Assembly (NCBI GenBank): GCA_051941275.1
Contig: JAVEBF010000004.1
Coordinates: 1-64,000, forward strand
From: Dirinaria sp. TL-2023a
Taxonomy: Eukaryota
Length of the DNA stretch: 64,000 bases
Reading direction: 5' to 3'
The number at the start of each line of letters is the position of its first letter. The first letter of the stretch is position 1. The position numbers and the translations under genes are program-made. Positions 1 to 64,000 of the stretch are shown piece by piece. The notes below the pieces were generated by a model. The model did no database searches. It saw only the letters and a list, made by a program, of their open reading frames with translations, and was not told the origin of the DNA.

Positions 1-210
1 GCTTTGCTTGCGTGAAGAGAAGAGAGGTTTGAGAATAAAGATTAGCATGTTATAATTGAAAAGATATCAAGGAGATTGCTATTGGGCAATCTCTTGAAGG
101 TGGCAATGATAAGATCGAAATCCATGAACAATTGTAAGAGAATCATGAGACGTGACTTCGCTTTGGCTAGTAACATGATCCTAATTGGTCGTTTTCTTGT
201 ATTCATTGTC

Positions 211-1125
211 TCATTGATCGGCCTCTGCTCTTTCCCTCCGTCTTTGTTCAACCCACTTACCGAGGACGCTCCAAATCTCTTGCTTTTCATCAGGCCTCAT
301 TCCTGCTGCTAGACCGCTGGTAGTCGTAGCGACGAAAACCTTTGCACCGGGCCACTGATCCTCGCCTTCTGATACGAGGCCCATATTCTCCGATTCATCC
401 TGCCAGCCGTACCTGAATTCGTGCTTCGAGATCTTTTTGCCGTGGCGTACACGCCAGACGCTCTCCCAGATGCTTTTCCCCACAATAGCTACCGCTTCGG
501 GCCTGAATTTCCTGGTCTTCTCCTCGAGCACGGCAACCCCCTCGTCCATCTCTTCTTTGCTCAGCTCACTCGCGTCTTTGGTAGGGCGACTGACGATATT
601 CGTCAGACCCAGAGAGTATAGCTCAGGCATATCGCCATCTTCTTCCGGGCGGCAACGCCGTGGCGTGCAGCCCGAGCTGTGGAGGAGTTTCCAGAACAAG
701 TTCGACGGGTGGTTGTAGGCGTGACCGGTGGTAGCGGTGCGGATCCCGGGATTGACACCGATGAAAACACAGATCAGGCCCGGAGCGAGGGAGTCGGTCA
801 GATTGTTGACGAGGTGAGCGTACTTGCTGGGAGGAGCGTAGCCCTTCCCTTTCGGGGAGAACTGTACAGGCGATTGTTTCAACTTTTTGACAGGGGAGCT
901 ATTTGGAGATAGGAATGTCTCTAATGAAGCTTGATTGGTACGTTTCAAAGAGGTTTTTGGGGCGGCTTGTTGGAGCGGCGTAGCAAGGTTTGAAGCTCGC
1001 GTTAAGCGTCTAGATGTGCCAGACTCCGAGAAAAGGTATTTCGAGAAGGTGTTATTATTGAGTGGAGTAGCATTTTCTGAGCCATTATTTGCACCCAAGG
1101 TCTCTTCCACGTTGTTTGACTCCAT
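211..1125 (-). CDS. G/T(U) mismatch-specific thymine/uracil DNA glycosylase (TDG/MUG family, S. pombe Thp1-like)
   Basis: Single ORF of 304 aa with UDG family-2 motifs FIGVNPG, GHAY..PSNLFWKLLH.SG, GLTNIV.RPT and TTTSGLA. Confidence 0.93.
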   Translation of the reverse strand: MESNNVEETLGANNGSENATPLNNNTFSKYLFSESGTSRRLTRASNLATPLQQAAPKTSLKRTNQASLETFLSPNSSPVKKLKQSPVQFSPKGKGYAPPSKYAHLVNNLTDSLAPGLICVFIGVNPGIRTATTGHAYNHPSNLFWKLLHSSGCTPRRCRPEEDGDMPELYSLGLTNIVSRPTKDASELSKEEMDEGVAVLEEKTRKFRPEAVAIVGKSIWESVWRVRHGKKISKHEFRYGWQDESENMGLVSEGEDQWPGAKVFVATTTSGLAAGMRPDEKQEIWSVLGKWVEQRRRERAEADQ

Positions 1126-1975
1126 TGACGGTCCAATTGAAGAGATTCTGTTACTTTTCGAGAAGGCGGCATCGGCCCAGTGATCTCAGAAATCGCATTC
1201 CATGTTCCCCCTTTCGATAGTAAGATAAGGTACCTTAAGGTAACGCGTTCTTTAACCCTAAGGTACGAGTACTCCTGTTTTTCCCTAGTTTAGGGTTGAG
1301 TCAGACTGCTACCTTATTAAAAGAGAAACTATTTCCCATCTCATTCAACACGACCGAAACAGGTCTGACCGTCTCATATCTTCTTTGCTTTCAGCCTCGC
1401 AATAATAGTACCACAAGACAAAACTATTCTAGTTCACTCTAGCACTCGAGCCGCAAATAAAATAACGCGCAGTGAATAAGTCCCATCCATAGCTTCTGGC
1501 AAGCGAACAGCCTTGACAAGCAAGGTAACGCATTTGACCACTCCATCTCATTTTTTCTGCTCTTGTACCTAGGTCGAGTTCTTCTATATACTGTCAAGAC
1601 CCGCTTTTCCTAACGCTGTTTTGCGGAGTCTCTAAGAACTCTACATGCATTCAATGCAGATGTGCAGCGTTGAAGCCGATAACGCCGTTTTCATCATAAC
1701 ACAAATTTTGGTTCGTTCCAACTTCGATTATGGTCAAGTCTTGATATCGAATTCGCTTATCCAGAGGCGAGATTATTTTGTCTCTGGAGTCGCATCCTGA
1801 CTAGGAACTCGTCGGCGATCTAGCAATTCGAGAGCATCAATCTATCACGTTCCATTGGAGGCAGTACGCAGATTCTACTGTCAGGATTACCCCTATTATA
1901 TACAACATGATACTTCTCGACGACCTCGGACTTTGGTTTTATACGGCGCGCGCACCTAATGCAATCTAATTATAT

Positions 1976-2644
1976 TCATTCGGGATATGGACCATCATAC
2001 GTCTCCGCCACCATAATATAGCTGGGGTAATTCGCATTCACCGCCTCACCGGTAAAATTGGGCGTTGGCAGCTTCGCCAGATTCACAGCCGCAACGTTGC
2101 TCTTCCCGTCAGTATCATATCCACACCACCGCGCCATCGGCTCCAGAATGTGACTCCTACAGCGCGCAGACGTCGGTATTTGTGCACTCGTCTGCTCGTC
2201 GTCCGGAAGCCAAGTTCCAAAAGTGCAGTTTGGACCCCCAATCGACCACAACCATCGGCCGCGTTGGACTTGGGGGCTTTGCAGCTGGCTGCAAAGATTT
2301 TCTAGATTCCCATGACACGAGGTGTAATTGAGGATTTCCCCTGTATGGTCATTGATGCAATTGACACCGTAAGTGCCGGAGTTGCCTCTGCTAATGGGAC
2401 CCACACTGTAGTTTCCATCGGCGTCTTTGCTGGGCGCTGTAACGTCACCACAGGTAGAAATTGCGGGGGTACCCAGAGCAGAAGCAATGTGAGGGCCGCA
2501 TGGATCAGCCTGGTACTTCAATGGTGGCATTGGCTTTGAAGGGCCAGGAGGGCCAGGAGCACGTGAGTCGTCACTAGGATGCGCTGAAGCTATTATGACC
2601 GATATATAAACGGTAGTGGCAAGCACGAGGTAAAGATACATCAT
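1976..2644 (-). CDS. Small secreted cysteine-rich protein of unknown function
   Basis: 222 aa intronless ORF; hydrophobic N-terminus (MYLYLVLATTVYISVIIASA), Pro-rich linker, 8 Cys. Confidence 0.75.
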   Translation of the reverse strand: MMYLYLVLATTVYISVIIASAHPSDDSRAPGPPGPSKPMPPLKYQADPCGPHIASALGTPAISTCGDVTAPSKDADGNYSVGPISRGNSGTYGVNCINDHTGEILNYTSCHGNLENLCSQLQSPQVQRGRWLWSIGGPNCTFGTWLPDDEQTSAQIPTSARCRSHILEPMARWCGYDTDGKSNVAAVNLAKLPTPNFTGEAVNANYPSYIMVAETYDGPYPE

Positions 2645-4262
2645 CTAAAACGCACAGGCAATTGATGCTTGTGTAAAGCACCCATTATGCGTGGGCGAGC
2701 GACTAATAAATAATGAAACTAAGCCCAGAGGATTTTCAACGGCCACGACGTCTGCATCGTATGCGCAGCGCTCTCAACAATCGACGATGCATCATGTACT
2801 TTGTGTTACAGATATTCGAGCTAATGCACAGCTTCGAAAATAAAGAGCCTATTACTTTCATATCGCGAATCCTCCGCTAAAGCGCTCCACACGAATGAGG
2901 ACAAGCGTTTCGCGGCTCGCAAGGGATTCTCGGCCTTCCATTGATTCCATGAGTTAGAGCAACTATTCCACATATCATCGAATTCCTTCGCATCGGGAAA
3001 CACCCTCTGCATCGTCCACTCATCACCTCCAGGCGTCTAGGCACTTCGAAATTCCATGCCCACGGCTCAATCCCGCGCTCAACCTTTCCGACAGCACATC
3101 TGTTTCTTTTGGATCTACATCCATTTCCTATTTCCGAAGCTTTCATTTAAGGTCTGAAGAAACTTGGGCGTGTGGTAACTGGTGTAGAGCCTGAGCATGG
3201 CGAAGCACCGCTGCCGTCTCTCGGTCCGGAGACCGATTTTAAGTTTACGAGATGTGAAAGTCATGGCTGTGCTGAACCTTTTGATGAGAATTGATAGAGA
3301 TCTGGAATTGTGCTCAATGTTTAGGATGTATTTCTTTTTATGTCGGGTGGGTATCTTTCCGAACGAGAGAAAGATTTACATACCGGATACGAGTACGACA
3401 GATATCCCGGAATGAATTCGGTTTCGCTAAATTAAGTAAGCTCAACGTAACAGCGCTTCTAGTGGCACTAACAAGGAATAATTCTGTGTTCACAACCCTT
3501 CGGTTTATGCATGATTTCAACCAGAAAGCAAGAACATGCTGGAAGCTATCTCTCTGCATCTCATAAGAGTCTCAAACAGCACAACGAACAACATTCACAT
3601 CAATAGAACCAGCAAAATGATTAATATTATCTTCCTCCACCCTTTTCCTACGGATCAAATGATCTGGACAGCGTAAAATTGTTCATGTGGAAGAGAGATA
3701 TAACCCGGAGCGCACGCCGGTGGTAAGTAGTGAAACGAGCATCCAAAAAAGGAGAAGAAGAAAAGACTTTCACCAAAGAAACATATAATCCAAGAGATAC
3801 AATCCACGTAAAGCAGAAGAAAAAGAAGAGTTTCCAGCCAAAAATAAAACAGCCACCTTCCCTCTCGGAATCAAAGGACATTTTGACTGAAGAATCAGAC
3901 AAGAAATATTGCCGATTCCAACCCTCTCCTTACCAAATCCTCTCTCCTCTCAAAACATCTTCCTTCCGACACCTCCTCCCTCTCTCCCTTCCTTTTCCTC
4001 TCCACTTTTTAGTCTTTTTTAAATCTATCTATATCTAGGTCTCCTAGCATCACTTGAAAGTTTCAGGACCTTTAGGTCTCTTTTTTTTTTTTTTTTTTTT
4101 TTTTGTTTGTTTGTGTGTGTGGAATGAATAACTATATCACTTCCCGTCCCATCAAGGATTCTGCTTCACATGCATGCATTGATTTGATTCAGCTATTGGA
4201 GTGGGAGGAAGGCGAGAAGGGAGGGGAAACCAAAAAGAGGCTCCCCTTTATCTTAAGATAGC

Positions 4263-4741
4263 AGAGAAAGGGGGGCAGGAAGCTAACCGCTTTCGGACTT
4301 CACAGAGTGTTTTGTCGGGGTGTAAACATGTCTCGGGTAGTAGTTTTTCGAGGTATAAACGCAGTCGCAATAATGCTGCTAGCGCCTGGAAAGTCATTAA
4401 AGAAGAAACACAGGGCAGATCTAACCTCTTTCAGGCTTCACAGAGTGTTCTGTCGGGTTGTAATCGTCCTTCGGGTAGTTTTTCGAGAGACAATCATAGT
4501 CCTAGTGCTGCTAGCGCCGATTAAAATCATAAAGATGGAGGGTAAGGTAAGGTAAGGTAAGGCACCTTACAGCTACCTTACATTAGAGAAAGGGAGGAAT
4601 GAGCTAACCATTTTCAGGCTTCACAGAGTATTCTGTCGGGTTGTAATCGTCCTTCGGGTAGTTTTTCGAGAGTCAATCATAGTCCTAGTGCTGCTGCTAG
4701 CGCCGATTAAAGTCATAAAGATGGAGGGTTAAGGTAAGGTG
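4263..4741 (+). repeat. Three imperfect direct copies of a ~140-160 bp unit
   Basis: Core CTTCACAGAGT.TT.TGTCGGG.TGTAA...TCGGGTAGT...TTTTCGAG...TGCTGCTAGCGCC at ~4298, ~4436 and ~4619. A poly-T run lies upstream at 4081-4104. Confidence 0.9.
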
Positions 4742-5705
4742 AGACATCTTATGTACAGATACCGCAGGGTTTGATTATATGGATTGATTGGTTGGCTGGC
4801 TGGTTGCAGAACACACGCGAATGAATCAAGCGTTCATAAGTAGTTTGAGATCTTATTACAAACCGCGATATTTTCAGAACGAAGCAGAGAGTTGGCTTCT
4901 AGACTAGACCTCCCTTTCTTAACTTTTTTTTGGGTATGAAGGCGTGAGCAAGAAGTATACTTAGGTACTATGGGTAGTTAAGATTACGCACATATGAAAG
5001 GTATTATGATGGACTTAACTGTACGTGATCACATTCCCAAATGAGGCGAGACAAGACTTCTACAGCTCATGAGAGAGATGGTATTATTTCTAGACGAGAT
5101 AACTTTTTTTTACATTGATTTTGTGCCCGTTAATGGATGTTATTTGAGATACCTAGTGTATGGTACTCGTACTCAGCTCTTGAGTAAGGTACGTAGATAG
5201 AAAGGGTTGCAATTTTGCTTCGGATTTTATGTGGATATCTTTGATAAGTACAGTACTTATGCTAGCTCTCTAGGCTCGATCAGCTGTGATGATTGATCAC
5301 GATCGATAGACTTCGGTCTGGGATGGGAAGGAGGGAGGAGGGACTGGGGGGGTGTAGCAGCGTTGGGACGAGGTCACGAATGATACATGTAGTTATACAT
5401 TAAATTGCTTCAAGCAGAGTAAAATCTCGAAGCTACATGTTTTTGGACCGCGGGCTCCATATTCCTCCAATTGAGTAATCGAGGTTGTGAGAGCGGAGAA
5501 AAAGCAAGCAAGCTGGCTATTCCTTTCGGGTTGCGAGAGATTTGTATGCTTTTGACTGGAAAAGGGAGCAACCGATGATTTTTTTCGAATGGTGACAATA
5601 ACAACATGAAGCAAAGTGCAGAGTGGTATAAAACGCTCAAAAATTCGATTGCAAAAAGGAAGAGGAGGGCCTCTCGCCTGACCCTGATGGTCGGCTTAAT
5701 GTAAA

Positions 5706-8700
5706 TCAACTGGGTGTCACGACTCGGCTCCTGTTCAGGAAACTTTTCCTCTGCGCCGCCCGAGGGCTGTCTTTCAGGCTTCTCTCTTTCAAACTCTCTT
5801 CCGCATGGGTAAATGTGGTTTTCAGAGTGACTTGGCCGCTACCGACGTTGACGGTCTTCTCGCTTCCAGTCGCCGAGTCGTCGATGAAGAACAAGGCCTC
5901 ACCAAGTGTTTCGTCTCCGAAAGTTTTGTCGTTTTTCACCACGAGCTGGAATTGGGTGTCCGGTGCGCAGTTCACCTTGAAGTTCTCCGCCTCCCACTGC
6001 ACGGTGCCGCTCGTTGACTTTACCCCTTTGGTTTTGTGTACGTCTTTCTTGGGGGCCACCTGGCGTACATGAACTTGAACTTTGGCCGAAGGCGAGTAGC
6101 CGGCAGCTGAGATGATGCTGAACATAGCTGTGCCCGCTGCCGGTTTACTGGGAGTTCCACCAGCTGCACTTGCTATTGAGGCTCCTCCAATGCTTCGAGT
6201 CCGCGTATGTGGCGGGGTTTGTGGTGCCTGAGAAGGGCTTCGCTCGAATATTGGCCCAGGATTATCTGGACGGCCTAGAGGGACACCATCTGACACTGGC
6301 TCCTCGTCTTCTGACTTGACAGTGCCGTTCGGTAGTATTTCACGGCTGTCCTTCTTACTCTTGAAACCATGGCGAAGGAAAGAAGCTCCTTTGACGACTC
6401 CTCCACCTACCATACCAACGCCTTTGACAGGCGCACCAATGACCTTTCCTGGAGCAGCAAATGTTCCTGAGAAGGTAGATGAGCCTTGACGTGACCTGCG
6501 TACATAGTCTGGCTTGAACAGCATTTTGAGCCTCAGCACCCCAGATTTGCCGTCAAGTCCCAGAACAATTTCTTTGGGCTTGAAGGGTTCCAGAATTTCG
6601 AGGTTGATCTTTGCTTCGCCAAGAAGATCGGCTTTTTCACCAAAATCCCAGTCCAGGACCTTCACTTTGAAGTCGGCGGCCGTGCGTGAGCTGACAGGGC
6701 ACTCGAAAAATTCATTCCAAGCTGGATGTAGGGTTTTCTTCTGAATTTTGGTCTTGTATACTTCTTTGCCGTTTAAGTCGAATTTGCAGTATGGGTCGCT
6801 AAAACCATTACGATCGGCAGCAGGTAAGTCATCAGCATCCAAGACGTCAACTCGTAGATTGCCCATGTTGTTGATGCTTTCGCTAGGATCAAGATGCATC
6901 TTGACCGGTACGTATCTCAAGCTAACAGTGACCCTGCTAACAGCGCCGTCAGAACCCTTCATCACCAGCTCGGTTGGCTTGTACTATCATTCATCGTCAG
7001 CGATTGTTCACGTCATTTCAGAACTAAATGGACAAACCAAGCATCTCTGAAGAGTATCTATGGTGCTTCCCTGTAATTGGGCAATGGTGTCTTCTGAATC
7101 ATTGTCCCCTTTTTTGTCTTGTTTCTCTTTGAGTCGCAAAGTAATACGAGAAAAATCGAGTTCTCTGACGAAGGCATCTCCAGCTGTAAAGCACTGTCAG
7201 CGTTTGGGAAGAAAATGATATGGGTTTGCTCATACTTTCGCCGAATTCAGTTTGCCTCGTTCGGGTTTTACCCGTGGAGTAAGAAGGGAATGCATGATCA
7301 TCCATGACAATCTCGAGGCGCACACCAGAATGGGCAAAACTTCCTTGGATAATGTTGAAAATAAGTAGGCCGGATTCTAGAAAGCAAAAGTCAATCATTC
7401 AGTCCTCCGGATGGAATTGGTGTGACCCACCGTATTTGAACAATTCTTCTGGCGTCAATCGTAGCTTAGGCGGGAGTTTGATCTTATCTGTCTCCTCCTG
7501 CTCTCTTTCGTTTCTCGAGAGCTGCTTCGAAAGACTCATGTCAATCTTACCGGGTTCCCTTTCTTTATCGGAGACTGTTACGGAGCCATTCTCTAGACTC
7601 TTCCGTGATCCTGCTTCGATGCTTGGCCGGCTGCCATCGACGGATGATTGCCTCTTCTCGTTCTCCTTATCCGCCTCTTCCTCTTCGGGATCGGCCAGGT
7701 TCAAAGTAGGATAGAACGCAGCCGTGAAATTTAATTTGCCCTTGGCAGCGCCTTTGCCACTGAGGCGCAGGTCTGCAGAAATCGGCTTCTTATCATCGTG
7801 AACGACGTATTCGCCATTCTCAGCTTGTCGAATGTATTCGGCTGCAGCAAGTTCGAAAAGCCCGAGCGAACGATCTTTGCCAAGATTCTCTTGATCCATC
7901 ACCTCAAGAACCAGCTTTTCGCGCGTTGAGTGTACGGGCACATAGATAACCTCATCCCAGTCCGGGTTGAGATTGTTCTGAAACGTGACTGTTTTGCCTT
8001 TTTCCACTCCAGACAGCAAGACGCGCACATATGGATCAGACTTGCCCATGGTCTCCAAATTGCGCAAGTCACGGGCGTTCTGACAGTGTATCCTCATGAC
8101 ACCAATTGGAGTGAGGTAGCCACCAGAACCTCCGGTGACGCCCTTGAGAGCAACTGGTTTCCACTGCAGCATCAATTTTGCCCGTCCAGTCTTGGCCCCT
8201 GCTAGATTGTACCATTCTTGACCCTTCTCCATCAATTGCAGCATGTCGTCGACCTTGATCTGGTAAGTCCCCAAAATTGGGTCGGCAGCGATGTCTCGGT
8301 CGTCCTTGATGACTAGGCCAAGCCTGGCTGCTTTACGATCGGTGATCAGCAACTCCTTGGAGCCATTATCCCATACAGGCGCATTCGTCCGTTTGAGCTT
8401 CCGGGTCTGATGAATCTCTTTGCCATTAAGTAACAAAATCGCATAGGGATTCAGTGTGCCAATCAAGCTCTTACTGCCGTCAAGATCCTTAGCTTGCTCA
8501 ACAGTGAATCTTGCGATACCAGTGTTCGACTCCGGCGCTTGCTCAATCGTCCCATCCTCGAGTTTATTGCCTTCGAGGATTGGGAAGAAGCGAACGTCGG
8601 CTTGGACAAGACCACGCGACTTGCCGTTGGCTGTTACCTCCAATCGGAGATTCTCGTGCTCCGTACTCTGCTCCAGCTGATCCAGTGCGAAGGTTGCGAC

Positions 8701-10487
8701 ACCCATTTCCTTGTCCTTGCGGTATTCGTTCCAGTCGTACACTTGCAGCGTCAAAGAATCCGTGAGAGAGGTAATGATGAGGTGCATGGTCTCGTTCCAG
8801 CGGGGGTTAGCATTCTCCTTCACAGTCTTAGTCCTCCCAAGCGCGTTTCTGCTATTCAGCGACACTACAGCGTAGGGGTCTGGCGTTCCCGCAAGCTTGT
8901 CTGGGTTTTTCAACCCTTGGGCACCATGAACAGTTACTGCCAGAACGCCGATAGCCTGATCAACAGGATTGCCCGCGAGCATCTTCGCTATCTCAATGGG
9001 GAAAACATTAGGGTCGTACATAATAGGCGCAAGGTTCCCATGTATCTGCTCCTTGATGAAAGATTCGAGTCCTGGGATGAAGTTGATGTCGACCCCCAGC
9101 ATGTCGCCTCCAAGTGGCTTGCAAACATAGTCTATCTCCGGCTTGCCGAGGAAACAGATTTCTACCTTTTCGATATGAGGAAAGGGTATCTGAAGCTTCA
9201 CCTTTACCCTCATAAGTCCAGAGAATGCCATGTCTTCGACAATAATATCTAAGCCCTTGCTGATCACACCTTTTCCAACCCTGATCTCCAATACTATTTT
9301 GGGATTGACCTTGTTCTTTAGCTGTCTTGCGGTAAGGTCCAATACGTCGTTGGGCGTGAAGCTGAACTTCCAGTCCATCAGCACTGTGTCATCCTCCGCT
9401 TTGGGATAGGTTTTGACATGATCCATTCGGGGAGGCTTCGAGCCTAAGGTGAAGAATTTGAGTCGCAAGCTGTCTAGGAAGGCTGGTGTGGACGTGCTCA
9501 GAACTTGATCAACGGAATTGACTATGGTGGTGCAAAGCACTGGCGCATAGATAGGCCAAAACTTGACTAGGAAGCTGTTAATCCATTCCAGGCTCTCGTG
9601 ATCCGTCTCCAACCGAGCCTTTGCCATCTCTCGATGCACATCGTCCCGAAAATTTCGGCGAACGCGGCGGATAGACGTCCGGTAATATGTGCCACAGATC
9701 GCCATGATGATGAAGACCCATGCAAGACCACCACCAACTATAGCAACTACCCACGAAGCGAGGCAGGCAAATACGATCACTCCTGTATTATGGTACCAAT
9801 CTGCTTCGAAATCAGTACTCCGCTCACTGAGGATAATCGGCGCCAATTTCCTACTGACCTCCGAAGAATTTCTCGTCCAGCTTGCTCTCTACCCAAGTTT
9901 GGTGATCTAACAAGTTCTCTTCAGCCTCCGCCTCTGTGATGCTTCCCTGACCAAATCTGGGCGCCCAGCCAGTCTTTTCGACGAATTGAGCGCTTTCATC
10001 ATGATGAATGTGTCCATTGGGCGCGCCGGGTTTGCGAGGCGTTGTCGGAGATGGAGGGACAGCACCATCTGTGGTGGGTGGAGGGAGGTCGTACTGGTCT
10101 GGTGTGCCATCGTCCTGTAAAGTTTGTGTTAGAGGTGTTGCTCGAATTGGGGACCAGATAGTCGCATACGATGTCGGTGGCTACGCCTGTGGCCTTTGGT
10201 TTTCGGTCGTGGTGAAAGCCCGCTGGTACACGCTGTCTTGCATCAGCATTTCGAGCCTTCGTCTATCAATGATTGAGAGAAGTAGGCACCGAGCGAGCTT
10301 GGGCAGCTTTCTCCTCCGGGGTTGCATCGGGATCGAACTGAAAAGCTGCGATTCCAGCTTTCTTGGATTCATTGGCCATCACCTGTTGGGCGTCTTGCGA
10401 GCTCACATCACTGTTGGGGTCTTGAGCTGCTTGAAGGGCGCCTTCAGTCTTGAGCTCCCCCGCGCGGGATGAGAGGTTGGACATCAT
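5706..10487 (-). CDS. TCB: Tricalbin / extended synaptotagmin (TM hairpin, SMP domain, multiple C2 domains); multi-exon
   Basis: SMP motif ESLEWINSFLVKFWPIY, several C2 motifs (GTPDPY, GKSDPYV, GFSDPYC). Introns at ~10233-10289, 10115-10169, 9801-9858, 7377-7430, ~7184-7235 and at least one more near 7.0-7.1 kb. ATG at 10487. Confidence 0.93.
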
Positions 10488-11561
10488 TTTGAATATATGC
10501 AAGCGCTGCCTTAGCTCTTCGAGAACAACTACTATTGCTACATAGGGATTGGTGAGTGGTGCCAGGCACAGCTCCACGTGGAATTTGAGGGCGCCTTGGG
10601 GAAAGGTGAATGGTGAATGTAACAATGTAAAGTAGATAAAGTAAGGTAGATAAGAAGTAAAGTGAAGACTTGGTTACTCGTACTGGAATCGGGCAAGCTC
10701 GCAGTCCACAACCACGACCCTGGAAGCCAAGAAGCCAAGAAGCCTTGGCACCCAAACCCGCCTTTTAATTCCTCCAGCCGCCGATCAGCCGATCAGCCGA
10801 CGCTAGGATCTTGCTTATTTTTCCCTGGCCAATCAGCACGTAGTCCTCTCCGGATCATCAATCACACGCGACAGGACAGGAGGGACCGAGGGACATGTTG
10901 GAAGTGTGTGAACATTTATTGAAGACCATCTTTCGAACGTGACAATGGCTACATGTTGTCATCGACTTGTAAGGTAAGGTACTTCTGAAGTCCAACAATG
11001 ACTAGACAGCGATCGTCGACTTTCAAGTCGCGCAGAAGGCCAAATTGAGGCATCACTTCGAAGCATGGCTCACGGTTTGGATTCTGTCCATTGATGTGTC
11101 CTTGAAGTGAAACTGATCCTATTTCGATTAAATCAACCGCTATACCGAAGTCTGTGGTGATAATGTAAAGAACTAACAGATTTTTGGCAACGCTGAAATA
11201 AAGAATGACCACCACATTACTTAGCGCACAGGTTTTCCTACTGTACATTCTCCGAATCTCCAATCGCAATTTCCCTTTTCGAAAAATCGTGGCACGTAGC
11301 TGCCTTTTTTGCGTACTTCAATAGATTCTTCCTCATGTATATGTGGAATCACTTATGTTGACGTGGTTCCATATCTCCCTTTCCTTACAACCCTATACTG
11401 TTGGGCAGACGAGCGACTTTATATCTCTTAAGTTTATTTCTTAACTTGACGTTCTACTAATTCAATTCCCTAAATCCGTTGACCTGCAAGAACGCCGCAT
11501 TGCATGTGGTAGTACTGCTCGGCTCGACAGGCAGAGATCTAGGAGGTCGTCAAAGCCACGT

Positions 11562-14500
11562 ATGGCCGCGCAACCTTTCTCCGACACAGGCGGCCGATCT
11601 ACGCATAGCGTTGCCGACAGTTCACATGGTGGCTCGACGGAACTACCACCAATTCCAGCGAGGAGTCCCTTTGCACGTGCGTCAGGGCGAGAAAAGCCCC
11701 AAACCAGCGTCAATGTACGTATACTAGCCAGTACTCGTCCACCCTACGAGAGCACGAGACCTAGCCCTGGGCAGAATCCCAATAATTATAGATCGGAATT
11801 TGCACCCAGGAGAGACCAGCATCTTCAGCCCTCAACCGCGACCGACCAAGAACAAGCCCAGGCTCAGAGATATCATCCTGCATCGCCGCCGAGCGCGGTT
11901 GAGTCTTTGAATTATGCTCAAAGTCATGATACCGCCAACCCGGCAATACGATCATTACCAGCGGCAAACCTGGGCACGTCGCTACAGCGGAGAACTTCTC
12001 GCACCTCAATGAAGTCCACTTCCTCCGCGAAGGCTTTACTAAAGCCTCATTCGGACCTGACGCAAGTCAGTCAGGCTGTGGATTCGGTTGTGACACCCTC
12101 TAGTGGCTATGAAAAGTCCCGTGAGGACCCTTCGCAGGCCATTCCGTTGGATTCTGGACCTCAAGTCCAACCTCCGATTCACCAGTTGACAATGAGCACT
12201 AAGGATCAGTCTCAACTCCACGAGCCTGTCAATGGCAGCCAAATATCCGACCTCCTAGCGAAGTTACCGCCAATTAAGCAAATTACGATGGAAAATTCTG
12301 CTGAGCGTCCTCTCGTGATAGACTCTGCCGGCAATATACCAAGACCTCAATCAATTCATGAGCATAGCAGGGAACTATCATCGCGGGACGACGATGAAGA
12401 GCGAAATCTTCCGACAAAGGCCGTCCCAGAAGATCGTATAATTCGAAGACCGAAAACGTCTAACGCTCCCAAGTCACAAAGTCCATCTGTGCCTGGAACA
12501 CCTGCGTCAAGCGCGAGCCATCGAGCTGCTTCTCTTACACGAGTCATTACAGCTTTGTCCGAGATCAGCTCAAAGTCGAGTCAATCAAGACTTCGACTAC
12601 CCCCGCTAAATATATCTAAGAATTATGAAAGACTTGATGACTCTAACGTTGAGTCCCAAGCCCCAAAGAGCGCCTGGGTTCGGACCCTACTCAGCAGATC
12701 CTCAACAACAGCGACTAAGGAAATGCCCAATCTGACGGCCGGACCTTCGCAGCGGGGAGGACATGCCGCAAGTACTCCGGAGCAAGGGAGAGCGAGAACC
12801 ATGCCATTCTTACAAACGTCATCAGTCACACATAATGAAAACGCTCATCATGGCCAAGCGGAGGCCGATTCTGTAAAAGCTTTGGATTCGAAGAGCAGGC
12901 AGCTTAGAAACGCAGAGTCGTTCTCAGAAGCAATTTCGAACCTGGAAAACCTACTACAAGAGGCTCTTTCGATAGCTCATCAAGCCGCCGATGACGACGA
13001 GCTTGCTAACGACGCGAACAAGAATCACAATTCGTTGCCCGCGACACATGGCCAACCTCAGGGTATCAGCCAATACCGTGCTTTCGCTAAAACTAAGAAC
13101 AGCCCGGCTGACTTTAGTGGCACTGCTTCAAGGCAGGTTCGCAGTATAACCGAGCACTCCAGCGACGTTGAAGATCGCGAAATGAACGGCGATTGGAATA
13201 ATGCCAATGTGGAAATACGTGTAGTGGAACCAGAAAGTGAAGACGATCATGGGCATTTCAAGAAAGCCCGCGACAAAACCCCATACCCTGCGGCTACAAG
13301 GAACCCTTCAATAGTGCCTCCAGCAGATGAAGACTTAAGTACAGCAAATCTGTCATCCTTGCAAGGTCGTTTAGTGGTGATGCCCCCAAACGAACCGTCA
13401 ATTGCACGTAGCCAAACTCAATCAATGAACCAGGACGGACTTTTACGACCTGTTGCCTCGAAAGATTGGGCGCTTGTGAAACGTCGACCTACAATGAAAG
13501 ATCAAGGTCCTGATACCATTCCACTACTACCACGTCAACCAACGGCTGCGCAAGCTCCTTTGAAAGAGCACAAGACTTTCCTTGCTCGTGAGACAAAGCC
13601 TTCATATAACTCCAAATCTATTTTCAGGCCATCCAACCAGCCACGAGCCAGCTCTTTTCGACTACGCCCTAAAAAAGAATATCAAGTATCGAGTGAGGTA
13701 TATGAGATGGACAAGGTCGGCTCTTCGGGAGAAGACTTTGAGGAATCTGATGTCAAAGAAGATTTGAAGGATGTGGAGAAAACTCAGTACGAGAATTTGC
13801 AGAAAGCCACGGGAAGTAACATACAAGCAATGCTCGCCGCTGCTGATGACATGGACACACACCGAGAGTCTGCCGTATCGCCGTTGCCTGGTACGCGATT
13901 CGATATCCAAGATCAGGGGCCTAGCAAACAAGGCTCGATTAGGAAAGGCCGACGAAGCCATTTCAATATCAAAGAACCCCATGGCTTTAGCCTGAGTAGG
14001 TCCCATCGCAGAGCACCTATTGCGAGAGACTGGAGCACGTCGAGGAAGCGTTGGACTGCCACGATTGCGTGCCTGAGCACAGCGCTGATCGGCTTGATTA
14101 TTGGGATCTACGCAGGAGAGGTACCTGCCATCCAATATGCCATAGTGGATGAACATCACTATACGATTCTGGGCAATGTCGTCTTCTTCATTGGCCTGGC
14201 CATTACCACTGTTTTGTGCTTTCCTCTTCCGGTACTTCATGGCCGAAAGCCCTATACGCTGGCAGCATTAGCGATCTTAATGCCACTACAATTTCCTCAG
14301 GCGCTGGCCGTTAACACACAGCGTACTCCATCTGTTGCGACTTATCGAATCGGCCTCCTTGTTCCACGGGCTATTGCTGGCCTCGTCATGGGATTTGCCA
14401 ACATCAATTTCTTGGCTACTTTGCTGGACCTGTTCGGAGCGTCCTTGCAAAGCAGCAACCCGCATCAGGAGGTAGTCGACGTCAATGACGTCCGTCGGCA

Positions 14501-15859
14501 TGGTGGAGGAATGGGCATGTGGCTGGGCATTTGGACCTGGTGCTTCATTGGATCTCTTGGCGTTGGCTTCTTCATTGGGGCGGTCATCATTAGCGGGCTT
14601 GATGTCTCTTGGGGTTTCTGGATCACGATTATTCTCACGGCTGCTGTACTTGTACTCAACGTGCTTGTACCTGAAGTCCGAAGATCCGCTTACCGTCGGT
14701 CTCTGGCCGAGGTTCGAAATGGCGGCGAAGTTTCTCGACGTATCGCTCGAGGAGAGATGAAGATGCATCTTGATGCAACTGGGCCAATTTATTGGTGGGA
14801 AGAAGTCACCGCCGGCTTAAGAATATGCGCTCGGATGCTCCAGCAGCCTGGCTTCGTTGTCCTCTCGCTGTACTTGGGATGGATTTATGGGCAGATCGTG
14901 CTGGTCATTGTAGTGAGTGCTTGACATGCAGGATAACGGATCGGACTAACTCCGTCACAGCTCCTGGGCGCCCTAACATCAAAGTATTACCACTTCCGTC
15001 CGCAATATGTTGGGCTTTGCGTCGCAGCGATTCCCATCGGCGCTTTGCTCGCGACCCCCTTTCAGAAGGCGTCGGTGCTCAGTCGTTCCAGGACTCACAA
15101 ACCAAGAACAGACAGTATGACCTTTGAAAAGCGTGTGTCACGATCATCCCATCTCGTTCGACGAACCATATTCATGATCCTGTTGCCATTCGCAGACCTA
15201 GCGTACACTCTATCGTCCGGTGGTGCTCATACGCACTACATGGTCCCCACATTCTTTGCAGGCACCATAGGCTTTTTCTCGAACCTTGCCATCGCAGAGT
15301 GCAACGGCATCATCATGGAGACTTACGATACTTCTGACCTTCAAGCAGGTATGACAGGCAGACCTCGTCGTGTCCTGCCGGACGAAATTGCGAGCAAGCG
15401 CACGAATTTCTCATGTTTCCCGAGAGTAACTGCCGCTTTTGCCATCTCGCAGGCGGTGGCATATCTGATCGCAGCCGCGGGCACAGGAACGGGCGGTGCC
15501 ATCGAAAGACGCCTTGGTGCCCAAACGGCTACCGCCGTGGTGGCTGGGATACTTTTGGTACTGACACTGCTACTGATCGCCATCCTGACCCGCTTTAGGA
15601 CGGTACAGATCATTCCGACTCAACGATATGGGACAGCAATCCTGTCGGGCCCCGAGAATGAGTGGAAACCGTAAGTGTTCCTGTACCCAGGCTCTTTGTT
15701 CCAGCCACAGCCTGCTAATTTCTACGGCTTTGCAGGGTGATTATTGGCCATCCTAGCGGCACTACGCGCAGGATGAGTCTACTGGAACTGGGCAGAATGA
15801 CAAGATGGACGGAGATAAGGCGGAGGAATAGGTTGATGAGTGGGCTGTCAGCGCCTTGA
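11562..15859 (+). CDS. MFS transporter (polyamine/drug:H+ antiporter-like) with ~830 aa disordered N-terminal extension
   Basis: PIARDWSTSRKRW followed by many TM helices and PVLHGRKPY. Introns at ~14912-14960 and 15671-15735; spliced frame ends ...LMSGLSAP* at 15859. Confidence 0.85.
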
Positions 15860-17452
15860 GAGAGTCTGGCCAGTCCTTCGTGCACTTGAGCAGCTCGTCT
15901 ATGCCCTAATTTTAGCGCCTTGGATCGCCAAGATCATGCAAGCACGATACGGATTGCGGGTATAGATCGGATTTGCCAGCGCTTGCATATGTATTGATGA
16001 AAATTCAATGCGCACATCCATCGAGAAGGCCCTTAAATCCGTGGAGAACGTCGACGTGGTCGCTTTCTGCCTGAAGCGTCGAGCATGCAGAGTAAGGTAC
16101 CTTCACCTAAACTCAAATTGATGTGACAGTAGTGTTACTTATCCCACGCTCTTCGCTTAGCATTCTCACTACTGTCAATCTACTGTACGGATTAACCCCC
16201 ATGATGATAGTCCCTTTGGCCTATTATGCATCATCCTTACCAGTACGGGGCTTTCTTTTCCGTTACGATTTGACGAGCCAAAGGTACCTCAGGCTACCAC
16301 GTCGTCAGGCTTTATCGAGCATTCCAACCTATCATTGACCGTGCACGTACTCTCATACCGTTGTTGTTGAACGGCAAACGGCCACACTTGGTCGTCGATC
16401 ACTAATGTAGCGGCCGCAAGGTACCGAGGGTTTCTTGTGGGAGAACTTGCGCTAACAGCTTTAGAGTCCCCCGGCAGAGGCGCTACATGCCGATAGTACC
16501 GTAGTGACAGAAGGGTACAATCACCCTCAACACACTTTTAAGATGTTGACTGCTCACAGGATACATTACGTACGTTGGGCTACAGTAGCATATGATCATT
16601 GGCTACCATCGCCACGGGATATCGTCCTTACCGGAAAGAGCAGCGCGTTACGGCAAGTGCGCTGAGACTCCGTAGCTTACGGCGATGTCAAAGGTCTCGG
16701 CCATTGCTCTGACGTGCGCACGCGAACTGGGATTGCCGTACCTATTTCCAAATCAGATATCTGATTTGGTATCGAAGAAATCGATCTGAATAATAGTTCT
16801 CCGTCACTTGTTCATTGTTTTTCAAAATTTTACCTTTTTCCTATTCGGTGGAGGTCGAGATCTGCAGCGCAGCCGCTCCACGCAGCCACCAATTCCTTCA
16901 GTTCTCGTGAGCCGCTTTGGCTACAGTCTGGGGAAATCCTTCCCGAACAGCCCGCCCTTGTACGGGTACCTCGTCCAACGGTGGAATGAAGCTAGGTAGG
17001 GCTACCCAATCTCCAATGATTTTTGACGATGCGGCACTCCCAGCGACTTGGTCACGTTTGGAATAGAGCACTGCTGGGTACTACTGAGCGCCGGCCCATG
17101 TTCTGGAACGAACGCCTCCCCATTGGCGCAAGTTGCGTCCCCACCAACATGAAGCCAATAGTTGGGCTGCAAGGTCTTGGAGCTTCTGGAAGATCCAGAT
17201 CCAGCATTTGAGAGGGATCTTGCATTGCTCGGGAAATTCATCACAGCAAGCAGTGGCAGGTGTGACTATTAACGCAGGAACCAGCACACGATCTCTTACC
17301 TATTTGCCACTTGGGGATATGGAATCCGCTGAACAGCTACTTTAGCTTTTCACATCAAAAAGATCGGTCTCCCTCTTTGCCTTTCTGCTCCCCACGATGT
17401 CGTAGGACCACGTTGTTTTAGATGCTTGCTAGCTAAATATAATCACGGGGCC

Positions 17453-18064
17453 ATGGATGACTTTAGCGTCTCTTCGAGCTCCTCACGAGGAGCATCATCC
17501 TCTTGCGGTGACACACCTCGGCGTGCTGCGATTGGCCCGTGCTCGGTGACAGAGTTATCGCGGCAGTTCGATCAGCACACTCTCGAGCCCCAAAAGCGAG
17601 CTTCGTTTGCGCGATCTTCACCTTCCCAGTCCTACCACCTCCACCCTACGATGGCGCGCGATCTCCCATGTTCCATGAACAGCCAAAACACCAGCCGACG
17701 CCCGCGAGAATCAATTATCCGCCGCCAGTGCTCAGCCGCCAGTATGTCGCGACTGTCATCCTTGGTACAAGACCTCATTCGTGACGAAAGTTCGGCATAC
17801 GACGCTGCCCACATCTCGCCATCAAGCGATAGCGACTCCGTACCTCCACTGTTCTCCCACGAGCGGCCTCGATTAGGATCCCCTACTACCAGTTTCGCAT
17901 CTACCTCTTCTTGCTCGGAGGACAGCGAACTCGAGCCACAGAGATCTTCGGGAACTGGGCCAACGTACAGAGTAGGCAAGGATCTGAGCCATATTACTAC
18001 AAGAGAGGGAGTCAGCAGACAGTATAAAGATGTCCGAGTCAGAAAAGCCAGCAGGAGGAGATGA
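17453..18064 (+). CDS. Ser-rich hypothetical protein with basic C-terminus
   Basis: ORF of ~200 aa from ATG 17453; low complexity, ends RVRKASRRR. Start uncertain. Confidence 0.55.
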   Translation: MDDFSVSSSSSRGASSSCGDTPRRAAIGPCSVTELSRQFDQHTLEPQKRASFARSSPSQSYHLHPTMARDLPCSMNSQNTSRRPRESIIRRQCSAASMSRLSSLVQDLIRDESSAYDAAHISPSSDSDSVPPLFSHERPRLGSPTTSFASTSSCSEDSELEPQRSSGTGPTYRVGKDLSHITTREGVSRQYKDVRVRKASRRR

Positions 18065-18512
18065 CCGACGTCGGCTAGTTGACAGAAACGAGTGTGGCAA
18101 TTATTTTTTGCAGGGGCGTTTGGAAATCATGTTTTTCTAAAGTGATCATAGGTGGTTCGCGGAATGATTACGACCTCTTCGAGGCTACGGCGATGGATTG
18201 AGGTATCTCATGGGGTACGGTTTCGTCTAAGGCTGTCGTAATTTGTTGTATGTCGATGCTAAATAGTGAAGAATGTTCTGACATATCGAGTCTACTTTAC
18301 TCTATCTTAGTATTACTTACCTAAAGGTACCTTATCTGATGCTCGTGTTCGTGCATTTTGCGCCATTGACTGCATTCCGCATACCGCTATGCTACAATGG
18401 GTTAGCAGTATCTTTTCCCTTAATTCAACCCCCCCCCCGATCCAATCAAGTGTCCGCTCCCTCACCATTTATTAATCCCATTCCCATATTCCCATACCAT
18501 GGGAGTACCTAG

Positions 18513-19528
18513 ATGGCAGGAGCAAGAATTGCTTCTGGCATTAGGAGACATGGTCTCACCCCCGGTGCAGTACATATCCGCGTCTTTCCCCGGCCACGAA
18601 ATCTTGCAGAAAGCAGGGAAATCTTGAAGGCTCTAGAGAAGTATGGGGAGATATCCATGTATAAACATCTCAAAGTTCGTGTCCTCACTGCGCTCAAAAC
18701 CCGATCGACACATCACTAGAGAGTTTCTTAGCTGATTTCAGTCTATTCCAGTATGAGCCCATCGCCCCTGCCGCGAATACGATATTAGCCATTTACCAGA
18801 GTCCGCAATCCGCTCAAAAGTTGATCGGCGCTAGTCCTTTACAGCTCAGGCTCGAGCGCAAAGACAGCGGCTGGAAGCATCTTGACCCTGATGGCGCTAG
18901 TGAGGGCAGTAAAGCCGCGAGTGAAGATCAGCTCTTGGTAAGCCGAGAGGAGGCGACCACCGTACCAGCGGAAGCACTAAACGCTGGCGGAGATTCATCT
19001 GGAAGCGACAGTGCTGGCGAGATTTCGGGAAGCCTCGCTCCCAAAGACAATACATTCAAAAACCTAGGTGGAAACAATAAATGGGGCTCCCGGGGCCCTT
19101 CTATCGAGAAAGCATCACCTGTAGAGACCTCGCCACAGCTAAAGACAATGAGACCAGACGCCGAGAAATTAACAGCTCTCCCAATCATCTCATTCCAAAG
19201 CGCTACGCCCCAAACCAATCGACACGGTCAGTCCATCTCTACCAAGTACCGAGAGTACAAACTCGAGATCAGTCCTTCGAACATGAATCACCGGGCCTAT
19301 ATAGCACGGCAATTGTACTACGGGCCCTTCCAACCGGACACGAAAACAATCATGGCGGCGGATCTGGACGGGAGAGTGCCATTGGACGGGATGCTCGACT
19401 GCCACATGGGGAAGGGTGAACGCCCTTTGCGCGAGAGAATACAAATGAAGGACGGTGGCGCGTTCAGATCATTCTCGCTCAAAGAACTGTATGAGAAGAA
19501 GGTTTCAGAAAGCAATGGAAATCTGTAA
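18513..19528 (+). CDS. Fungal hypothetical protein (possibly mitochondrial)
   Basis: Exon 1 VHIRVFPRPRNLAESREILKALEKYGEISMYKHLK joins exon 2 (YEPIAPAANTILAIY...) in phase across a GTTCGT...CCAG intron at ~18675-18751. Confidence 0.75.
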
Positions 19529-20559
19529 TATTCCGCTGGAGTTCATGACGCAGCTACAGCATGTCTTGGCTTAGAGTCGAGAGACACTGCTGAGCTTTTA
19601 GAAAAATACACTCGAATTGAGAGTCGAGTAATCACTGGATGAGCAGCGCAAAGGCATAGCAAGCGGTACAAAGGCTTCCGTCCACTCTACAATAGTATGC
19701 AATTGTCGATCAATCAACCCACAGAAGCACAGCATGTCTTGAATCGATGAAGATATTATCGATTCTTTCTTCCAACCAGGTCTCCTCTGCCATGAGAAGC
19801 GAAAATGTCGTAGCTCGAAGTCGCTTGCGAAATTTAACAAGATGTCACCTTGAGAGTTGAATTTCGAGTGTATAGGCAGCAATAAGAGTTCTCCGCCGGC
19901 CAATATTATTGATGAAGCGGATTGCACCATAGCGATTCTTTGCTATCTATCTATATCTATATCTACTACAGTTTTGACCAAGAATAATCGGGAAGCGAAA
20001 GATAATCCATTCTCAAGGACCACAACTACCTACTGACTAAGCTAGGGATCCATCCCCTGAAGGGCAATCACCCTAGACAGGATCTCAAAATTCAAGAACT
20101 GTGACAAGTTACTCTCCTTGACAGATATGATGAGCTTGTTCCCTGTTCATGATCCAGCATTCTTTGATTCATTTATTTCAATGGTGTTTTCCAGAACGAG
20201 ATTAGCTGGACTCGTCGTTTTCATAATCCTTTTCATAGTGCGTTAAAGGTAGTCGTGTAGGGGTACTGTACTGGACCTCCTCAAGGGCAAGGTGGTTCGA
20301 TGACCACAACTGCTCCAGGCGACTGGTACGAAGACTCAGATTCAGGCCTGGACGCAACCAATACAAAGACCGGCAAGCCCTTGACTGCGAATCCTGAAGG
20401 CAGATAACCCCTGGCACGTTTCACCAAATAAAAGGGTAGGGTGGGAGAGGACTAGCAAGTATACACCTCCGGAGGGTTGTAAGATTGGCCGGTTGGTTAA
20501 GGTACAAAGTTCTGGGGATTGCTAACTATCCCTCAATTATGAGCCAATCCATATTCGGC

Positions 20560-21650
20560 CTAACAGCGTCCAAGGAAACCCATAGTCTGCGTCATAAGGT
20601 AGGAAGCATTTCGTAGAATGGGGTCCAAGATTTCGTCTTCTTTCCGTTCCCAGATGCTAAATCGCAGTGTAATGATCTTGAAAAGTTTGAATGTATCAGC
20701 ATAGAATCGATGACAACAAGAAGTAAAAGCGTCTCAGAAAATCGATGGAGAGATGGAAGATGATTCATCATTTCCTCTCATATACTTCAAGGCATCTGAA
20801 TACTTAACAACCTAACTAAGTCAAGGAATCCAAAGAGCAGCAGAGAGTATGATTTTTAACAGTCTCCGTCATAGGAAGAATTCTGTAGGATAGTATGAAG
20901 GAACTTCTTACTCTCTCTCTCAGAGCGTTCGCAGATTCTAAGATACAATGTAATCATCTTGGAAAGCTCGAAAGCATCCATATAAGTCCGGTGATGATGA
21001 AAATTTGGAGGCGTCTTTTAGCGAGAACAATTAAGATGAAAGTTGATTCTTTCCCAAGAGTCCGAAGGCATTCAAATACTTGACTATCTGCAGTCGCGGA
21101 GCTCAAACGTCGAGCGGATCCTGATAGTATTTCTGAAGCTTAGTATTTAGAGACTTGAAGGGCGTTTTCTTTGAGCGTTCGTCGATGCTAAAATACATCT
21201 TGAACATTCTGAGAAGCTTGAATGCATCCACGTAAGCTCGGTGACATGAAAACCTGAAATTATCTCCTTGAAAAAAATAAAGGGTAAATTCCATACGCAC
21301 TGACCGTAGACCAGAAACGAAAGCAAAGAAAGGAGTGAAATTCCTAATCTCATAGACTTATAGCGGCTTTCAAATCGAACCGTGAAAGGTACAAGATTCC
21401 TTTGGCAGGAACCTCAGCGGTTCTCGGCGATCTGATACAATGTAATGATCTTGAAAAGCTTGAAAGCATCCACGTAAGCTCTGTGATACGGAAATCTGAA
21501 AAGATTTTATCACCAGTAATCAGGTGAACAAGATACTTCCCAAAGACAGAGGAAGTTGTTGCTCCAAGAATAGCTTGATCAGTTGCATGTGATTTGACAC
21601 GAACGAAAGAATCTTCGCTTCTCTGCTTGTAGAGACTAATATCTTCTGAG
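20560..21650 (-). pseudogene. Tandem repeat-domain gene remnant (4 units of ~240-280 bp)
   Basis: Minus-strand translations: HRAYVDAFKLFKIITLY (~21470), HRAYVDAFKLLRMFKMYFSIDER (~21230), HRTYMDAFELSKMITLYLRICER (~20980), HRFYADTFKLFKIITLRFSIWER (~20700). Stops and frameshifts lie between units. Confidence 0.7.
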
Positions 21651-21655
21651 ATCGA

Positions 21656-21786
21656 TATTGGTAACCGGTGGGAAAATGATGATTTTGAAGAAAGATGATT
21701 TCCATTTGACGAGACAATCGTTCTCTAAGTACTACTTGCTGACTAATGAAGTTGTCAAGTCGACCTCAGAGTTTAGAACTCTAACA
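21656..21786. repeat. Direct repeat copy A (~120-130 bp; partner at 24973-25088)
   Basis: TATTGGTAACCGGTGGGAAAA-TGATGATTTTG...GACAATCGT...CTAAGTACTACTT.CTGAC...CTAACA is shared by both copies. Confidence 0.92.
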
Positions 21787-22154
21787 ACTGTCGCTAAAGC
21801 TCAGACAGATGGTCATCAAATATAACGACGCTGATTTTTTTCGCTATCGAGATAGCGATAATTGTAGAACTGACGTGTTTGAATTTTTTCGTTAATGAGA
21901 TGACGTTTTTATTCGTTTCGATAGCATCAACAGTCGAAAAAATGATTGTTAAGATCGTTTTTTGAGACATTGACAAAACTGCTGATGATGAAACGAAAAA
22001 AGCTCGTGATTCCTTCTCTGAATCTCATCCGTCAATGTTGAAATCAGAAATAGATTATTTTCGTTTGAATGAGATCGTGAGTTTTGACATTAAGATCTCT
22101 TTAGTTATCGATTTGTTGCTTTGCTCGTTGAGGTTTTCGTGATAGAGTACGATT

Positions 22155-22294
22155 TATGGTTGGTAAAAAGGTTGTCATTCCTAACTACTGAATGGTCATC
22201 TAAAATACAAGGGCGAAAGGGCGGTTGCCACGGTGACAATTGCCACCGTCCATGGTGGCAAGTACTGCCACTACCAATGGTCCCAGCAACCGCA
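22155..22294. repeat. Direct repeat module 1 containing a palindromic GC-rich element (22221-22293); partner at ~22640-22773
   Basis: AAAAGGTTGTCATT..AACTAC.GAATGGTCAT.TAAA.TACAAG..GCGGTTGCCACGGTGA..TTGCCACCGTCCATGGTGGCAAGTAC...GCAACCGC. Confidence 0.92.
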
Positions 22295-22639
22295 AAATTT
22301 CGAGCTGTTGTGACGAGACGAGATCGTTTAGTTTATAACGATTGATAAGATCGATCTTGATCTTTTTTCTGATCAGATATACCTCTTCCTTCGTGCCTTT
22401 TTGTTCAAGCAGCTGAATATTTCCCATGATTATTGGGTAGCGTAAGTGTCCCTCTCCGTCGAGTATCAATATCGTCTTGTCGTGACCATGGGCATTCTGC
22501 CTTACTCCACCATGTGAGTTAAAACTATCCAGAAATAGCAGCAATGCAATACACACAGTGAAAATTCTGGAGCGAAGTTGACTTGTTGATTCCTATGTTT
22601 AAGAGAATCTGTGAGGAGTCGGATTTGGTAGGGTACTGG

Positions 22640-22773
22640 TTATGGGTGATGAAAAGGTTGTCATTTGCAACTACGGAATGGTCATTTAAATACAAGCGGT
22701 TGCCACGGTGATTGCCACCGTCCATGGTGGCAAGTACTAAGTACCGCCACAACCAATGGTACTGGCAACCGCA
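22640..22773. repeat. Direct repeat module 2 containing a palindromic GC-rich element (22696-22772)
   Basis: GCGGTTGCCA...TGGCAACCGC 10-bp inverted ends and internal hairpin TTGCCACC-GTCCAT-GGTGGCAA. Confidence 0.92.
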
Positions 22774-23124
22774 ACAGGATTTGCCTTCGATGTTCTTCGC
22801 TAGTGACATAGAGTTTGGAGATCGTCAACAAAGCACCAATTATAGTGCTTCTATCAACTGCAATCTTTGATTCAAAACCTTTGGTTGTTTCTAGAATCGT
22901 GTTGACTCTGGCAATCAAGTTGATGAGAAATTTCTTGATCTGCAGTTTGTGATATCTCTTTTTTTGATGATGCTGATATCTTAATTGATTCATCTCGTTC
23001 AGCAACTGCGAGAATAGTTGCTGTCTCATACTTAGGGGGAGGTCATCGATTCGATAGTGAGGTTCATCGAATGCGCTTCGTCACTAAAGATGAAAATTTG
23101 CTGAAGTTTTTCTCTCATGATATT

Positions 23125-23574
23125 TCAAAATGTCTTTTGAGATAGTGCTTCGTTTTTGTCGAGCGAGATTTCATACGCTTTGCCGTCTTCAGTATTGATT
23201 GTGTAGGGTAGAGTAAAGCAGAAAAATTCGACTTCTTTCTGCTTTAGATGGGGCCTGCAGTAGATATTGCTGGGCGATGTCTCAGATTGAAAATCTAGGG
23301 ATAGATCTCTCTTCGTCTCGCTCTTGAGTTTTTTTCTTGAAATTTTGGTTGAATCTTCTATGACGTTTTTCGCCCTCTTCTTGCTCTTGCTTGCAGTGGC
23401 TGCTGTCACTGGCGTGTTTTTCTTCTTGGGCACACCGCCCTCTTTTCTGCTTCGGCCACTCGCTTGACCCCCTAACTTCCCTGCCATGACCTTCTTGGGA
23501 TTACTTTCGAGTGAGCTCTTCGAATGTCTGCCCATGATCGATGATTGCGGACAAGATACGTCGCTCATGTTCAT
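23125..23574 (-). CDS. Lys-rich hypothetical ORF in the island (may be a truncated pseudogene)
   Basis: 149 aa, very basic, contains AGKLGGQASGRSRK; ends at a TGA that could be a mutated TGG. Confidence 0.4.
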   Translation of the reverse strand: MNMSDVSCPQSSIMGRHSKSSLESNPKKVMAGKLGGQASGRSRKEGGVPKKKNTPVTAATASKSKKRAKNVIEDSTKISRKKLKSETKRDLSLDFQSETSPSNIYCRPHLKQKEVEFFCFTLPYTINTEDGKAYEISLDKNEALSQKTF

Positions 23575-24299
23575 CGAGTATACAGATCTCCGTCAAGAGT
23601 TCTTTGCTGGATCGATTCATAAATCCACAGTCGATGAAAAAGCAGCGGTAAGACGATTCAGTCTCTGAAAACGATGAATCGAGATTAGCTAACATATGAG
23701 AAAGTCATCCTCATTGAGTTGAACTAAAGGTGTGACTCCCCGCACGCAATCCTGCATCGTCGAAGAGTCAAGAATCCCCGCTGCTGGTCCTTCGGTTTTC
23801 TGTTGTCTATTGGATGTGTAATACATCATTTTGCCACTTCTCCAAGAGACACAATACGCAGTTGGGACCGGATCCTAAACAATCTGTTGCTGGTGAATAC
23901 TTGAGCAATGTGTTCTCCTCCGTTTTCGAGAAGGTCCAGTATGGGCGTGACGGTTTTCCAGCACCTCTTCCTAAACAAGGCGATTGTCTGTGACTGCCGA
24001 ACTTGTCAGCAGATATAATCCAGAGGCAGAGTAATGTTTAAGGGCCGTACTCACAAATGTGAGCTTGTTTGCTGCCTCCTACCAACACAAGAGGCCATAA
24101 TCTCCGTCTCAGCGGAGTCAGCTTAGGAAAGCCTGAACAGTGGAGAGTATCTGACGAGCTTTATCATTGTGAGTACAGTGATTATCACGCGATGTCGAAT
24201 AAATTGTCATGGAATGACAAGAATGCTGAAAAAGAGAGGAAATTCTTGCTTTTGCGACTATGAATCTATGGTCCTCTTAATACATGCTGGCGTCACCGC

Positions 24300-24900
24300 A
24301 AGGACGTCTCGATGAAAAAAGCTCCAGTGCAGCAAGGAGGCAAAAAAGGATGGTACCAGCGAATCGTTGCATTCATATTCGATCTAAATATGTCAGTTTG
24401 ACATGATGAGAGGATTGAACAAGCAAATAGGCAGTCTCCGTGTTTTCTAGCATCTGCAGCCATCAATCGTCCCAAGAACGAAATATCTTGTTCAAATAGT
24501 CCATACTGGCTTTTCGATCCAACAGATCTAGATTTCCGCTCTAGATTCTCGCCTTTTGACAACTCCTCTCGAATGGGTTCGTCCATTTGTCGATAATTGG
24601 AGAGCCAATCTAGCAATTTGTTCTTTAATCTGTCCTCAGCAGTCGTTCGCACCCTGCACACTTGACGCGACATAGTTTTGTTGATATGTCTTTGCATGTC
24701 GTATCCACTGCAATATTATGGTCATTGAGATCACAAGCCTTTGGAATCAAGAAACAGATAAAGCATCTCCATATCTTCCAGTTGCATTCGCAACCGTCAA
24801 GGATTCCGCGAGTCAAATATATTCGTGACACTCGATTGACATTTTCAAGCACGACTCTTGATATCTCTCGATAATCGCACCTTTTCATGAAAGTTAGGAA
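24300..24900 (-). pseudogene. Zinc-finger gene remnant, paralog 2
   Basis: NWKIWRCFICF...LNDH...TCKDISTKLCRVKCAGCERLL followed by in-frame stops; aligns with the 26.6-26.75 kb segment. Confidence 0.65.
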
Positions 24901-24972
24901 TATCTAGGTTATCGAGTCGATCGAGGTAGTCGTTTAGCAATTGAAAATAATCCTTACTTTTTCCATTCATTC

Positions 24973-25088
24973 TATTGGTAACCGGTGGGAAAAATGATGA
25001 TTTTGGAGGAAGATGGTTTCCATTTGGCGGGACAATCGTCCCCTAAGTACTACTTACTGACCCGGCCCCAGGGTCGAGGACCCTAACA
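24973..25088. repeat. Direct repeat copy B (GC-richer, less mutated partner of 21656-21786)
   Basis: Same core as copy A but retains GG/CC dinucleotides. Confidence 0.92.
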
Positions 25089-26104
25089 CATACATTGAAC
25101 CTGCGTAAGACTCATTCGAGCTTTTGTCAAAGACGTTGTACTTGTCAGTAGACAACAATTCAATGTTCACAATGAATATAAAGTATAACAAAATGATACT
25201 AAAAGGATCAATGAAAAATTTCAATCGTGAGCGTAGAGGATGCACCGTCCAATGGACATAGTAGTTGATCGAAACAATGAACCAGAAGTCTTGCTTCAAC
25301 TAATTTTTAATTTTTCAAATCTCCACTGGTGAGACGTCCCGAGCAATAGAGAGGGAGGCTCGCTCGGGTGGAATCGTAAATATCAGGAAGAACATAAATG
25401 CTTCGACAAGAAGAGGAAGAAAAATTTGACAGAAGAGCTGTCTTTCAAAAAGCCTTAGCGCCTTTCTTAACACCAAAATCATTTCACGAGGAAAGGGAAA
25501 AAAGAACTTGGACTTATGCAGATTCTTGAACTTGACGGTCGTCAGGATGAAGATATGACAAACAAAATCTGATCGATTATCTCCTAGCATTCCATTTTTG
25601 CGTCTGGCGGAATCGTCAATTTATCTTATGATATTAGACTCAATGACAAATTATCAACAATGGCAATATCAAACCTGGTAATCTGTCGACATCTTTAAAA
25701 CAATGACAGTTGCATCAGCGAACATCCGGTTCATGATCTCGAAATTAAGCTATGTCTTTCATGCGATGATTTTGTTCAGTTTTGGTCACCGATAGCGGAG
25801 TTCAAGTTCTAATCTTCCATGTCCTCATCTAGGACGTGCGGGAACTTAAGACTGTCAGTCATACCTTAAAAAAGTTCGTAAATGTTAGATCTCTGTCGAG
25901 AGCTGCGAGCCCATATCAAGGACGATAGTGTCAAACATGATAATCCAGAGCGAGTTTTGAAGATAATTAGTCGCTCACCCTTTGAGATCCATAACAGTCT
26001 AAGATAGAAGATGCGGATCATAATTTTGGTGGTTCCGCATTGAACCAAACAGAAGAAACATTGGTTATCGACTGTACCATAAGCCGACTTTATATAGTAC
26101 TAAC

Positions 26105-27737
26105 CTATTAGCATCTGTTCAATTCAATATTGATCTTTGTTCTGTTCCATAAGAGAGGCATTCTTTCATCCAATATCTTTCAACTCTCACGAATGAGATC
26201 TTACATAGATTTCTTGCTGCTCGAGGAAAAACAACATTCCTGAACTTCCAATTCTGATCCAGCTATAAGCTCTCTGAATGTGATGTGGATGATTTTGGAT
26301 TCTTGCGCAGTTTACTTTAATTTTAATTTATTCTTGACAGCATGAACGTTCTCACGAGAACAGGAGTCTTGACAAAATCAGTCTTTCGAGGCTTCAGCTT
26401 AATGAAGTAATGAGGAGTTTCTTTTCTTTTCTTGAGTAATTGAGCTGAAGTTTGAATAGGTCGTGTAGAGCACAACGGTTCGTCGTTTTTCAGAGACATG
26501 ATTGGGCATTGGATCAACCCAGATGTCGTGTCATCTTGTCCCGATCAGCGTTGGCCCATAAGTCATTGTGTGGGCAAGCGAGTCAATGCATTGCCCAATT
26601 CCCTGTGTCTAGCAGTTTCTCACATCCTGGACACTTCACAGAACACAAGTACTTGAAGATGTTTTTACATGTGGCACCGCCGAAGTTGAAATGCTCTTGA
26701 AGAGTTCTGACAGTGTCGAAACAGTCGAAACAGGTGTAACATCTATACAGCCATCAATTAATTAACCCAGTCTTGTCCAATTTTCGCGAACCCTTTTCTG
26801 CATGTTGTGATGATCAAAACTTGGGCTCTTATTTTCCTTGACATAGCACTGATGTGAAATAAAACAATGTTGAGTCTCGACTGCACCGTGCGCTGACTTC
26901 ATGTGATTTTTTTCATCTGCCCTGTTTTGAAGCTCACTCATGCAGACATAGCTGACAATCTGTTGCTCGGTCGTACGGTAGATATTCATCTCGAAGTTCT
27001 CGAGAAATGTTCCGAATATGTTTCAGCATTCGTGTACTTTGATTCTCATAGTGATTGCAAGCAATCGACGAACATTTGAATGGATGAAAAGTTGACTGAG
27101 TTGAAAAACTTATCGTCTCGCTGTAACTGTCTCTAGTCAGTTGCTGAGTTCTGGTGGTCTGTCAGTGGTCGAATCCAATTCTGAGGTATATGCGGCCATC
27201 TACACGCCAGGCGCATAATACCGGTCTACACTCTTTGAATGCATCATATAACTGAAGATACAGTGCTGTGTGCAAAAACCTCCAACTCAAAACGCGTTTC
27301 AGCCTCAAGTAGACAAGGTAGATCGATGTAAAGCAAGTTACTGAGTACTGAAGATTGCCAGATCACAGCTCGAACAGTTTCATGGATTGTTCCACCCGGG
27401 GCGAGTACCTCTGGTTTCCACAGAGGCTCTGACATTGTCGAAAGACTTGTTGACCTGGATACAGAACAAGACGAGAGATTTTATAATGGCTGAAAACTTT
27501 GATTAGTAGGATCGCTTCGAGGGATGGATTCGAAATAATCCAATATCGTATATGATAGACTGATTGCGTCAAGTAAGCCCAGTTGACGATTTTGAATCCT
27601 TGCAAAGATGTACTTAGCTTCTGCCTTTGCACGTGAAACTCACCGCGGTGAACTCATCTTGAAAAAATCACGAGCATCTTCAAATTCTTCAAAAGACGTG
27701 TAATCTTTTCAAGTCTTCCAATTAAAGCCGCACGCAT
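26105..27737 (-). pseudogene. Multi-exon zinc-finger gene remnant, paralog 1
   Basis: ATG at 27737 and phase-consistent GTGAGT...GCTAAG...AAG intron at ~27599-27643. Long frame 27120-26105 with HPFKCSSIACNHY..MLKH and WLYRCYTCFDCF..LQEH...TCKNIFKYLCSVKCPGCEKLL, interrupted mostly by TGA. Confidence 0.68.
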
Positions 27738-27969
27738 TCTAGATCCCGCGGCCCACTGCCTGTATTCTATGGCATTCGAAAATATGTGTCATGATTAGTA
27801 AGAGAAATATGGTCGTTCTAAATAGATATATTGTATAGGTAAAATAGAAGATAGAGAAAGACCGATCTAGGATATAAAATTAGCTCAGTCGTCTTGATCT
27901 ATCAGGTAGACTGTTTTGAGAAACCCGCCACAGTAATTGTGGTATTGTACGACACGGGCAGATTGATCA

Positions 27970-30400
27970 TTTAGTACGCAGAGCGTAAAATCATCACGAT
28001 GATATCTCGACTCGAATGAAGTCCCAAGATCGACGATGTCAGTCTAAAAATGAGTTGAGAGTAAATTGAGAGACTAAAATGAGAGGAATCGATATACAGC
28101 ACTCTTCGTACATGCACAATCGGGCGTCTCCATTTCTAGCTTCGTCAGAGGCATGGAAACACGCAGTCAAGGACCTGTGAGCCAAGATGCATCCTCCGGG
28201 AGACGACCCCAGTGGGCTGTCCTTGTGATATGTCGCATCCGTTGGATGTATTGTGTCTCTCTCGACGAATGAAGACCGTTCTCCGTCAAGGGTTTTTCCA
28301 GTCCTCGGGGCGTGCGTGAAAGGGAACCATTGTGCCATCTTCCAAATATCGATAATGGCCTGAGTCAACGGGCAACACTCATGACTCAAAGTCTTCGATG
28401 TGCTGTAACTTGTAAGCATCAACGATATTCACGTTGCTCTCTACGAATCAACTGCTCTCTGAGATACAGATTAATTCAGTGATTGAGTCTTAATTAAGAT
28501 TGCATCATCCTCTCACTCAGTTAGCAATGAAGATCTGAGCTCACTGACAACACCCACGATTTTTTATTCTTGAATGAAGACATCGACCATTGAGAAATCA
28601 ACGAGAATCTGTACCATCCTTCGAAGCATTGATCTTCATCATCTGTACTTCTTCGTTCGGTCTTCGCTTCTCGACGTTGTGTGTGCAGAATGATTCTGAG
28701 CGAGTCTGATTTCGCAAAACAAACACCTATTCGTTTAGAACTAAAATGTTCGTGATGATCCATCATATTACAAGACATTCCATGTGTATAATGTGGGCCT
28801 GGTAGCAACCAAGTTGTGCATCAGGGCAGGCGATCTGAAATTATCACCCTCCCTTAGCTGAAGTATGATAATGTTAATACTTTGTCTCTTGCAGCTAGCG
28901 GAATGAGCAACAAGTCCCAGGTTAGTCTTGTATACTCTGTTAGCGTTCTGTTTATGAACCGCAGAGCTATACCAAAGATGCCGCAGCTGTGATGGCGCCT
29001 GCCGCCTTTGGTGGGGCCTTCAAGTTATTGCTCGCTGTATTGCTGTCATTAATTCATATTCCAGTGCATCTTCCGCTGCGGAATTGCTATACAAACTACA
29101 TGCTCAATAGGCAGTATCTTAGAAGGTCCAATACACGGGAGTCTTTTGCGGTGTTTTTGAGCTTGAACTCGATAATTCAATGTGTACTTCATGTCGGCTT
29201 TCGTCAAAGTAGTATATTGGTGTCGAGAATCTGACGTTCCCGAGCATCTTTGTGAAGCTTGGTGGTGGACCATTTCAGCTAACTTCACGCTTGCGATAGT
29301 ACTGTGAAATAGTTCAGCACATACCCAACCATAGAATTAGCCAAGATTGGCATGTCTATTTGCCGAAGCTAGAACAGGTGAAACATCGAGACCTACCACC
29401 TTGTATATATACTTTAAATAGTTGTTGGGTTTGGACAAGTTCAGTCAACATATGTCGAGTGTTTGCTAAAGCGCGGGTTTTTGGATTCTGCATCAAATCG
29501 AGTTTTTCTAGATGTTGCGGAACCAGTAGAGATTAATTGAGAAAAAGCCCATCTGTCTTTCGAACTCGAAGCACAATTGAAAATTGCGATAAATCCGCGA
29601 CCTTGAAACAACAGACTTGATAGAGCGCACTGTGCTTTTCATCAGTACATCGCAAGTCTCGTCGCATGCCTTTTGAGATGAGCGCATTGAGTGCTATCTG
29701 GAAAAGAAGTCAATGGGACATCTGTGATTGCTTCAAGACATCTAAAAATGTCATATATTCATTTTTCCGAAGAAATTTACAAGTCTCAGTTTCACCTTTC
29801 ATGTCCGCGCTCGAATGCTTCGCGTCGATTCGATTCTGAACGTTCGATCTGTACTGCTGTCAAATTTGTTTAAACTTCTGCAATCTCTCGAAAACCTGTC
29901 TTGTGCCATTGAGCATTTCCTACTTACCAAATCCAAGAGATATTGCCTGAATGTAAGCTTTTGAGCTTTATGAGCAAAGGCGCCCCAGCTGTAGCTATCG
30001 AAGTAAGCATGAATTTTTTGAATAAGCACTTCTATTGCCAGTAGCTCCGTTGCCGGTTTTAAGCAGGGATACACTATCTACGGTGTCGAGTCGAATCGAG
30101 TCTACATTTGTAGAGCAAATGCTGGGTTTGTATCGGTGTGTTGCAGCTGAGGGATTAGAGGTGGTTTTGTCACTGGAAGGGTCTGCAGCGTTTAAGAGAA
30201 ATCGGCATTTCTGAGTTGGTCCCAAAATTGGACGCTGAGTCCAACATATAGATATCTTTTTCGTATACAAGATTTATTGCTCCATAGGTCTTGCAAAGGA
30301 TTCACCTTGATTATAGAGGACCTAAAAACCATATTAACATTCCAAGTATGCGCAGCATGGTGTAGTGAAGTCAAACTCGTATTTGAGAAGAGCATTCGAG
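27970..30400 (-). pseudogene. Large decayed multi-exon gene of unknown family (may extend to ~31570)
   Basis: Frames can be joined across short candidate introns (~40-50 nt) into a long protein-like sequence (e.g. AAEDALEYELMTAIQRAIT*RPHQRRQAPSQLRHL*LTWDLLLIPLAARDK) with scattered stops, many of them TGA. Confidence 0.45.
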
Positions 30401-32023
30401 ACTCATGAACGAGGCCAGGACGAGACTCCCAGTCCCATGCCGTAATAGTTGAGAGTCCAATATATACGAGGCGGTCCTAGCTGCACATCAACTCGGCATT
30501 CTTTACACTTGATAATAAGGTAATCATACGTACTAATTAGCCTCTCCACTAAAGACGTTTGGCGGACGTATGAGACGATTTAGGAGGTTGGGGAAGGAGT
30601 AAAAGAAAAGAAACAATAGCTATAGTATCACCTTCTCATAAAAAGCAACTTGTTCTATCTCGCTCTAGGAGCTGTAGTATTGTAGGTACTCCTCTTACCT
30701 CTTGTCCTTAGTACATATCTCCAAGTCTAGACTTCAGACTTCAAATGAATCACCAGGGCTCAATTTGACAGACAGTAAAGATGGGTGAAGGCTATCCAAG
30801 CTGTGATATCTGAATGATCAGAGACATTCAGCAGGGTAGGAGTGTCATGTTTGAAGGATATATCTAGGAAGGTAGGAGAGTGTGACAGTTCTAGCAGCAA
30901 AGAATGTGCTTTAGAAAGCCAGTCTGTCGCGAAGTATTGCTGCGTCTCAATTACATATCCTCTTATCGAATCCAAGAACCTATGGTTTTGTGGAATGAAA
31001 GAGGCTTCGCCGAGATCAATGATAATAGTATCACTAAGTGTTGTTGATAAGGTGACCTGTAAAGAATTCATCCACAACGCAATATGAAAAAAAAGTTCAC
31101 TAAGAATTCTTAGAAATACAGCAATGTCTTTTCATTGTAAAGAAAATACTCTGATTACCCTGGTAAGTCGACACTCAGGCATTTCGTGTTCACTTAGCAT
31201 CTATCACCGAGGATGCATCGGCAGTCGCAAGAAATGATTGTAGGAAGCCCATGACGAAATCTAGAGTCATCTGAAAGCTCGAAGGCCAAAGGAGGACTTG
31301 GTGAGGACAAGGATTTGGGAATGAGGGAATGCTCATCTTCGCTGGATGCAAGCCTTTTGCCCTGTCTCCGATCCTGCTTGCCTATTGGATTTCGGTTTCC
31401 AACTTGAAATGATCCTCCCCTTCTAAGCATGGAAAGATTGATGTTGGCAGCCGGTCGTGACCGTAAGCTTCCAGATTATGTGGCCTCGTAGGCTTCACAG
31501 AAGCAGCCGATGCCACTTCTAGATCGTTCAGCCTTTCGCAGGCAGCCATATGAGTAACGGTAGTCATAATCTAATTATTAGACGACAACTTAATTTGGTG
31601 CTGCGAGAAGAAGGGGCGAGATAGGTGAATATCAATAGGACCAGAAACTCGAATGTCTCCGGACACGTTCCCACTTCCACCTTTAGGTTGCCTGAACCTC
31701 CTCTATTCAAGAGCTCACCTGCAAGTCATGAATTGCCATTTGAAAGACAATCAGGAAGCATTCTTCATTTGTCTCACTCTACCGCCTAATTTTCATGGAG
31801 CTTACCTCCAATCCTTGACGCTCAAGGCTCACTAAGTTGATATCTATGCTTATGAGCCATCTTCCAACTTCCCCTCGTAGTAAGGCTATTTACGCAAACT
31901 TGTCCAGCTCTATCGGAATTGAGCGAGAGAAAGTCGACCGGGTATCTCAGGAACGCTAAGGCGCCAATGGTTACTACCTAATCAGCAGTACAGTAGAAAT
32001 ACTCGAATGCTAGTAATCCCAAG

Positions 32024-33562
32024 TCACCGCTCATCGCTTCCGTCCTCTGAAGACGCTTCTTCCTGTGTCGTCATCCGCTGGTTCTTCGCCTGCTCTGGAC
32101 TTCGTGAGCGCCTTGAGTCGCTCGAACCCCGCTTCAAAGGGCCAGCAGGAGCATTAGTCAAAGTCGGAGTATTTGACTGACTCCCATGGTGCATCACCGA
32201 TGGTGGTGGTGGTCCAGATTGAAATTTGTGCGGGTAAGGATTCAGATCCTTGCTACTTGTGGAGAAAGTACTGACGATTGGCGGACGTTTCTCTTTTCTC
32301 CCATTACCGTTACTTTGTTCCCCGCTTTGCGAAGGTACAATCGCGGAATTTGGGTCGGGTGTGACGGGCGACCCAGAATTCTCTTCTTCATTGAGCTCTT
32401 CGTTGAGGGATATCCACCCACCTTCGATATCTCGTAATAATCGAACATATTCTTCAGGGACGAGTCCTGATTCACCGGTCTTGGGATCCTCAGCCACCAA
32501 CCAGCCTTGGCCATGTCGGTATGAAACCCATATCACTTGACCTTCAACAAGTGGAAGTTCGTTTTCGTTCTCTCGTGCAAAGTCGAAGAGAGCAACAGCT
32601 TTGCCATGCATTTCTTCATCTGGTGAAGCAATTGTGAATTGGTAGTCCTTTGAGTACCGAGATTCATCCATTTGGTTTGGCATATCCGAGTCTTCGCCAG
32701 AGTCTTCCTCTTCATCCGAATCGTTGTATCTTCGGCTGGGGAGCGTCGCGGCGAAGTGAGAATCTCTTTGGCCAGGCGCATGATATTTGTCTGGTGCAAG
32801 CGTAGACAGCCTCGATTGATCGGATGAGTAGGCCACAATCCCAGCGCCTACATCATGGCTACCTTCGTCCCCGGCTCCGGTGTGAGCATATCCGGTCCGG
32901 CCCCCATTTGCAGCTGCAAAATAATCGTCTTCGTCTTCGGCGTCCCCAGGACTCCGACCTCTGCCTGTACCCGGTGTTCCACCTGCGGCTGGGTAGCCAG
33001 ATTTATGTTTCTTGCGCCTCGAACTCACAACCACCGGGCTATGAAGATCCTCATCCTCGCTATACGGTGGGCCGTCTCTATATGCCATTTGCGGTAGCTG
33101 TTGATGCGAGGCAGATCCATCTCCAATCCCTGGCCCTGCTTGCCACGAGGAGCCGGCTGCCTCCCACGTAGTGCCGGGCGCATCTGATAGTCTCCGTTGA
33201 TACTCACTCTGGGGTGTAGACGTCCCAGATTGTAGGGCTGGAGGCTCTGCAGGAGGTCCGTAGTGGTTAGGATGCACTATTGGATATGCAAAGTCTCGTA
33301 CGAGGGCGTATGGAAGGCTTGAATGGAAGTGCGGAAAGGCATATGATTGTGGTCGTGAGCGGTTCGCAGCGCTATTGGAATTGGTCGAGTATGAGGACAT
33401 GCGATTCTTTGCGTACGAGGGTGGACGTGGGTGTGGCGACCGTCGGGTGTTTTGGTTGGTATTTAACGGAGGTAGATGAGCAAGATTCGGGTTCGATGGC
33501 GGACTTTGCGGGTGGCGAGGTGAGGAGGTCCTTGAAGGGGATGCTGACAGCACAGCTGTCAT
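32024..33562 (-). CDS. NBP2: SH3-domain adaptor Nbp2 (HOG pathway/Ptc1 adaptor)
   Basis: SLPYALVRDFAYP motif plus SH3 domain GKAVALFDFARENENELPLVEGQVIWVSYRHGQGWLVAED..GESGLVPEEYV. Confidence 0.85.
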   Translation of the reverse strand: MTAVLSASPSRTSSPRHPQSPPSNPNLAHLPPLNTNQNTRRSPHPRPPSYAKNRMSSYSTNSNSAANRSRPQSYAFPHFHSSLPYALVRDFAYPIVHPNHYGPPAEPPALQSGTSTPQSEYQRRLSDAPGTTWEAAGSSWQAGPGIGDGSASHQQLPQMAYRDGPPYSEDEDLHSPVVVSSRRKKHKSGYPAAGGTPGTGRGRSPGDAEDEDDYFAAANGGRTGYAHTGAGDEGSHDVGAGIVAYSSDQSRLSTLAPDKYHAPGQRDSHFAATLPSRRYNDSDEEEDSGEDSDMPNQMDESRYSKDYQFTIASPDEEMHGKAVALFDFARENENELPLVEGQVIWVSYRHGQGWLVAEDPKTGESGLVPEEYVRLLRDIEGGWISLNEELNEEENSGSPVTPDPNSAIVPSQSGEQSNGNGRKEKRPPIVSTFSTSSKDLNPYPHKFQSGPPPPSVMHHGSQSNTPTLTNAPAGPLKRGSSDSRRSRSPEQAKNQRMTTQEEASSEDGSDER

Positions 33563-35574
33563 GCTCGCTGCTGCGAAAGGCGCTGAGGCCTGGTATTCGC
33601 AAGATACTGCAGCGAAAAAGTTGGAAATGAAGGCTTTTGATTATTATGATTACATGCAAACTGATTGCGTCCTCGAAGCACAGCTCCAAGTTGTATAGAT
33701 TGGCCAGTGCCTAGGTCACAGGCGGACAAGTCAGCACTCCAGCCACTCCGGTGTCCTCGTCATAGTGGCTACTGACCTATGCAGATATGGTTCGCAGTGT
33801 CTTTGTAGATGTTGAAGGATGTGAGTTGACAGCAGCAGATGCAGCAGCAGCCCCAACGGGCCTTGAAGCGGTCTCTACCAGCACGAAAATTTGTTGGATT
33901 GCGGACTGAAGTCCTGCGGCAGCGGATGTAGCCAATACCACAAACAAACCCACAATTGCGTCACACTCGCAGACTTTCTGAATACCTTATGCAGATACAC
34001 GGCAGACTGAGCTAGGAGCAAACGACGAGCCCGCGACAATGGGTGGACCGACTGTACAGTCTCTTTGCGATCTGACTCGACGAAAACCGCCGGGATGAAA
34101 CGGCGGGTCAGTCGCGGTGTTTCAAATAGCTTACGGGGCTGCCGAGGACGTGTGTTGTTGTAAGACAACAGTATTATTGTACAGTGAGGTTCAGTTCACG
34201 GGGTGCGCGACAGCAGTCTGGTAAGGTAAACAGTGTTGGTGAAGTGGGGCGAGGGTGGGATGGAAAGAGGGAGGGATGTAAAGGTGCAGGTAGTGATGGA
34301 GGAAAATGCTACTATTTTTGGAGTGGAGAGAGAGAGAGGAGGATGGAAGGCATGAAGTGTCTGTCAAGCAGGAGCCAGCGGAGAGCACTTTGCTGCAAGA
34401 TTCGAATTATAAATACGTTACTATGGACTTTCTACTACTGACTTTTGAAGGTCCAAAATATACTACTCTCGCCAAGGTACATAGGAAGCCTCAGAGTCTC
34501 ATGGACAAGTTCGAATCACACCGAGATCGGGTCAATTGTTGTTGTGCTTAATCACCGCCCATCTCCTCGGTGCTAAATAAAGACAGATATCGATAACAAG
34601 ATACATGTGGGTCTGCATCATCATTGCAATCATGTGACACATCGGCCCAACCCCCATAGAAAGTCACACAGGTTCGTTGAAAGACCAGTCAGGATCGGTC
34701 GGTCGTATGCAGTGAAAGTCATGATGGAGCACACGATTATCAGCATAACGAACGAGTTCATCTAGCTCAAAAGTCAGTTAGGAGAAGACTCGGTGTCTCT
34801 TCTGCTTCTACAGCATTGATCAGCATATCTCGGGTGTTTCAGATTCTCGCTTGTGATGAACTTGTCTGCAGATGGAATAGCGTTCATCCGGAGCCGCAAG
34901 CAACCAAACGAGCCAAACTGACCATCAAAATCAATCGTGCATCCGCATAGAAGAGGATGTACAGTACTGTACATCAGCTAGATAGTAGCACTGTAAGCCT
35001 AGCGATTGAGATTCTCGACATACTTATCCGCAGTGGTCAGAAGAGCCAGCCAGAGAACAGTTCTGGCGGGACAAGACGAAAACAATGTCGAGTCTTCCGT
35101 CCATCAGCCCGTTCTTTGGGCGTCGCTTGTTCGCAGCTAATCTTGCTGTACTTCTACATGACCAGCAGCACGACTGAGGAGGACCCCGCTTTACGGACAC
35201 GGTCAGTGCGCACACTCGATAGCAATCAAGGCAAGGGCAATACAGAATAATGCAATGAAATCCATTCGCTTAAATAAAAATTCTCGCAAAGGTCTTCTCG
35301 GACGCCAGATCAACGCCACACATTGCCCTCTAGGGCCACCGAGAGACCGGAGGCAGACCTCCGGCTTCTCGTGAGTGACCCATTAGATCATGAGCTGCAG
35401 CCGGGTATTCGCAATCACTTTCGCTAAATAAACCGCATGAGGATCTGTATAATCCTTGGAAAAATTCATGTCAGACCTTGCTGTCGCCACTTACCAGCGT
35501 CAATGCCGGCCGCAAGCCATTCGCCAATCGATGCTTGTGCAACTTTCCTCTCCCACTACCCAAGTTACCGCCGT

Positions 35575-36764
35575 TTAGTCAATAGTCATTCGACTTGGCA
35601 CAGGTGCATGACCTAGGTTTGGCATTTCCGTCATGTGCGCTTTCTCCTCTTCGCTCTCCACCTTCCTGCCAGCAATGTGTGGCTTCAAGCCTCTCCCGAA
35701 ATTGGCCGTACACATGATGGCGTTGGTGATGGTGAGTATAATGAGGATAATTGTGATGACGGCGAATATGGTGAGGGACTTGCGCACTGGAAGATAGTGC
35801 TCTTTATAGTTGGGTTCATACATGCGGACAAGCTTGAAGATGAAGTACGCCAATGCGACGAAGTAAAGGATCTGGACAAGGATACAGTTAGAGTTCTGAC
35901 TTGAGTCCAGGGCTCTCGGAAGTCTTACAATGGTCGCTAGCATGCCCAGAAAATTCTCCCGTCGCGTGGAAATACCAGCCACCATCAGGATGAGAATGAT
36001 GACAGGTATTGAAGCGATCGTCACGTAAAACTCGGCATCGCTTGTGTGTACCACAATGACAACAAACTGAATCACGAAGCCGAGAAATGCGAAGAAGTCG
36101 AACTTCAGAAGGGTTATATAGATCTATACGGATGTTAGTTTGCGCTCAAGGGCTCGCAGTGCAACGACCATACTTGAAAAGTCAGGTATCGTCTCTTCAT
36201 CCGCAAGTCAGCACTGATGTGTTTGTAGATTGTCCAAGCAAATTCATCGTAAAGTTTCCAAGCCACGACAGACAGAAGTACAGTCCCTACACCGATAACA
36301 CAGGGGATCGCGATGAGGAAAGGTTTCGAGTCGGGCCAAGCATTGAGATTGATCTCGTTGTCTTTGATGAGTGCGTTGTCCGCGTCTTGAATCTGATCCA
36401 TCTGCACAGCAGCGTAGATGAGGAGAGCAAGGTTGAAGACACAAAGGCCGATTACTTGGATAGTGTTCTTGAGGCGGAGAGCATCGTACACAAGGAGTAG
36501 CTCATAGATGAAGCCGAAGATGTACAATGCGAGAAAGGTGGGAATAATGGTTTTTTTGGTACCGTCGCCTTTCAGGTTGCTTTGAAAGGTTGCGAATACA
36601 TAACTATATTGATCGTCAGTACCGGGCACTCACAATTGTCCCTAGTGGAAGATCGGGTTAAGAAAAGCTTGGGGAACCCACGCCTCGAACGCCAAACATA
36701 TGGCCGCCTGGACACAAGTAACTCCTAGGAATGACCAAGTCCACAGTGACTTCGGTGTGTACAT
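35575..36764 (-). CDS. UPF0658-like multi-pass Golgi membrane protein; multi-exon
   Basis: MYTPKSLWTWSF..., YDALRLKNTIQVIG, EFAWTIYKHISADLRMKRRYL, FDFFAFLGFVIQF, C-terminal SRMTID. Introns at ~36604-36681, 36124-36172 and 35872-35928. Confidence 0.82.
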
Positions 36765-37887
36765 TTTGCTCTTCACCTGGACACCGCCAGCGGGCCCAGG
36801 GAAACCCCCTCGGTGATGATAGCCACCAGCGTAAGGCTGATGAGCACGGTCCGTAAGCTGCCCTCCTAAGAGGGAAGCTCTTGACTCGTGACGGTACGCC
36901 GTGACAGTGGCCTCGATTCTCTTTCGGTGTAGACTTGATGGTGAAGAGATCTAAGACTCGTATGGTCGTCCTCCGGCGATATACCTCAGACGTAGGAGCG
37001 AAGGCGAGGTGACAGATAGGAGCTGTGCCGAGGACTTTGCACAGAGGTGTAGGTATTCAGATGACTGGCGAGAATGGATGTGCTAGGTTAATAAGGTCGG
37101 TGATAGGATGAAGTTGAGGTAGGCGAAGTCGATTGTTGTTTTGGAGGCGTGGTCTCCTCGCAGAGATTGATGATGGAAGTCTGGCCCTTGGCTTGGCTTG
37201 GCAAGACCCCTCTGACCCGCTTCACTAACTTTGTCGAGTCAGCGCGTATGTCGGGTGCTCTTGGCCAGGGCTATGCGATCCCGCCAAGCCCGCTTTCCGA
37301 GTCTTACGACGTATGGGGATGGTTTCGGTTCCTGCAGTTCATCCGTACAGAAGAATGGAAGTATATCAAAGTTATCACTTCTTCGAAAACCAAAAAAACA
37401 ACAACAATTCCCTTCCACGACTTCCACTGTTGATATTATTATCAAGTCTTAAAAGTCAAGACAACAAGGGCCGATCTAAGCGTCTAGAATAAGGGTGGCC
37501 AGGCCCAACGGCACAGCTCGTTTCAGCGAAATACGAGCTGTCGCCAGCATGGATTTTCTGTCAGCGCTCTACGCTTTAACTCAATAAGAAAGAAAACATA
37601 CTTAAAAGAGAAGACCTGGGTTCAATAATGGTATTTGAAATCTAAGCTCATCATCATGCAAGGTATATTGAGTGGCAATCTTTCGTCTTTACTAATTCTA
37701 CGTCTGAATAGCGTATGAAGGCCTACTGCCATGTAGCCAACGCAAAGTGTCTTGGCTCTGATTACCAACCTGAGTATGGCATATTGTCCTAGATTTTCAG
37801 CACTGTATGTAGGTATGCATTACCCATTCAAAACCAGATCATGATTATGCCAATGCAATTTTTCTCATAACTCCTACAAAAGAGCTG

Positions 37888-38767
37888 CGACTTGCTTCGG
37901 GGCAGTACACATGCGACAGTACACATGCCTTATTTCCGACCACCAGCCACCAATCTAGCCACCCCCACCCCACCTACATAGTTCCTCACCGTCGCCTCAA
38001 TTGTGTGCACATTATCTTATTGTTTGAGATTTTTCTATGCTTTCGACGCTCTGGCATTTGTGTTATGGGTTTTCCTCTGGTTTTTCCTATGATTTTGACA
38101 CTAGGTAGGTTCTATTGCATTTTGGCTCTGGCCTAGCCATTTTACTTCTATGACTTTGCACCATGCACTTGGCGCATACTGCAACAATGACGAAAAGCTA
38201 TGGAGCATGTTATGGATCAAATGGTGGGCCAAATATAATGACAATATCTATAAAATAGATGTTCAAAATAAGCTAATAATAATGGCGATGCCCTGAAAAA
38301 TCTGAGTGCAATCGCCTGCTAATTACACCATGTCTGCTCCATAGTTTTTCGTTATTGTTGCAGTATGCGCCAAGTGCATGACTCAAAGTCATAGAAGTAA
38401 AAGAGCTGGGTCAGAGCCAAAATGTCATAGAATCTACCTAGTGTCAAAATCATAGAAAGAACCACAGGAAAACTCATAACAGTATATGTGCGCAATATAG
38501 TACTCTGTGAACTACTGCTGCAGAGAACTGTTTTTGAATTTTGAAGAAAGCAATTTGAGACGACGAGAACTCTCTTACAGATGCAACTCATGATCATATA
38601 TCAAGTTGAAAATGCTTCTGTTTGACTGCTTGTTATCACTGTATAGGCATAGGCATAGAGATCAATAGTCCATTGATGAGTGCAGTGAGCTTGGCATGCG
38701 GCTGTGGCTAGGTAGCCGGAAATAAGACATGTGTACTGTCGCATGTGTACTACCCCGAAGCAAGTCG
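37888..38767. mobile_element. Non-autonomous foldback/MITE DNA transposon, Mutator-like by TSD length
   Basis: 51-bp TIRs (37888-37938 / 38717-38767, 2 mismatches); perfect 9-bp TSD AAAGAGCTG (37879-37887 / 38768-38776); internal ~147-bp inverted repeats (38061-38207 / 38335-38481); no ORF. Confidence 0.92.
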
Positions 38768-38968
38768 AAAGAGCTGGTGCATTAATTTTGACCTCCGAAG
38801 TTTAGCCGAGGTAAAGCCGCACATGCCGAGAGCTGTATTCGCGAACACCTCATTTGATACTGGGATGAGCAATCGACATAAGCCACAGTCGCTAGAAACT
38901 TTTACCCGCAATTCACCTGGTCAAATTTATCCAAATAATCATTCTGCGACGTATTCGTCTCTTCAACA

Positions 38969-40555
38969 ATGGCCTCAGGTATATCCTTTCCTTTCCTTGC
39001 TCAAGCAAGCATATCGCGAACGAGCAGCTGCTGATGCCCTTGGATAGATGATCAGATATTGGATGCGCTGGCAAAGAACGGTGATATAGATTAGTACGAA
39101 TTGACGGCGTTGGTCCAGGACATCGCTGAATTGAGGATAGCTCAGCATGGCCTGCTTTGCTAGAGCGTTTGTTGCCCAAGCTCGAAGACGTAGGCTTGTC
39201 GTTCCCAGGCGCTTCAATATTTATTCTAACCAAAAACATTGAAGATTGCGCATCACGACTTCCCAACTCCAACAATACCCATTTCCGAACCTCTATCATC
39301 CGGAACCAAAGCAGGCTCACGAACGCCTAAGTCCCGATCTCCAAGCCAAGGTTCCAATATCTCCCAGAAAGAGAACCAACCCGTCTCTCCTTCATCGCCA
39401 GCCACCACAAGACCGCAGCCATCTCCAGCCAGAGCAGTAGCTCCGCCAGATGGAACCCTACCGCCTCCGCTCCTCTCCCTCCTACTATCAATCCAATCTA
39501 CTCTACGTACCACATTTACCAAGGCCCCACCCCACACCGCCCAACGTCTTGCCGAACTCATCCTACGACCAACAAAGCACTACCGCACTCTCCCCTCATA
39601 CCTCCGCGCTCTCGAGCGCATAGTCTCTGTCTCCAGCCCGCTCTCAGACTTTCCTCTTCCATCAATCCCCTTTGCTTCAACCAGCAACAGCGGGCTGCTC
39701 AACGGATCCTTAACCCCAGAACGTCAAGATGAAGAAACTGTCAGCGGCGCAACACTAACACCTATCCCCTGGCTTAGCCGCAACGGCAGCACATCCTCCT
39801 CTCGGCCCTCCACATCCAGCGTGCACCCGCACGTACCCCACAACGCCTCGACCTCGGACCTACGCACCGAATCCACCACCCAAATCGACGGCCCCAATGG
39901 CGCTGGCTCGATCGAGACTGTGACCGTCTCCGTCAATGGACTCACGCCGCGCAGCGTCTCGTCCATGCACACAACCTCGAGCGTCTCAAACAGCAATCCA
40001 GTAACCCAAGGTGAGCTGCTGCGGCAGGAGCAAGAAGCCGGTGTTGTGCCCGTGCCCGTGCACACTCCAATGGTAAGTGACATGTCACCTTCCATCGCCG
40101 CCGCCACGGGCCGAGCAACTCGTGGCTCGAGCGCAACGGCAGCAGGCACGGCGCCCGATACGCGCGCAGCAACTGTATCCGCAGCGACGGAGACAGCGAC
40201 TGCGGAAACAGAAGCCGGCGAAGGGCCGAGGGTGCATGCGCGGGGCCCGAACGTGATTGGAATGGAGGATATGGGGCCGCAGGTTCGAGGGATGGGAAGT
40301 GGAGGGTTGGATATTGAAGGGGCGTTGGGGAGACGAGGGGAAGGGGAGGGAATGGGCACGTTGTTGGGCAGTGCCAGTGAGGAGAAGGAAGAGGAGGAGG
40401 ATGAGGAGGAGCAAGAAGTGGGTGCGAAGGATGGAGATGGCGATGGTGATGTCGTTCTTACGGATGCAGATGGCGTTGCTGAAGGAGAGGATGGTGCGGA
40501 TGTGATGTCGCAGAACGTGGGATCTGATGCTGCCGATTCAAGTGCCGTTCCTTGA
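38969..40555 (+). CDS. Protein phosphatase 4 regulatory subunit 2 (PPP4R2 family)
   Basis: Three short 5' introns give MASDDQILDALAKNGDIDYSAWPALLERLLPKLEDIAHHDFP; PPHTAQRLAELILRP..HY...YLRALERIVSVSS motif; acidic tail. Confidence 0.82.
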
Positions 40556-41071
40556 TTTGCCTAAGAGCAATGACGTGGGACCAACTCAGAGGGAAATAAT
40601 GGGGGCAAAAGCGATGATCAGATTCCGCCATCTAGTGAAGTAAGTGTAGACAAGAGTATTGGTGAGCGATGCCAACATAGTGTAATAAATGCCAACACAT
40701 TCACTCTTCATGCATGTAGCTCGTACATATTCGCCCGAGTCAGATACTTTCGAATGCTAGTTTGCTTGTATCAAGCACCTTATCGAAGCACCATACTATT
40801 AATTACAATGCAGAAGCACCAGCGCCATGCATTCAACAAGCGCCGAAAACACAATGCCTTGGAAACTCCACGCTATTTCCATCCGTGCTAAGTGCTCACC
40901 GTATGCCCTGTCCCTTATTCACACGGAGAATTTTAAATCAAGTCATGTCGCTAGGTATCAACAACAATGATGCGCAATATACTCCAACACCATGCTCCAT
41001 CTTCCTGCCCTTGCCCTATTATTCCTTGCATATATCGTTGCAGTGTGCATTAAATAGTTGGATTTGGCCCA

Positions 41072-43040
41072 TCACCGGAATCCAGGGAAGACGGATCCAA
41101 CAGCTTTGCGCCCTGCATTCGTATAGTCAGTAATGGATGGTTTGCTAGGATGTTTGAGCAAAGTCGGGACTTTACATTTCGGCATTCGCGCAGCCTCCTC
41201 CCTTTCCTCATCCTCGACAGTGGGTCGGTGCCCCAGTAGAGTACTTATGCGGCGCCTTGCCCTTTCGGTCCTGTCACCAGCCGCCCTCTCCGGACTCACC
41301 GCGTCCAATGGTCCAGCATTCGTAGTCACGACAGACCCAGGCGGCGCACGGTCAGCCATCTCAACCGCATTGTTGGAAGCTACAGTCGCACTTGGACTTC
41401 TCCGTCCTGTCATCGAGCGATTGCGGCGTCCAAACTGGCGGTGGAAACTTGCCATGCGTCGACCGACCGCGAGGCGTTGGTGTGATGAAGGGTCACCCCC
41501 CACACCTGCACCTGCATCCAGGCGTTGATTTGCTGAGACAACAACCGCGTTGCCTTGTCCACGACGATGCTGGCGTTCGCGACGTACCATTAGATTGGTG
41601 ATTCTTTCGGGAAAGTACCCTAAGGGGAGCACCTTGGTCTTGCACACTGGACACAAAGAGCTGTGTTTAGTGAGCAGCTGGTGGGCGCATTCTGTGTGGT
41701 AGATATGCCGGCATGGAAGCTCTGTAACAGGAGTGACATTAGGAACGAACTCGTCAAGACAGATGGCGCAGGTGGATTGAGAATATGCTTGTGAGTAATC
41801 GTGCGATGTGATGGTATCGCCCGGTGGCTGATGGGATGACCGGGGTGAGGAAGAGGCACGCCGCGACATTGGCGTCGCAGCGGCAGCGTCTGGAATCCCT
41901 GGCACTCTCTGATCGGCAGTGTAGGTGTAAACAGGGAGCTTGTCAAAAAACTCTTGGGGAACTGTTAATCGCTTGATACCGAGCGCCTCAAGGTCGACTT
42001 CACCCTGTGCAATTCGGTCACGCAAGCGGCGGCGAGCGCGACGCTGGTACCAGTGCATGACGAAGGAGGTGCATGCCACTAAGAATAGCACAATTCCCAG
42101 GACGATAAGCAAGAATGCCCATAGGCTTGGTAAATTGCTTTGCGCTTTCGTTTGAATCTCAACGTACATCCTTACTAAATCCGTAGGAGTTGCGCCTTTG
42201 CCTTTGAGGAGCTCTGCGCCGTTCTTGACTGTGGATATGTTCCCCGAGTAATTTGGTAGTTGTTGCATGACTGCGTAACCGGACGCACCCGGAATAGCAT
42301 AGACTGGAAATTGACTGTCGGCTTTCCAGCGTCCTCCATCATTGAGGTCCCACTGCGGGTCGTTGACTGGAGGTGGGATGTTGGTGGAATTGTTAGGAAC
42401 GTAGGTTATAAAGGCAGCAACTCCATTATCATCGTTTGCTGCAGTAAGATACGCATGGGTGCAATCCGCCGAGATCCACGGAACGTAAGCGACAAAATTG
42501 TACTGCGAGCTCGGTATATCGGAGTGGCGAGTCACATTTTGAGGGATATACTGCGTGGACGCGCAGGCTTGCGGTGTGGTGACGTAGGGTACGTAGAGAA
42601 AGCCCTCCAAATCATCAATGTTATTTGCATTGTTGGTAGAAAGCGTTCGAAGATTTTGCTTCAGGGAGAGAGCGTAGGAGATATTGGCCTAGGGTACGGA
42701 GCAGAGCTACGTCAGCATCTTGGGACGACTCAAGATCAAATAAAACCGTCAACTTCAAGCAAGCTTCCTGAAATGCAATTGAATGTTTGGACAAAAGCAT
42801 GACCAATATGGATCTTTCCTCTCGAGCAGGCGCAATGGCCCACCACCACCAACAATCTCACTCTGCTAGGTGTCGGAAGGAAGGATAATGGAACATACTG
42901 ATACTGGTCTTCCTTGATTGGAGCTATCATACGAGCTTGGTTGAGGAAATTCAGCAACAAAGATGTCGATGACTTGCACACCTGCATAGAGTCAGATATC
43001 CGGTTTGCTCGAGTTCAGATGTGGAGGAAGTCTTACTCAT
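41072..43040 (-). CDS. Single-TM RING-H2 E3 ubiquitin ligase-like protein (PA-TM-RING type)
   Basis: Luminal domain, TM LWAFLLIVLGIVLFLVACTSFV, RING-H2 CAICLDEF..LPCRHIYHTECAH...CPVC. Inferred exons from ATG 43040 with introns at ~42984-43036, ~42690-42894 and ~41113-41175. Confidence 0.82.
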
Positions 43041-43755
43041 TATGGTAGCGATTCCAGCCCGATAAAGCGGGCTGTTGATTACTGTGATCAAAGACGACCG
43101 TAGTCTTGATGCCGCATCTTATATCTCGAGCATATCCAGCCCAAGCGCTTGCTGCAAGCACTGTGACGATTAATACCACAGCCTCCTGGCTGAGGGATGA
43201 GTTGAAGACTTCTGAAGATTTGGCGATGATTGGATGAAAGCGGGATCATGCATCTGCCATAAGCCCATAACGCCCACACCTCAGTACCTTAGTGAGTTAG
43301 TACCCTTCCCTTTCCCTTATGAATGCGCTTCATGCCTCGGAAGATTCGGAGTTTGCCTCATGCTAATCCTGATGCCGTTAGACTGCACGCTCAGCCTTCT
43401 TGCGATTCTGGCTTGGCATTTGCATGTCCAACGACTGGAATGTCCCCAAGCCATAGAGAATGGCGTAGTACACCAAAGACAAGAATCATCGGGCTCAACA
43501 GAGAACCCTCGCAGCATGTTGTGACTCACTCAGTCACTTGGCTGATTCAACACAGAGCAGGAGATCACCTAACTCATTGTTGAGGCATTGCTATCTGAAA
43601 GCAAACTAACTGTGCTCAGCACAGCTCGAACCATGGTAGAGGGCTTTGAGGTTGGCCAAACGGATAGCTTTTCCTTCACCAACTAAGTCTTCCTTCGCGA
43701 TATTCCGATCTCTTTCTGCATATCCAGAGCTTCACTTCTCCCCTAACCATCAAGG

Positions 43756-46358
43756 ATGCCGCCATCGCTAGGACAGAACAAAAACAAAAGCGGGGACGGC
43801 AGACAGTCATTGAGTCGTCATACGACCCCGAGCTCCTCAGTGAGTGCACATACCAGCATCATATCGTCCTCTAACACCGAGTACCTGAACATACCTCTCT
43901 CAAAGCTGATGGTGCCATCCACCATCAGCTACGAGAAGATTCTTGAACGCCATGGAGGTGGTGGTGGCATACCGGATCCGACCTACCTGCAGACGATGGC
44001 GGAGGATCTCAAAGCGCTCAGTCGTCTGGCTGAGACAAGGATCCAGACTCTGGATGAAGGTATGCGTGAATTAGTGGATCGGCGAAAAGAGAGGGCGGAG
44101 GAAGAGCGCCGGGAGGCTGAGGAAGCAGCAAGAGAGTTGGAGGAGAAAGAACGCCTGAGGAAGGTAGCCGAAGAGGAAGAGGATATCAGAGCGCGTAAAG
44201 GCGCTACGCTTAAAAAAAAGAACGAGCGAAACATCAAGCCTGAGGAAAGGCCGTTGACTCATGGAGCACATGGTGTTGCTCGTCAGGACGGTCTTGTAGA
44301 CATAACATCCAAAGGTACGTTTGTAAAATGGGCTTTTTGTTCTTTGTTCTTCATACTTCAAGTGTAATCTGGAAATCGGTGTAGCGGGACAACCCTGGTG
44401 GGAGATACCCAGCTAGTGAATTGGCAGAAGGAGCGATTGCTGCACCTCTTGCATGTAGTTGAAATTGTAAACCACAAAACGTGGACGAGACCCAGGAACC
44501 AAAGATAAGTAACCTCATGAAGAGGAACGTCCATACACTGGGGTTTCTAGCTCTTTGAAACAGAAACCCGTTGCCTGTGTTCAGACTTCCATAAGCCTGC
44601 ACAAGGCCCAGCACATACATCATTCTTATCCTTGAGATGGCAACATATTTGCCCCATAACACTGAGGGCCGCAAACGCTCTCGAGATGAGCAGCTGCTTC
44701 TTCGCGACCACATGGAAAACTTGACGGGACTGAAATTCACACTGGCTCAAGCTGAACACATTGCTAACCAGCTTGAAGACCCCACAGCTGCTCGCCGAAC
44801 CAGTTTGGAAGCGATTTCCAATACAAAACGTAAACTTGAGGAGCTCGAGTCAAGCTCTTCATTATCACCTGCTTCACAACTTGCATCACCAGCTGGCGTT
44901 GCTGGCGCTGCCAGCACAGCCGCCAACGGGACACAATCAGTCCGAGCATCGTCCCCTACCTCCTCAACCAGCTCACTTGACGAGCACCAGCCACCTCCAG
45001 CTCCGAGTATGCCTCAGTACCAGACCTTTGGTCCCGATCCTTCAAAATTCGATGACCCCACCATCTACCATATCCGTGAAGTCACGGATGACATGACCGA
45101 TGAAGAAAAGAGGGACATCTACGGCGTCAAATCCTTTCCGAAGAGCGACCTAAGCGATTTGATAGCTGGAAAAGTTGCAGATAAAGACTTCAGCAATGCA
45201 AAGCCTACAAACCAGGTTAATGCCAACACTTTCCATGCGTACGTTGAACCATATGTCCGTCCATTAACCGAAGAGGACATGGCTTGGCTGAAAGAGCGTG
45301 TAAGCCAACGTGGAGATGGAATCCCTCCTACTTGGTGATGCTAACTTTGACTTGAGGGAGATCGAGTCGGACCATTTATCATCCCACCTCGCGGCAAACG
45401 CTCCTACAAGGAAATTTGGGCGGAAGAAGATGGCCAAATCTCCGTGGACGGAAACCACTCGATTGAACGCCTGCCACAGAATCAAGCTCGCGGTACCCTT
45501 GAAGACATGGATGATGAGACGGCTGAGACCGATCAAATCTCCAATGGACCCATGATGAATCGCCTCCTATCTTGTATGCGCTTCGAGCATCGCGCGTCCT
45601 TGACAGATGAAAAGGACAAATCGAATAGTTTAACAAACGGTACCAACGGTGATATCAACATGAACGGTACAGATCCCGCAGAGACTGGGAACGCGACCAA
45701 CGAAGATAATAAATCCCTGCCATCCGCAACCGCCATCCCTGAGAACGCTCTTCCAGCATCTGCTCGCAACCCCAACAACGCCTCCAAGCTAAGCGGCATC
45801 GAAATGGACGAGCGTCTGAAGCAAGAACTTCGCTTCATCGGCTTTATTGGTCAGGACGCCGAACCCGACTACGAAGGCCACTACGACGACGAAGTCGCCG
45901 AGCGTCTCCGCATGCTGCAGGCCGAACTCAAAGAAGTCAGCATCATCAACGGCGCCAAGAAGGCTCGTATTGAAATGCTTGCCAAAGACCAAATGGCACA
46001 TCAGGAATACAGCACCATCCTTGACGACCTCAACAATCAGGTCCAGAGCCAATGGCTCAAGAGCTCACGCGGGGCGAACAAGAAGAAGAACCCGCCAAAA
46101 ACCAAAGCCGGCGGTGCCGGTGGCGGAAGTCATCCCATCGCCGTCGGCAATTCGCGCGCTTCAGTAGCGCGGTCGACGATCTCGGATCAGACTCGCCAGC
46201 TTATGACCAGGCGCGAGAAGTGGGCGAACCAGATCGGACCCATTTTCGACGAGGAGATCACCAAGGTCAGGACTGTGGGGGAGAGTATTTTCACGGACGA
46301 TATCATGGAGCCGTTGATTCGCGCTGAGAGGGAGCGCTGGGACGAGGAGGCTGAGTAA
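43756..46358 (+). CDS. NGG1: SAGA/ADA complex subunit Ngg1/Ada3
   Basis: ERPLTHGAHGVARQDG, DDPTIYHIREV, DKDFSNAKPTNQV, MDERLKQELRFIG, DDEVAERLR.LQ.EL. Introns at 44315-44787 and ~45300-45356. Confidence 0.92.
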
Positions 46359-46932
46359 GGGGGGCGAATTCCCTTTTTTTTCTTTTTTTTCTTCGGGGTT
46401 TTTTTTTGTTGCAATCTTGCAGATGGCGAGCTGGGTCCTGCAACATGTGTGACTGGAGGAAGAGACCAAATGGACGTAGCTAAAGGTGGATTGGATTGTA
46501 AAATAATTCCCAAGAATTATGTATGCTGGATGGAATATTTGTCTAGCAAGGTGAACTGGCAATGGTCGCGCTCAGACTCGCTTATAAATCCATCCTGCAT
46601 TTGGTTATTGGAGATCGATATTGAATGATCAGACATGGTGCCGTAGAGCAGTATGTCTGAAGAGGAAGATATTCCCGAACAAGGGCTGAATCTGATTCCA
46701 GGATTATATTTGGTGGAAGTGACGCTGTGATTGTTCTGCTTGTCCAGGAAATGGTTTTTAGAAGCGGCCTCTTCATTGAGAGTTCGTGGTAAAACCCATC
46801 ATCAAGGTAAGAAACATGTGCCTCTGGTGTAGCGTTAGGTAAAGTCTAGACTTCTGTCAAAGGACTAAGAGTTCACTCCATAATGACGTCCAAATACATG
46901 TATGCAGGCGTATTCACCTTCACCATAACGCC

Positions 46933-49140
46933 TTAATCGCCAAACCCACTCCATTCTCCACCACCATCATCGGCTTCTACGTGAACTCCCTCTGCGCCTC
47001 GTCTCCTCGCACCACTGATGGCGGCGCCCTTCCTCTTATTCTGCAATCTGCGATCGTACCCACTCTTAGTACTGATTCTGGCCCTCCTGGCATCCTTCCC
47101 TCCCTCCTTTCCCGCGAAGTTCCGCCGGCTCTGCACGCCTTTCCTCTTCAACTCCTTCTTCATCTTCTTGCTCACATTTGGCAGTGCATCCAAAAGCCAT
47201 TTCTGCACCCCCTCGCCCAGCCCTTGATTTGCCTTTTCGCTGGCGGCAATCACATTGGCGATGTTTTTCACGTAGGGAATGTCTTCCTTGGTGTACAATG
47301 TGACGACGATACCACCTTCTCGCCCTTGGCGCCCTGTGCGGCCTGCTCGATGCACGTACGAGGCGCGCGTATTGGGGATATCGTAGTTGACCACGCCGTT
47401 CATGCCTCGGAAATCGATGCCTCGGGAGAGGAGATCGGTGGTGATGAGCACCCAGATCTCGCCCTTGCGGAACGCGGCCATGACGGCTGAGCGAGCGGCG
47501 TCGGAGAGGTCGGAGTGCAAGACTGCGATCCGAGATGAGCCACCTGCTTCTGGCGGAATGTCGTACAGGAGTTCCGAGTGCAGCGCTATGGCTCTTTGGA
47601 TCGTTTGGGTGAAGATTAAGAATGGTGGCTGCAATGACGGACCTTTCTCATTTGATGGTGCAGTAGGGTGGAGCAGTTGCCGGAGGGCGAGCAGCTTCCC
47701 TTGTTCGGTCGCGGCGTAGGTGAGGCGGTGGGAAATGTTAGGAATAGCGGAATCTTTGAGGCCGACGATGACGCGGATGAGATGATGAGGGTTAGAGAGT
47801 TGGAGACTGCGTCGTCGGTCGAAAATCATGGACTGTGCAAGTGATTCGATCGAGGAACCAATCGTTGCAGACCAGAGAGATGTTTGGAGCTTGGGGCTTG
47901 TGCAGGCGCTCCAGATGCCAAGAGTTTGAGCACGGAATAGAGGATCGAGGAGGACGTCCGCTTCGTCGAGTACAAGGTATTGGACCCCAGGCAACGATCT
48001 TGTTGATGAGTTAGGACCTTCGCTGAGGGCGTTCAAAAGCGTTAAAGGCGTGCTGACGAGCACGTCGGCTTTGACAAATGAGCGTTCTCCTACGCTGCTC
48101 GTGCCAGAACCTCTAGCTTCGTGGCCTGAGTCGTTGGAATCGGCATGCTCGGCATTGACAGTATCGTACGGGAGTCTCAAGTCCTTTCTCATAGCAGACA
48201 GTCTAATGCCGGTCCCTAAAGCTAGCTTTCGGCCTTCATTGACAATCTGATCTGCCAGTTCATGAGTAGGCGCGACAATTAACGCTTTAAGCTCATGTCC
48301 ACTGTGAGGTCCAGCTGAAGACTTGTTCTTGCTTCGCCTTTCTTCAATCAAGCCGTGTAAGGCATTGATCATGAATGCCAAGGTCTTACCGCTGCCGGTT
48401 GGAGCTATTGTGAGTAAGTCCACGTGAGCTCGTTGTGGACTTTCCTTCTCCTTCGAGCTCCTGGAAAGTAGACCTCGATCTTCATCTGAGCCTAGCAGTA
48501 GTGGCAGACTCCCAAGTTGTACTTCAGTAGGGTGGAAATATCCTTGAGTATCGAGATTCTCAGCCAATCTCCTGGATATACCACAATCTGTTCGCAACTG
48601 CTTAAACGACAACAAAGGTCGAGGGGAAATTTGGAGATGACCACTGCTCGTCATTTTCTGGTGTGCATCTCGGTTTTCCTGATCCATTAATTTCGACTGA
48701 GTTTGTGGCCCTGTCTCGGCTTTCAGAACTGTCACCTTAAGCTTATTGCGCTTCAGGATCTTTCGACACTCATCTTCTCCCAAACTTTCAGAAGCGACGT
48801 GACGCTTTATTTGCTGTCTATGCTGCGTTTCTTGTGGAGCTACCGCAGCTCCAGCTTTCGAGTAAGGTGTTGTGGATGGAGTTGCCTTGTCAGGCTTTCC
48901 GAAAAAGTCGAGGTAATCAGAAGATGCTGAGCTCTGACTTTCATCTTCAGGCGATCTCTTACGTTTGACTCCTCGGGGGTTAGATTGTGCCTTAGGGAGG
49001 AAATCTTCAAAGCCATGGGCGACAGTTGTGCGACGACTGTTAAAGCCGGCTGAAGGTATTTGAGCTTGATCAGGATTCTTCAACGTTGAGGCTGATTTTT
49101 GGAGACTTGTAGATCTCGTGAGTAGTTTAAATACGTCCAT
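46933..49140 (-). CDS. ROK1: DEAD-box ATP-dependent RNA helicase Rok1
   Basis: MDVFKLLTRST start, PTEVQ, APTGSGKT, DEAD, SAT, TEQGKLLALRQ, LSRGIDF, HRAGRTGR. Confidence 0.93.
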   Translation of the reverse strand: MDVFKLLTRSTSLQKSASTLKNPDQAQIPSAGFNSRRTTVAHGFEDFLPKAQSNPRGVKRKRSPEDESQSSASSDYLDFFGKPDKATPSTTPYSKAGAAVAPQETQHRQQIKRHVASESLGEDECRKILKRNKLKVTVLKAETGPQTQSKLMDQENRDAHQKMTSSGHLQISPRPLLSFKQLRTDCGISRRLAENLDTQGYFHPTEVQLGSLPLLLGSDEDRGLLSRSSKEKESPQRAHVDLLTIAPTGSGKTLAFMINALHGLIEERRSKNKSSAGPHSGHELKALIVAPTHELADQIVNEGRKLALGTGIRLSAMRKDLRLPYDTVNAEHADSNDSGHEARGSGTSSVGERSFVKADVLVSTPLTLLNALSEGPNSSTRSLPGVQYLVLDEADVLLDPLFRAQTLGIWSACTSPKLQTSLWSATIGSSIESLAQSMIFDRRRSLQLSNPHHLIRVIVGLKDSAIPNISHRLTYAATEQGKLLALRQLLHPTAPSNEKGPSLQPPFLIFTQTIQRAIALHSELLYDIPPEAGGSSRIAVLHSDLSDAARSAVMAAFRKGEIWVLITTDLLSRGIDFRGMNGVVNYDIPNTRASYVHRAGRTGRQGREGGIVVTLYTKEDIPYVKNIANVIAASEKANQGLGEGVQKWLLDALPNVSKKMKKELKRKGVQSRRNFAGKEGGKDARRARISTKSGYDRRLQNKRKGAAISGARRRGAEGVHVEADDGGGEWSGFGD

Positions 49141-50659
49141 CTTTACAAATGTTCAGCAGTTGACGTTGTCCGGGCTTTCCTCTCAAAGACGTGCACATTT
49201 CTACAAAAAAAAGGCCGACTATGAAAGGTGCAGTCTAAATCACTATCTGGAGCTGCTCTTGGACAAGTCGATTTCAGAACCTCTTGCTCATACAATTACT
49301 TTAGTTTTGCAATACTAAAGAAAGTGAGCGTATTGGTCTGCACTATCGAACTAGTCGAGGAGGTCGACTTTAGACCCCCGGGATCTCGGACCGACACGAG
49401 GGGGACGGACAAATATTGCCAAGACCGAATTATTACCGACAAAGTTCCTTGCGCTCTGCTCAAGTCCTCACTATCCTGTACTTTAGCCCTTGGACTACTT
49501 CACCGAGTTTACCCTCCTTACATTGAGACTTCTTAACGTAGACTCTTTTTCTTCAACTATCTCGCAGTCAAGAGGCATGCTGCATCAAGGAATGAACTTA
49601 TACCAGCCTATAGCCTAATAATCGAAGATCTAATTTCATCACGATACGACGTCTCTTCGGGCTCAATTGTTTGGAGCGGAGCGAGAAATGTGCAGGAGCG
49701 AGTGTCGACTTCAAAGCTTGGACCCTTGGATCACTGTCAGAATTTAATGTTTATTCGACCACAAGAATAGAAGTTTTTAAATTCGCTAACGGCGCTGACA
49801 CTCGTACCGCGGAGCTAAGTATATATAGAATTATACTCACTTCCTCTAATCCTACAGGTCTTAACCCCTTACGATGCCAACGCACCTGGATTCATGATCA
49901 CTTTCTCAGAAACCATTGATCATCTCTTTTGGCGCAAGCTATTGCATTGAGTCTGGTGGCTCACCGACAATCATGAGAGTTCTTGCTTCGGAGCAGCCGT
50001 CGGAAATCAATTGACCCTGGAAAATGGAAGCAAAGCTTTGAAACCCAGAAGACTCCCTCGTGACACGCAGAGGGTCCATGTTGGCGTCAGCTTGAATGGG
50101 AGATCATGCCACGCTTCATGTATCCGATGGCATGGTAAATCTCTAGCGTGTCATAGGGCTATCTCCCGTTCTTGGGCAACATAGTCGTCCAGGCGTACAT
50201 GCGCCTTTTTGTCACCAGCGACAAGTTTGCAAAGTCCAGAGACTCGAGCTAAAGGTCTTCATCGCAGCTTTTCGCCACAATGACGTCCGTGATATGATAA
50301 TAAATTAATTGCACAGATTGCTAATGGACTCATGAAGGTCAAACGGCTTCGAGGTTGTCTGCTTATTTCTTTGATCAGTACCTTCAAAGTTAGTGTGATA
50401 ATTAGCAACAAAACAGGCATCACTCATGCCAATGGCACGAACGTTGATCGCATGACACTCGTGTCGCAGTTGTCACAGCCAGCACGGGACTGGGAAGATT
50501 GAGGCTGTTGTACATTGCGACAACTCTATAGGAGACTGTACATATGTTCAAATGCCGTATGCTGCAAGCTGCAAGCTGCAACTTCGAGAAACACGACTTC
50601 ATCGATAATGTAAGCTCCTCCTGAGCATCTCAATAGAAAGGCGGTCAAGCGCCATTGCT

Positions 50660-51551
50660 TCAATGTGCTGCGTCATGGTGCTCCACATCTCCTCTGTAAC
50701 CGACTACTTTGAATCTTCCAATCATTTCTCCAACCGTGAAAAATCCCAGAACCTCTGCTCCAATGACACCTGCAGAGACTAGTTGTCTCCTGTCCACATT
50801 TCGTATTCTGCTAAGGATCCCTTCAGGTGTTGCTGCACCTGATGCTGAGGATTGAGCAAGGATGGTTCCAGGATGCCGGATGGCATTGATGAGGGGCTGT
50901 ACATATGACTGGACTGCCTGTAGGCTTCTAAAGGTTTTGTCTTATGTCAGCTATGCTTAGAACACTCGATCCAGACTGATACACTTACGGCGGGCTCATC
51001 CTCTGCCCTTGGAAGACTAGTCTACTCAGCTCGAAGCCAACTTTCGAGTAATAGACAGTGGGCGGATACAGAGCTATGCGGGCTTATGTCAGTACGGTGC
51101 TTGAATGAAGCAGGGATTTCAAATTGGTGGTCCAAAACACTGGTAGCTCTGAAATCGACTTGGGAAGAAGAGTCTGAGGTAGACTCAATTTCATGAACGA
51201 ACGTATTCTCAACAGATCCGATGGTTCTCTAAAGACAGCGAGATGGATGGAATATGGTTCCTGCTCACATTGGGCGTAATTGACCAACCTTCCCAACCGT
51301 CCTGTTGTCCGATTCACATAGTTGCTGACCCCTTGGGCGGCACCGCTCACAGCCGGGCCTGTTGATGAGGTAACTTTTGAGAGTCCGGATGAGGCTTTTG
51401 ATGTTGCATCTGAGGCAACCTCTTTACCCTTTTCTGCTGTTTTCGAAGCTGCTTGGGTAGCTTCGGAGGTAGTGGAAGCATGTCGCAAGCCGGTCCGACG
51501 TGCGAAAACACGGTTATGCCGAAGCATTAGTCGAGAGGAAGCGGAGGACAT
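50660..51551 (-). CDS. ATP20: Mitochondrial ATP synthase subunit g
   Basis: Arg-rich presequence; spliced product includes LYPPTVYYSKVGFELSRLVFQGQRMSPP and C-terminal GVIGAEVLGFFTVGEMIGRFKVVGY; two introns. Confidence 0.9.
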
Positions 51552-51891
51552 CGCGCCTCGCCGTAGGATTTGACAAGGTGAGTGTGTCACTACTAATCAA
51601 TTGAGTACCTGGCAAAGGGAAATGATGACGGAGTTGGTGCTCGTGCATTGGGCGAGGAGAGAAAAGATTTCGAAAAGGCGGGTACAGAGTACAGAGCTAA
51701 CTTCTGATTGGCTGAAGGCGTTCCGCAGCTTCTTCCACTCACAGGCCCACACATATACGTAACGTAAGGTAGCTGTGCTCAGACTGTCATCCAAAGCGTC
51801 TTCACCTTCCAAGGCAGAGCTTTACATCTCCTTCCGTCACAGAAACATTACATCCAAACTCCTCACCCTCAACTGAGGTGGCACCGCCGGC

Positions 51892-53040
51892 ATGGCGCGT
51901 CCGAGGAGAAGTTCGAATATTTCTATGAATACTTCTTTACAGGACCATGAGCAGGTTGGTTTACAGATGCTTTGCTCAAGCTGTGCGTGTAGACTTACCC
52001 TTCCAGGAACTAGGCAGCATGTATGACTATCTGGCCAAAGTAATATTGATTGGTCCGTCCGGCAGCGGCAAGTTCGTTCGTTCCCTGTTCCCTCGAACAA
52101 CGTTAGGCTCATGTCGTCAGGTCTTGCCTCCTCCACAGGATAGTGAAGAATGAATGTCAGTTATTCGATGGTCTGGTTTCCGTTTGCTAAGTTCCACACA
52201 GGGCGCGTTCTCTCTTCGCAAACAATTGGCGTCGAATTCTCTTCGAAGATCATCAAAGTTGGCACAGGGTCGCGGCGTAAGCGCATAAAGCTGCAATTGT
52301 GGGATACTGCAGGCACGGAAAGGTTTCGATCGGTCTCGCGATCGTACTATCGCGGTGCCGCCGGTGCCATTCTGGTTTACGACCTCGCATCTCATGACTC
52401 TTTCTCTGCCCTCCCAACCTTCCTCAACGATGCCCGCGCTCTTGCCTCGCCAAATTTGACGGTTTTGCTGGCTGGGAACAAATCAGATTTGGTCAAGGAT
52501 CAATCCGCTTTTGGCGAACAGAGTTCGGAAACGCATCCACCGCCGACGCCTCGAAGCGCTGCGAGTCAGCCTTCCAACATCATCTACGATACTGGGGGCA
52601 CAAGCAGCTTGAGCAATCATCAAAAAGTGACTGTCGCACCCGAAGGTCGTGAAGTGCCTGTTTCAACATCGTCAAAATGGGCGTCAGATAACAACATACC
52701 GGTGTGCATGGAGGTTTCTGCCTTCAATGGCGCTGCTGTAGACGAACTATTTTCACGGCTGGCGAGAATGATCTTGACGAAGCTTGAATTGGGGGAAATT
52801 GATCCTGATGACCCTGCGAGTGGTATACAGTATGGGGATGCTGGCTGGGCAGGTGAGGATGGTGCCAGCGTGAAGAGTGGAGGAACTACCATCACTGAGG
52901 AGGGGGGATTGGCGCGGAGACGGAGGAAGGGCGGCAGAGGACGAGCTGCAACAGGAGCATGGGGTGCTGGTATGAGAGAATGGGAAACTGTGTTCAGGCT
53001 AGACGGTGTAGGAAGAAGAAGACGACGTGGTTGCTGTTAG
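51892..53040 (+). CDS. Rab family GTPase, Rab4/Ypt4-like
   Basis: YDYLAKVILIGPSGSGKS, TIGVEF, WDTAGTERFRSVSRSYYRGAAG, GNKSD, EVSA, C-terminal CC prenylation motif; three 5' introns. Confidence 0.9.
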
Positions 53041-53451
53041 TATGATGCTAACGCATCTGGCACTACTGCCGTGCCATTCTTAAATAACAGCGAGATAGAA
53101 ATTCCTAACTACCTTCGCCCTCAACAACTTTAAAGCCCATGTGACGTCAAATATCAATGCTCTAAAGGATGTGCGAGCAAAAAATAGCCAATTCTCCAAA
53201 GTACAATGTAACTTAAGTCTATAGCTCTTGCGCTCCTAACGGAACACCTTCGCTTCAGAAACGCCAATTAGGGCTTCGGCTTAGGGCTGGGCAAGCGCTG
53301 AGGCCTTGGGGGGAACTTAAGGTACCCTACCTTACTTTAAGGCCGGTACATCAGGCCACTCGTTTTTTCTAAACGCAAAGGCTGGATCATCGTCATAGAT
53401 TGCGAGAATCCTCATATCATGCGCTCAATATAGCCTAAGTATTGTGTGAAG

Positions 53452-54321
53452 ATGCTTCATTCACCGGGTCCGAGGCAGATGCCTTATGCGCCAACACCGC
53501 ACAGCTATATGCCCAGCTCAGCACTTCAAGCAACAATCAGCTTAGATGAGGTAGGTGGACGGATAACACGTTTAGTATCGCTTTTGAACGTTATGTACTT
53601 ACGACAAAGACAGGAAGTCAAGCTCGCTGAAACTGCCACTGAGCGAGATCTGATCGATTCCCTTGCCGAGCTATACAGCATTATCATCACCCTCGATGGC
53701 CTTGAGAAACATTATACCAAAGATTCGATAACTGAGTCAGAATACACTGAAATATGCGGTCGCCTATTGAAGCAGTATAAGTCTATACTCAAAGATGAGA
53801 CTGTGGCAAGAGAATTTGGCGATCTAGAGCGATTCAAGCGAGAGTGGCGAGTGTGTTTTCAATTGACGATTTTGCGAGGTACACAGCTTGAGGAGTGGAT
53901 TGATTGATAGAATGAACAGATGGAAGCTCCTCGTGCCACTGAACGGTTGCGTATTGGCCTTCCAGCAACCGTCGCTGATGCTCCTTCGGCGCAACAAGCT
54001 GCACCCCAGAATTCCACGCAATCACGCTCCTCTGCCACGGGCCAGCAAATCCTGTTGGCCACTGAAAACTTTATTACATTCCTAGATGCTCTGAAGCTGA
54101 ACATGCTCTCGAAAGACAGCCTGCATCCGTTACTATCGGAGGTGATACAGTCCGTTAACCAGGTCACCGCTACAGATTTCGAGAACAGAGGGAAAATCAT
54201 CAGCTGGTTGATACGACTTAACGGCATGCGAGCAACTGAAGAATTGGGTGAGGCTGAAGCAAGGGAATTATCCTTCGACATCGAAGGGGCATATGCTGGC
54301 TTCAAAGGCACGTTGAAGTAA
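53452..54321 (+). CDS. VPS28: ESCRT-I subunit Vps28
   Basis: EEVKL...ERDLIDSLAELYSIIITLDGLEK, ATENFITFLDALKL...KDSLHPLLSE; introns at ~53551-53613 and ~53851-53919. Confidence 0.93.
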
Positions 54322-55177
54322 GCTGTAGCCTAAAACACCAGAGTTCTTGGGAGGAAGAGCGATTTTTACAGTGGCTCCACCTGCTCCTTTACCATAGCAG
54401 CTTCGGTGCGAAATCAAAGCAGTACAGGAAAGTTCCTACGGGGTCGTAATCTGAAAACAAAGTTGGGGACGCAGCGAGGCAAGGCTAGGCACAACGATAG
54501 CCACAAGCGGTGCAAAGGGTAATCCTCAGCTAATATACCCTCCCGACTGCTACTGTGGGAGATTGTCGAAATTCCATCCCCGGGCTGTCGCAAATCTTCA
54601 CCTATAGGGTACTACCTTCAAGGTTCTCCTTAAACGCAGAGCTAGGTATTGCCAGAGCCGACTTCGCGCTCAGCAAAGAGTTTGTGACTGTAAGATGGCT
54701 ACTCTCACTTGATGAGGTAAACATCATTGTCAATTTTCTATGAGTATACCCGGCCAACTGAGCTATCATTAGGCCTACATTTGAACATTATGCTCTACTT
54801 TAGGGCACACCCGCATTTAGTGTACAAAACTACCTTAGCTTTTTTTATCTTAAGGTATTTTTTACTTTACAAGTAGTCAGTGTGACAATAAGGTAAACAG
54901 CTATCCGTCTGCAAGATGTCTGGATGTTTACTTGATGTCTTGTCTAACCTCACACAACCCGCCAAGCCATCGTTTGACTTGGCACACTTTGGCATCAACT
55001 GAATGTTCGTGGCATAAATAAGCATCCTTGGCCCATACCCCACTAAAGATGTTCATCTTCTCAGCGGATCCCCACCAGCTCCTTGCATCAAGTCTTTGAT
55101 ATTGGTTCAATTCTCCTTCTTCCTCCAGGTATACTTCTATACTGCCATTTCCTACTTTTTGTTCGCACCACAAGTAC

Positions 55178-58100
55178 ATGATGTCTATCAATGCAGTCTT
55201 CGTGGCTCCTCTAAAGCCATCCTCGCTGTGCTTTGTCTTCTGTACCATCCTCCTCATATGCCTAGCCACGCCCTCGGCCGCATTTGGAGCAGGCAATATC
55301 GGTGGGTCCTCTTAGCTACGCTCGACATTCGCTTTACCTTGAACACGACTAACGTAATTTGTAGCTTCGATTGCCCGCATTGAAGGTCTAAATTGGCGTC
55401 ATGGAGATATTGAAGACACCCTTCTGAACATACTTATGTCTCGCGCCGCTGGCGGCAAAAAATTTGGGAAGCTGGACGTTAAGAGGGTATACTTCGGGAA
55501 CTGGCTGCGGGATTACAGCCAAGCGGTGGATGTGGGAACAGTCAAGTACATATCGGCGAACGCAATCACCTTCCTCCTCTGGATACTTGGCTTCATGAGC
55601 TTTGGCTATGGTGGGAGTGGATGACCTGTTCCATCTGTATAGCGTTCTAATCCCCCTACAGGAACGAAAGAGTTTGAAGTTACCATGGACCGGCTTGGAT
55701 GCTATAGACCTGAAGAACACATCGACAATCCAAAGGATGTAAATGACTTCCACACTTGTTTTTCAAAACTAGAAAACAGCTCACGTATTCCTAGTACGCA
55801 GATAACCAGGATGCTCGCCAGTACGACAGGCGGCTTAGAGGGCCCGTTGATGAGCGTCGGGAGCTAGCTATCAATCCACAAACAGGTATACTGGGAATGC
55901 GCAGACTGATTTGGAAACGTGCTAAGCCCCTTAGGTCTGAAGAATTATATTGCTACGGAGAATATTGGCATTGCGACCTCTGCAGGCCTCGTCCGCAATC
56001 TATTTGGTCGTAGTATACAGCTCGGCAGACAGTATGCTCGCAGTGGCAACAAGGCTGAATTATACGAGGCCTTGCGTCTTCTTGGGACCGGTTGCCATTG
56101 CCTCGAAGATTTCTCAGCCCATTCGAACTACACAGAACTGGCATTAATAGAACTTGGCGAGAGAGGAGTGTTCCCTCATGTTGGCAGACGCACTCGACTC
56201 GTGCTTCCTGAGACAGGGCGGTCAGTATATCCCATTATCACCGGCACATTCGGAGGGGTCGATTTCCTCCACAGCGTAATGGGGGAATTTTCCGATAAGG
56301 CTACGCAATCAGAGATTCAGGAACTGGAAGGGACCATGGAGAATGCGCAGAATCAAGGCGGCGACCAAAGCTTACTACAGGATTTGCTTAATCAAATTCC
56401 CAGTGGTTTGTTCGGTGACAAAGATCAGGCAGGCAAGGCAGACGAGCTCCAAGCCAATGCGCAAGCAGCTCAAATGCAGCACACGCATATTAGTCCCCGC
56501 GAGCCTGAAGCGTTTACGAGAGAAGTCGAACAGATGCGCAAAGAAGTCTACCCTATCCTAGAGTGGCATGACGAGATGATGCAGTCAATTACAGAAACTA
56601 TCGAAAAAATTCCCGTGCTGCCTGCTCTGCTGGAGCAACTCCAAGGTACTTTCCATCATGATCTAATTCGTGCCAGAACATGCTAACACCTCCAGAACAA
56701 CTCAATATATTTGTGTTCAGCCTGCTCGCTCCATTCGTTGTTCCCATCATTAGGCAGATTAAAACAGAGCTGAATACAGGATCTTCCGAGATAATCCAAA
56801 GCAGCAGAGAGAAGCAGCTCATTGTGTTTTACGATGATTCCTGCTCCGACCCAACCCATTCAATGCTTTCCAAGGATCATTTCTCCAATATCCTGAATGA
56901 GCCCGCTGGCAAGGTCGCCAGCCAGGTCTTGAAATGGGTCGTGCCCCAGCTCATGGCATGCTGGGATGATGAGCGTATTGACGTCAACAGAACGCTCACA
57001 CGAATCATAAATGGAGTGTTTCATCATCCCAATCTTCGCGATTTCGGAGAAGATGGCGCAGTGGATGGCCGCCATGGAATGTTTGCCGTTGTACAGCAAT
57101 GGTGGGGTTCCAAAAATGATGAGGAGCGCAGCATCTTGCGAGAACAGTTTTCACGCGAAGGTGTCGAGCAAGGACAGAACCATAAGGAAGGCGTTCACGA
57201 CACTGGTCACGGTTGCGGTAAACCGCTCGGAATGCCAAATATGAAGACAGCCAACAGCTCAGGAGCGCTTGGTGGACTAGCTGGTGGGGCAGTACTTGGC
57301 GAGATCACGTCAGCCCTTGCTGGGGAATCAAAGTACGACGCTGGCTATTCCGGTCAGTCAAGTGGTGGAGGTTCATCTGGGATCGGTAAGTTTGCAGAGG
57401 AGGCAGTTGGTGGCGGCGCAATAGGAGGCGTGGTTGGTGGCATTGCAGGCGCGATAGGTGGTGATCTGCTCGGAAACGCTTTCGAAGGGCCAAAATCGGA
57501 CAGGAATACCTACCAGAGCCAGAGAATTGAAGAAGATGGCTCATACACTCAGTCAGTGATCGAGACAGGATATCGGCCACAGTACGGTGGTGGCCAAACA
57601 ACTTATGGACAGGCCGAGTACTCCCAAACTAATTTCTCTGGAGGAGGTCAGCGACAAGAATATCAAAGGTACGAACAAGATGACCAATTTGCTTCCTCTG
57701 GATATGGTGAGCGTATAACGCAGGAATCACGGCCTACGTACGGTGGAGGCTTCGAGCGGACGACCGAAACAAGATACGAGCAGGCTGGTGGCGTATGGGA
57801 ATCGGAAGTCATCCGCGAAGGAAGGGACTCAACTGGCCGCACTTACCATGAATCCGAAGAGCATGGAGGGCAGGGCGGTTTTAGAAGGGGTTCCGACTCA
57901 AGTTCCAACGAGGAAAAGAAGTGGGAAAAGCACCACAAGCACGATTCAAGTTCTGATAGCGACAACAACCAAGACTTTGGTACTGAGAGGAGCAAGTACA
58001 GCAACTACGGCCAGCAGCAAGGCTACGGAGACCAGAGGCAGGGTTATAGCGAAGAAAATTATGGTGGGCAAGGCTATGGCGGCGAATCTCGCTTCCAGCA

Positions 58101-58383
58101 GCAACGCTCCGAATATGGGGCGAGTGGATATGGCGGGCAAAGCTATGGAGGCCGCCAAGAAGAGTTTACGAGGACAGAAGAGTACTCGAGTCGCGAGGGA
58201 CTCAGCGAGCGAGACAGCTACGGCGGAGGTGAGTATCGCGGAGGCAGGCAGGAGTTTGAGGAGACAGGTGAGTACGAGCAGGAGAGCGGTTACGCGCAAA
58301 GAGACGACCGTGGATACGGTCAACAGGAGGAGGAATACCAAGAACGTCGTGAGTACGGTGACGATGGCTACGGTGGATACTGA
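55178..58383 (+). CDS. het-c: HET-C family protein with Gly/Gln/Tyr-rich C-terminal region
   Basis: Signal peptide then AFGAGNI, WRHGDIEDTL, YFGNWLRDYSQAVDVG, LGCYRPEEHIDNP, HCLEDFSAHSNY, DPTHSMLSKDHFSN; five introns. Confidence 0.93.
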
Positions 58384-59460
58384 AGATGTCCATCCACATA
58401 AGCCTTCCGCGTGCGGTGTGTTGGGGCAATGCGCATACAACAATAGGAGAATAGCTAGCGAAACTCTGTGATATGCAGTCAATCGATACCGAGCCGAGAT
58501 CTGTAGCCTTTAATTAGATCACGTAGTCGACGATCTTCTGGGTAGCTATTCGGTAGCAGACCTGAGATCATGAGGTACTGTACTTGCACCATCCTGTATG
58601 TCCCGGACGGGACCAAAGTAAGACTATGCCACCTCCTGCCTTAGAGCACCGAGGGAGGGAGGGTGGACAAACCAAGTAATCATTGGTTCCCGTTCGAAAC
58701 TACCCTCGTACCTTACCTAACGCCTAAGGTAAGGTACCTACCTTATGATACTTACCTAGTCCCAAAGCATCTGCCTCCGTGGACCCCAAACATCTGCTCC
58801 CGTGTGCGGTTCGTAAAGGTCCAAGGTAGCATTGACACCCAACACGCACCATGTACTTTATCTAAGCATTTTATGTAATGGCCGAATGCTCAAGTAATCA
58901 CGCCCTTCAGGTGATCTCTCAAGCAAATACCCACATCGGTCTTCCTATGCGATATAGTCTTTCTTGCGACTAAAAAATGAACGCGTACGTCACACACACC
59001 AATGAAAGACACGGCGCGCTTCCCTGAGTAACGATACTTTATATCCCGCGAGAGAAGCGTTACATCTACGATGCACATGCAATATCATATCGCAGCGTTT
59101 CAGCACTGCAGCTATTGCCGACTAGGAGGCGGGAAAAGTGCAAAGTCTTAGCAGGCATTGAATTCCAGTGTTTATAGCCTACCTATGAAGGAATCTGCCC
59201 CTGCGATCTTCAGAATATCTTACTTTTCTTTTCGGAGCTCCAGGCCGTGATGATAGACACGGCCAGCAGAAAGGCCGTCCACTGGTCCAAAATTGTGAAG
59301 ATCTCCTCGTCCTTCTGTGCTATTATTGCCCGAGCGGTGGTGCCTCACATCTCGTTAATCTTATAAACCTCTTGTTTCCTGCCTCCTCTGAGCGCCGCAC
59401 TTTATATAGTACCTTCCATCTCTCTTCATTCAACGTTTTTCGCATCTGGGAATTTTTCAA

Positions 59461-60573
59461 ATGGTCATGTCCTGCTATTTTAAAAAGGCAATGTCTAGCC
59501 TTTCTATATCATTTCTCGCCTTCGCAGCTGGCAGCGTTGCCAAGCCTATAGCACGAGCTCAGGGCGATTCCACTTCACCTACGATCAATAGCGCAGACCT
59601 TGCCGGTAATACGCCGTCGCCGTCGCCGTCCGCTGGAGCATTGTCTGGTACAAATGGTAGCGGATTCTGTGGCACCGTTTTCAACACCGGCGCCTCCCAG
59701 AATTCAGGATGGCCGAATACGATTTGGAATTCTCTTAACGCGAACGGCATTTTTGATTGGAGTGCTTCCGCCCCAAACCCATCGTTGGGCTTTCACTAAC
59801 CAGCTTCTTTAGTCGCATTCTGCGTCTCTCCCCTGGATAGCTGCAGCGACTACAACACCGGACCCCTTCCCACTGCAATGCAGGCAGCTCAACTTCCCAT
59901 GATTGCGGACCCGAACAAAATCACCGACGGCATCAATCTTCTCAGCTCTGCTTCTCCGCCTCCGTACATGGAGATATACAACGAGCCGGACTACTCCTTC
60001 ATGAATTATACGCCGCTCACCTCACCTCAGGATGCGGGCGCCTCCATGTCCCAGATTCTGCCTGCAGTCAACAATACCCAGCTCATCTCGCCGGCACCCG
60101 CTTTCACAAACTCCGATTACCTCCAGCAGTTCAACGCCTCCTGTAACGGCTGCATGGACACCCAGATAGATTTCGTTGCGGCCCATGTATACAGTGTTGA
60201 TCCTAGTGGGGCAGTGCAGCAAGTCACGGACCTGCATGGCAGGTGGCCAAATAAGAAAATTTGGGTTACCGAACTCGCGCCAGCGAGTAGTGCTGATCAA
60301 GGGTGTACCTTAGATGAGACCGGCATGGTGAGCTGGATGCAGAATGTGCTCGGCCAATTGAGGGCACTTGGCTATGTTGAGAAGATATATTGGAATACTG
60401 GGGCTTATGTGAGTCTTAGACGGTTTCTTTCCATCTTGCCCTTGAATGACTGCTCAGACTTGATGCAGGGCTCACTTGACCCCAACAACCCAGATGTGTG
60501 TAATCCAAGTCTTACGAACGAGGATGGCTCGCCAACCGCGCTGCTGACGGCTATGAAGCAAGTCTGCTCGTAA
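59461..60573 (+). CDS. Secreted GH128/Asl1-like beta-1,3-glucanase family protein
   Basis: Signal peptide (start may be 59491); NEPD, AAHVY and IWVTELA catalytic-type motifs; introns at ~59760-59811 and ~60409-60468. Confidence 0.8.
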
Positions 60574-61594
60574 ACATTCCGTCTAGAAGTGCTCGGTCTG
60601 CAGGACATCTAAGTGGTGATGTTGAATATGAGAACTTCCAGCGGTCGCTATGGACCGCTTTTCTTCTGTACTGGTAGCTCGGCTGATGGGCAAAGCAAGA
60701 TCATACGCGATAGTCCAATTTAGAGCAGTATGTATACATGTAGTTAGCTTATTCTATGTGTATCTACTTTACCCTATCCTCTATCTAGGTGAAAAAATAC
60801 CCTAGCCATTTGGAGGCTTTTTACTATGGAGTGTGTCAATCTGCCACAAGATGAGACACAAGGTATCCATCAGACAATACAAGCCAATGAGGCTCAGTCA
60901 TGTAGGAGCAGCATTAACTTTAAGGATTGGTCATTGGAGGGAGCAATGATAAGGTACGGTAAGGCAAGACCATTGCAGCCCTGTACCAGCCCTAAGTAAA
61001 AAAGAAGCGCGAATGAGACGCCCTGAATGGTAGCGGTAATCTCCGCTGAGTCATCCTGGTTAGCGTGAATCTTGGCCGGAAATCTTCAATAGTTCCCCCT
61101 TTGCAGCTCGGAGGCCGCGCTCTAAAGTGGTTACAGGCAGGTCGTTGGCACAGGCTGGAACAAGGTTTACCGACAATCCAAGACAGATCACAATGCCGCC
61201 CAATTCCACAACAGTGCTCCCAAGCCAACGATCCCTTCACTCCCTTTACCACCACCACTTCCTTTGACCATCTCCCAAAACCTCCACATACCACTCAACA
61301 ACAGTAATACTCGTCATCACCAGACAGCACACTCCCACACGTTGAAGCGCGGTCTGTATTTAATCTCAACAGATTCACGCGAGCCCATTCTTCATTATTG
61401 CACGGTCGCAAATATCAACGCCACGTCTCAACTTCAACCAGCCTTCTCATCCCCACCACTTGCTCGTTTGTGACTCGAATCACTCGAGATTCTCTAGTCG
61501 GCCAAAATCCACTCATCAAAGACTTCTCCAGTACTTCCACCATATTGATTACACTCAACACATCGCAGCCTATCGATCCGCTCTCTTGGACATT

Positions 61595-62480
61595 ATGCCT
61601 CCTAAGCAGGCTCCGGGGCAGCGACGAGTGTCTAGCTCGCTGTCTAAAGTCTCCAACGCTCCTTCTTCGGAAAAGGCATCCAAATCATCCAAACCAACAC
61701 GTATTATACGGCTCAAGCTCCCTAAAACTCAACTCTCGAAATTCCCTCACGAACCCAGCCTGTCAAAGTCTGTACCGAAAAAGAAATCACCTTTGTCAAA
61801 ATCAACATTGGCTGCTCCACCCGAGCCACCATCGCACGAAGAGACCAAATCCGATTCCACTGATACTCAGGCGCCAGTGAACCCGAAGGCTGAACAACTA
61901 TCCACTGAAGATACAGTCAAGAAAGAGCCCTCAAGTCCCAAGACAGGGGACAAACGACCACTGGGTGCGGGAGTCGAAGAACCTGTGAAGCAACGAGCAC
62001 GGCCTGGACCAAAGAAAAAGCCAAGGAAGTGAGTGGACCGCTATTCAACCCTCTGGATCACTATATGCCTTTGTTATCTTTGAGCTAACATTTTGACATA
62101 GTGAGGATGGCACAATCATCCACACTAAGCCTAAAGGCCTTGCGCCAGGGCCTGCCCACAAGCTCGGTCCAAAAGCCAACCAAGGCGCAATCAATGCAGG
62201 GCTTCGCGCTCTTGATAGGACCGGCAAGCCATGCAAGAAGTGGGCGAAATCCGGCTTCCATTTAAAGACTTTTACTGGTGTAGTTTGGGAATTGCCCACA
62301 TGGCGGGCACCGAAGACGAAAGTCATCGATGCCGAGGGTGAGGTTTCAAAGAGCTCCGGGAATTCGGAAAGCCCGAGCAAGGCCAATAACAGCAATAGCA
62401 ACGAAGGCAGTGAGAAGAGCAACCCCGGCGATAACGGCATGACAAGCTCTCCAGCCCCTGCTGTGGCGATTACTGCTTGA
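61595..62480 (+). CDS. IES4: INO80 complex subunit Ies4-like
   Basis: IIRLKL N-terminal motif and HKLGPKANQGAINAGLRALDRTGKPCKKW...KTFTGVVWELPTW; intron at ~62030-62101. Confidence 0.85.
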
Positions 62481-63389
62481 GCAACGAGCCCTTGCGGCCG
62501 GCATCCAGCTAAATTCCTGGCCTGGTGTACTGTTCGCTGTGAGGAGGAGTGTGATGGCATTGCCCGGCGTTCTTGCATGTATCAAAAAGTCAGGGGTTAT
62601 GGATGTGGTTCGGCCACCTCTGAATATGCCAGGGATGCTGAGATGTCGTTGGCTTTTGAGAACCTAATGTACACTACCTATCTTTCTATCCAAACCATAT
62701 CGCATGTTTGGGCAGAGAGACGCATGTTTGTTGTAGTGTAGAGTTTTCTATGAGATGAGGTGACTCCGCTAGTGAAAAAAAGCAGACCGCTTGAACGCCT
62801 ATCACCCTAGCTTGTTTCCGGGACTGTGCTGCACTTGGAACTTTGTACGAAAACATCGTTCATAGCAGAAGCCAGAATCTAATGTATTTTACCCTACCTT
62901 GTAGTGCTTGTGGCAAGAGGGTTTTGGCAATGTAGGTCGAGAAGCTTGCGGCGGAGAAGAGGGAAGGAGGGGCCGAGGCCGGAAGAGCCGTTCTTCCGCA
63001 TACCCACTTGAATCTGGAGCTCCTTCATCGTTCATGGCTTGAATCACGAGGTACTTGGCTACATGTACCATGATCCCTGACACTCTTTCAATCATTCTCG
63101 GATAATCCATTCAGGATGTTACAGCTGCTTTCAATTTTTCTTGGTGCTAGTCTTCGTTTCTGCGGCAAAGGCAAGATGGCCCAAGTTTTAGTCTCATAGT
63201 CCATTGATGGTCTATCAGTACTTGTCTTCCTCATAGTGAGTTGCTTCTATGTCTTTTCTTTCGTATGGATTGTTAGACTTCTGCGTACTTACATTGTCAA
63301 ATTAGCTTTGGTATAGATCTAAGTAAACAAACGGTTGCACGTCTCAAGACGATAGTAGACAAGTGCGAGAAAGACTTGCGGCGCCTGGC

Positions 63390-64000
63390 ATGACCAATCC
63401 TCCTCCTCAGGGCTCTGTGGGAGCTTCATCTCTCTATGGAGCTTCTAACTCTAGCACAAATCCTCGCAGAACATCATATGCGTCAGTGGCTGCAGGTACA
63501 GCTTCCATTTCTTCCCCCAATCAGAGTAATACTGGCCATCCGGGCGCCTTCTCTCACCTGATGAATCCGAGCCTTTCTTCACCCACGTACCCACATCACG
63601 CCCAATCAGACCAGCCAACCGGCACGTCTCAACAGTTTCCTGATGCGGGTATGGGACTGAGCAGCAATACAGTATTTTCGGAGAGAAGGGGAACAGACGA
63701 ACCTTTGTTGGGCATCTCGGATCAACGTTATTATGGTCACGGCACAATATGGCCTGGTGCAGGTGCTACAGGTTCCGATGGCTTTTTCAAACCGACTTAC
63801 CTGCGAACCTCAAAATACATGGAGAGGCTAGAGGCGGCGCATAAGGCCAAAGTCGCCGCTCAGATTGAAGCTTCCGCGGCACAATCTTCGAACCTGGGCT
63901 CACTCTCTGCGAACTCGAGCAACGTGAGCCTGCATAAGATGAGACCCTCCAACCGTGGCATGACGTATGAGATCATCGAAAGTGCATCACCGCATGAAGA
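63390..64000 (+). CDS. 5' part of a RanBPM/Vid30-like (SPRY-LisH-CTLH) protein; runs off the window
   Basis: Open frame with RRTSYASVAAG, GAFSHLMNP, FFKPTYLRTSKYMERLEAAH, NRGMTYEIIE, as I recall for fungal RanBPM N-termini; the SPRY domain itself is outside the window. Confidence 0.68.
   Translation, partial: MTNPPPQGSVGASSLYGASNSSTNPRRTSYASVAAGTASISSPNQSNTGHPGAFSHLMNPSLSSPTYPHHAQSDQPTGTSQQFPDAGMGLSSNTVFSERRGTDEPLLGISDQRYYGHGTIWPGAGATGSDGFFKPTYLRTSKYMERLEAAHKAKVAAQIEASAAQSSNLGSLSANSSNVSLHKMRPSNRGMTYEIIESASPHE

Follow-up and report, generated by a model that had tools for sequence, protein, structure and literature searches.

Additional ORFs lying between pol and the 3′ LTR are known from Ty3/Gypsy retrotransposons (PMC6431247; PMC7264820). 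RIP-affected islands of nested transposable elements (TEs) have been described in lichen fungi, both in Cladonia rangiformis (PMC12542154) and as the LRARs of Xanthoria (PMC13486527). In the same group, the Starship Tangerine consists for more than half of nested, RIP-affected TEs, mainly LTR/Ty3 and LINE (PMC13486527). RIP in its classical form converts CpA to TpA (PMC2621366).

We analyzed a stretch of 64,000 nucleotides from the lichen fungus Dirinaria sp. TL-2023a (hereafter the window), which holds an island of 12,301 bp with some of these traits. Like the islands as these sources describe them, it is gene-poor and lower in GC, with nested retrotransposon remains and a C-to-T excess. Its GC content is 0.418 (20570-30000) vs 0.493 and 0.500 in the flanks; this ~42% compares with 10-40% in the ripped TEs of Cladonia (PMC12542154). 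The mutational target in the window is CpC, not the CpA of those accounts, and ~79% of the island consists of orphan gene relics rather than recognisable TEs. Stop-free segments of at least 90 aa number 18 on the minus strand and 1 on the plus strand (shuffle mean 2.9, maximum 7; 100 shuffles), in agreement with the co-oriented minus-strand coding relics reported by a first-pass annotation, and the broken genes and gene fragments number at least seven where it had claimed at least five to six. Its failure to find reverse transcriptase (RT), transposase, helicase or DUF3435 was likewise confirmed, none having a Pfam match in any of 170 stop-free segments (at least 38 aa, both strands). The best Pfam match of any kind, to DUF1563 (16 residues, E 2e-4, just past its cut-off), is probably due to chance, and the 27 ORFs and two long read-through frames gave no credible match. 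The genes had been thought to be spliced, which is not borne out: a donor/branch/acceptor scan, a crude one that finds just 2-6 per strand in the genic flanks, returned one intron-like stretch on each strand (24054-23994 on the minus strand) vs a shuffle mean of 5.

Table 1 Features of the island, in positions of the window.
Feature	Position	Strand	Remarks
114-codon orphan ORF, left island end	19601..19942 (part of 19601..20243)	-	no Pfam match
Solo LTR, family C	20244..20565	-	322 bp, TG start, 4-bp TSD ACGC
Broken four-unit gene, ~83-codon units	20566..21655	-	single copy, no known family
Four-unit cores	20643-20728, 20924-21009, 21174-21259, 21416-21501	-	spacing 242-281 bp
LTR, family B, in 3′-LTR position behind ORF-Y	21656..21786	-	no TSD
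ORF-Y relic, 3′ part, internally deleted	21787..22590	-	62% over 92 aa to C1811 ORF
Solo LTR A2, inside ORF-Y	22140..22297	.	5-bp TSD CGAAA; one terminal TG degraded
ORF-X relic, 5′ part, start approximate	22591..23800	-	own-genome matches and intact homologues
Solo LTR A1, inside ORF-X	22626..22776	.	151 bp, TG...CA, 5-bp TSD AATCC
Broken Cys/His zinc-finger gene 2	23810..24972	-	holds intron-like stretch 24054-23994
LTR, family B, at 25 kb	24973..25088	-	flanks GTATG/GAATG, 4/5 bases alike
Decayed coding-like sequence	25089..26330	-	ORF pieces; no Pfam match above chance; no second copy
Broken zinc-finger gene 1	26331..27794	-	~487 codons, one frame, 13 TGA + 1 TAA stops
Broken orphan gene, limits approximate	28150..28850	-	less mutated paralogue on contig C2
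Further pseudo-ORFs, incl. 123-codon ORF 30763-31131	28851..31200	-	single copy; no Pfam match

Five LTR copies from three families (A, B and C) are present inside the island, and the two pairs of duplicated modules described earlier are LTR copies, not protein modules. Exact target-site duplications (TSDs) flank three of the five (AATCC, CGAAA, ACGC). The terminal TG...CA is intact in A1 and degraded at one end in A2, B and C, the end of LTR-C being read as CA changed to TA, and relatives are found on other contigs. LTR A1 is 95% identical to a copy on contig C598, with related copies on five further contigs, and LTR-C has matches of 80% on C917 and 75% on C1412. The gag-pol domains (PR, RT, RH, IN) are absent between the LTRs by Pfam (170 segments), gag-like, integrase and Pol_BBD relics from elsewhere in the genome had no counterpart in the window at E≤0.01, and the fragmented assembly yielded no RT copy connected with these LTR families.

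The family B copy at 25 kb is either a solo LTR or paired, as 5′ twin, with the copy at 21656-21786. This pair differs by 15 transitions and 1 transversion, vs 8-12 transversions in comparisons with four copies on other contigs. Twin-like copies could represent one non-autonomous element at 21656-25088, and the island would then be mostly LTR cargo, in which a LARD/TRIM-like derivative (25088 to 21656) carries ORF-X, ORF-Y and zinc-finger gene 2, and the orphans beside it belong to additional LTR elements as accessory ORFs. The single orientation throughout is consistent with this proposal, and DNA capture between LTRs is described elsewhere (PMC6431247). However, the pair has no shared outer TSD (GTATG vs TCGAT), the 25-kb copy has a 4/5 TSD of its own, the sequence behind it differs from that behind a gag-linked LTR-B on C765, the composite has no second copy, and no LTRs were found around the genes at 25.1-31.2 kb. 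We regard the proposal as improbable, and the 25-kb copy as probably a solo LTR with a target-site duplication.

ORF-Y can be placed through its relative on contig C1811, where Integrase_H2C2 (E 3.6e-9), SH3_Tf2-1, ORF-Y and LTR-B follow each other in a single orientation. This locus is collinear with the window minus LTR A2; its LTR-B matches the one at 21656-21786 at 82%, with a shared GACAGT leader. It also carries what we take, by eye, to be a chromodomain, with no Pfam match. An LTR-B-type start lies behind the C-terminus of ORF-Y on C1811, C1794 and, weakly, C1076 (E 0.008), and on C358 an LTR-B-like piece lies inside ORF-Y, not after it. ORF-Y appears to be an accessory ORF of a Ty3/Gypsy family, placed in sense between integrase and 3′ LTR in the paralogous element as in the described elements with extra ORFs, among which brtn of Botrytis Boty is reportedly listed. 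Unlike those elements, neither ORF-Y nor ORF-X has a Pfam or PDB family, and the window lacks gag-pol.

In two LTR families, ORF-X precedes, in sense, a purine tract and an LTR. An LTR is found downstream in five of its ten own-genome matches: four copies are followed by a purine tract and LTR-D, a family with a solo copy in the genome flanked by a 4-bp TSD (CCGC), and behind the copy on C917 a purine tract leads to a repeat of LTR-C type. No LTR was seen beside the copies on C2001, C2763 and C1499, owing to contig ends or truncation. Pol was seen upstream of ORF-X in no own-genome copy (on C917, 0 Pfam matches in 28 segments), and no palindrome was found upstream of the window's ORF-X. Intact homologues occur in three other lichen genera with E-values from 2e-10 to 5e-4 (KAL8788240.1, KAL9000618.1, CAF9909763.1), and all named homologues come from lichen fungi. 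ORF-X is a member of an unnamed lichen-fungal family of helical proteins (500-770 aa, with a His/Cys motif) located directly upstream of 3′ LTRs, and the elements carrying it may be Ty3/Gypsy. Comparison of 14 homologues with Pfam gave nothing better than E 0.006, a word-index protein search only three own-genome paralogues, and the family profile against PDB sequences a best E of 0.09. This family, which here precedes the 3′ LTR in two separate LTR families, was not found in the literature searched.

These LTR copies, together with the ORF-X and ORF-Y paralogues upstream of 3′ LTRs, assign 2,583 of the 12,301 bp (~21%) to LTR-element debris. Matches to LTR elements, which the first-pass annotation had set as the finding that would argue against its reading, cover this part and not the other ~9.7 kb. 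That remainder, which includes two zinc-finger genes, the four-unit gene and further relics, matches nothing in the databases and occurs almost entirely in one copy, although single-copy statements are weak because the assembly is fragmented into 3,105 contigs. The paralogy of the two zinc-finger genes is confirmed (local score 115, z=18.7; 200 shuffles). Gene 1, which has no Pfam match when read through, contains a TAA/TAG-free run of 321 codons matched by 2 of 500 shuffles; gene 2 was found in the window only, and the zinc-finger profile reached a best E of 0.26 against PDB. The four-unit repeat is also genuine; its gene has lost the 5′ part at LTR-B, its profile has no PDB match, and 19601..20243 possibly includes its continuation beyond LTR-C. 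The orphan gene at 28150 has 67-68% DNA identity to its C2 paralogue over 28256-28614. A word-index search with this paralogue and the zinc-finger alignment gave no match, which is weak evidence as it covered longer proteins only. Two further suspected paralogies were not significant (27.0 vs 23.9 kb, z ≤1.5; 26.9 vs 26.1 kb, z 3.1, its score being exceeded by the highest shuffle). The complete set of genes is not repeated anywhere else in the assembly.

Orphan ORFs that carry zinc fingers, are poor in introns and share one orientation would also fit an endogenous virus or Polinton-like relic, as would an Atlas lead from ORF-X to baculovirus FP25K / L1-ORF1-like clusters (score 0.80-0.83), in which recognition was below threshold. 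Capsid, packaging ATPase, protein-primed polymerase and integrase, however, have no Pfam match in the island, a second Atlas query gave no usable match, three IMG/VR scans of low sensitivity showed no relative, and the named ORF-X homologues are from lichen fungi. AlphaFold models of two homologues are of low confidence (pLDDT 57, pTM 0.24), and a Foldseek viral search with one of them is meaningless (TM ≤0.16). The virus-like origin once suggested has found nothing in its support, and we consider it highly implausible.

The relics have decayed through a RIP-like process aimed at CpC and not CpA, and this is why the island genes are unrecognisable. In a young family, 100 of 114 polymorphic columns are C:G-to-T:A transitions, with CpC the most frequently hit context (56/86, 65%) and CpA the least (4/370, 1%). 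The window has T/A for C/G of the C2 paralogue at 46 sites and the reverse at 19, and the directional comparison gives 30/59 for CpC vs 5/53 to 14/65 in other contexts; among the four-unit cores, between-unit differences are CpC-biased (15 of 19). CC+GG observed/expected is 0.72-0.78 across 20.6-30.0 kb (LTR-C excepted, at 1.33) vs 0.93-0.95 in the flanks, where three low-GC windows reach values as low as 0.76-0.83. The left end (19601..20243) has 0.84, with TC+GA at 1.34. Depletion is fairly even across ~11 kb, and the signature fades by ~31.2 kb. As in classical RIP (PMC2621366), mutation is transition-dominated and repeat-associated, as in the LTR-B pair (15/16). Classical RIP, with its CpA-to-TpA dominance, is nonetheless rejected as a description, since indices built on CpA come out negative here (the composite in every island kb, TpA/ApT too) and the young family shows the opposite preference. 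RID-type RIP may be the cause. The earlier proposal of a mobile relic silenced by RIP-like mutation thus stands for mobile-DNA involvement, given the LTRs and TSDs, and for RIP-like decay, with the context corrected to CpC.

The co-orientation of the coding relics and the evenness of the CpC signature over ~11 kb, including parts now single-copy, are points in favour of one large cargo element, either a captain-less Starship fragment or an undescribed multigene element, that was inserted as a block, underwent mutation as a repeat and afterwards took in LTR elements, with ORF-X as cargo captured by LTR families. The genome does contain captains, with eight DUF3435 matches on five contigs among the best candidates scored, and captain contig C1078 is CC-depleted to a similar degree. 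Synteny with the only informative relative breaks at the island, and Tangerine, as described, offers a lichen-fungal precedent for a block of several genes that holds nested LTR elements (PMC13486527). Unlike Tangerine, which spans 85-102 kb in that source, the 12-kb window island has no captain, auxiliary genes or defined ends. No DUF3435 captain was found on its contig (C4, 68,454 bp) among the best candidates scored, and captain and auxiliary families (DUF3723, patatin-like, NLR) have no Pfam match in the 170 segments, where heavy decay lowers sensitivity. Comparison with the five captain-bearing contigs gave only one low-complexity-like match (E 1e-4). The end regions share nothing beyond one 10-mer and have no second copy in the assembly. 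Starship cargo, as the first-pass annotation had put it, is thus left with neither captain nor ends, and its conserved gene block was not recovered: left-flank genes are carried by 0 of 80 fungal NBP2 loci (46 with at least 3 kb downstream), and none of the 80 offers an empty site. Searching island peptides and ORF-X homologues against these 80 metagenome loci returned only NBP2 spill-over and one low-complexity match. On balance, we hold a single cargo element to be unlikely, yet the strongest of the rivals.

Gene fragments captured by a Helitron would likewise be co-oriented (PMC6431247), and among the DNA transposons of many lichen fungi, Helitrons are described as the largest class (PMC13535494). 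Against this, Rep/helicase has no Pfam match, none of 70 CTRR|T sites is preceded by a strong hairpin (best -5.4 kcal/mol), and the island ends are not repeated in the genome, so that this origin has very little probability.

We favour, with modest confidence, the interpretation of the island as a dead composite that combines nested debris of retrotransposons with orphan genes of greater age, rather than a single intact element. It builds on the identity of the LTRs and their TSDs, the order of ORF-Y, integrase and LTR in the paralogous locus, the position of ORF-X before 3′ LTRs and the CpC bias, all of which are observed, and on the dispersal of relatives of the LTRs, ORF-X and ORF-Y over other contigs. 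The starting point would have been an older block whose genes (the zinc-finger pair, the four-unit gene and others) are lineage-specific and poor in introns, quite possibly itself earlier mobile cargo. LTR retrotransposons would then have inserted into it, and LTR-LTR recombination would have reduced these to solo LTRs bordered by TSDs (A1, A2, C and probably B at 25 kb). Deletions may have stripped gag-pol and brought ORF-X and ORF-Y, 3′ accessory genes from two lineages, together beside a 3′ LTR. The RIP-like process would have inactivated the block by changing the first C of CC to T, lowering GC and turning Trp codons into TGA. Both this order and the source of the remaining 9.7 kb are what we infer. 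The shared orientation of all orientable parts and the fairly even CC depletion agree more readily with one element that was once repeated than with piecemeal nesting.

Nests of retrotransposon debris decayed by RIP are a kind of object already known, and because all island genes are wrecked by CC-aimed C-to-T mutation, the island does not demonstrate a functional new element. We did not find in the literature searched a RIP-like process that is directed at CpC and escapes the standard indices, nor the ~9.7-kb set of orphan gene relics, which would define a new element family if met again as a set. A more far-reaching possibility, to which we give rather low credence, is that 19.6-31.2 kb is the fossil of an undescribed lichen-fungal multigene mobile element without captain or gag-pol, whose co-oriented, intron-poor genes (paired zinc-finger, four-unit, ORF-X) travelled together, and that at least two LTR families recruited ORF-X from it as an accessory gene found throughout the Lecanoromycetes, perhaps one acting on chromatin or against silencing. 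If ORF-X is an element-encoded accessory protein, it would be a testable candidate regulator of fungal retrotransposons.

The island is a non-functional relic between an unannotated ORF and an SH3 gene (NBP2 in the first-pass annotation), on a 68-kb contig, whose first 64 kb are the window, of an assembly of 27.7 Mb in 3,105 contigs. The GC content of the island falls to 0.418 in 20570-30000, from 0.493 on one side and 0.500 on the other, and runs of 90 or more codons without a stop number 18 on the minus strand versus one on the plus strand (100 shuffles, 2.9 +/- 1.6, maximum 7), a strand bias that bears out the first-pass view of a co-oriented stretch. Its two zinc-finger genes are indeed paralogous (alignment z=18.7) and its gene of four ~83-codon repeats, the four-unit gene, is genuine; the pair and the four-unit gene are both confined to the window. 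A Pfam search of 170 stop-free segments on both strands returned no transposon, virus or captain (DUF3435, Starship) family, in agreement with the earlier failure to see reverse transcriptase, transposase, helicase or captain motifs, and the sole match over the cut-off was to DUF1563, over 16 residues. Splicing of these genes, also proposed, is unsupported, since a crude intron scan, insensitive in the genic flanks too, gave one candidate per strand against a shuffle mean of 5.

A DNA search of the same genome with the island yielded 21 dispersed matches at 70-95% identity, and alignment with end mapping identified five LTR copies of three families, LTR-A to LTR-C, accounting for 2,583 of the 12,301 bp. 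The dispersed matches, mapped ends and target duplications reveal that the supposed duplicated gene modules are these LTRs. On another contig (C211; C numbers denote contigs of this assembly, L numbers compared loci), a family-A copy adjoins a Pol_BBD-bearing ORF, an adjacency that assigns no superfamily to family A. The two LTR-B copies differ by 15 transitions and one transversion, and by 8-12 transversions from four other copies; they share no outer duplication, the 25-kb copy having its own 4-of-5 duplication, and may be either the paired LTRs of a single element lacking gag-pol or sister insertions. Junctions of LTR-C and of LTR-D, a family found beside ORF-X elsewhere, are repeatedly N-C-G-N (CCGC, ACGC, CCGG, GCGG; L005, L042, L043, L044, L060, L061 and the window's LTR-C), which suggests, from the junction sequences, a 4-bp CG-centred target preference. 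A similar low-complexity repeat lies beside LTR-B on two contigs (L017 7625-8362, L013 3617-4039), on its upstream side in one case and on its downstream side in the second.

Features of the island and its borders, in window positions
Feature	Position	Termini and target duplication	Relation
Unannotated ORF	ends at 19528		left border
Pseudo-ORFs	19.6-20.2, 25.1-26.3, 28.9-31.2 kb		non-LTR remainder
LTR-C	20244-20565	ACGC	
LTR-B, two copies	21656-21786 and 24973-25088		
ORF-Y relic	22590-21787		62% identity over 92 residues to C1811 ORF
LTR-A2	22140-22297	CGAAA	missing from collinear C1811 copy
ORF-X/ORF-Y junction, 60-bp piece	22538-22599		84% to C118:12363-12420
ORF-X relic	~23800-22591		10 own-genome matches, itself counted
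LTR-A1	22626-22776	TG...CA; AATCC	95% to copy on C598
Paralogue-bearing gene	~28.15-28.85 kb		remainder; paralogue on C2, mutated less
Four-unit gene, two zinc-finger genes			remainder
SH3 gene	32024-33640		right border

Two of the broken genes have paralogues beside LTRs. On C1811 an integrase (Integrase_H2C2, E 3.6e-9; SH3_Tf2-1), ORF-Y and LTR-B follow one another in a single orientation, and this position marks ORF-Y as an accessory ORF that a Ty3/Gypsy family carries in sense orientation. An LTR-B-type start also follows the ORF-Y C-terminus on C1794 and, weakly, on C1076; C358 was ruled out as such a locus, its LTR-B-like piece lying inside the ORF. On C765, LTR-B is followed by an ORF without a Pfam match that we take to be gag-like. 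Within the accessible parts of the literature searched, the only fungal extra ORF was the Botrytis gene brtn, which, by its title, is said to be antisense.

Four young copies of ORF-X, 91-96% alike, continue into a purine tract and a common TG...CA repeat (LTR-D, with duplication CCGC in a solo copy), beyond which the sequences diverge. After the C917 copy, 40% identical, come a purine tract and a repeat of LTR-C type; the four other non-window copies are truncated or reach a contig end, and none of these shows an LTR. No ORF-X copy showed a pol on its upstream side, so we can only infer the link of ORF-X elements to Ty3/Gypsy. The C917 locus (L047, G000:C917, 656-9103) contains, all in one orientation, an ORF resembling gag, 5.7 kb in which no pol is recognisable, the ORF-X paralogue and the LTR-C-type repeat; it is either a further mosaic or an LTR derivative filled with cargo. 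Searched with a profile, 1.84 billion proteins yielded 15 ORF-X matches, 14 besides its own paralogue (E 5e-12 to 5e-4), with homologues in the lichen genera Heterodermia, Gyalolechia and Imshaugia (three among the 10 matches looked up). Full-length members (498-770 aa) combine a helical core and an H-x-C-x-C motif with a basic N-terminus and a coiled-coil tail; they matched no known family in Pfam or PDB, and two structure models of homologues are both of low confidence. Own-genome copies cluster in a tree of short rows, with support of 81/73, which is not firm. A ~390-bp palindrome, 88% self-complementary, includes the ORF-X start at a contig end (L001, G000:C2537, 1401-1790); it may reflect an inverted duplication, or else a long hairpin, in the LTR-D element, and is missing from the window copy.

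The RIP-like silencing proposed earlier stands as transition-rich decay but not in its classical CpA context: CpA-based indices are negative across the whole island. In young LTR-D-family copies, transitions make up 100 of the 114 polymorphic columns and, among sites whose 3' neighbour does not vary, the fraction that differs is 56/86 at CpC, 56/445 at CpT, 3/173 at CpG and 4/370 at CpA. CpC sites also differ at 15/19 in the four-unit cores, 8/11 in the zinc-finger pair (CpG 4/6; small numbers), 7/13 in the LTR-B pair and 30/59 from C2 to the window (9-22% in other contexts), a bias weaker than in the young copies because of older neutral divergence. Observed/expected CC+GG is 0.72-0.78 at 20.6-30.0 kb excluding LTR-C; the flanks give 0.93-0.95 and strongly mutated repeats 0.14-0.38. 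Depletion fades toward 31.2 kb, and ratios of 0.76-0.83 occur in a few low-GC windows of the flanks as well. LTR-C, not being CC-depleted, presumably either arrived late or escaped mutation by being too short. Opposite-strand CC-to-TC change turns TGG into TGA, and zinc-finger gene 1 carries 13 TGA and one TAA within ~487 codons, one TGA-type stop aligning with a Trp of its paralogue; its 321-codon run was matched by 2 of 500 shuffles. In the openly accessible article texts searched (including passages of PMC2621366, PMC5555474, PMC8959702), no description of CpC-dominant RIP came to light. The even signature and common orientation of the genes would also suit one formerly repeated cargo element, a serious though unlikely reading, or a non-autonomous LTR derivative, which seems less probable still.

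The island does not qualify as an autonomous Gypsy element, a Starship, a Helitron or a virus. This and the lack of captain families speak against the suggested Starship cargo fragment; a viral origin, with no virus family in Pfam, is very improbable, and a Helitron origin just as much so. The remaining orphan relics have no second copy in the genome and resemble neither its relics of gag-like, integrase or Pol_BBD sequence nor the five contigs with captain matches; the zinc-finger alignment and the C2 paralogue, the two cases searched, found no match in the protein database, both weak tests. The captain matches lie on C1129, C1943, C1897, C129 and C1078; C1078, C1897 and C1943 are probably decayed Starship remains, as they are CC-depleted, and C1129 looks unmutated. 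The C2 paralogue sits in a second gene-poor stretch of ~10 kb (L018, G000:C2:28000-37999) with tandem arrays at locus 1169-1395, 3453-4173 and 7929-8891.

Eighty fungal loci carry the SH3 gene, 46 of them with at least 3 kb downstream. Left-flank genes occur in none of the 80, which leaves the proposed conserved gene block unsupported, and the synteny check yielded no empty site among them. Right-flank neighbours are kept in L070 only, where different ORFs and, beyond them, AT-rich DNA follow the SH3 gene, none of it homologous to the island. The AT-rich part (17000-20255, 25-27% GC) starts ~6 kb downstream of that gene, a hint of a site where repeats insert recurrently. In L081 the window's 5.7-10.2 kb gene is found upstream of the SH3 gene, at a distance of a few kb, so the two flanks are parts of a single ancestral neighbourhood.

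We somewhat favour a history in which a block of orphan genes would have taken in several LTR elements, recombination between LTRs left solo LTRs, gag-pol was deleted so that ORF-X and ORF-Y came to adjoin a 3' LTR, and the block decayed by CpC-directed RIP-like mutation. Nested RIP-affected islands of transposable elements are described, in the parts of the reports available, for Cladonia (PMC12542154) and Xanthoria (PMC13486527); DNA caught between LTRs is also known, as are additional ORFs lying after pol (PMC6431247; PMC7264820). To such islands, the one in Dirinaria adds an unnamed family of putative accessory genes and a large remainder that is unexplained.

What the first reader, a model, noticed from the sequence alone, without database searches (positions are those of the whole stretch)
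21656..25088. RIP-like hypermutation targeting CpC rather than CpA
Seen: hand alignment of repeat copies 21656-21786 and 24973-25088 gives about 16 substitutions, of which about 12-13 are GG->GA or CC->TC, all in one direction. Examples: TTGGAGGA->TTGAAGAA, ATGGTT->ATGATT, TGGCGGG->TGACGAG, TCCCCT->TTCTCT, GACCCT->AACTCT. On both strands this is C->T at a C followed by C. Established: canonical Neurospora RIP prefers CpA, and context varies among ascomycetes. Inference: this genome (or the island's donor) has a RID/DNMT-dependent or deaminase-type defence with CpC specificity that standard TpA/ApT RIP indices would miss.
Basis: partly seen in the sequence, partly recalled or inferred. Interest (0 to 1): 0.78.

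Follow-up and report, generated by a model that had tools for sequence, protein, structure and literature searches.

The report
CpC-biased C-to-T hypermutation in fungal island
In this lichen-type fungus, a short duplicated stretch and the 9.5-kb gene-poor island around it have lost cytosines mainly where a C is followed by another C, a footprint like the fungal genome defence called RIP but with a sequence preference opposite to the known one.

Summary
Copies 21656-21786 (A) and 24973-25088 (B) differ by 16 transitions and 3 transversions. Thirteen of the 16 transitions are C>T at a C followed by C. That is 13 of 20 CpC sites against 3 of 39 other C sites (p=7e-6), and all 13 have the C/G in copy B.

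The signal is not limited to this pair. The index (TC+GA)/(CC+GG) exceeds 2 only in 20.5-30 kb of the window, while the standard RIP indices stay normal there. Simulations need a 3-10-fold CpC preference to reproduce the island's dinucleotide profile. Five other repeat pairs, pooled, show a weaker CpC excess (17/66 vs 25/203, p=0.018).

The host is a Pezizomycotina fungus near the Lecanoromycetes. The island holds decayed genes and local duplications, and no recognisable transposon.

Not shown: that the process is induced by repeats, which enzyme does it, or that it acts genome-wide. No genome or reads could be obtained.

Best reading, at 0.45: a RIP-like mutator of double-stranded DNA with a CpC preference. 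I found no CpC-dominant RIP in print.

The parts
21656..21786 (+). Repeat copy A, the mutated copy. It carries T/A at 14 of the 16 transition sites.
24973..25088 (+). Repeat copy B, which is close to the unmutated state. It keeps C/G at all 13 CpC-type sites.
20501..30000 (.). Low-GC island (0.42) with CC/GG depleted (O/E 0.77) and TC/GA enriched (O/E 1.31) on both strands. TpA is not enriched and CpG is not depleted. The index fades out by about 31 kb.
20584..21600 (+). Diverged tandem array D1: 4 units of about 250-280 nt, directly left of copy A. Together with A it forms the window's highest index value (3.64 at 21001-22000).
22140..22295 (+). GC- and CC-rich structured repeat R2a. It is paired with 22626-22774 and is little affected by the CpC signature (4 of 21 CpC sites differ).
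22626..22774 (+). Structured repeat R2b (fold z-score -5.0).
22682..23592 (-). Decayed gene with a weak ubiquitin-like C-terminal part. It is broken by stops and frame changes.
24397..24849 (-). Relic of a Cys-rich (C2H2-like, my reading of the motif) gene. It is a paralogue of 26370-26822.
26370..26822 (-). Paralogous Cys-rich relic. All 6 in-frame stops are TGA.

Best explanation
A RIP-like mutator that acts on double-stranded DNA converted C to T (G to A on the other strand) mainly where the C is followed by C. It hit a ~9.5-kb block of locally duplicated, now decayed genes in a Pezizomycotina fungus near the Lecanoromycetes. Copy A lies next to a 1-kb tandem array in the most heavily hit kilobase and was driven close to saturation. 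Copy B lies in the least affected 500 bases of the island and largely escaped.

Shown: the transitions, their CpC context, their direction, that both strands are hit, the extent of the island, and that the CpA/TpA footprint is absent.

Inferred: that duplication triggered the process, and that the enzyme is of the DNA-methyltransferase type (RID or DIM-2-like). The second inference rests on the specificity being on the 3' neighbour, as in RIP and DNMTs. The ssDNA cytidine deaminases I recall read the 5' neighbour instead.
For: Repeat pair. 13 of 16 transitions are at CpC, 13 of 20 CpC sites are changed against 3 of 39 other C sites (p=6.7e-6), and 14 of 16 are polarised towards copy A. The transition:transversion count is 16:3. 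Runs end in states with no target left (CCCC>TCTC, GGG>GAG).

Island index. In 1-kb windows, (TC+GA)/(CC+GG) is 1.49-3.64 in 10 island windows and 0.83-1.83 in 51 others (Mann-Whitney p=9.5e-7; GC-adjusted p=3.7e-5). The matching CpA, CpG and CpT indices are not raised.

Island against noncoding flanks. The T/C ratio is 2.37 vs 1.31 before C, 0.74 vs 0.85 before A, 1.66 vs 1.56 before G and 1.41 vs 1.11 before T.

Strands. Both are affected in nearly every 500-nt block.

Simulations. Forward simulations from three baselines fit best with a CpC weight of 3, 4 and about 10, and always fit better than context-free decay. A CpA-only model fits far worse.

Other repeats. Five independent pairs pooled give CpC 17/66 against other contexts 25/203, odds ratio 2.5, p=0.018.

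Related fungi. In GC-matched windows from about 1 Mb of related fungal DNA the median index is 1.50, the maximum 2.52, and 8 of 66 reach 2. In the island 8 of 10 windows reach 2.16.

Duplications. The island holds several local duplications that could act as triggers.
Against: Only one repeat pair shows CpC dominance. None of the five other pairs is individually significant.

The units of the D1 tandem array differ by transitions in every context: 6 of 33 polymorphic columns are CpC. Saturation of CpC sites could hide the signal there, but I did not show that it does.

The A/B repeat (about 115-130 nt) and the CC-rich R2 pair (about 150 nt, 4 of 21 CpC sites changed) are, as far as I recall, shorter than what Neurospora RIP detects. 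The pair itself is therefore unlikely to be the trigger.

I cannot show that the island is repeated elsewhere. Its one called protein has no paralogue in 1.84 billion representatives and sits in a cluster of one.

The compositional inference depends on the assumed ancestral composition. From a coding-like start, context-free decay is only moderately worse (KL x1000 4.8 vs 1.0).

The first 33 bases of the repeat keep all their CC/GG sites.

No DNMT or deaminase gene could be examined.
Confidence: 0.45

Rival explanations
1. Context-biased decay that is not induced by repeats. The island is a silenced, perhaps methylated, stretch of dead genes, and spontaneous or methylation-linked deamination with a CpC bias slowly eroded it. 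Copy A simply sits in the older or more exposed part.
For: The whole 9.5 kb is affected, not only the detectable repeats. The island-wide fit needs only a 3-10-fold CpC bias. Repeats outside the island also show a mild CpC excess, as a general mutational bias would give. No evidence of copies elsewhere was found.
Against: In the pair, 65% of CpC sites changed against 8% of other C sites, with at most 3 transversions. That implies a bias of about 10-fold or more and a burst, not slow decay. Other low-GC noncoding stretches in the window lack the signature (index 1.06-1.83). CpG is not depleted in the island (O/E 0.96).
Confidence: 0.25
2. Chance plus an unusual intrinsic composition. The island has a different origin or an odd sequence make-up, and the pair is a small-sample outlier.
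For: There is only one strongly biased pair. In GC-matched fungal DNA, 8 of 66 windows also reach an index of 2. The model depends on the baseline.
Against: The pair gives p=6.7e-6. Direction, context and local composition agree: copy A lies in the 500-nt block with the fewest CC/GG and copy B in the block with the lowest index inside the island. In the window the index stays at 2 or more for 11 consecutive 1-kb windows stepped by 500 nt. The longest such run in a comparator that is not an AT-rich genome is 3.
Confidence: 0.12
3. A single-strand cytidine deaminase (APOBEC-like or toxin-derived) edited exposed ssDNA or retroelement cDNA.
For: Clustered C>T hypermutation close to saturation is what such enzymes produce (established knowledge, recalled).
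Against: G>A and C>T changes are interleaved within 100 nt. The specificity is on the 3' neighbour and the 5' neighbour varies (C6 T4 G2 A1). No reverse transcriptase or other transposon domain appears in six frames of the island.
Confidence: 0.1
4. Reverse polarity: copy B gained C/G (T>C at TpC, A>G at GpA), for example through an edited RNA intermediate or biased gene conversion.
For: There is no outgroup copy, so the polarity of the pair alone is inferred.
Against: The island as a whole is CC-poor and TC-rich compared with both coding and noncoding flanks, and copy B's surroundings look like the flanks. Both strands are affected. A 5' G is the context ADAR-type editing disfavours, and fungi lack ADARs (both recalled).
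Confidence: 0.03

Closest known systems
Repeat-induced point mutation (RIP) of Neurospora crassa and other Pezizomycotina
   Same: C:G to T:A transitions that approach saturation. Both strands are hit. The specificity is set by the base 3' of the C. It occurs in a filamentous ascomycete, in a gene-poor AT-enriched block that holds duplications and dead genes.
   Different: The preferred context is CpC. Published orders place CpC last: N. crassa CpA>CpT>CpG>CpC, and CpC is also last in T. reesei (PMC5496416, passage read). Other ascomycetes are CpA-dominant (passages read in PMC2621366, PMC5555474, PMC4522978). TpA is not enriched and the Margolin indices are normal. GC falls only to about 0.42. 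Dependence on repeats is not shown.
RIP-like hypermutation of basidiomycetes (CpG, and TpCpG in Pucciniomycotina)
   Same: A non-CpA context for C>T hypermutation of repeats (PMC4014442, passage read).
   Different: Here CpG is spared: 1 of 9 sites in the pair (the single TCG), and CG O/E is 0.96 in the island. The host is an ascomycete.
APOBEC3G-type editing (GG>AG on the plus strand)
   Same: Hypermutation at CC dinucleotides.
   Different: APOBEC3G deaminates the 3' C of CC on one strand, which gives GG>AG (recalled). Here the 5' C of CC changes (GG>GA), on both strands.
CpS-depleted AT-rich block in a more distant fungus (L050:1-900)
   Same: Strong CC/GG depletion (O/E 0.32) with high CA/TG (1.41) and no TpA excess.
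   Different: CpG is also gone completely (O/E 0.00) and GC is 0.30. The ROK1 gene on that contig is only 52% identical to the window's. It is a single block at a contig end.

Membership tests
RIP (canonical, Neurospora type) | The mutations are almost only C:G>T:A transitions | tested here: met
   16 transitions against 3 transversions in the pair, with 14 of 16 polarised
RIP (canonical, Neurospora type) | Preference for CpA, leaving a TpA excess (TA/AT >0.89 and (CA+TG)/(AC+GT) <1.03) | tested here: not met
   CpA 2/14 against CpC 13/20. Island TA/AT is 0.53-0.73, the substrate index is 1.16-1.50 and TA O/E is 0.61. The thresholds are as quoted in the PMC3897900 passage.
RIP (canonical, Neurospora type) | Confined to duplicated DNA and its close flanks | tested here: inconclusive
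   The island holds a tandem array, three repeat pairs and a diverged paralogue pair, but most of the 9.5 kb has no detectable partner in the window. No genome was available for a wider search.
RIP (canonical, Neurospora type) | Both strands of the duplex are mutated | tested here: met
   G>A and C>T are interleaved in the pair. TC/CC and GA/GG are both raised in nearly all 500-nt blocks.
RIP (canonical, Neurospora type) | RID and/or DIM-2 cytosine methyltransferase homologue in the genome; premeiotic timing | not testable with these tools
   No genome is held. None of the 24 long ORFs scanned is a DNMT.
Basidiomycete TpCpG / CpG hypermutation | C>T concentrated at CpG (TCG) | tested here: not met
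   1 of 16 transitions is at TCG, 1 of 9 CpG sites changed, and island CG O/E is 0.96
AID/APOBEC-type ssDNA editing | Strand-coordinated clusters and specificity for the 5' neighbour | tested here: not met
   The strands are interleaved. The 5' neighbours are C6 T4 G2 A1, while the 3' neighbour is C in 13 of 16.
UV dipyrimidine signature | C>T at TpC and CpC, which depletes TC | tested here: not met
   TC is enriched (O/E 1.31). The effect is confined to one island.

The most novel reading that the evidence does not exclude
A lineage of lichen-type ascomycetes runs a RIP-like genome defence whose enzyme prefers CpC, the context ranked last in Neurospora. It leaves moderately AT-enriched, CC-poor and TC-rich relics that every standard RIP index scores as negative. 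Surveys of RIP across Ascomycota would then under-call it, and the dinucleotide specificity of RID- or DIM-2-type enzymes would be far more evolvable than assumed.
Probability: 0.3. Interest if true: 0.75.

Novelty: new variant of a known kind. Interest (0 to 1): 0.55.

Why it matters
RIP is usually detected through its CpA>TpA footprint. A CpC-preferring form would be invisible to the TpA/ApT and (CpA+TpG)/(ApC+GpT) indices used in genome surveys. 'RIP-negative' calls in poorly studied classes such as lichen-forming fungi could then be wrong. Natural variants of the mutator with a different 3'-neighbour specificity would also help to work out how RID- and DIM-2-type enzymes choose their targets. 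The RIPCAL paper already defines a (CpC+GpG)/(TpC+GpA) index (PMC2621366, passage read), so the whole assembly could be tested quickly.

Tried and rejected
Whole genome: none is held.

Public sequencing runs for 20500-26500: none was listed.

Earlier notes of this scan: nothing for this genome, this sequence or these words. The 'RIP lichen' look-up returned only findings from other genomes that do not bear on this one.

Metagenome pattern scan for further copies of the repeat, with transition-tolerant IUPAC codes: 0 matches.

Transposon identity of the island: no credible Pfam hit in 31 ORFs or in six frames read through with X (one search failed because of the stop codons).

Homologues: ORF 24293-24715(-) has none, and the X-read relic P0125 has none. 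ORF 23125-23592(-) matches only itself and, weakly, polyubiquitins.

RNA genes and simple repeats: no Rfam family and no tRNA in the window; TRF on 19000-32500 found only a 29-nt tandem repeat.

Hidden repeats: a purine/pyrimidine-collapsed self-search found no further partners. tblastx added one old paralogue pair, too diverged (about 55% DNA identity) for context counts.

D1 tandem array: majority-rule polarisation gave mostly apparent A>G and T>C singletons. An unpolarised count showed no CpC bias (6 of 33).

Stop-codon test: 6 of 6 in-frame stops are TGA in relic 26370-26822. TGA is already 51-54% of stop triplets in the island, so this is not independent evidence (p about 0.02-0.03).

UV damage, CpG methylation decay, TpCpG and ADAR-like editing: considered and rejected on context.

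LTR reading of the pair: by eye I saw no primer-binding site, polypurine tract or target-site duplication next to either copy, and there is no retroelement domain.

Failed scripts: one search timed out and crashed on a zero count. One search is the corrected run.
Full report
**1. What the window is.** The long ORFs encode ordinary eukaryotic proteins: C2/SMP lipid-transfer proteins, an MFS transporter, an SH3 protein, PPP4R2, a RING finger protein, Ada3, a Ras-family GTPase, Het-C, a glycosyl hydrolase, Ies4 and a UDG-superfamily protein. The DEAD-box helicase at 46933-49152(-) is a ROK1 orthologue. Every named relative among the 120 listed hits is a lichen-forming Lecanoromycete, at 55-59% identity; the best unnamed hit is 74%. 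Against nine named Lecanoromycete ROK1 proteins, the loci most similar to the window (L001 and L038, 64%) score 56-60%. The host is therefore a Pezizomycotina fungus near or within the Lecanoromycetes. The contig is 68,454 nt long. No whole genome is held.

**2. The observation.** The two copies are a genuine direct repeat. The global alignment has 100 identities, 16 transitions, 3 transversions, a 1-nt indel and a 16-nt indel. One transition and two transversions fall at the ragged 3' end.

Changed sites out of all C/G sites, by the base 3' of the C:

- CpA 2/14
- CpC 13/20
- CpG 1/9
- CpT 0/16

The Fisher test of CpC against the rest gives an odds ratio of 22 and p=6.7e-6. Copy B holds the C/G at 14 of the 16 transitions, including all 13 CpC-type ones. 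The 5' neighbours vary (C6, T4, G2, A1). G>A and C>T changes alternate along the repeat, so both strands were hit. Runs end in states with no target left (CCCC>TCTC, GGG>GAG). One oddity remains: the first 33 aligned bases are identical although they hold several CC/GG sites.

**3. The signal goes beyond the pair.**

- *Sliding index.* (TC+GA)/(CC+GG) exceeds 2 only between 20.5 and 30 kb. It peaks at 3.64 (21001-22000, which holds copy A and the tandem array D1) and at 3.33 (25501-26500). Elsewhere it is 0.8-1.8, including in other low-GC stretches.
- *Non-overlapping 1-kb windows.* The index is 1.49-3.64 in 10 island windows and 0.83-1.83 in 51 others (p=9.5e-7). After dividing by (1-GC)/GC the medians are 1.73 and 1.24 (p=3.7e-5). 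The matching indices for CpA, CpG and CpT are not raised.
- *Strands.* TC/CC and GA/GG are both raised in nearly every 500-nt block. The block holding copy A is the most extreme (7 CC and 7 GG in 500 nt), and the block holding the tail of copy B has the lowest index inside the island.
- *Against noncoding-like flanks.* The excess of T over C is concentrated before C (2.37 vs 1.31). It is smaller before T (1.41 vs 1.11), absent before G (1.66 vs 1.56) and reversed before A (0.74 vs 0.85). O/E is 0.77 vs 0.97 for CC, 1.31 vs 1.09 for TC, and 0.61 for TA in the island.
- *Standard RIP indices.* They are normal in the island.

**4. How far the compositional argument depends on the model.** I mutated copies of the flanks in silico until they reached the island's GC content.

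- From noncoding-like flanks, a CpC-only model fits the island's dinucleotide profile best among single contexts (KL x1000: 4.4, against 8.8 for context-free, 15 for CpT and 38 for CpA).
- From long-ORF flanks, CpC-only overshoots and context-free fits better.
- With a graded CpC weight, the best fit is 3 (long-ORF start), 4 (all flanks) and about 10 (noncoding start). In each case it beats weight 1.

The island therefore supports a CpC preference of roughly 3-10-fold whatever the starting composition. The exact value is uncertain. The pair implies about 10-fold or more.

**5. Replication inside the window.** None of the other repeat pairs is significant alone. Pooling five independent pairs, three of them outside the island, gives CpC 17/66, CpA 13/88, CpG 4/43 and CpT 8/72. 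CpC against the rest has an odds ratio of 2.5 and p=0.018. I left the pair 4263/4585 out of the pool because it overlaps 4418/4601, and I used only one D1 pair. The four D1 units differ by transitions in all contexts (6 CpC among 33 polymorphic columns), so D1 does not support CpC specificity.

**6. Comparison with related DNA.** A ROK1 alignment retrieved 80 fungal loci, about 1 Mb, from metagenome contigs.

- In GC-matched 1-kb windows (GC 0.38-0.46, n=66) the median index is 1.50 and the maximum 2.52. Eight windows reach 2, four of them from one AT-rich genome (L075). In the island, 8 of 10 windows reach 2.16.
- L060 carries a textbook canonical RIP block (TA/AT 2.2; CA O/E 0.33).
- L005 and L007 have a mild CpC-type block of about 1 kb.
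- L050:1-900, from a more distant fungus, has CC O/E 0.32 and CG O/E 0.00 with CA/TG at 1.41.

Non-CpA footprints therefore exist elsewhere in this sample of fungi. I did not analyse them further.

**7. What the island is.** It has no Pfam domain in any ORF or in six read-through frames, no Rfam family and no tRNA. It holds:

- the D1 array;
- the A/B pair;
- a CC-rich, strongly folding repeat pair R2;
- a decayed gene with a weak ubiquitin-like part;
- two old paralogous Cys-rich relics.

It looks like a block of locally duplicated, dead genes, not a recognisable transposon. I found no evidence of copies elsewhere, but hypermutated copies would rarely be called as genes.

**8. Mechanism.** Several features match RIP in everything except the dinucleotide: near-saturation, an almost pure transition spectrum, both strands hit, specificity on the 3' neighbour, and a setting in a duplicated gene-poor block of a filamentous ascomycete. 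Copy A is probably mutated because it lies within 150 nt of the 1-kb tandem array. RIP is known to spread into flanking DNA; that rests on the PMC4014442 passage and on recall. The 115-nt A/B homology itself is probably too short to be the trigger, as the little-affected 150-nt R2 pair also suggests. Repeat dependence and the enzyme are inferences. The rivals are listed with their odds in their own section.

**9. Literature.** I read passages only, not whole papers.

- N. crassa RIP prefers CpA>CpT>CpG>CpC, and T. reesei also puts CpC last (PMC5496416).
- CpA dominates in S. nodorum, in rDNA pseudogenes and in M. graminicola (PMC2621366, PMC5555474, PMC4522978).
- Some CpC decline accompanies CpA-dominant RIP (PMC5737583, PMC8959702).
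- The lichen fungus Endocarpon shows canonical indices (PMC3897900).
- Basidiomycetes show CpG and TpCpG (PMC4014442).

Five full-text searches turned up no report of CpC-dominant RIP. Clutterbuck 2011, the broadest survey of contexts, is not in the library and I could not read it. Supplementary tables were not consulted.

**10. Verdict.** This is a real CpC-biased C>T hypermutation footprint that covers about 9.5 kb and that the standard RIP indices miss. Whether it is a repeat-induced defence operating genome-wide remains open and needs the full assembly.

Noticed in passing
window 22140-22295 and 22626-22774: A GC- and CC-rich repeat pair with nested stems sits inside the CC-poor island. 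22690-22780(+) folds at -41.2 kcal/mol, z=-5.0, and 0 of 200 shuffles fold as well. It could be a MITE-like or structured-RNA element. It is largely untouched by the CpC signature, so it may be younger than the mutagenesis or may escape it.
   Followed up: partly
L050:1-900: An AT-rich block (GC 0.30) at a contig end in a more distant fungus has CpG O/E 0.00, CC O/E 0.32, CA/TG 1.41 and TA 0.84. This is a C>T footprint at CpG plus CpC, again the opposite of canonical RIP.
   Followed up: partly
L060:16800-18500: A textbook canonical RIP block in another fungus of the same collection: TA/AT about 2.2, CA O/E 0.33, TA O/E 1.68.
   Followed up: no
L005:5001-6000 and L007:5001-6000: A mild CpC-type block (index 2.5, CC O/E 0.81, TC O/E 1.40, TA/AT 0.66) lies 4-5 kb upstream of ROK1 in a relative at 58% identity.
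   Followed up: no
window 21656-21688 / 24973-25006: The first 33 aligned bases of the repeat are identical in both copies although they hold several CC/GG sites, whereas about two thirds of the CpC sites further on are changed. The cause could be constraint, later conversion, or the edge of a tract. The stretch is followed by ATGATG.
   Followed up: no
window 26370-26822 (-) and 24397-24849 (-): Two old paralogous relics carry a Cys-rich, C2H2-like motif. In the first, all 6 in-frame stops are TGA, which is the only stop that GG>GA can create from TGG. TGA is, however, already about half of all stop triplets in the island.
   Followed up: partly
window 22682-23592 (-): A decayed gene whose C-terminal part weakly matches polyubiquitins (E 1e-6 to 1e-4). 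Its called 136-aa product is a singleton cluster.
   Followed up: partly
window 38061-38481 and 37888-37950 / 38704-38767: A 420-nt imperfect palindrome nested inside a second inverted-repeat pair, in a low-GC intergenic stretch.
   Followed up: no
window 4263-4751: About three diverged tandem units of roughly 150-185 nt in an intergenic region.
   Followed up: no
window 211-1185 (-): A gene of the uracil-DNA glycosylase superfamily (Pfam UDG, E 9e-17). I mention it only because it belongs to deamination repair; nothing links it to the island.
   Followed up: no
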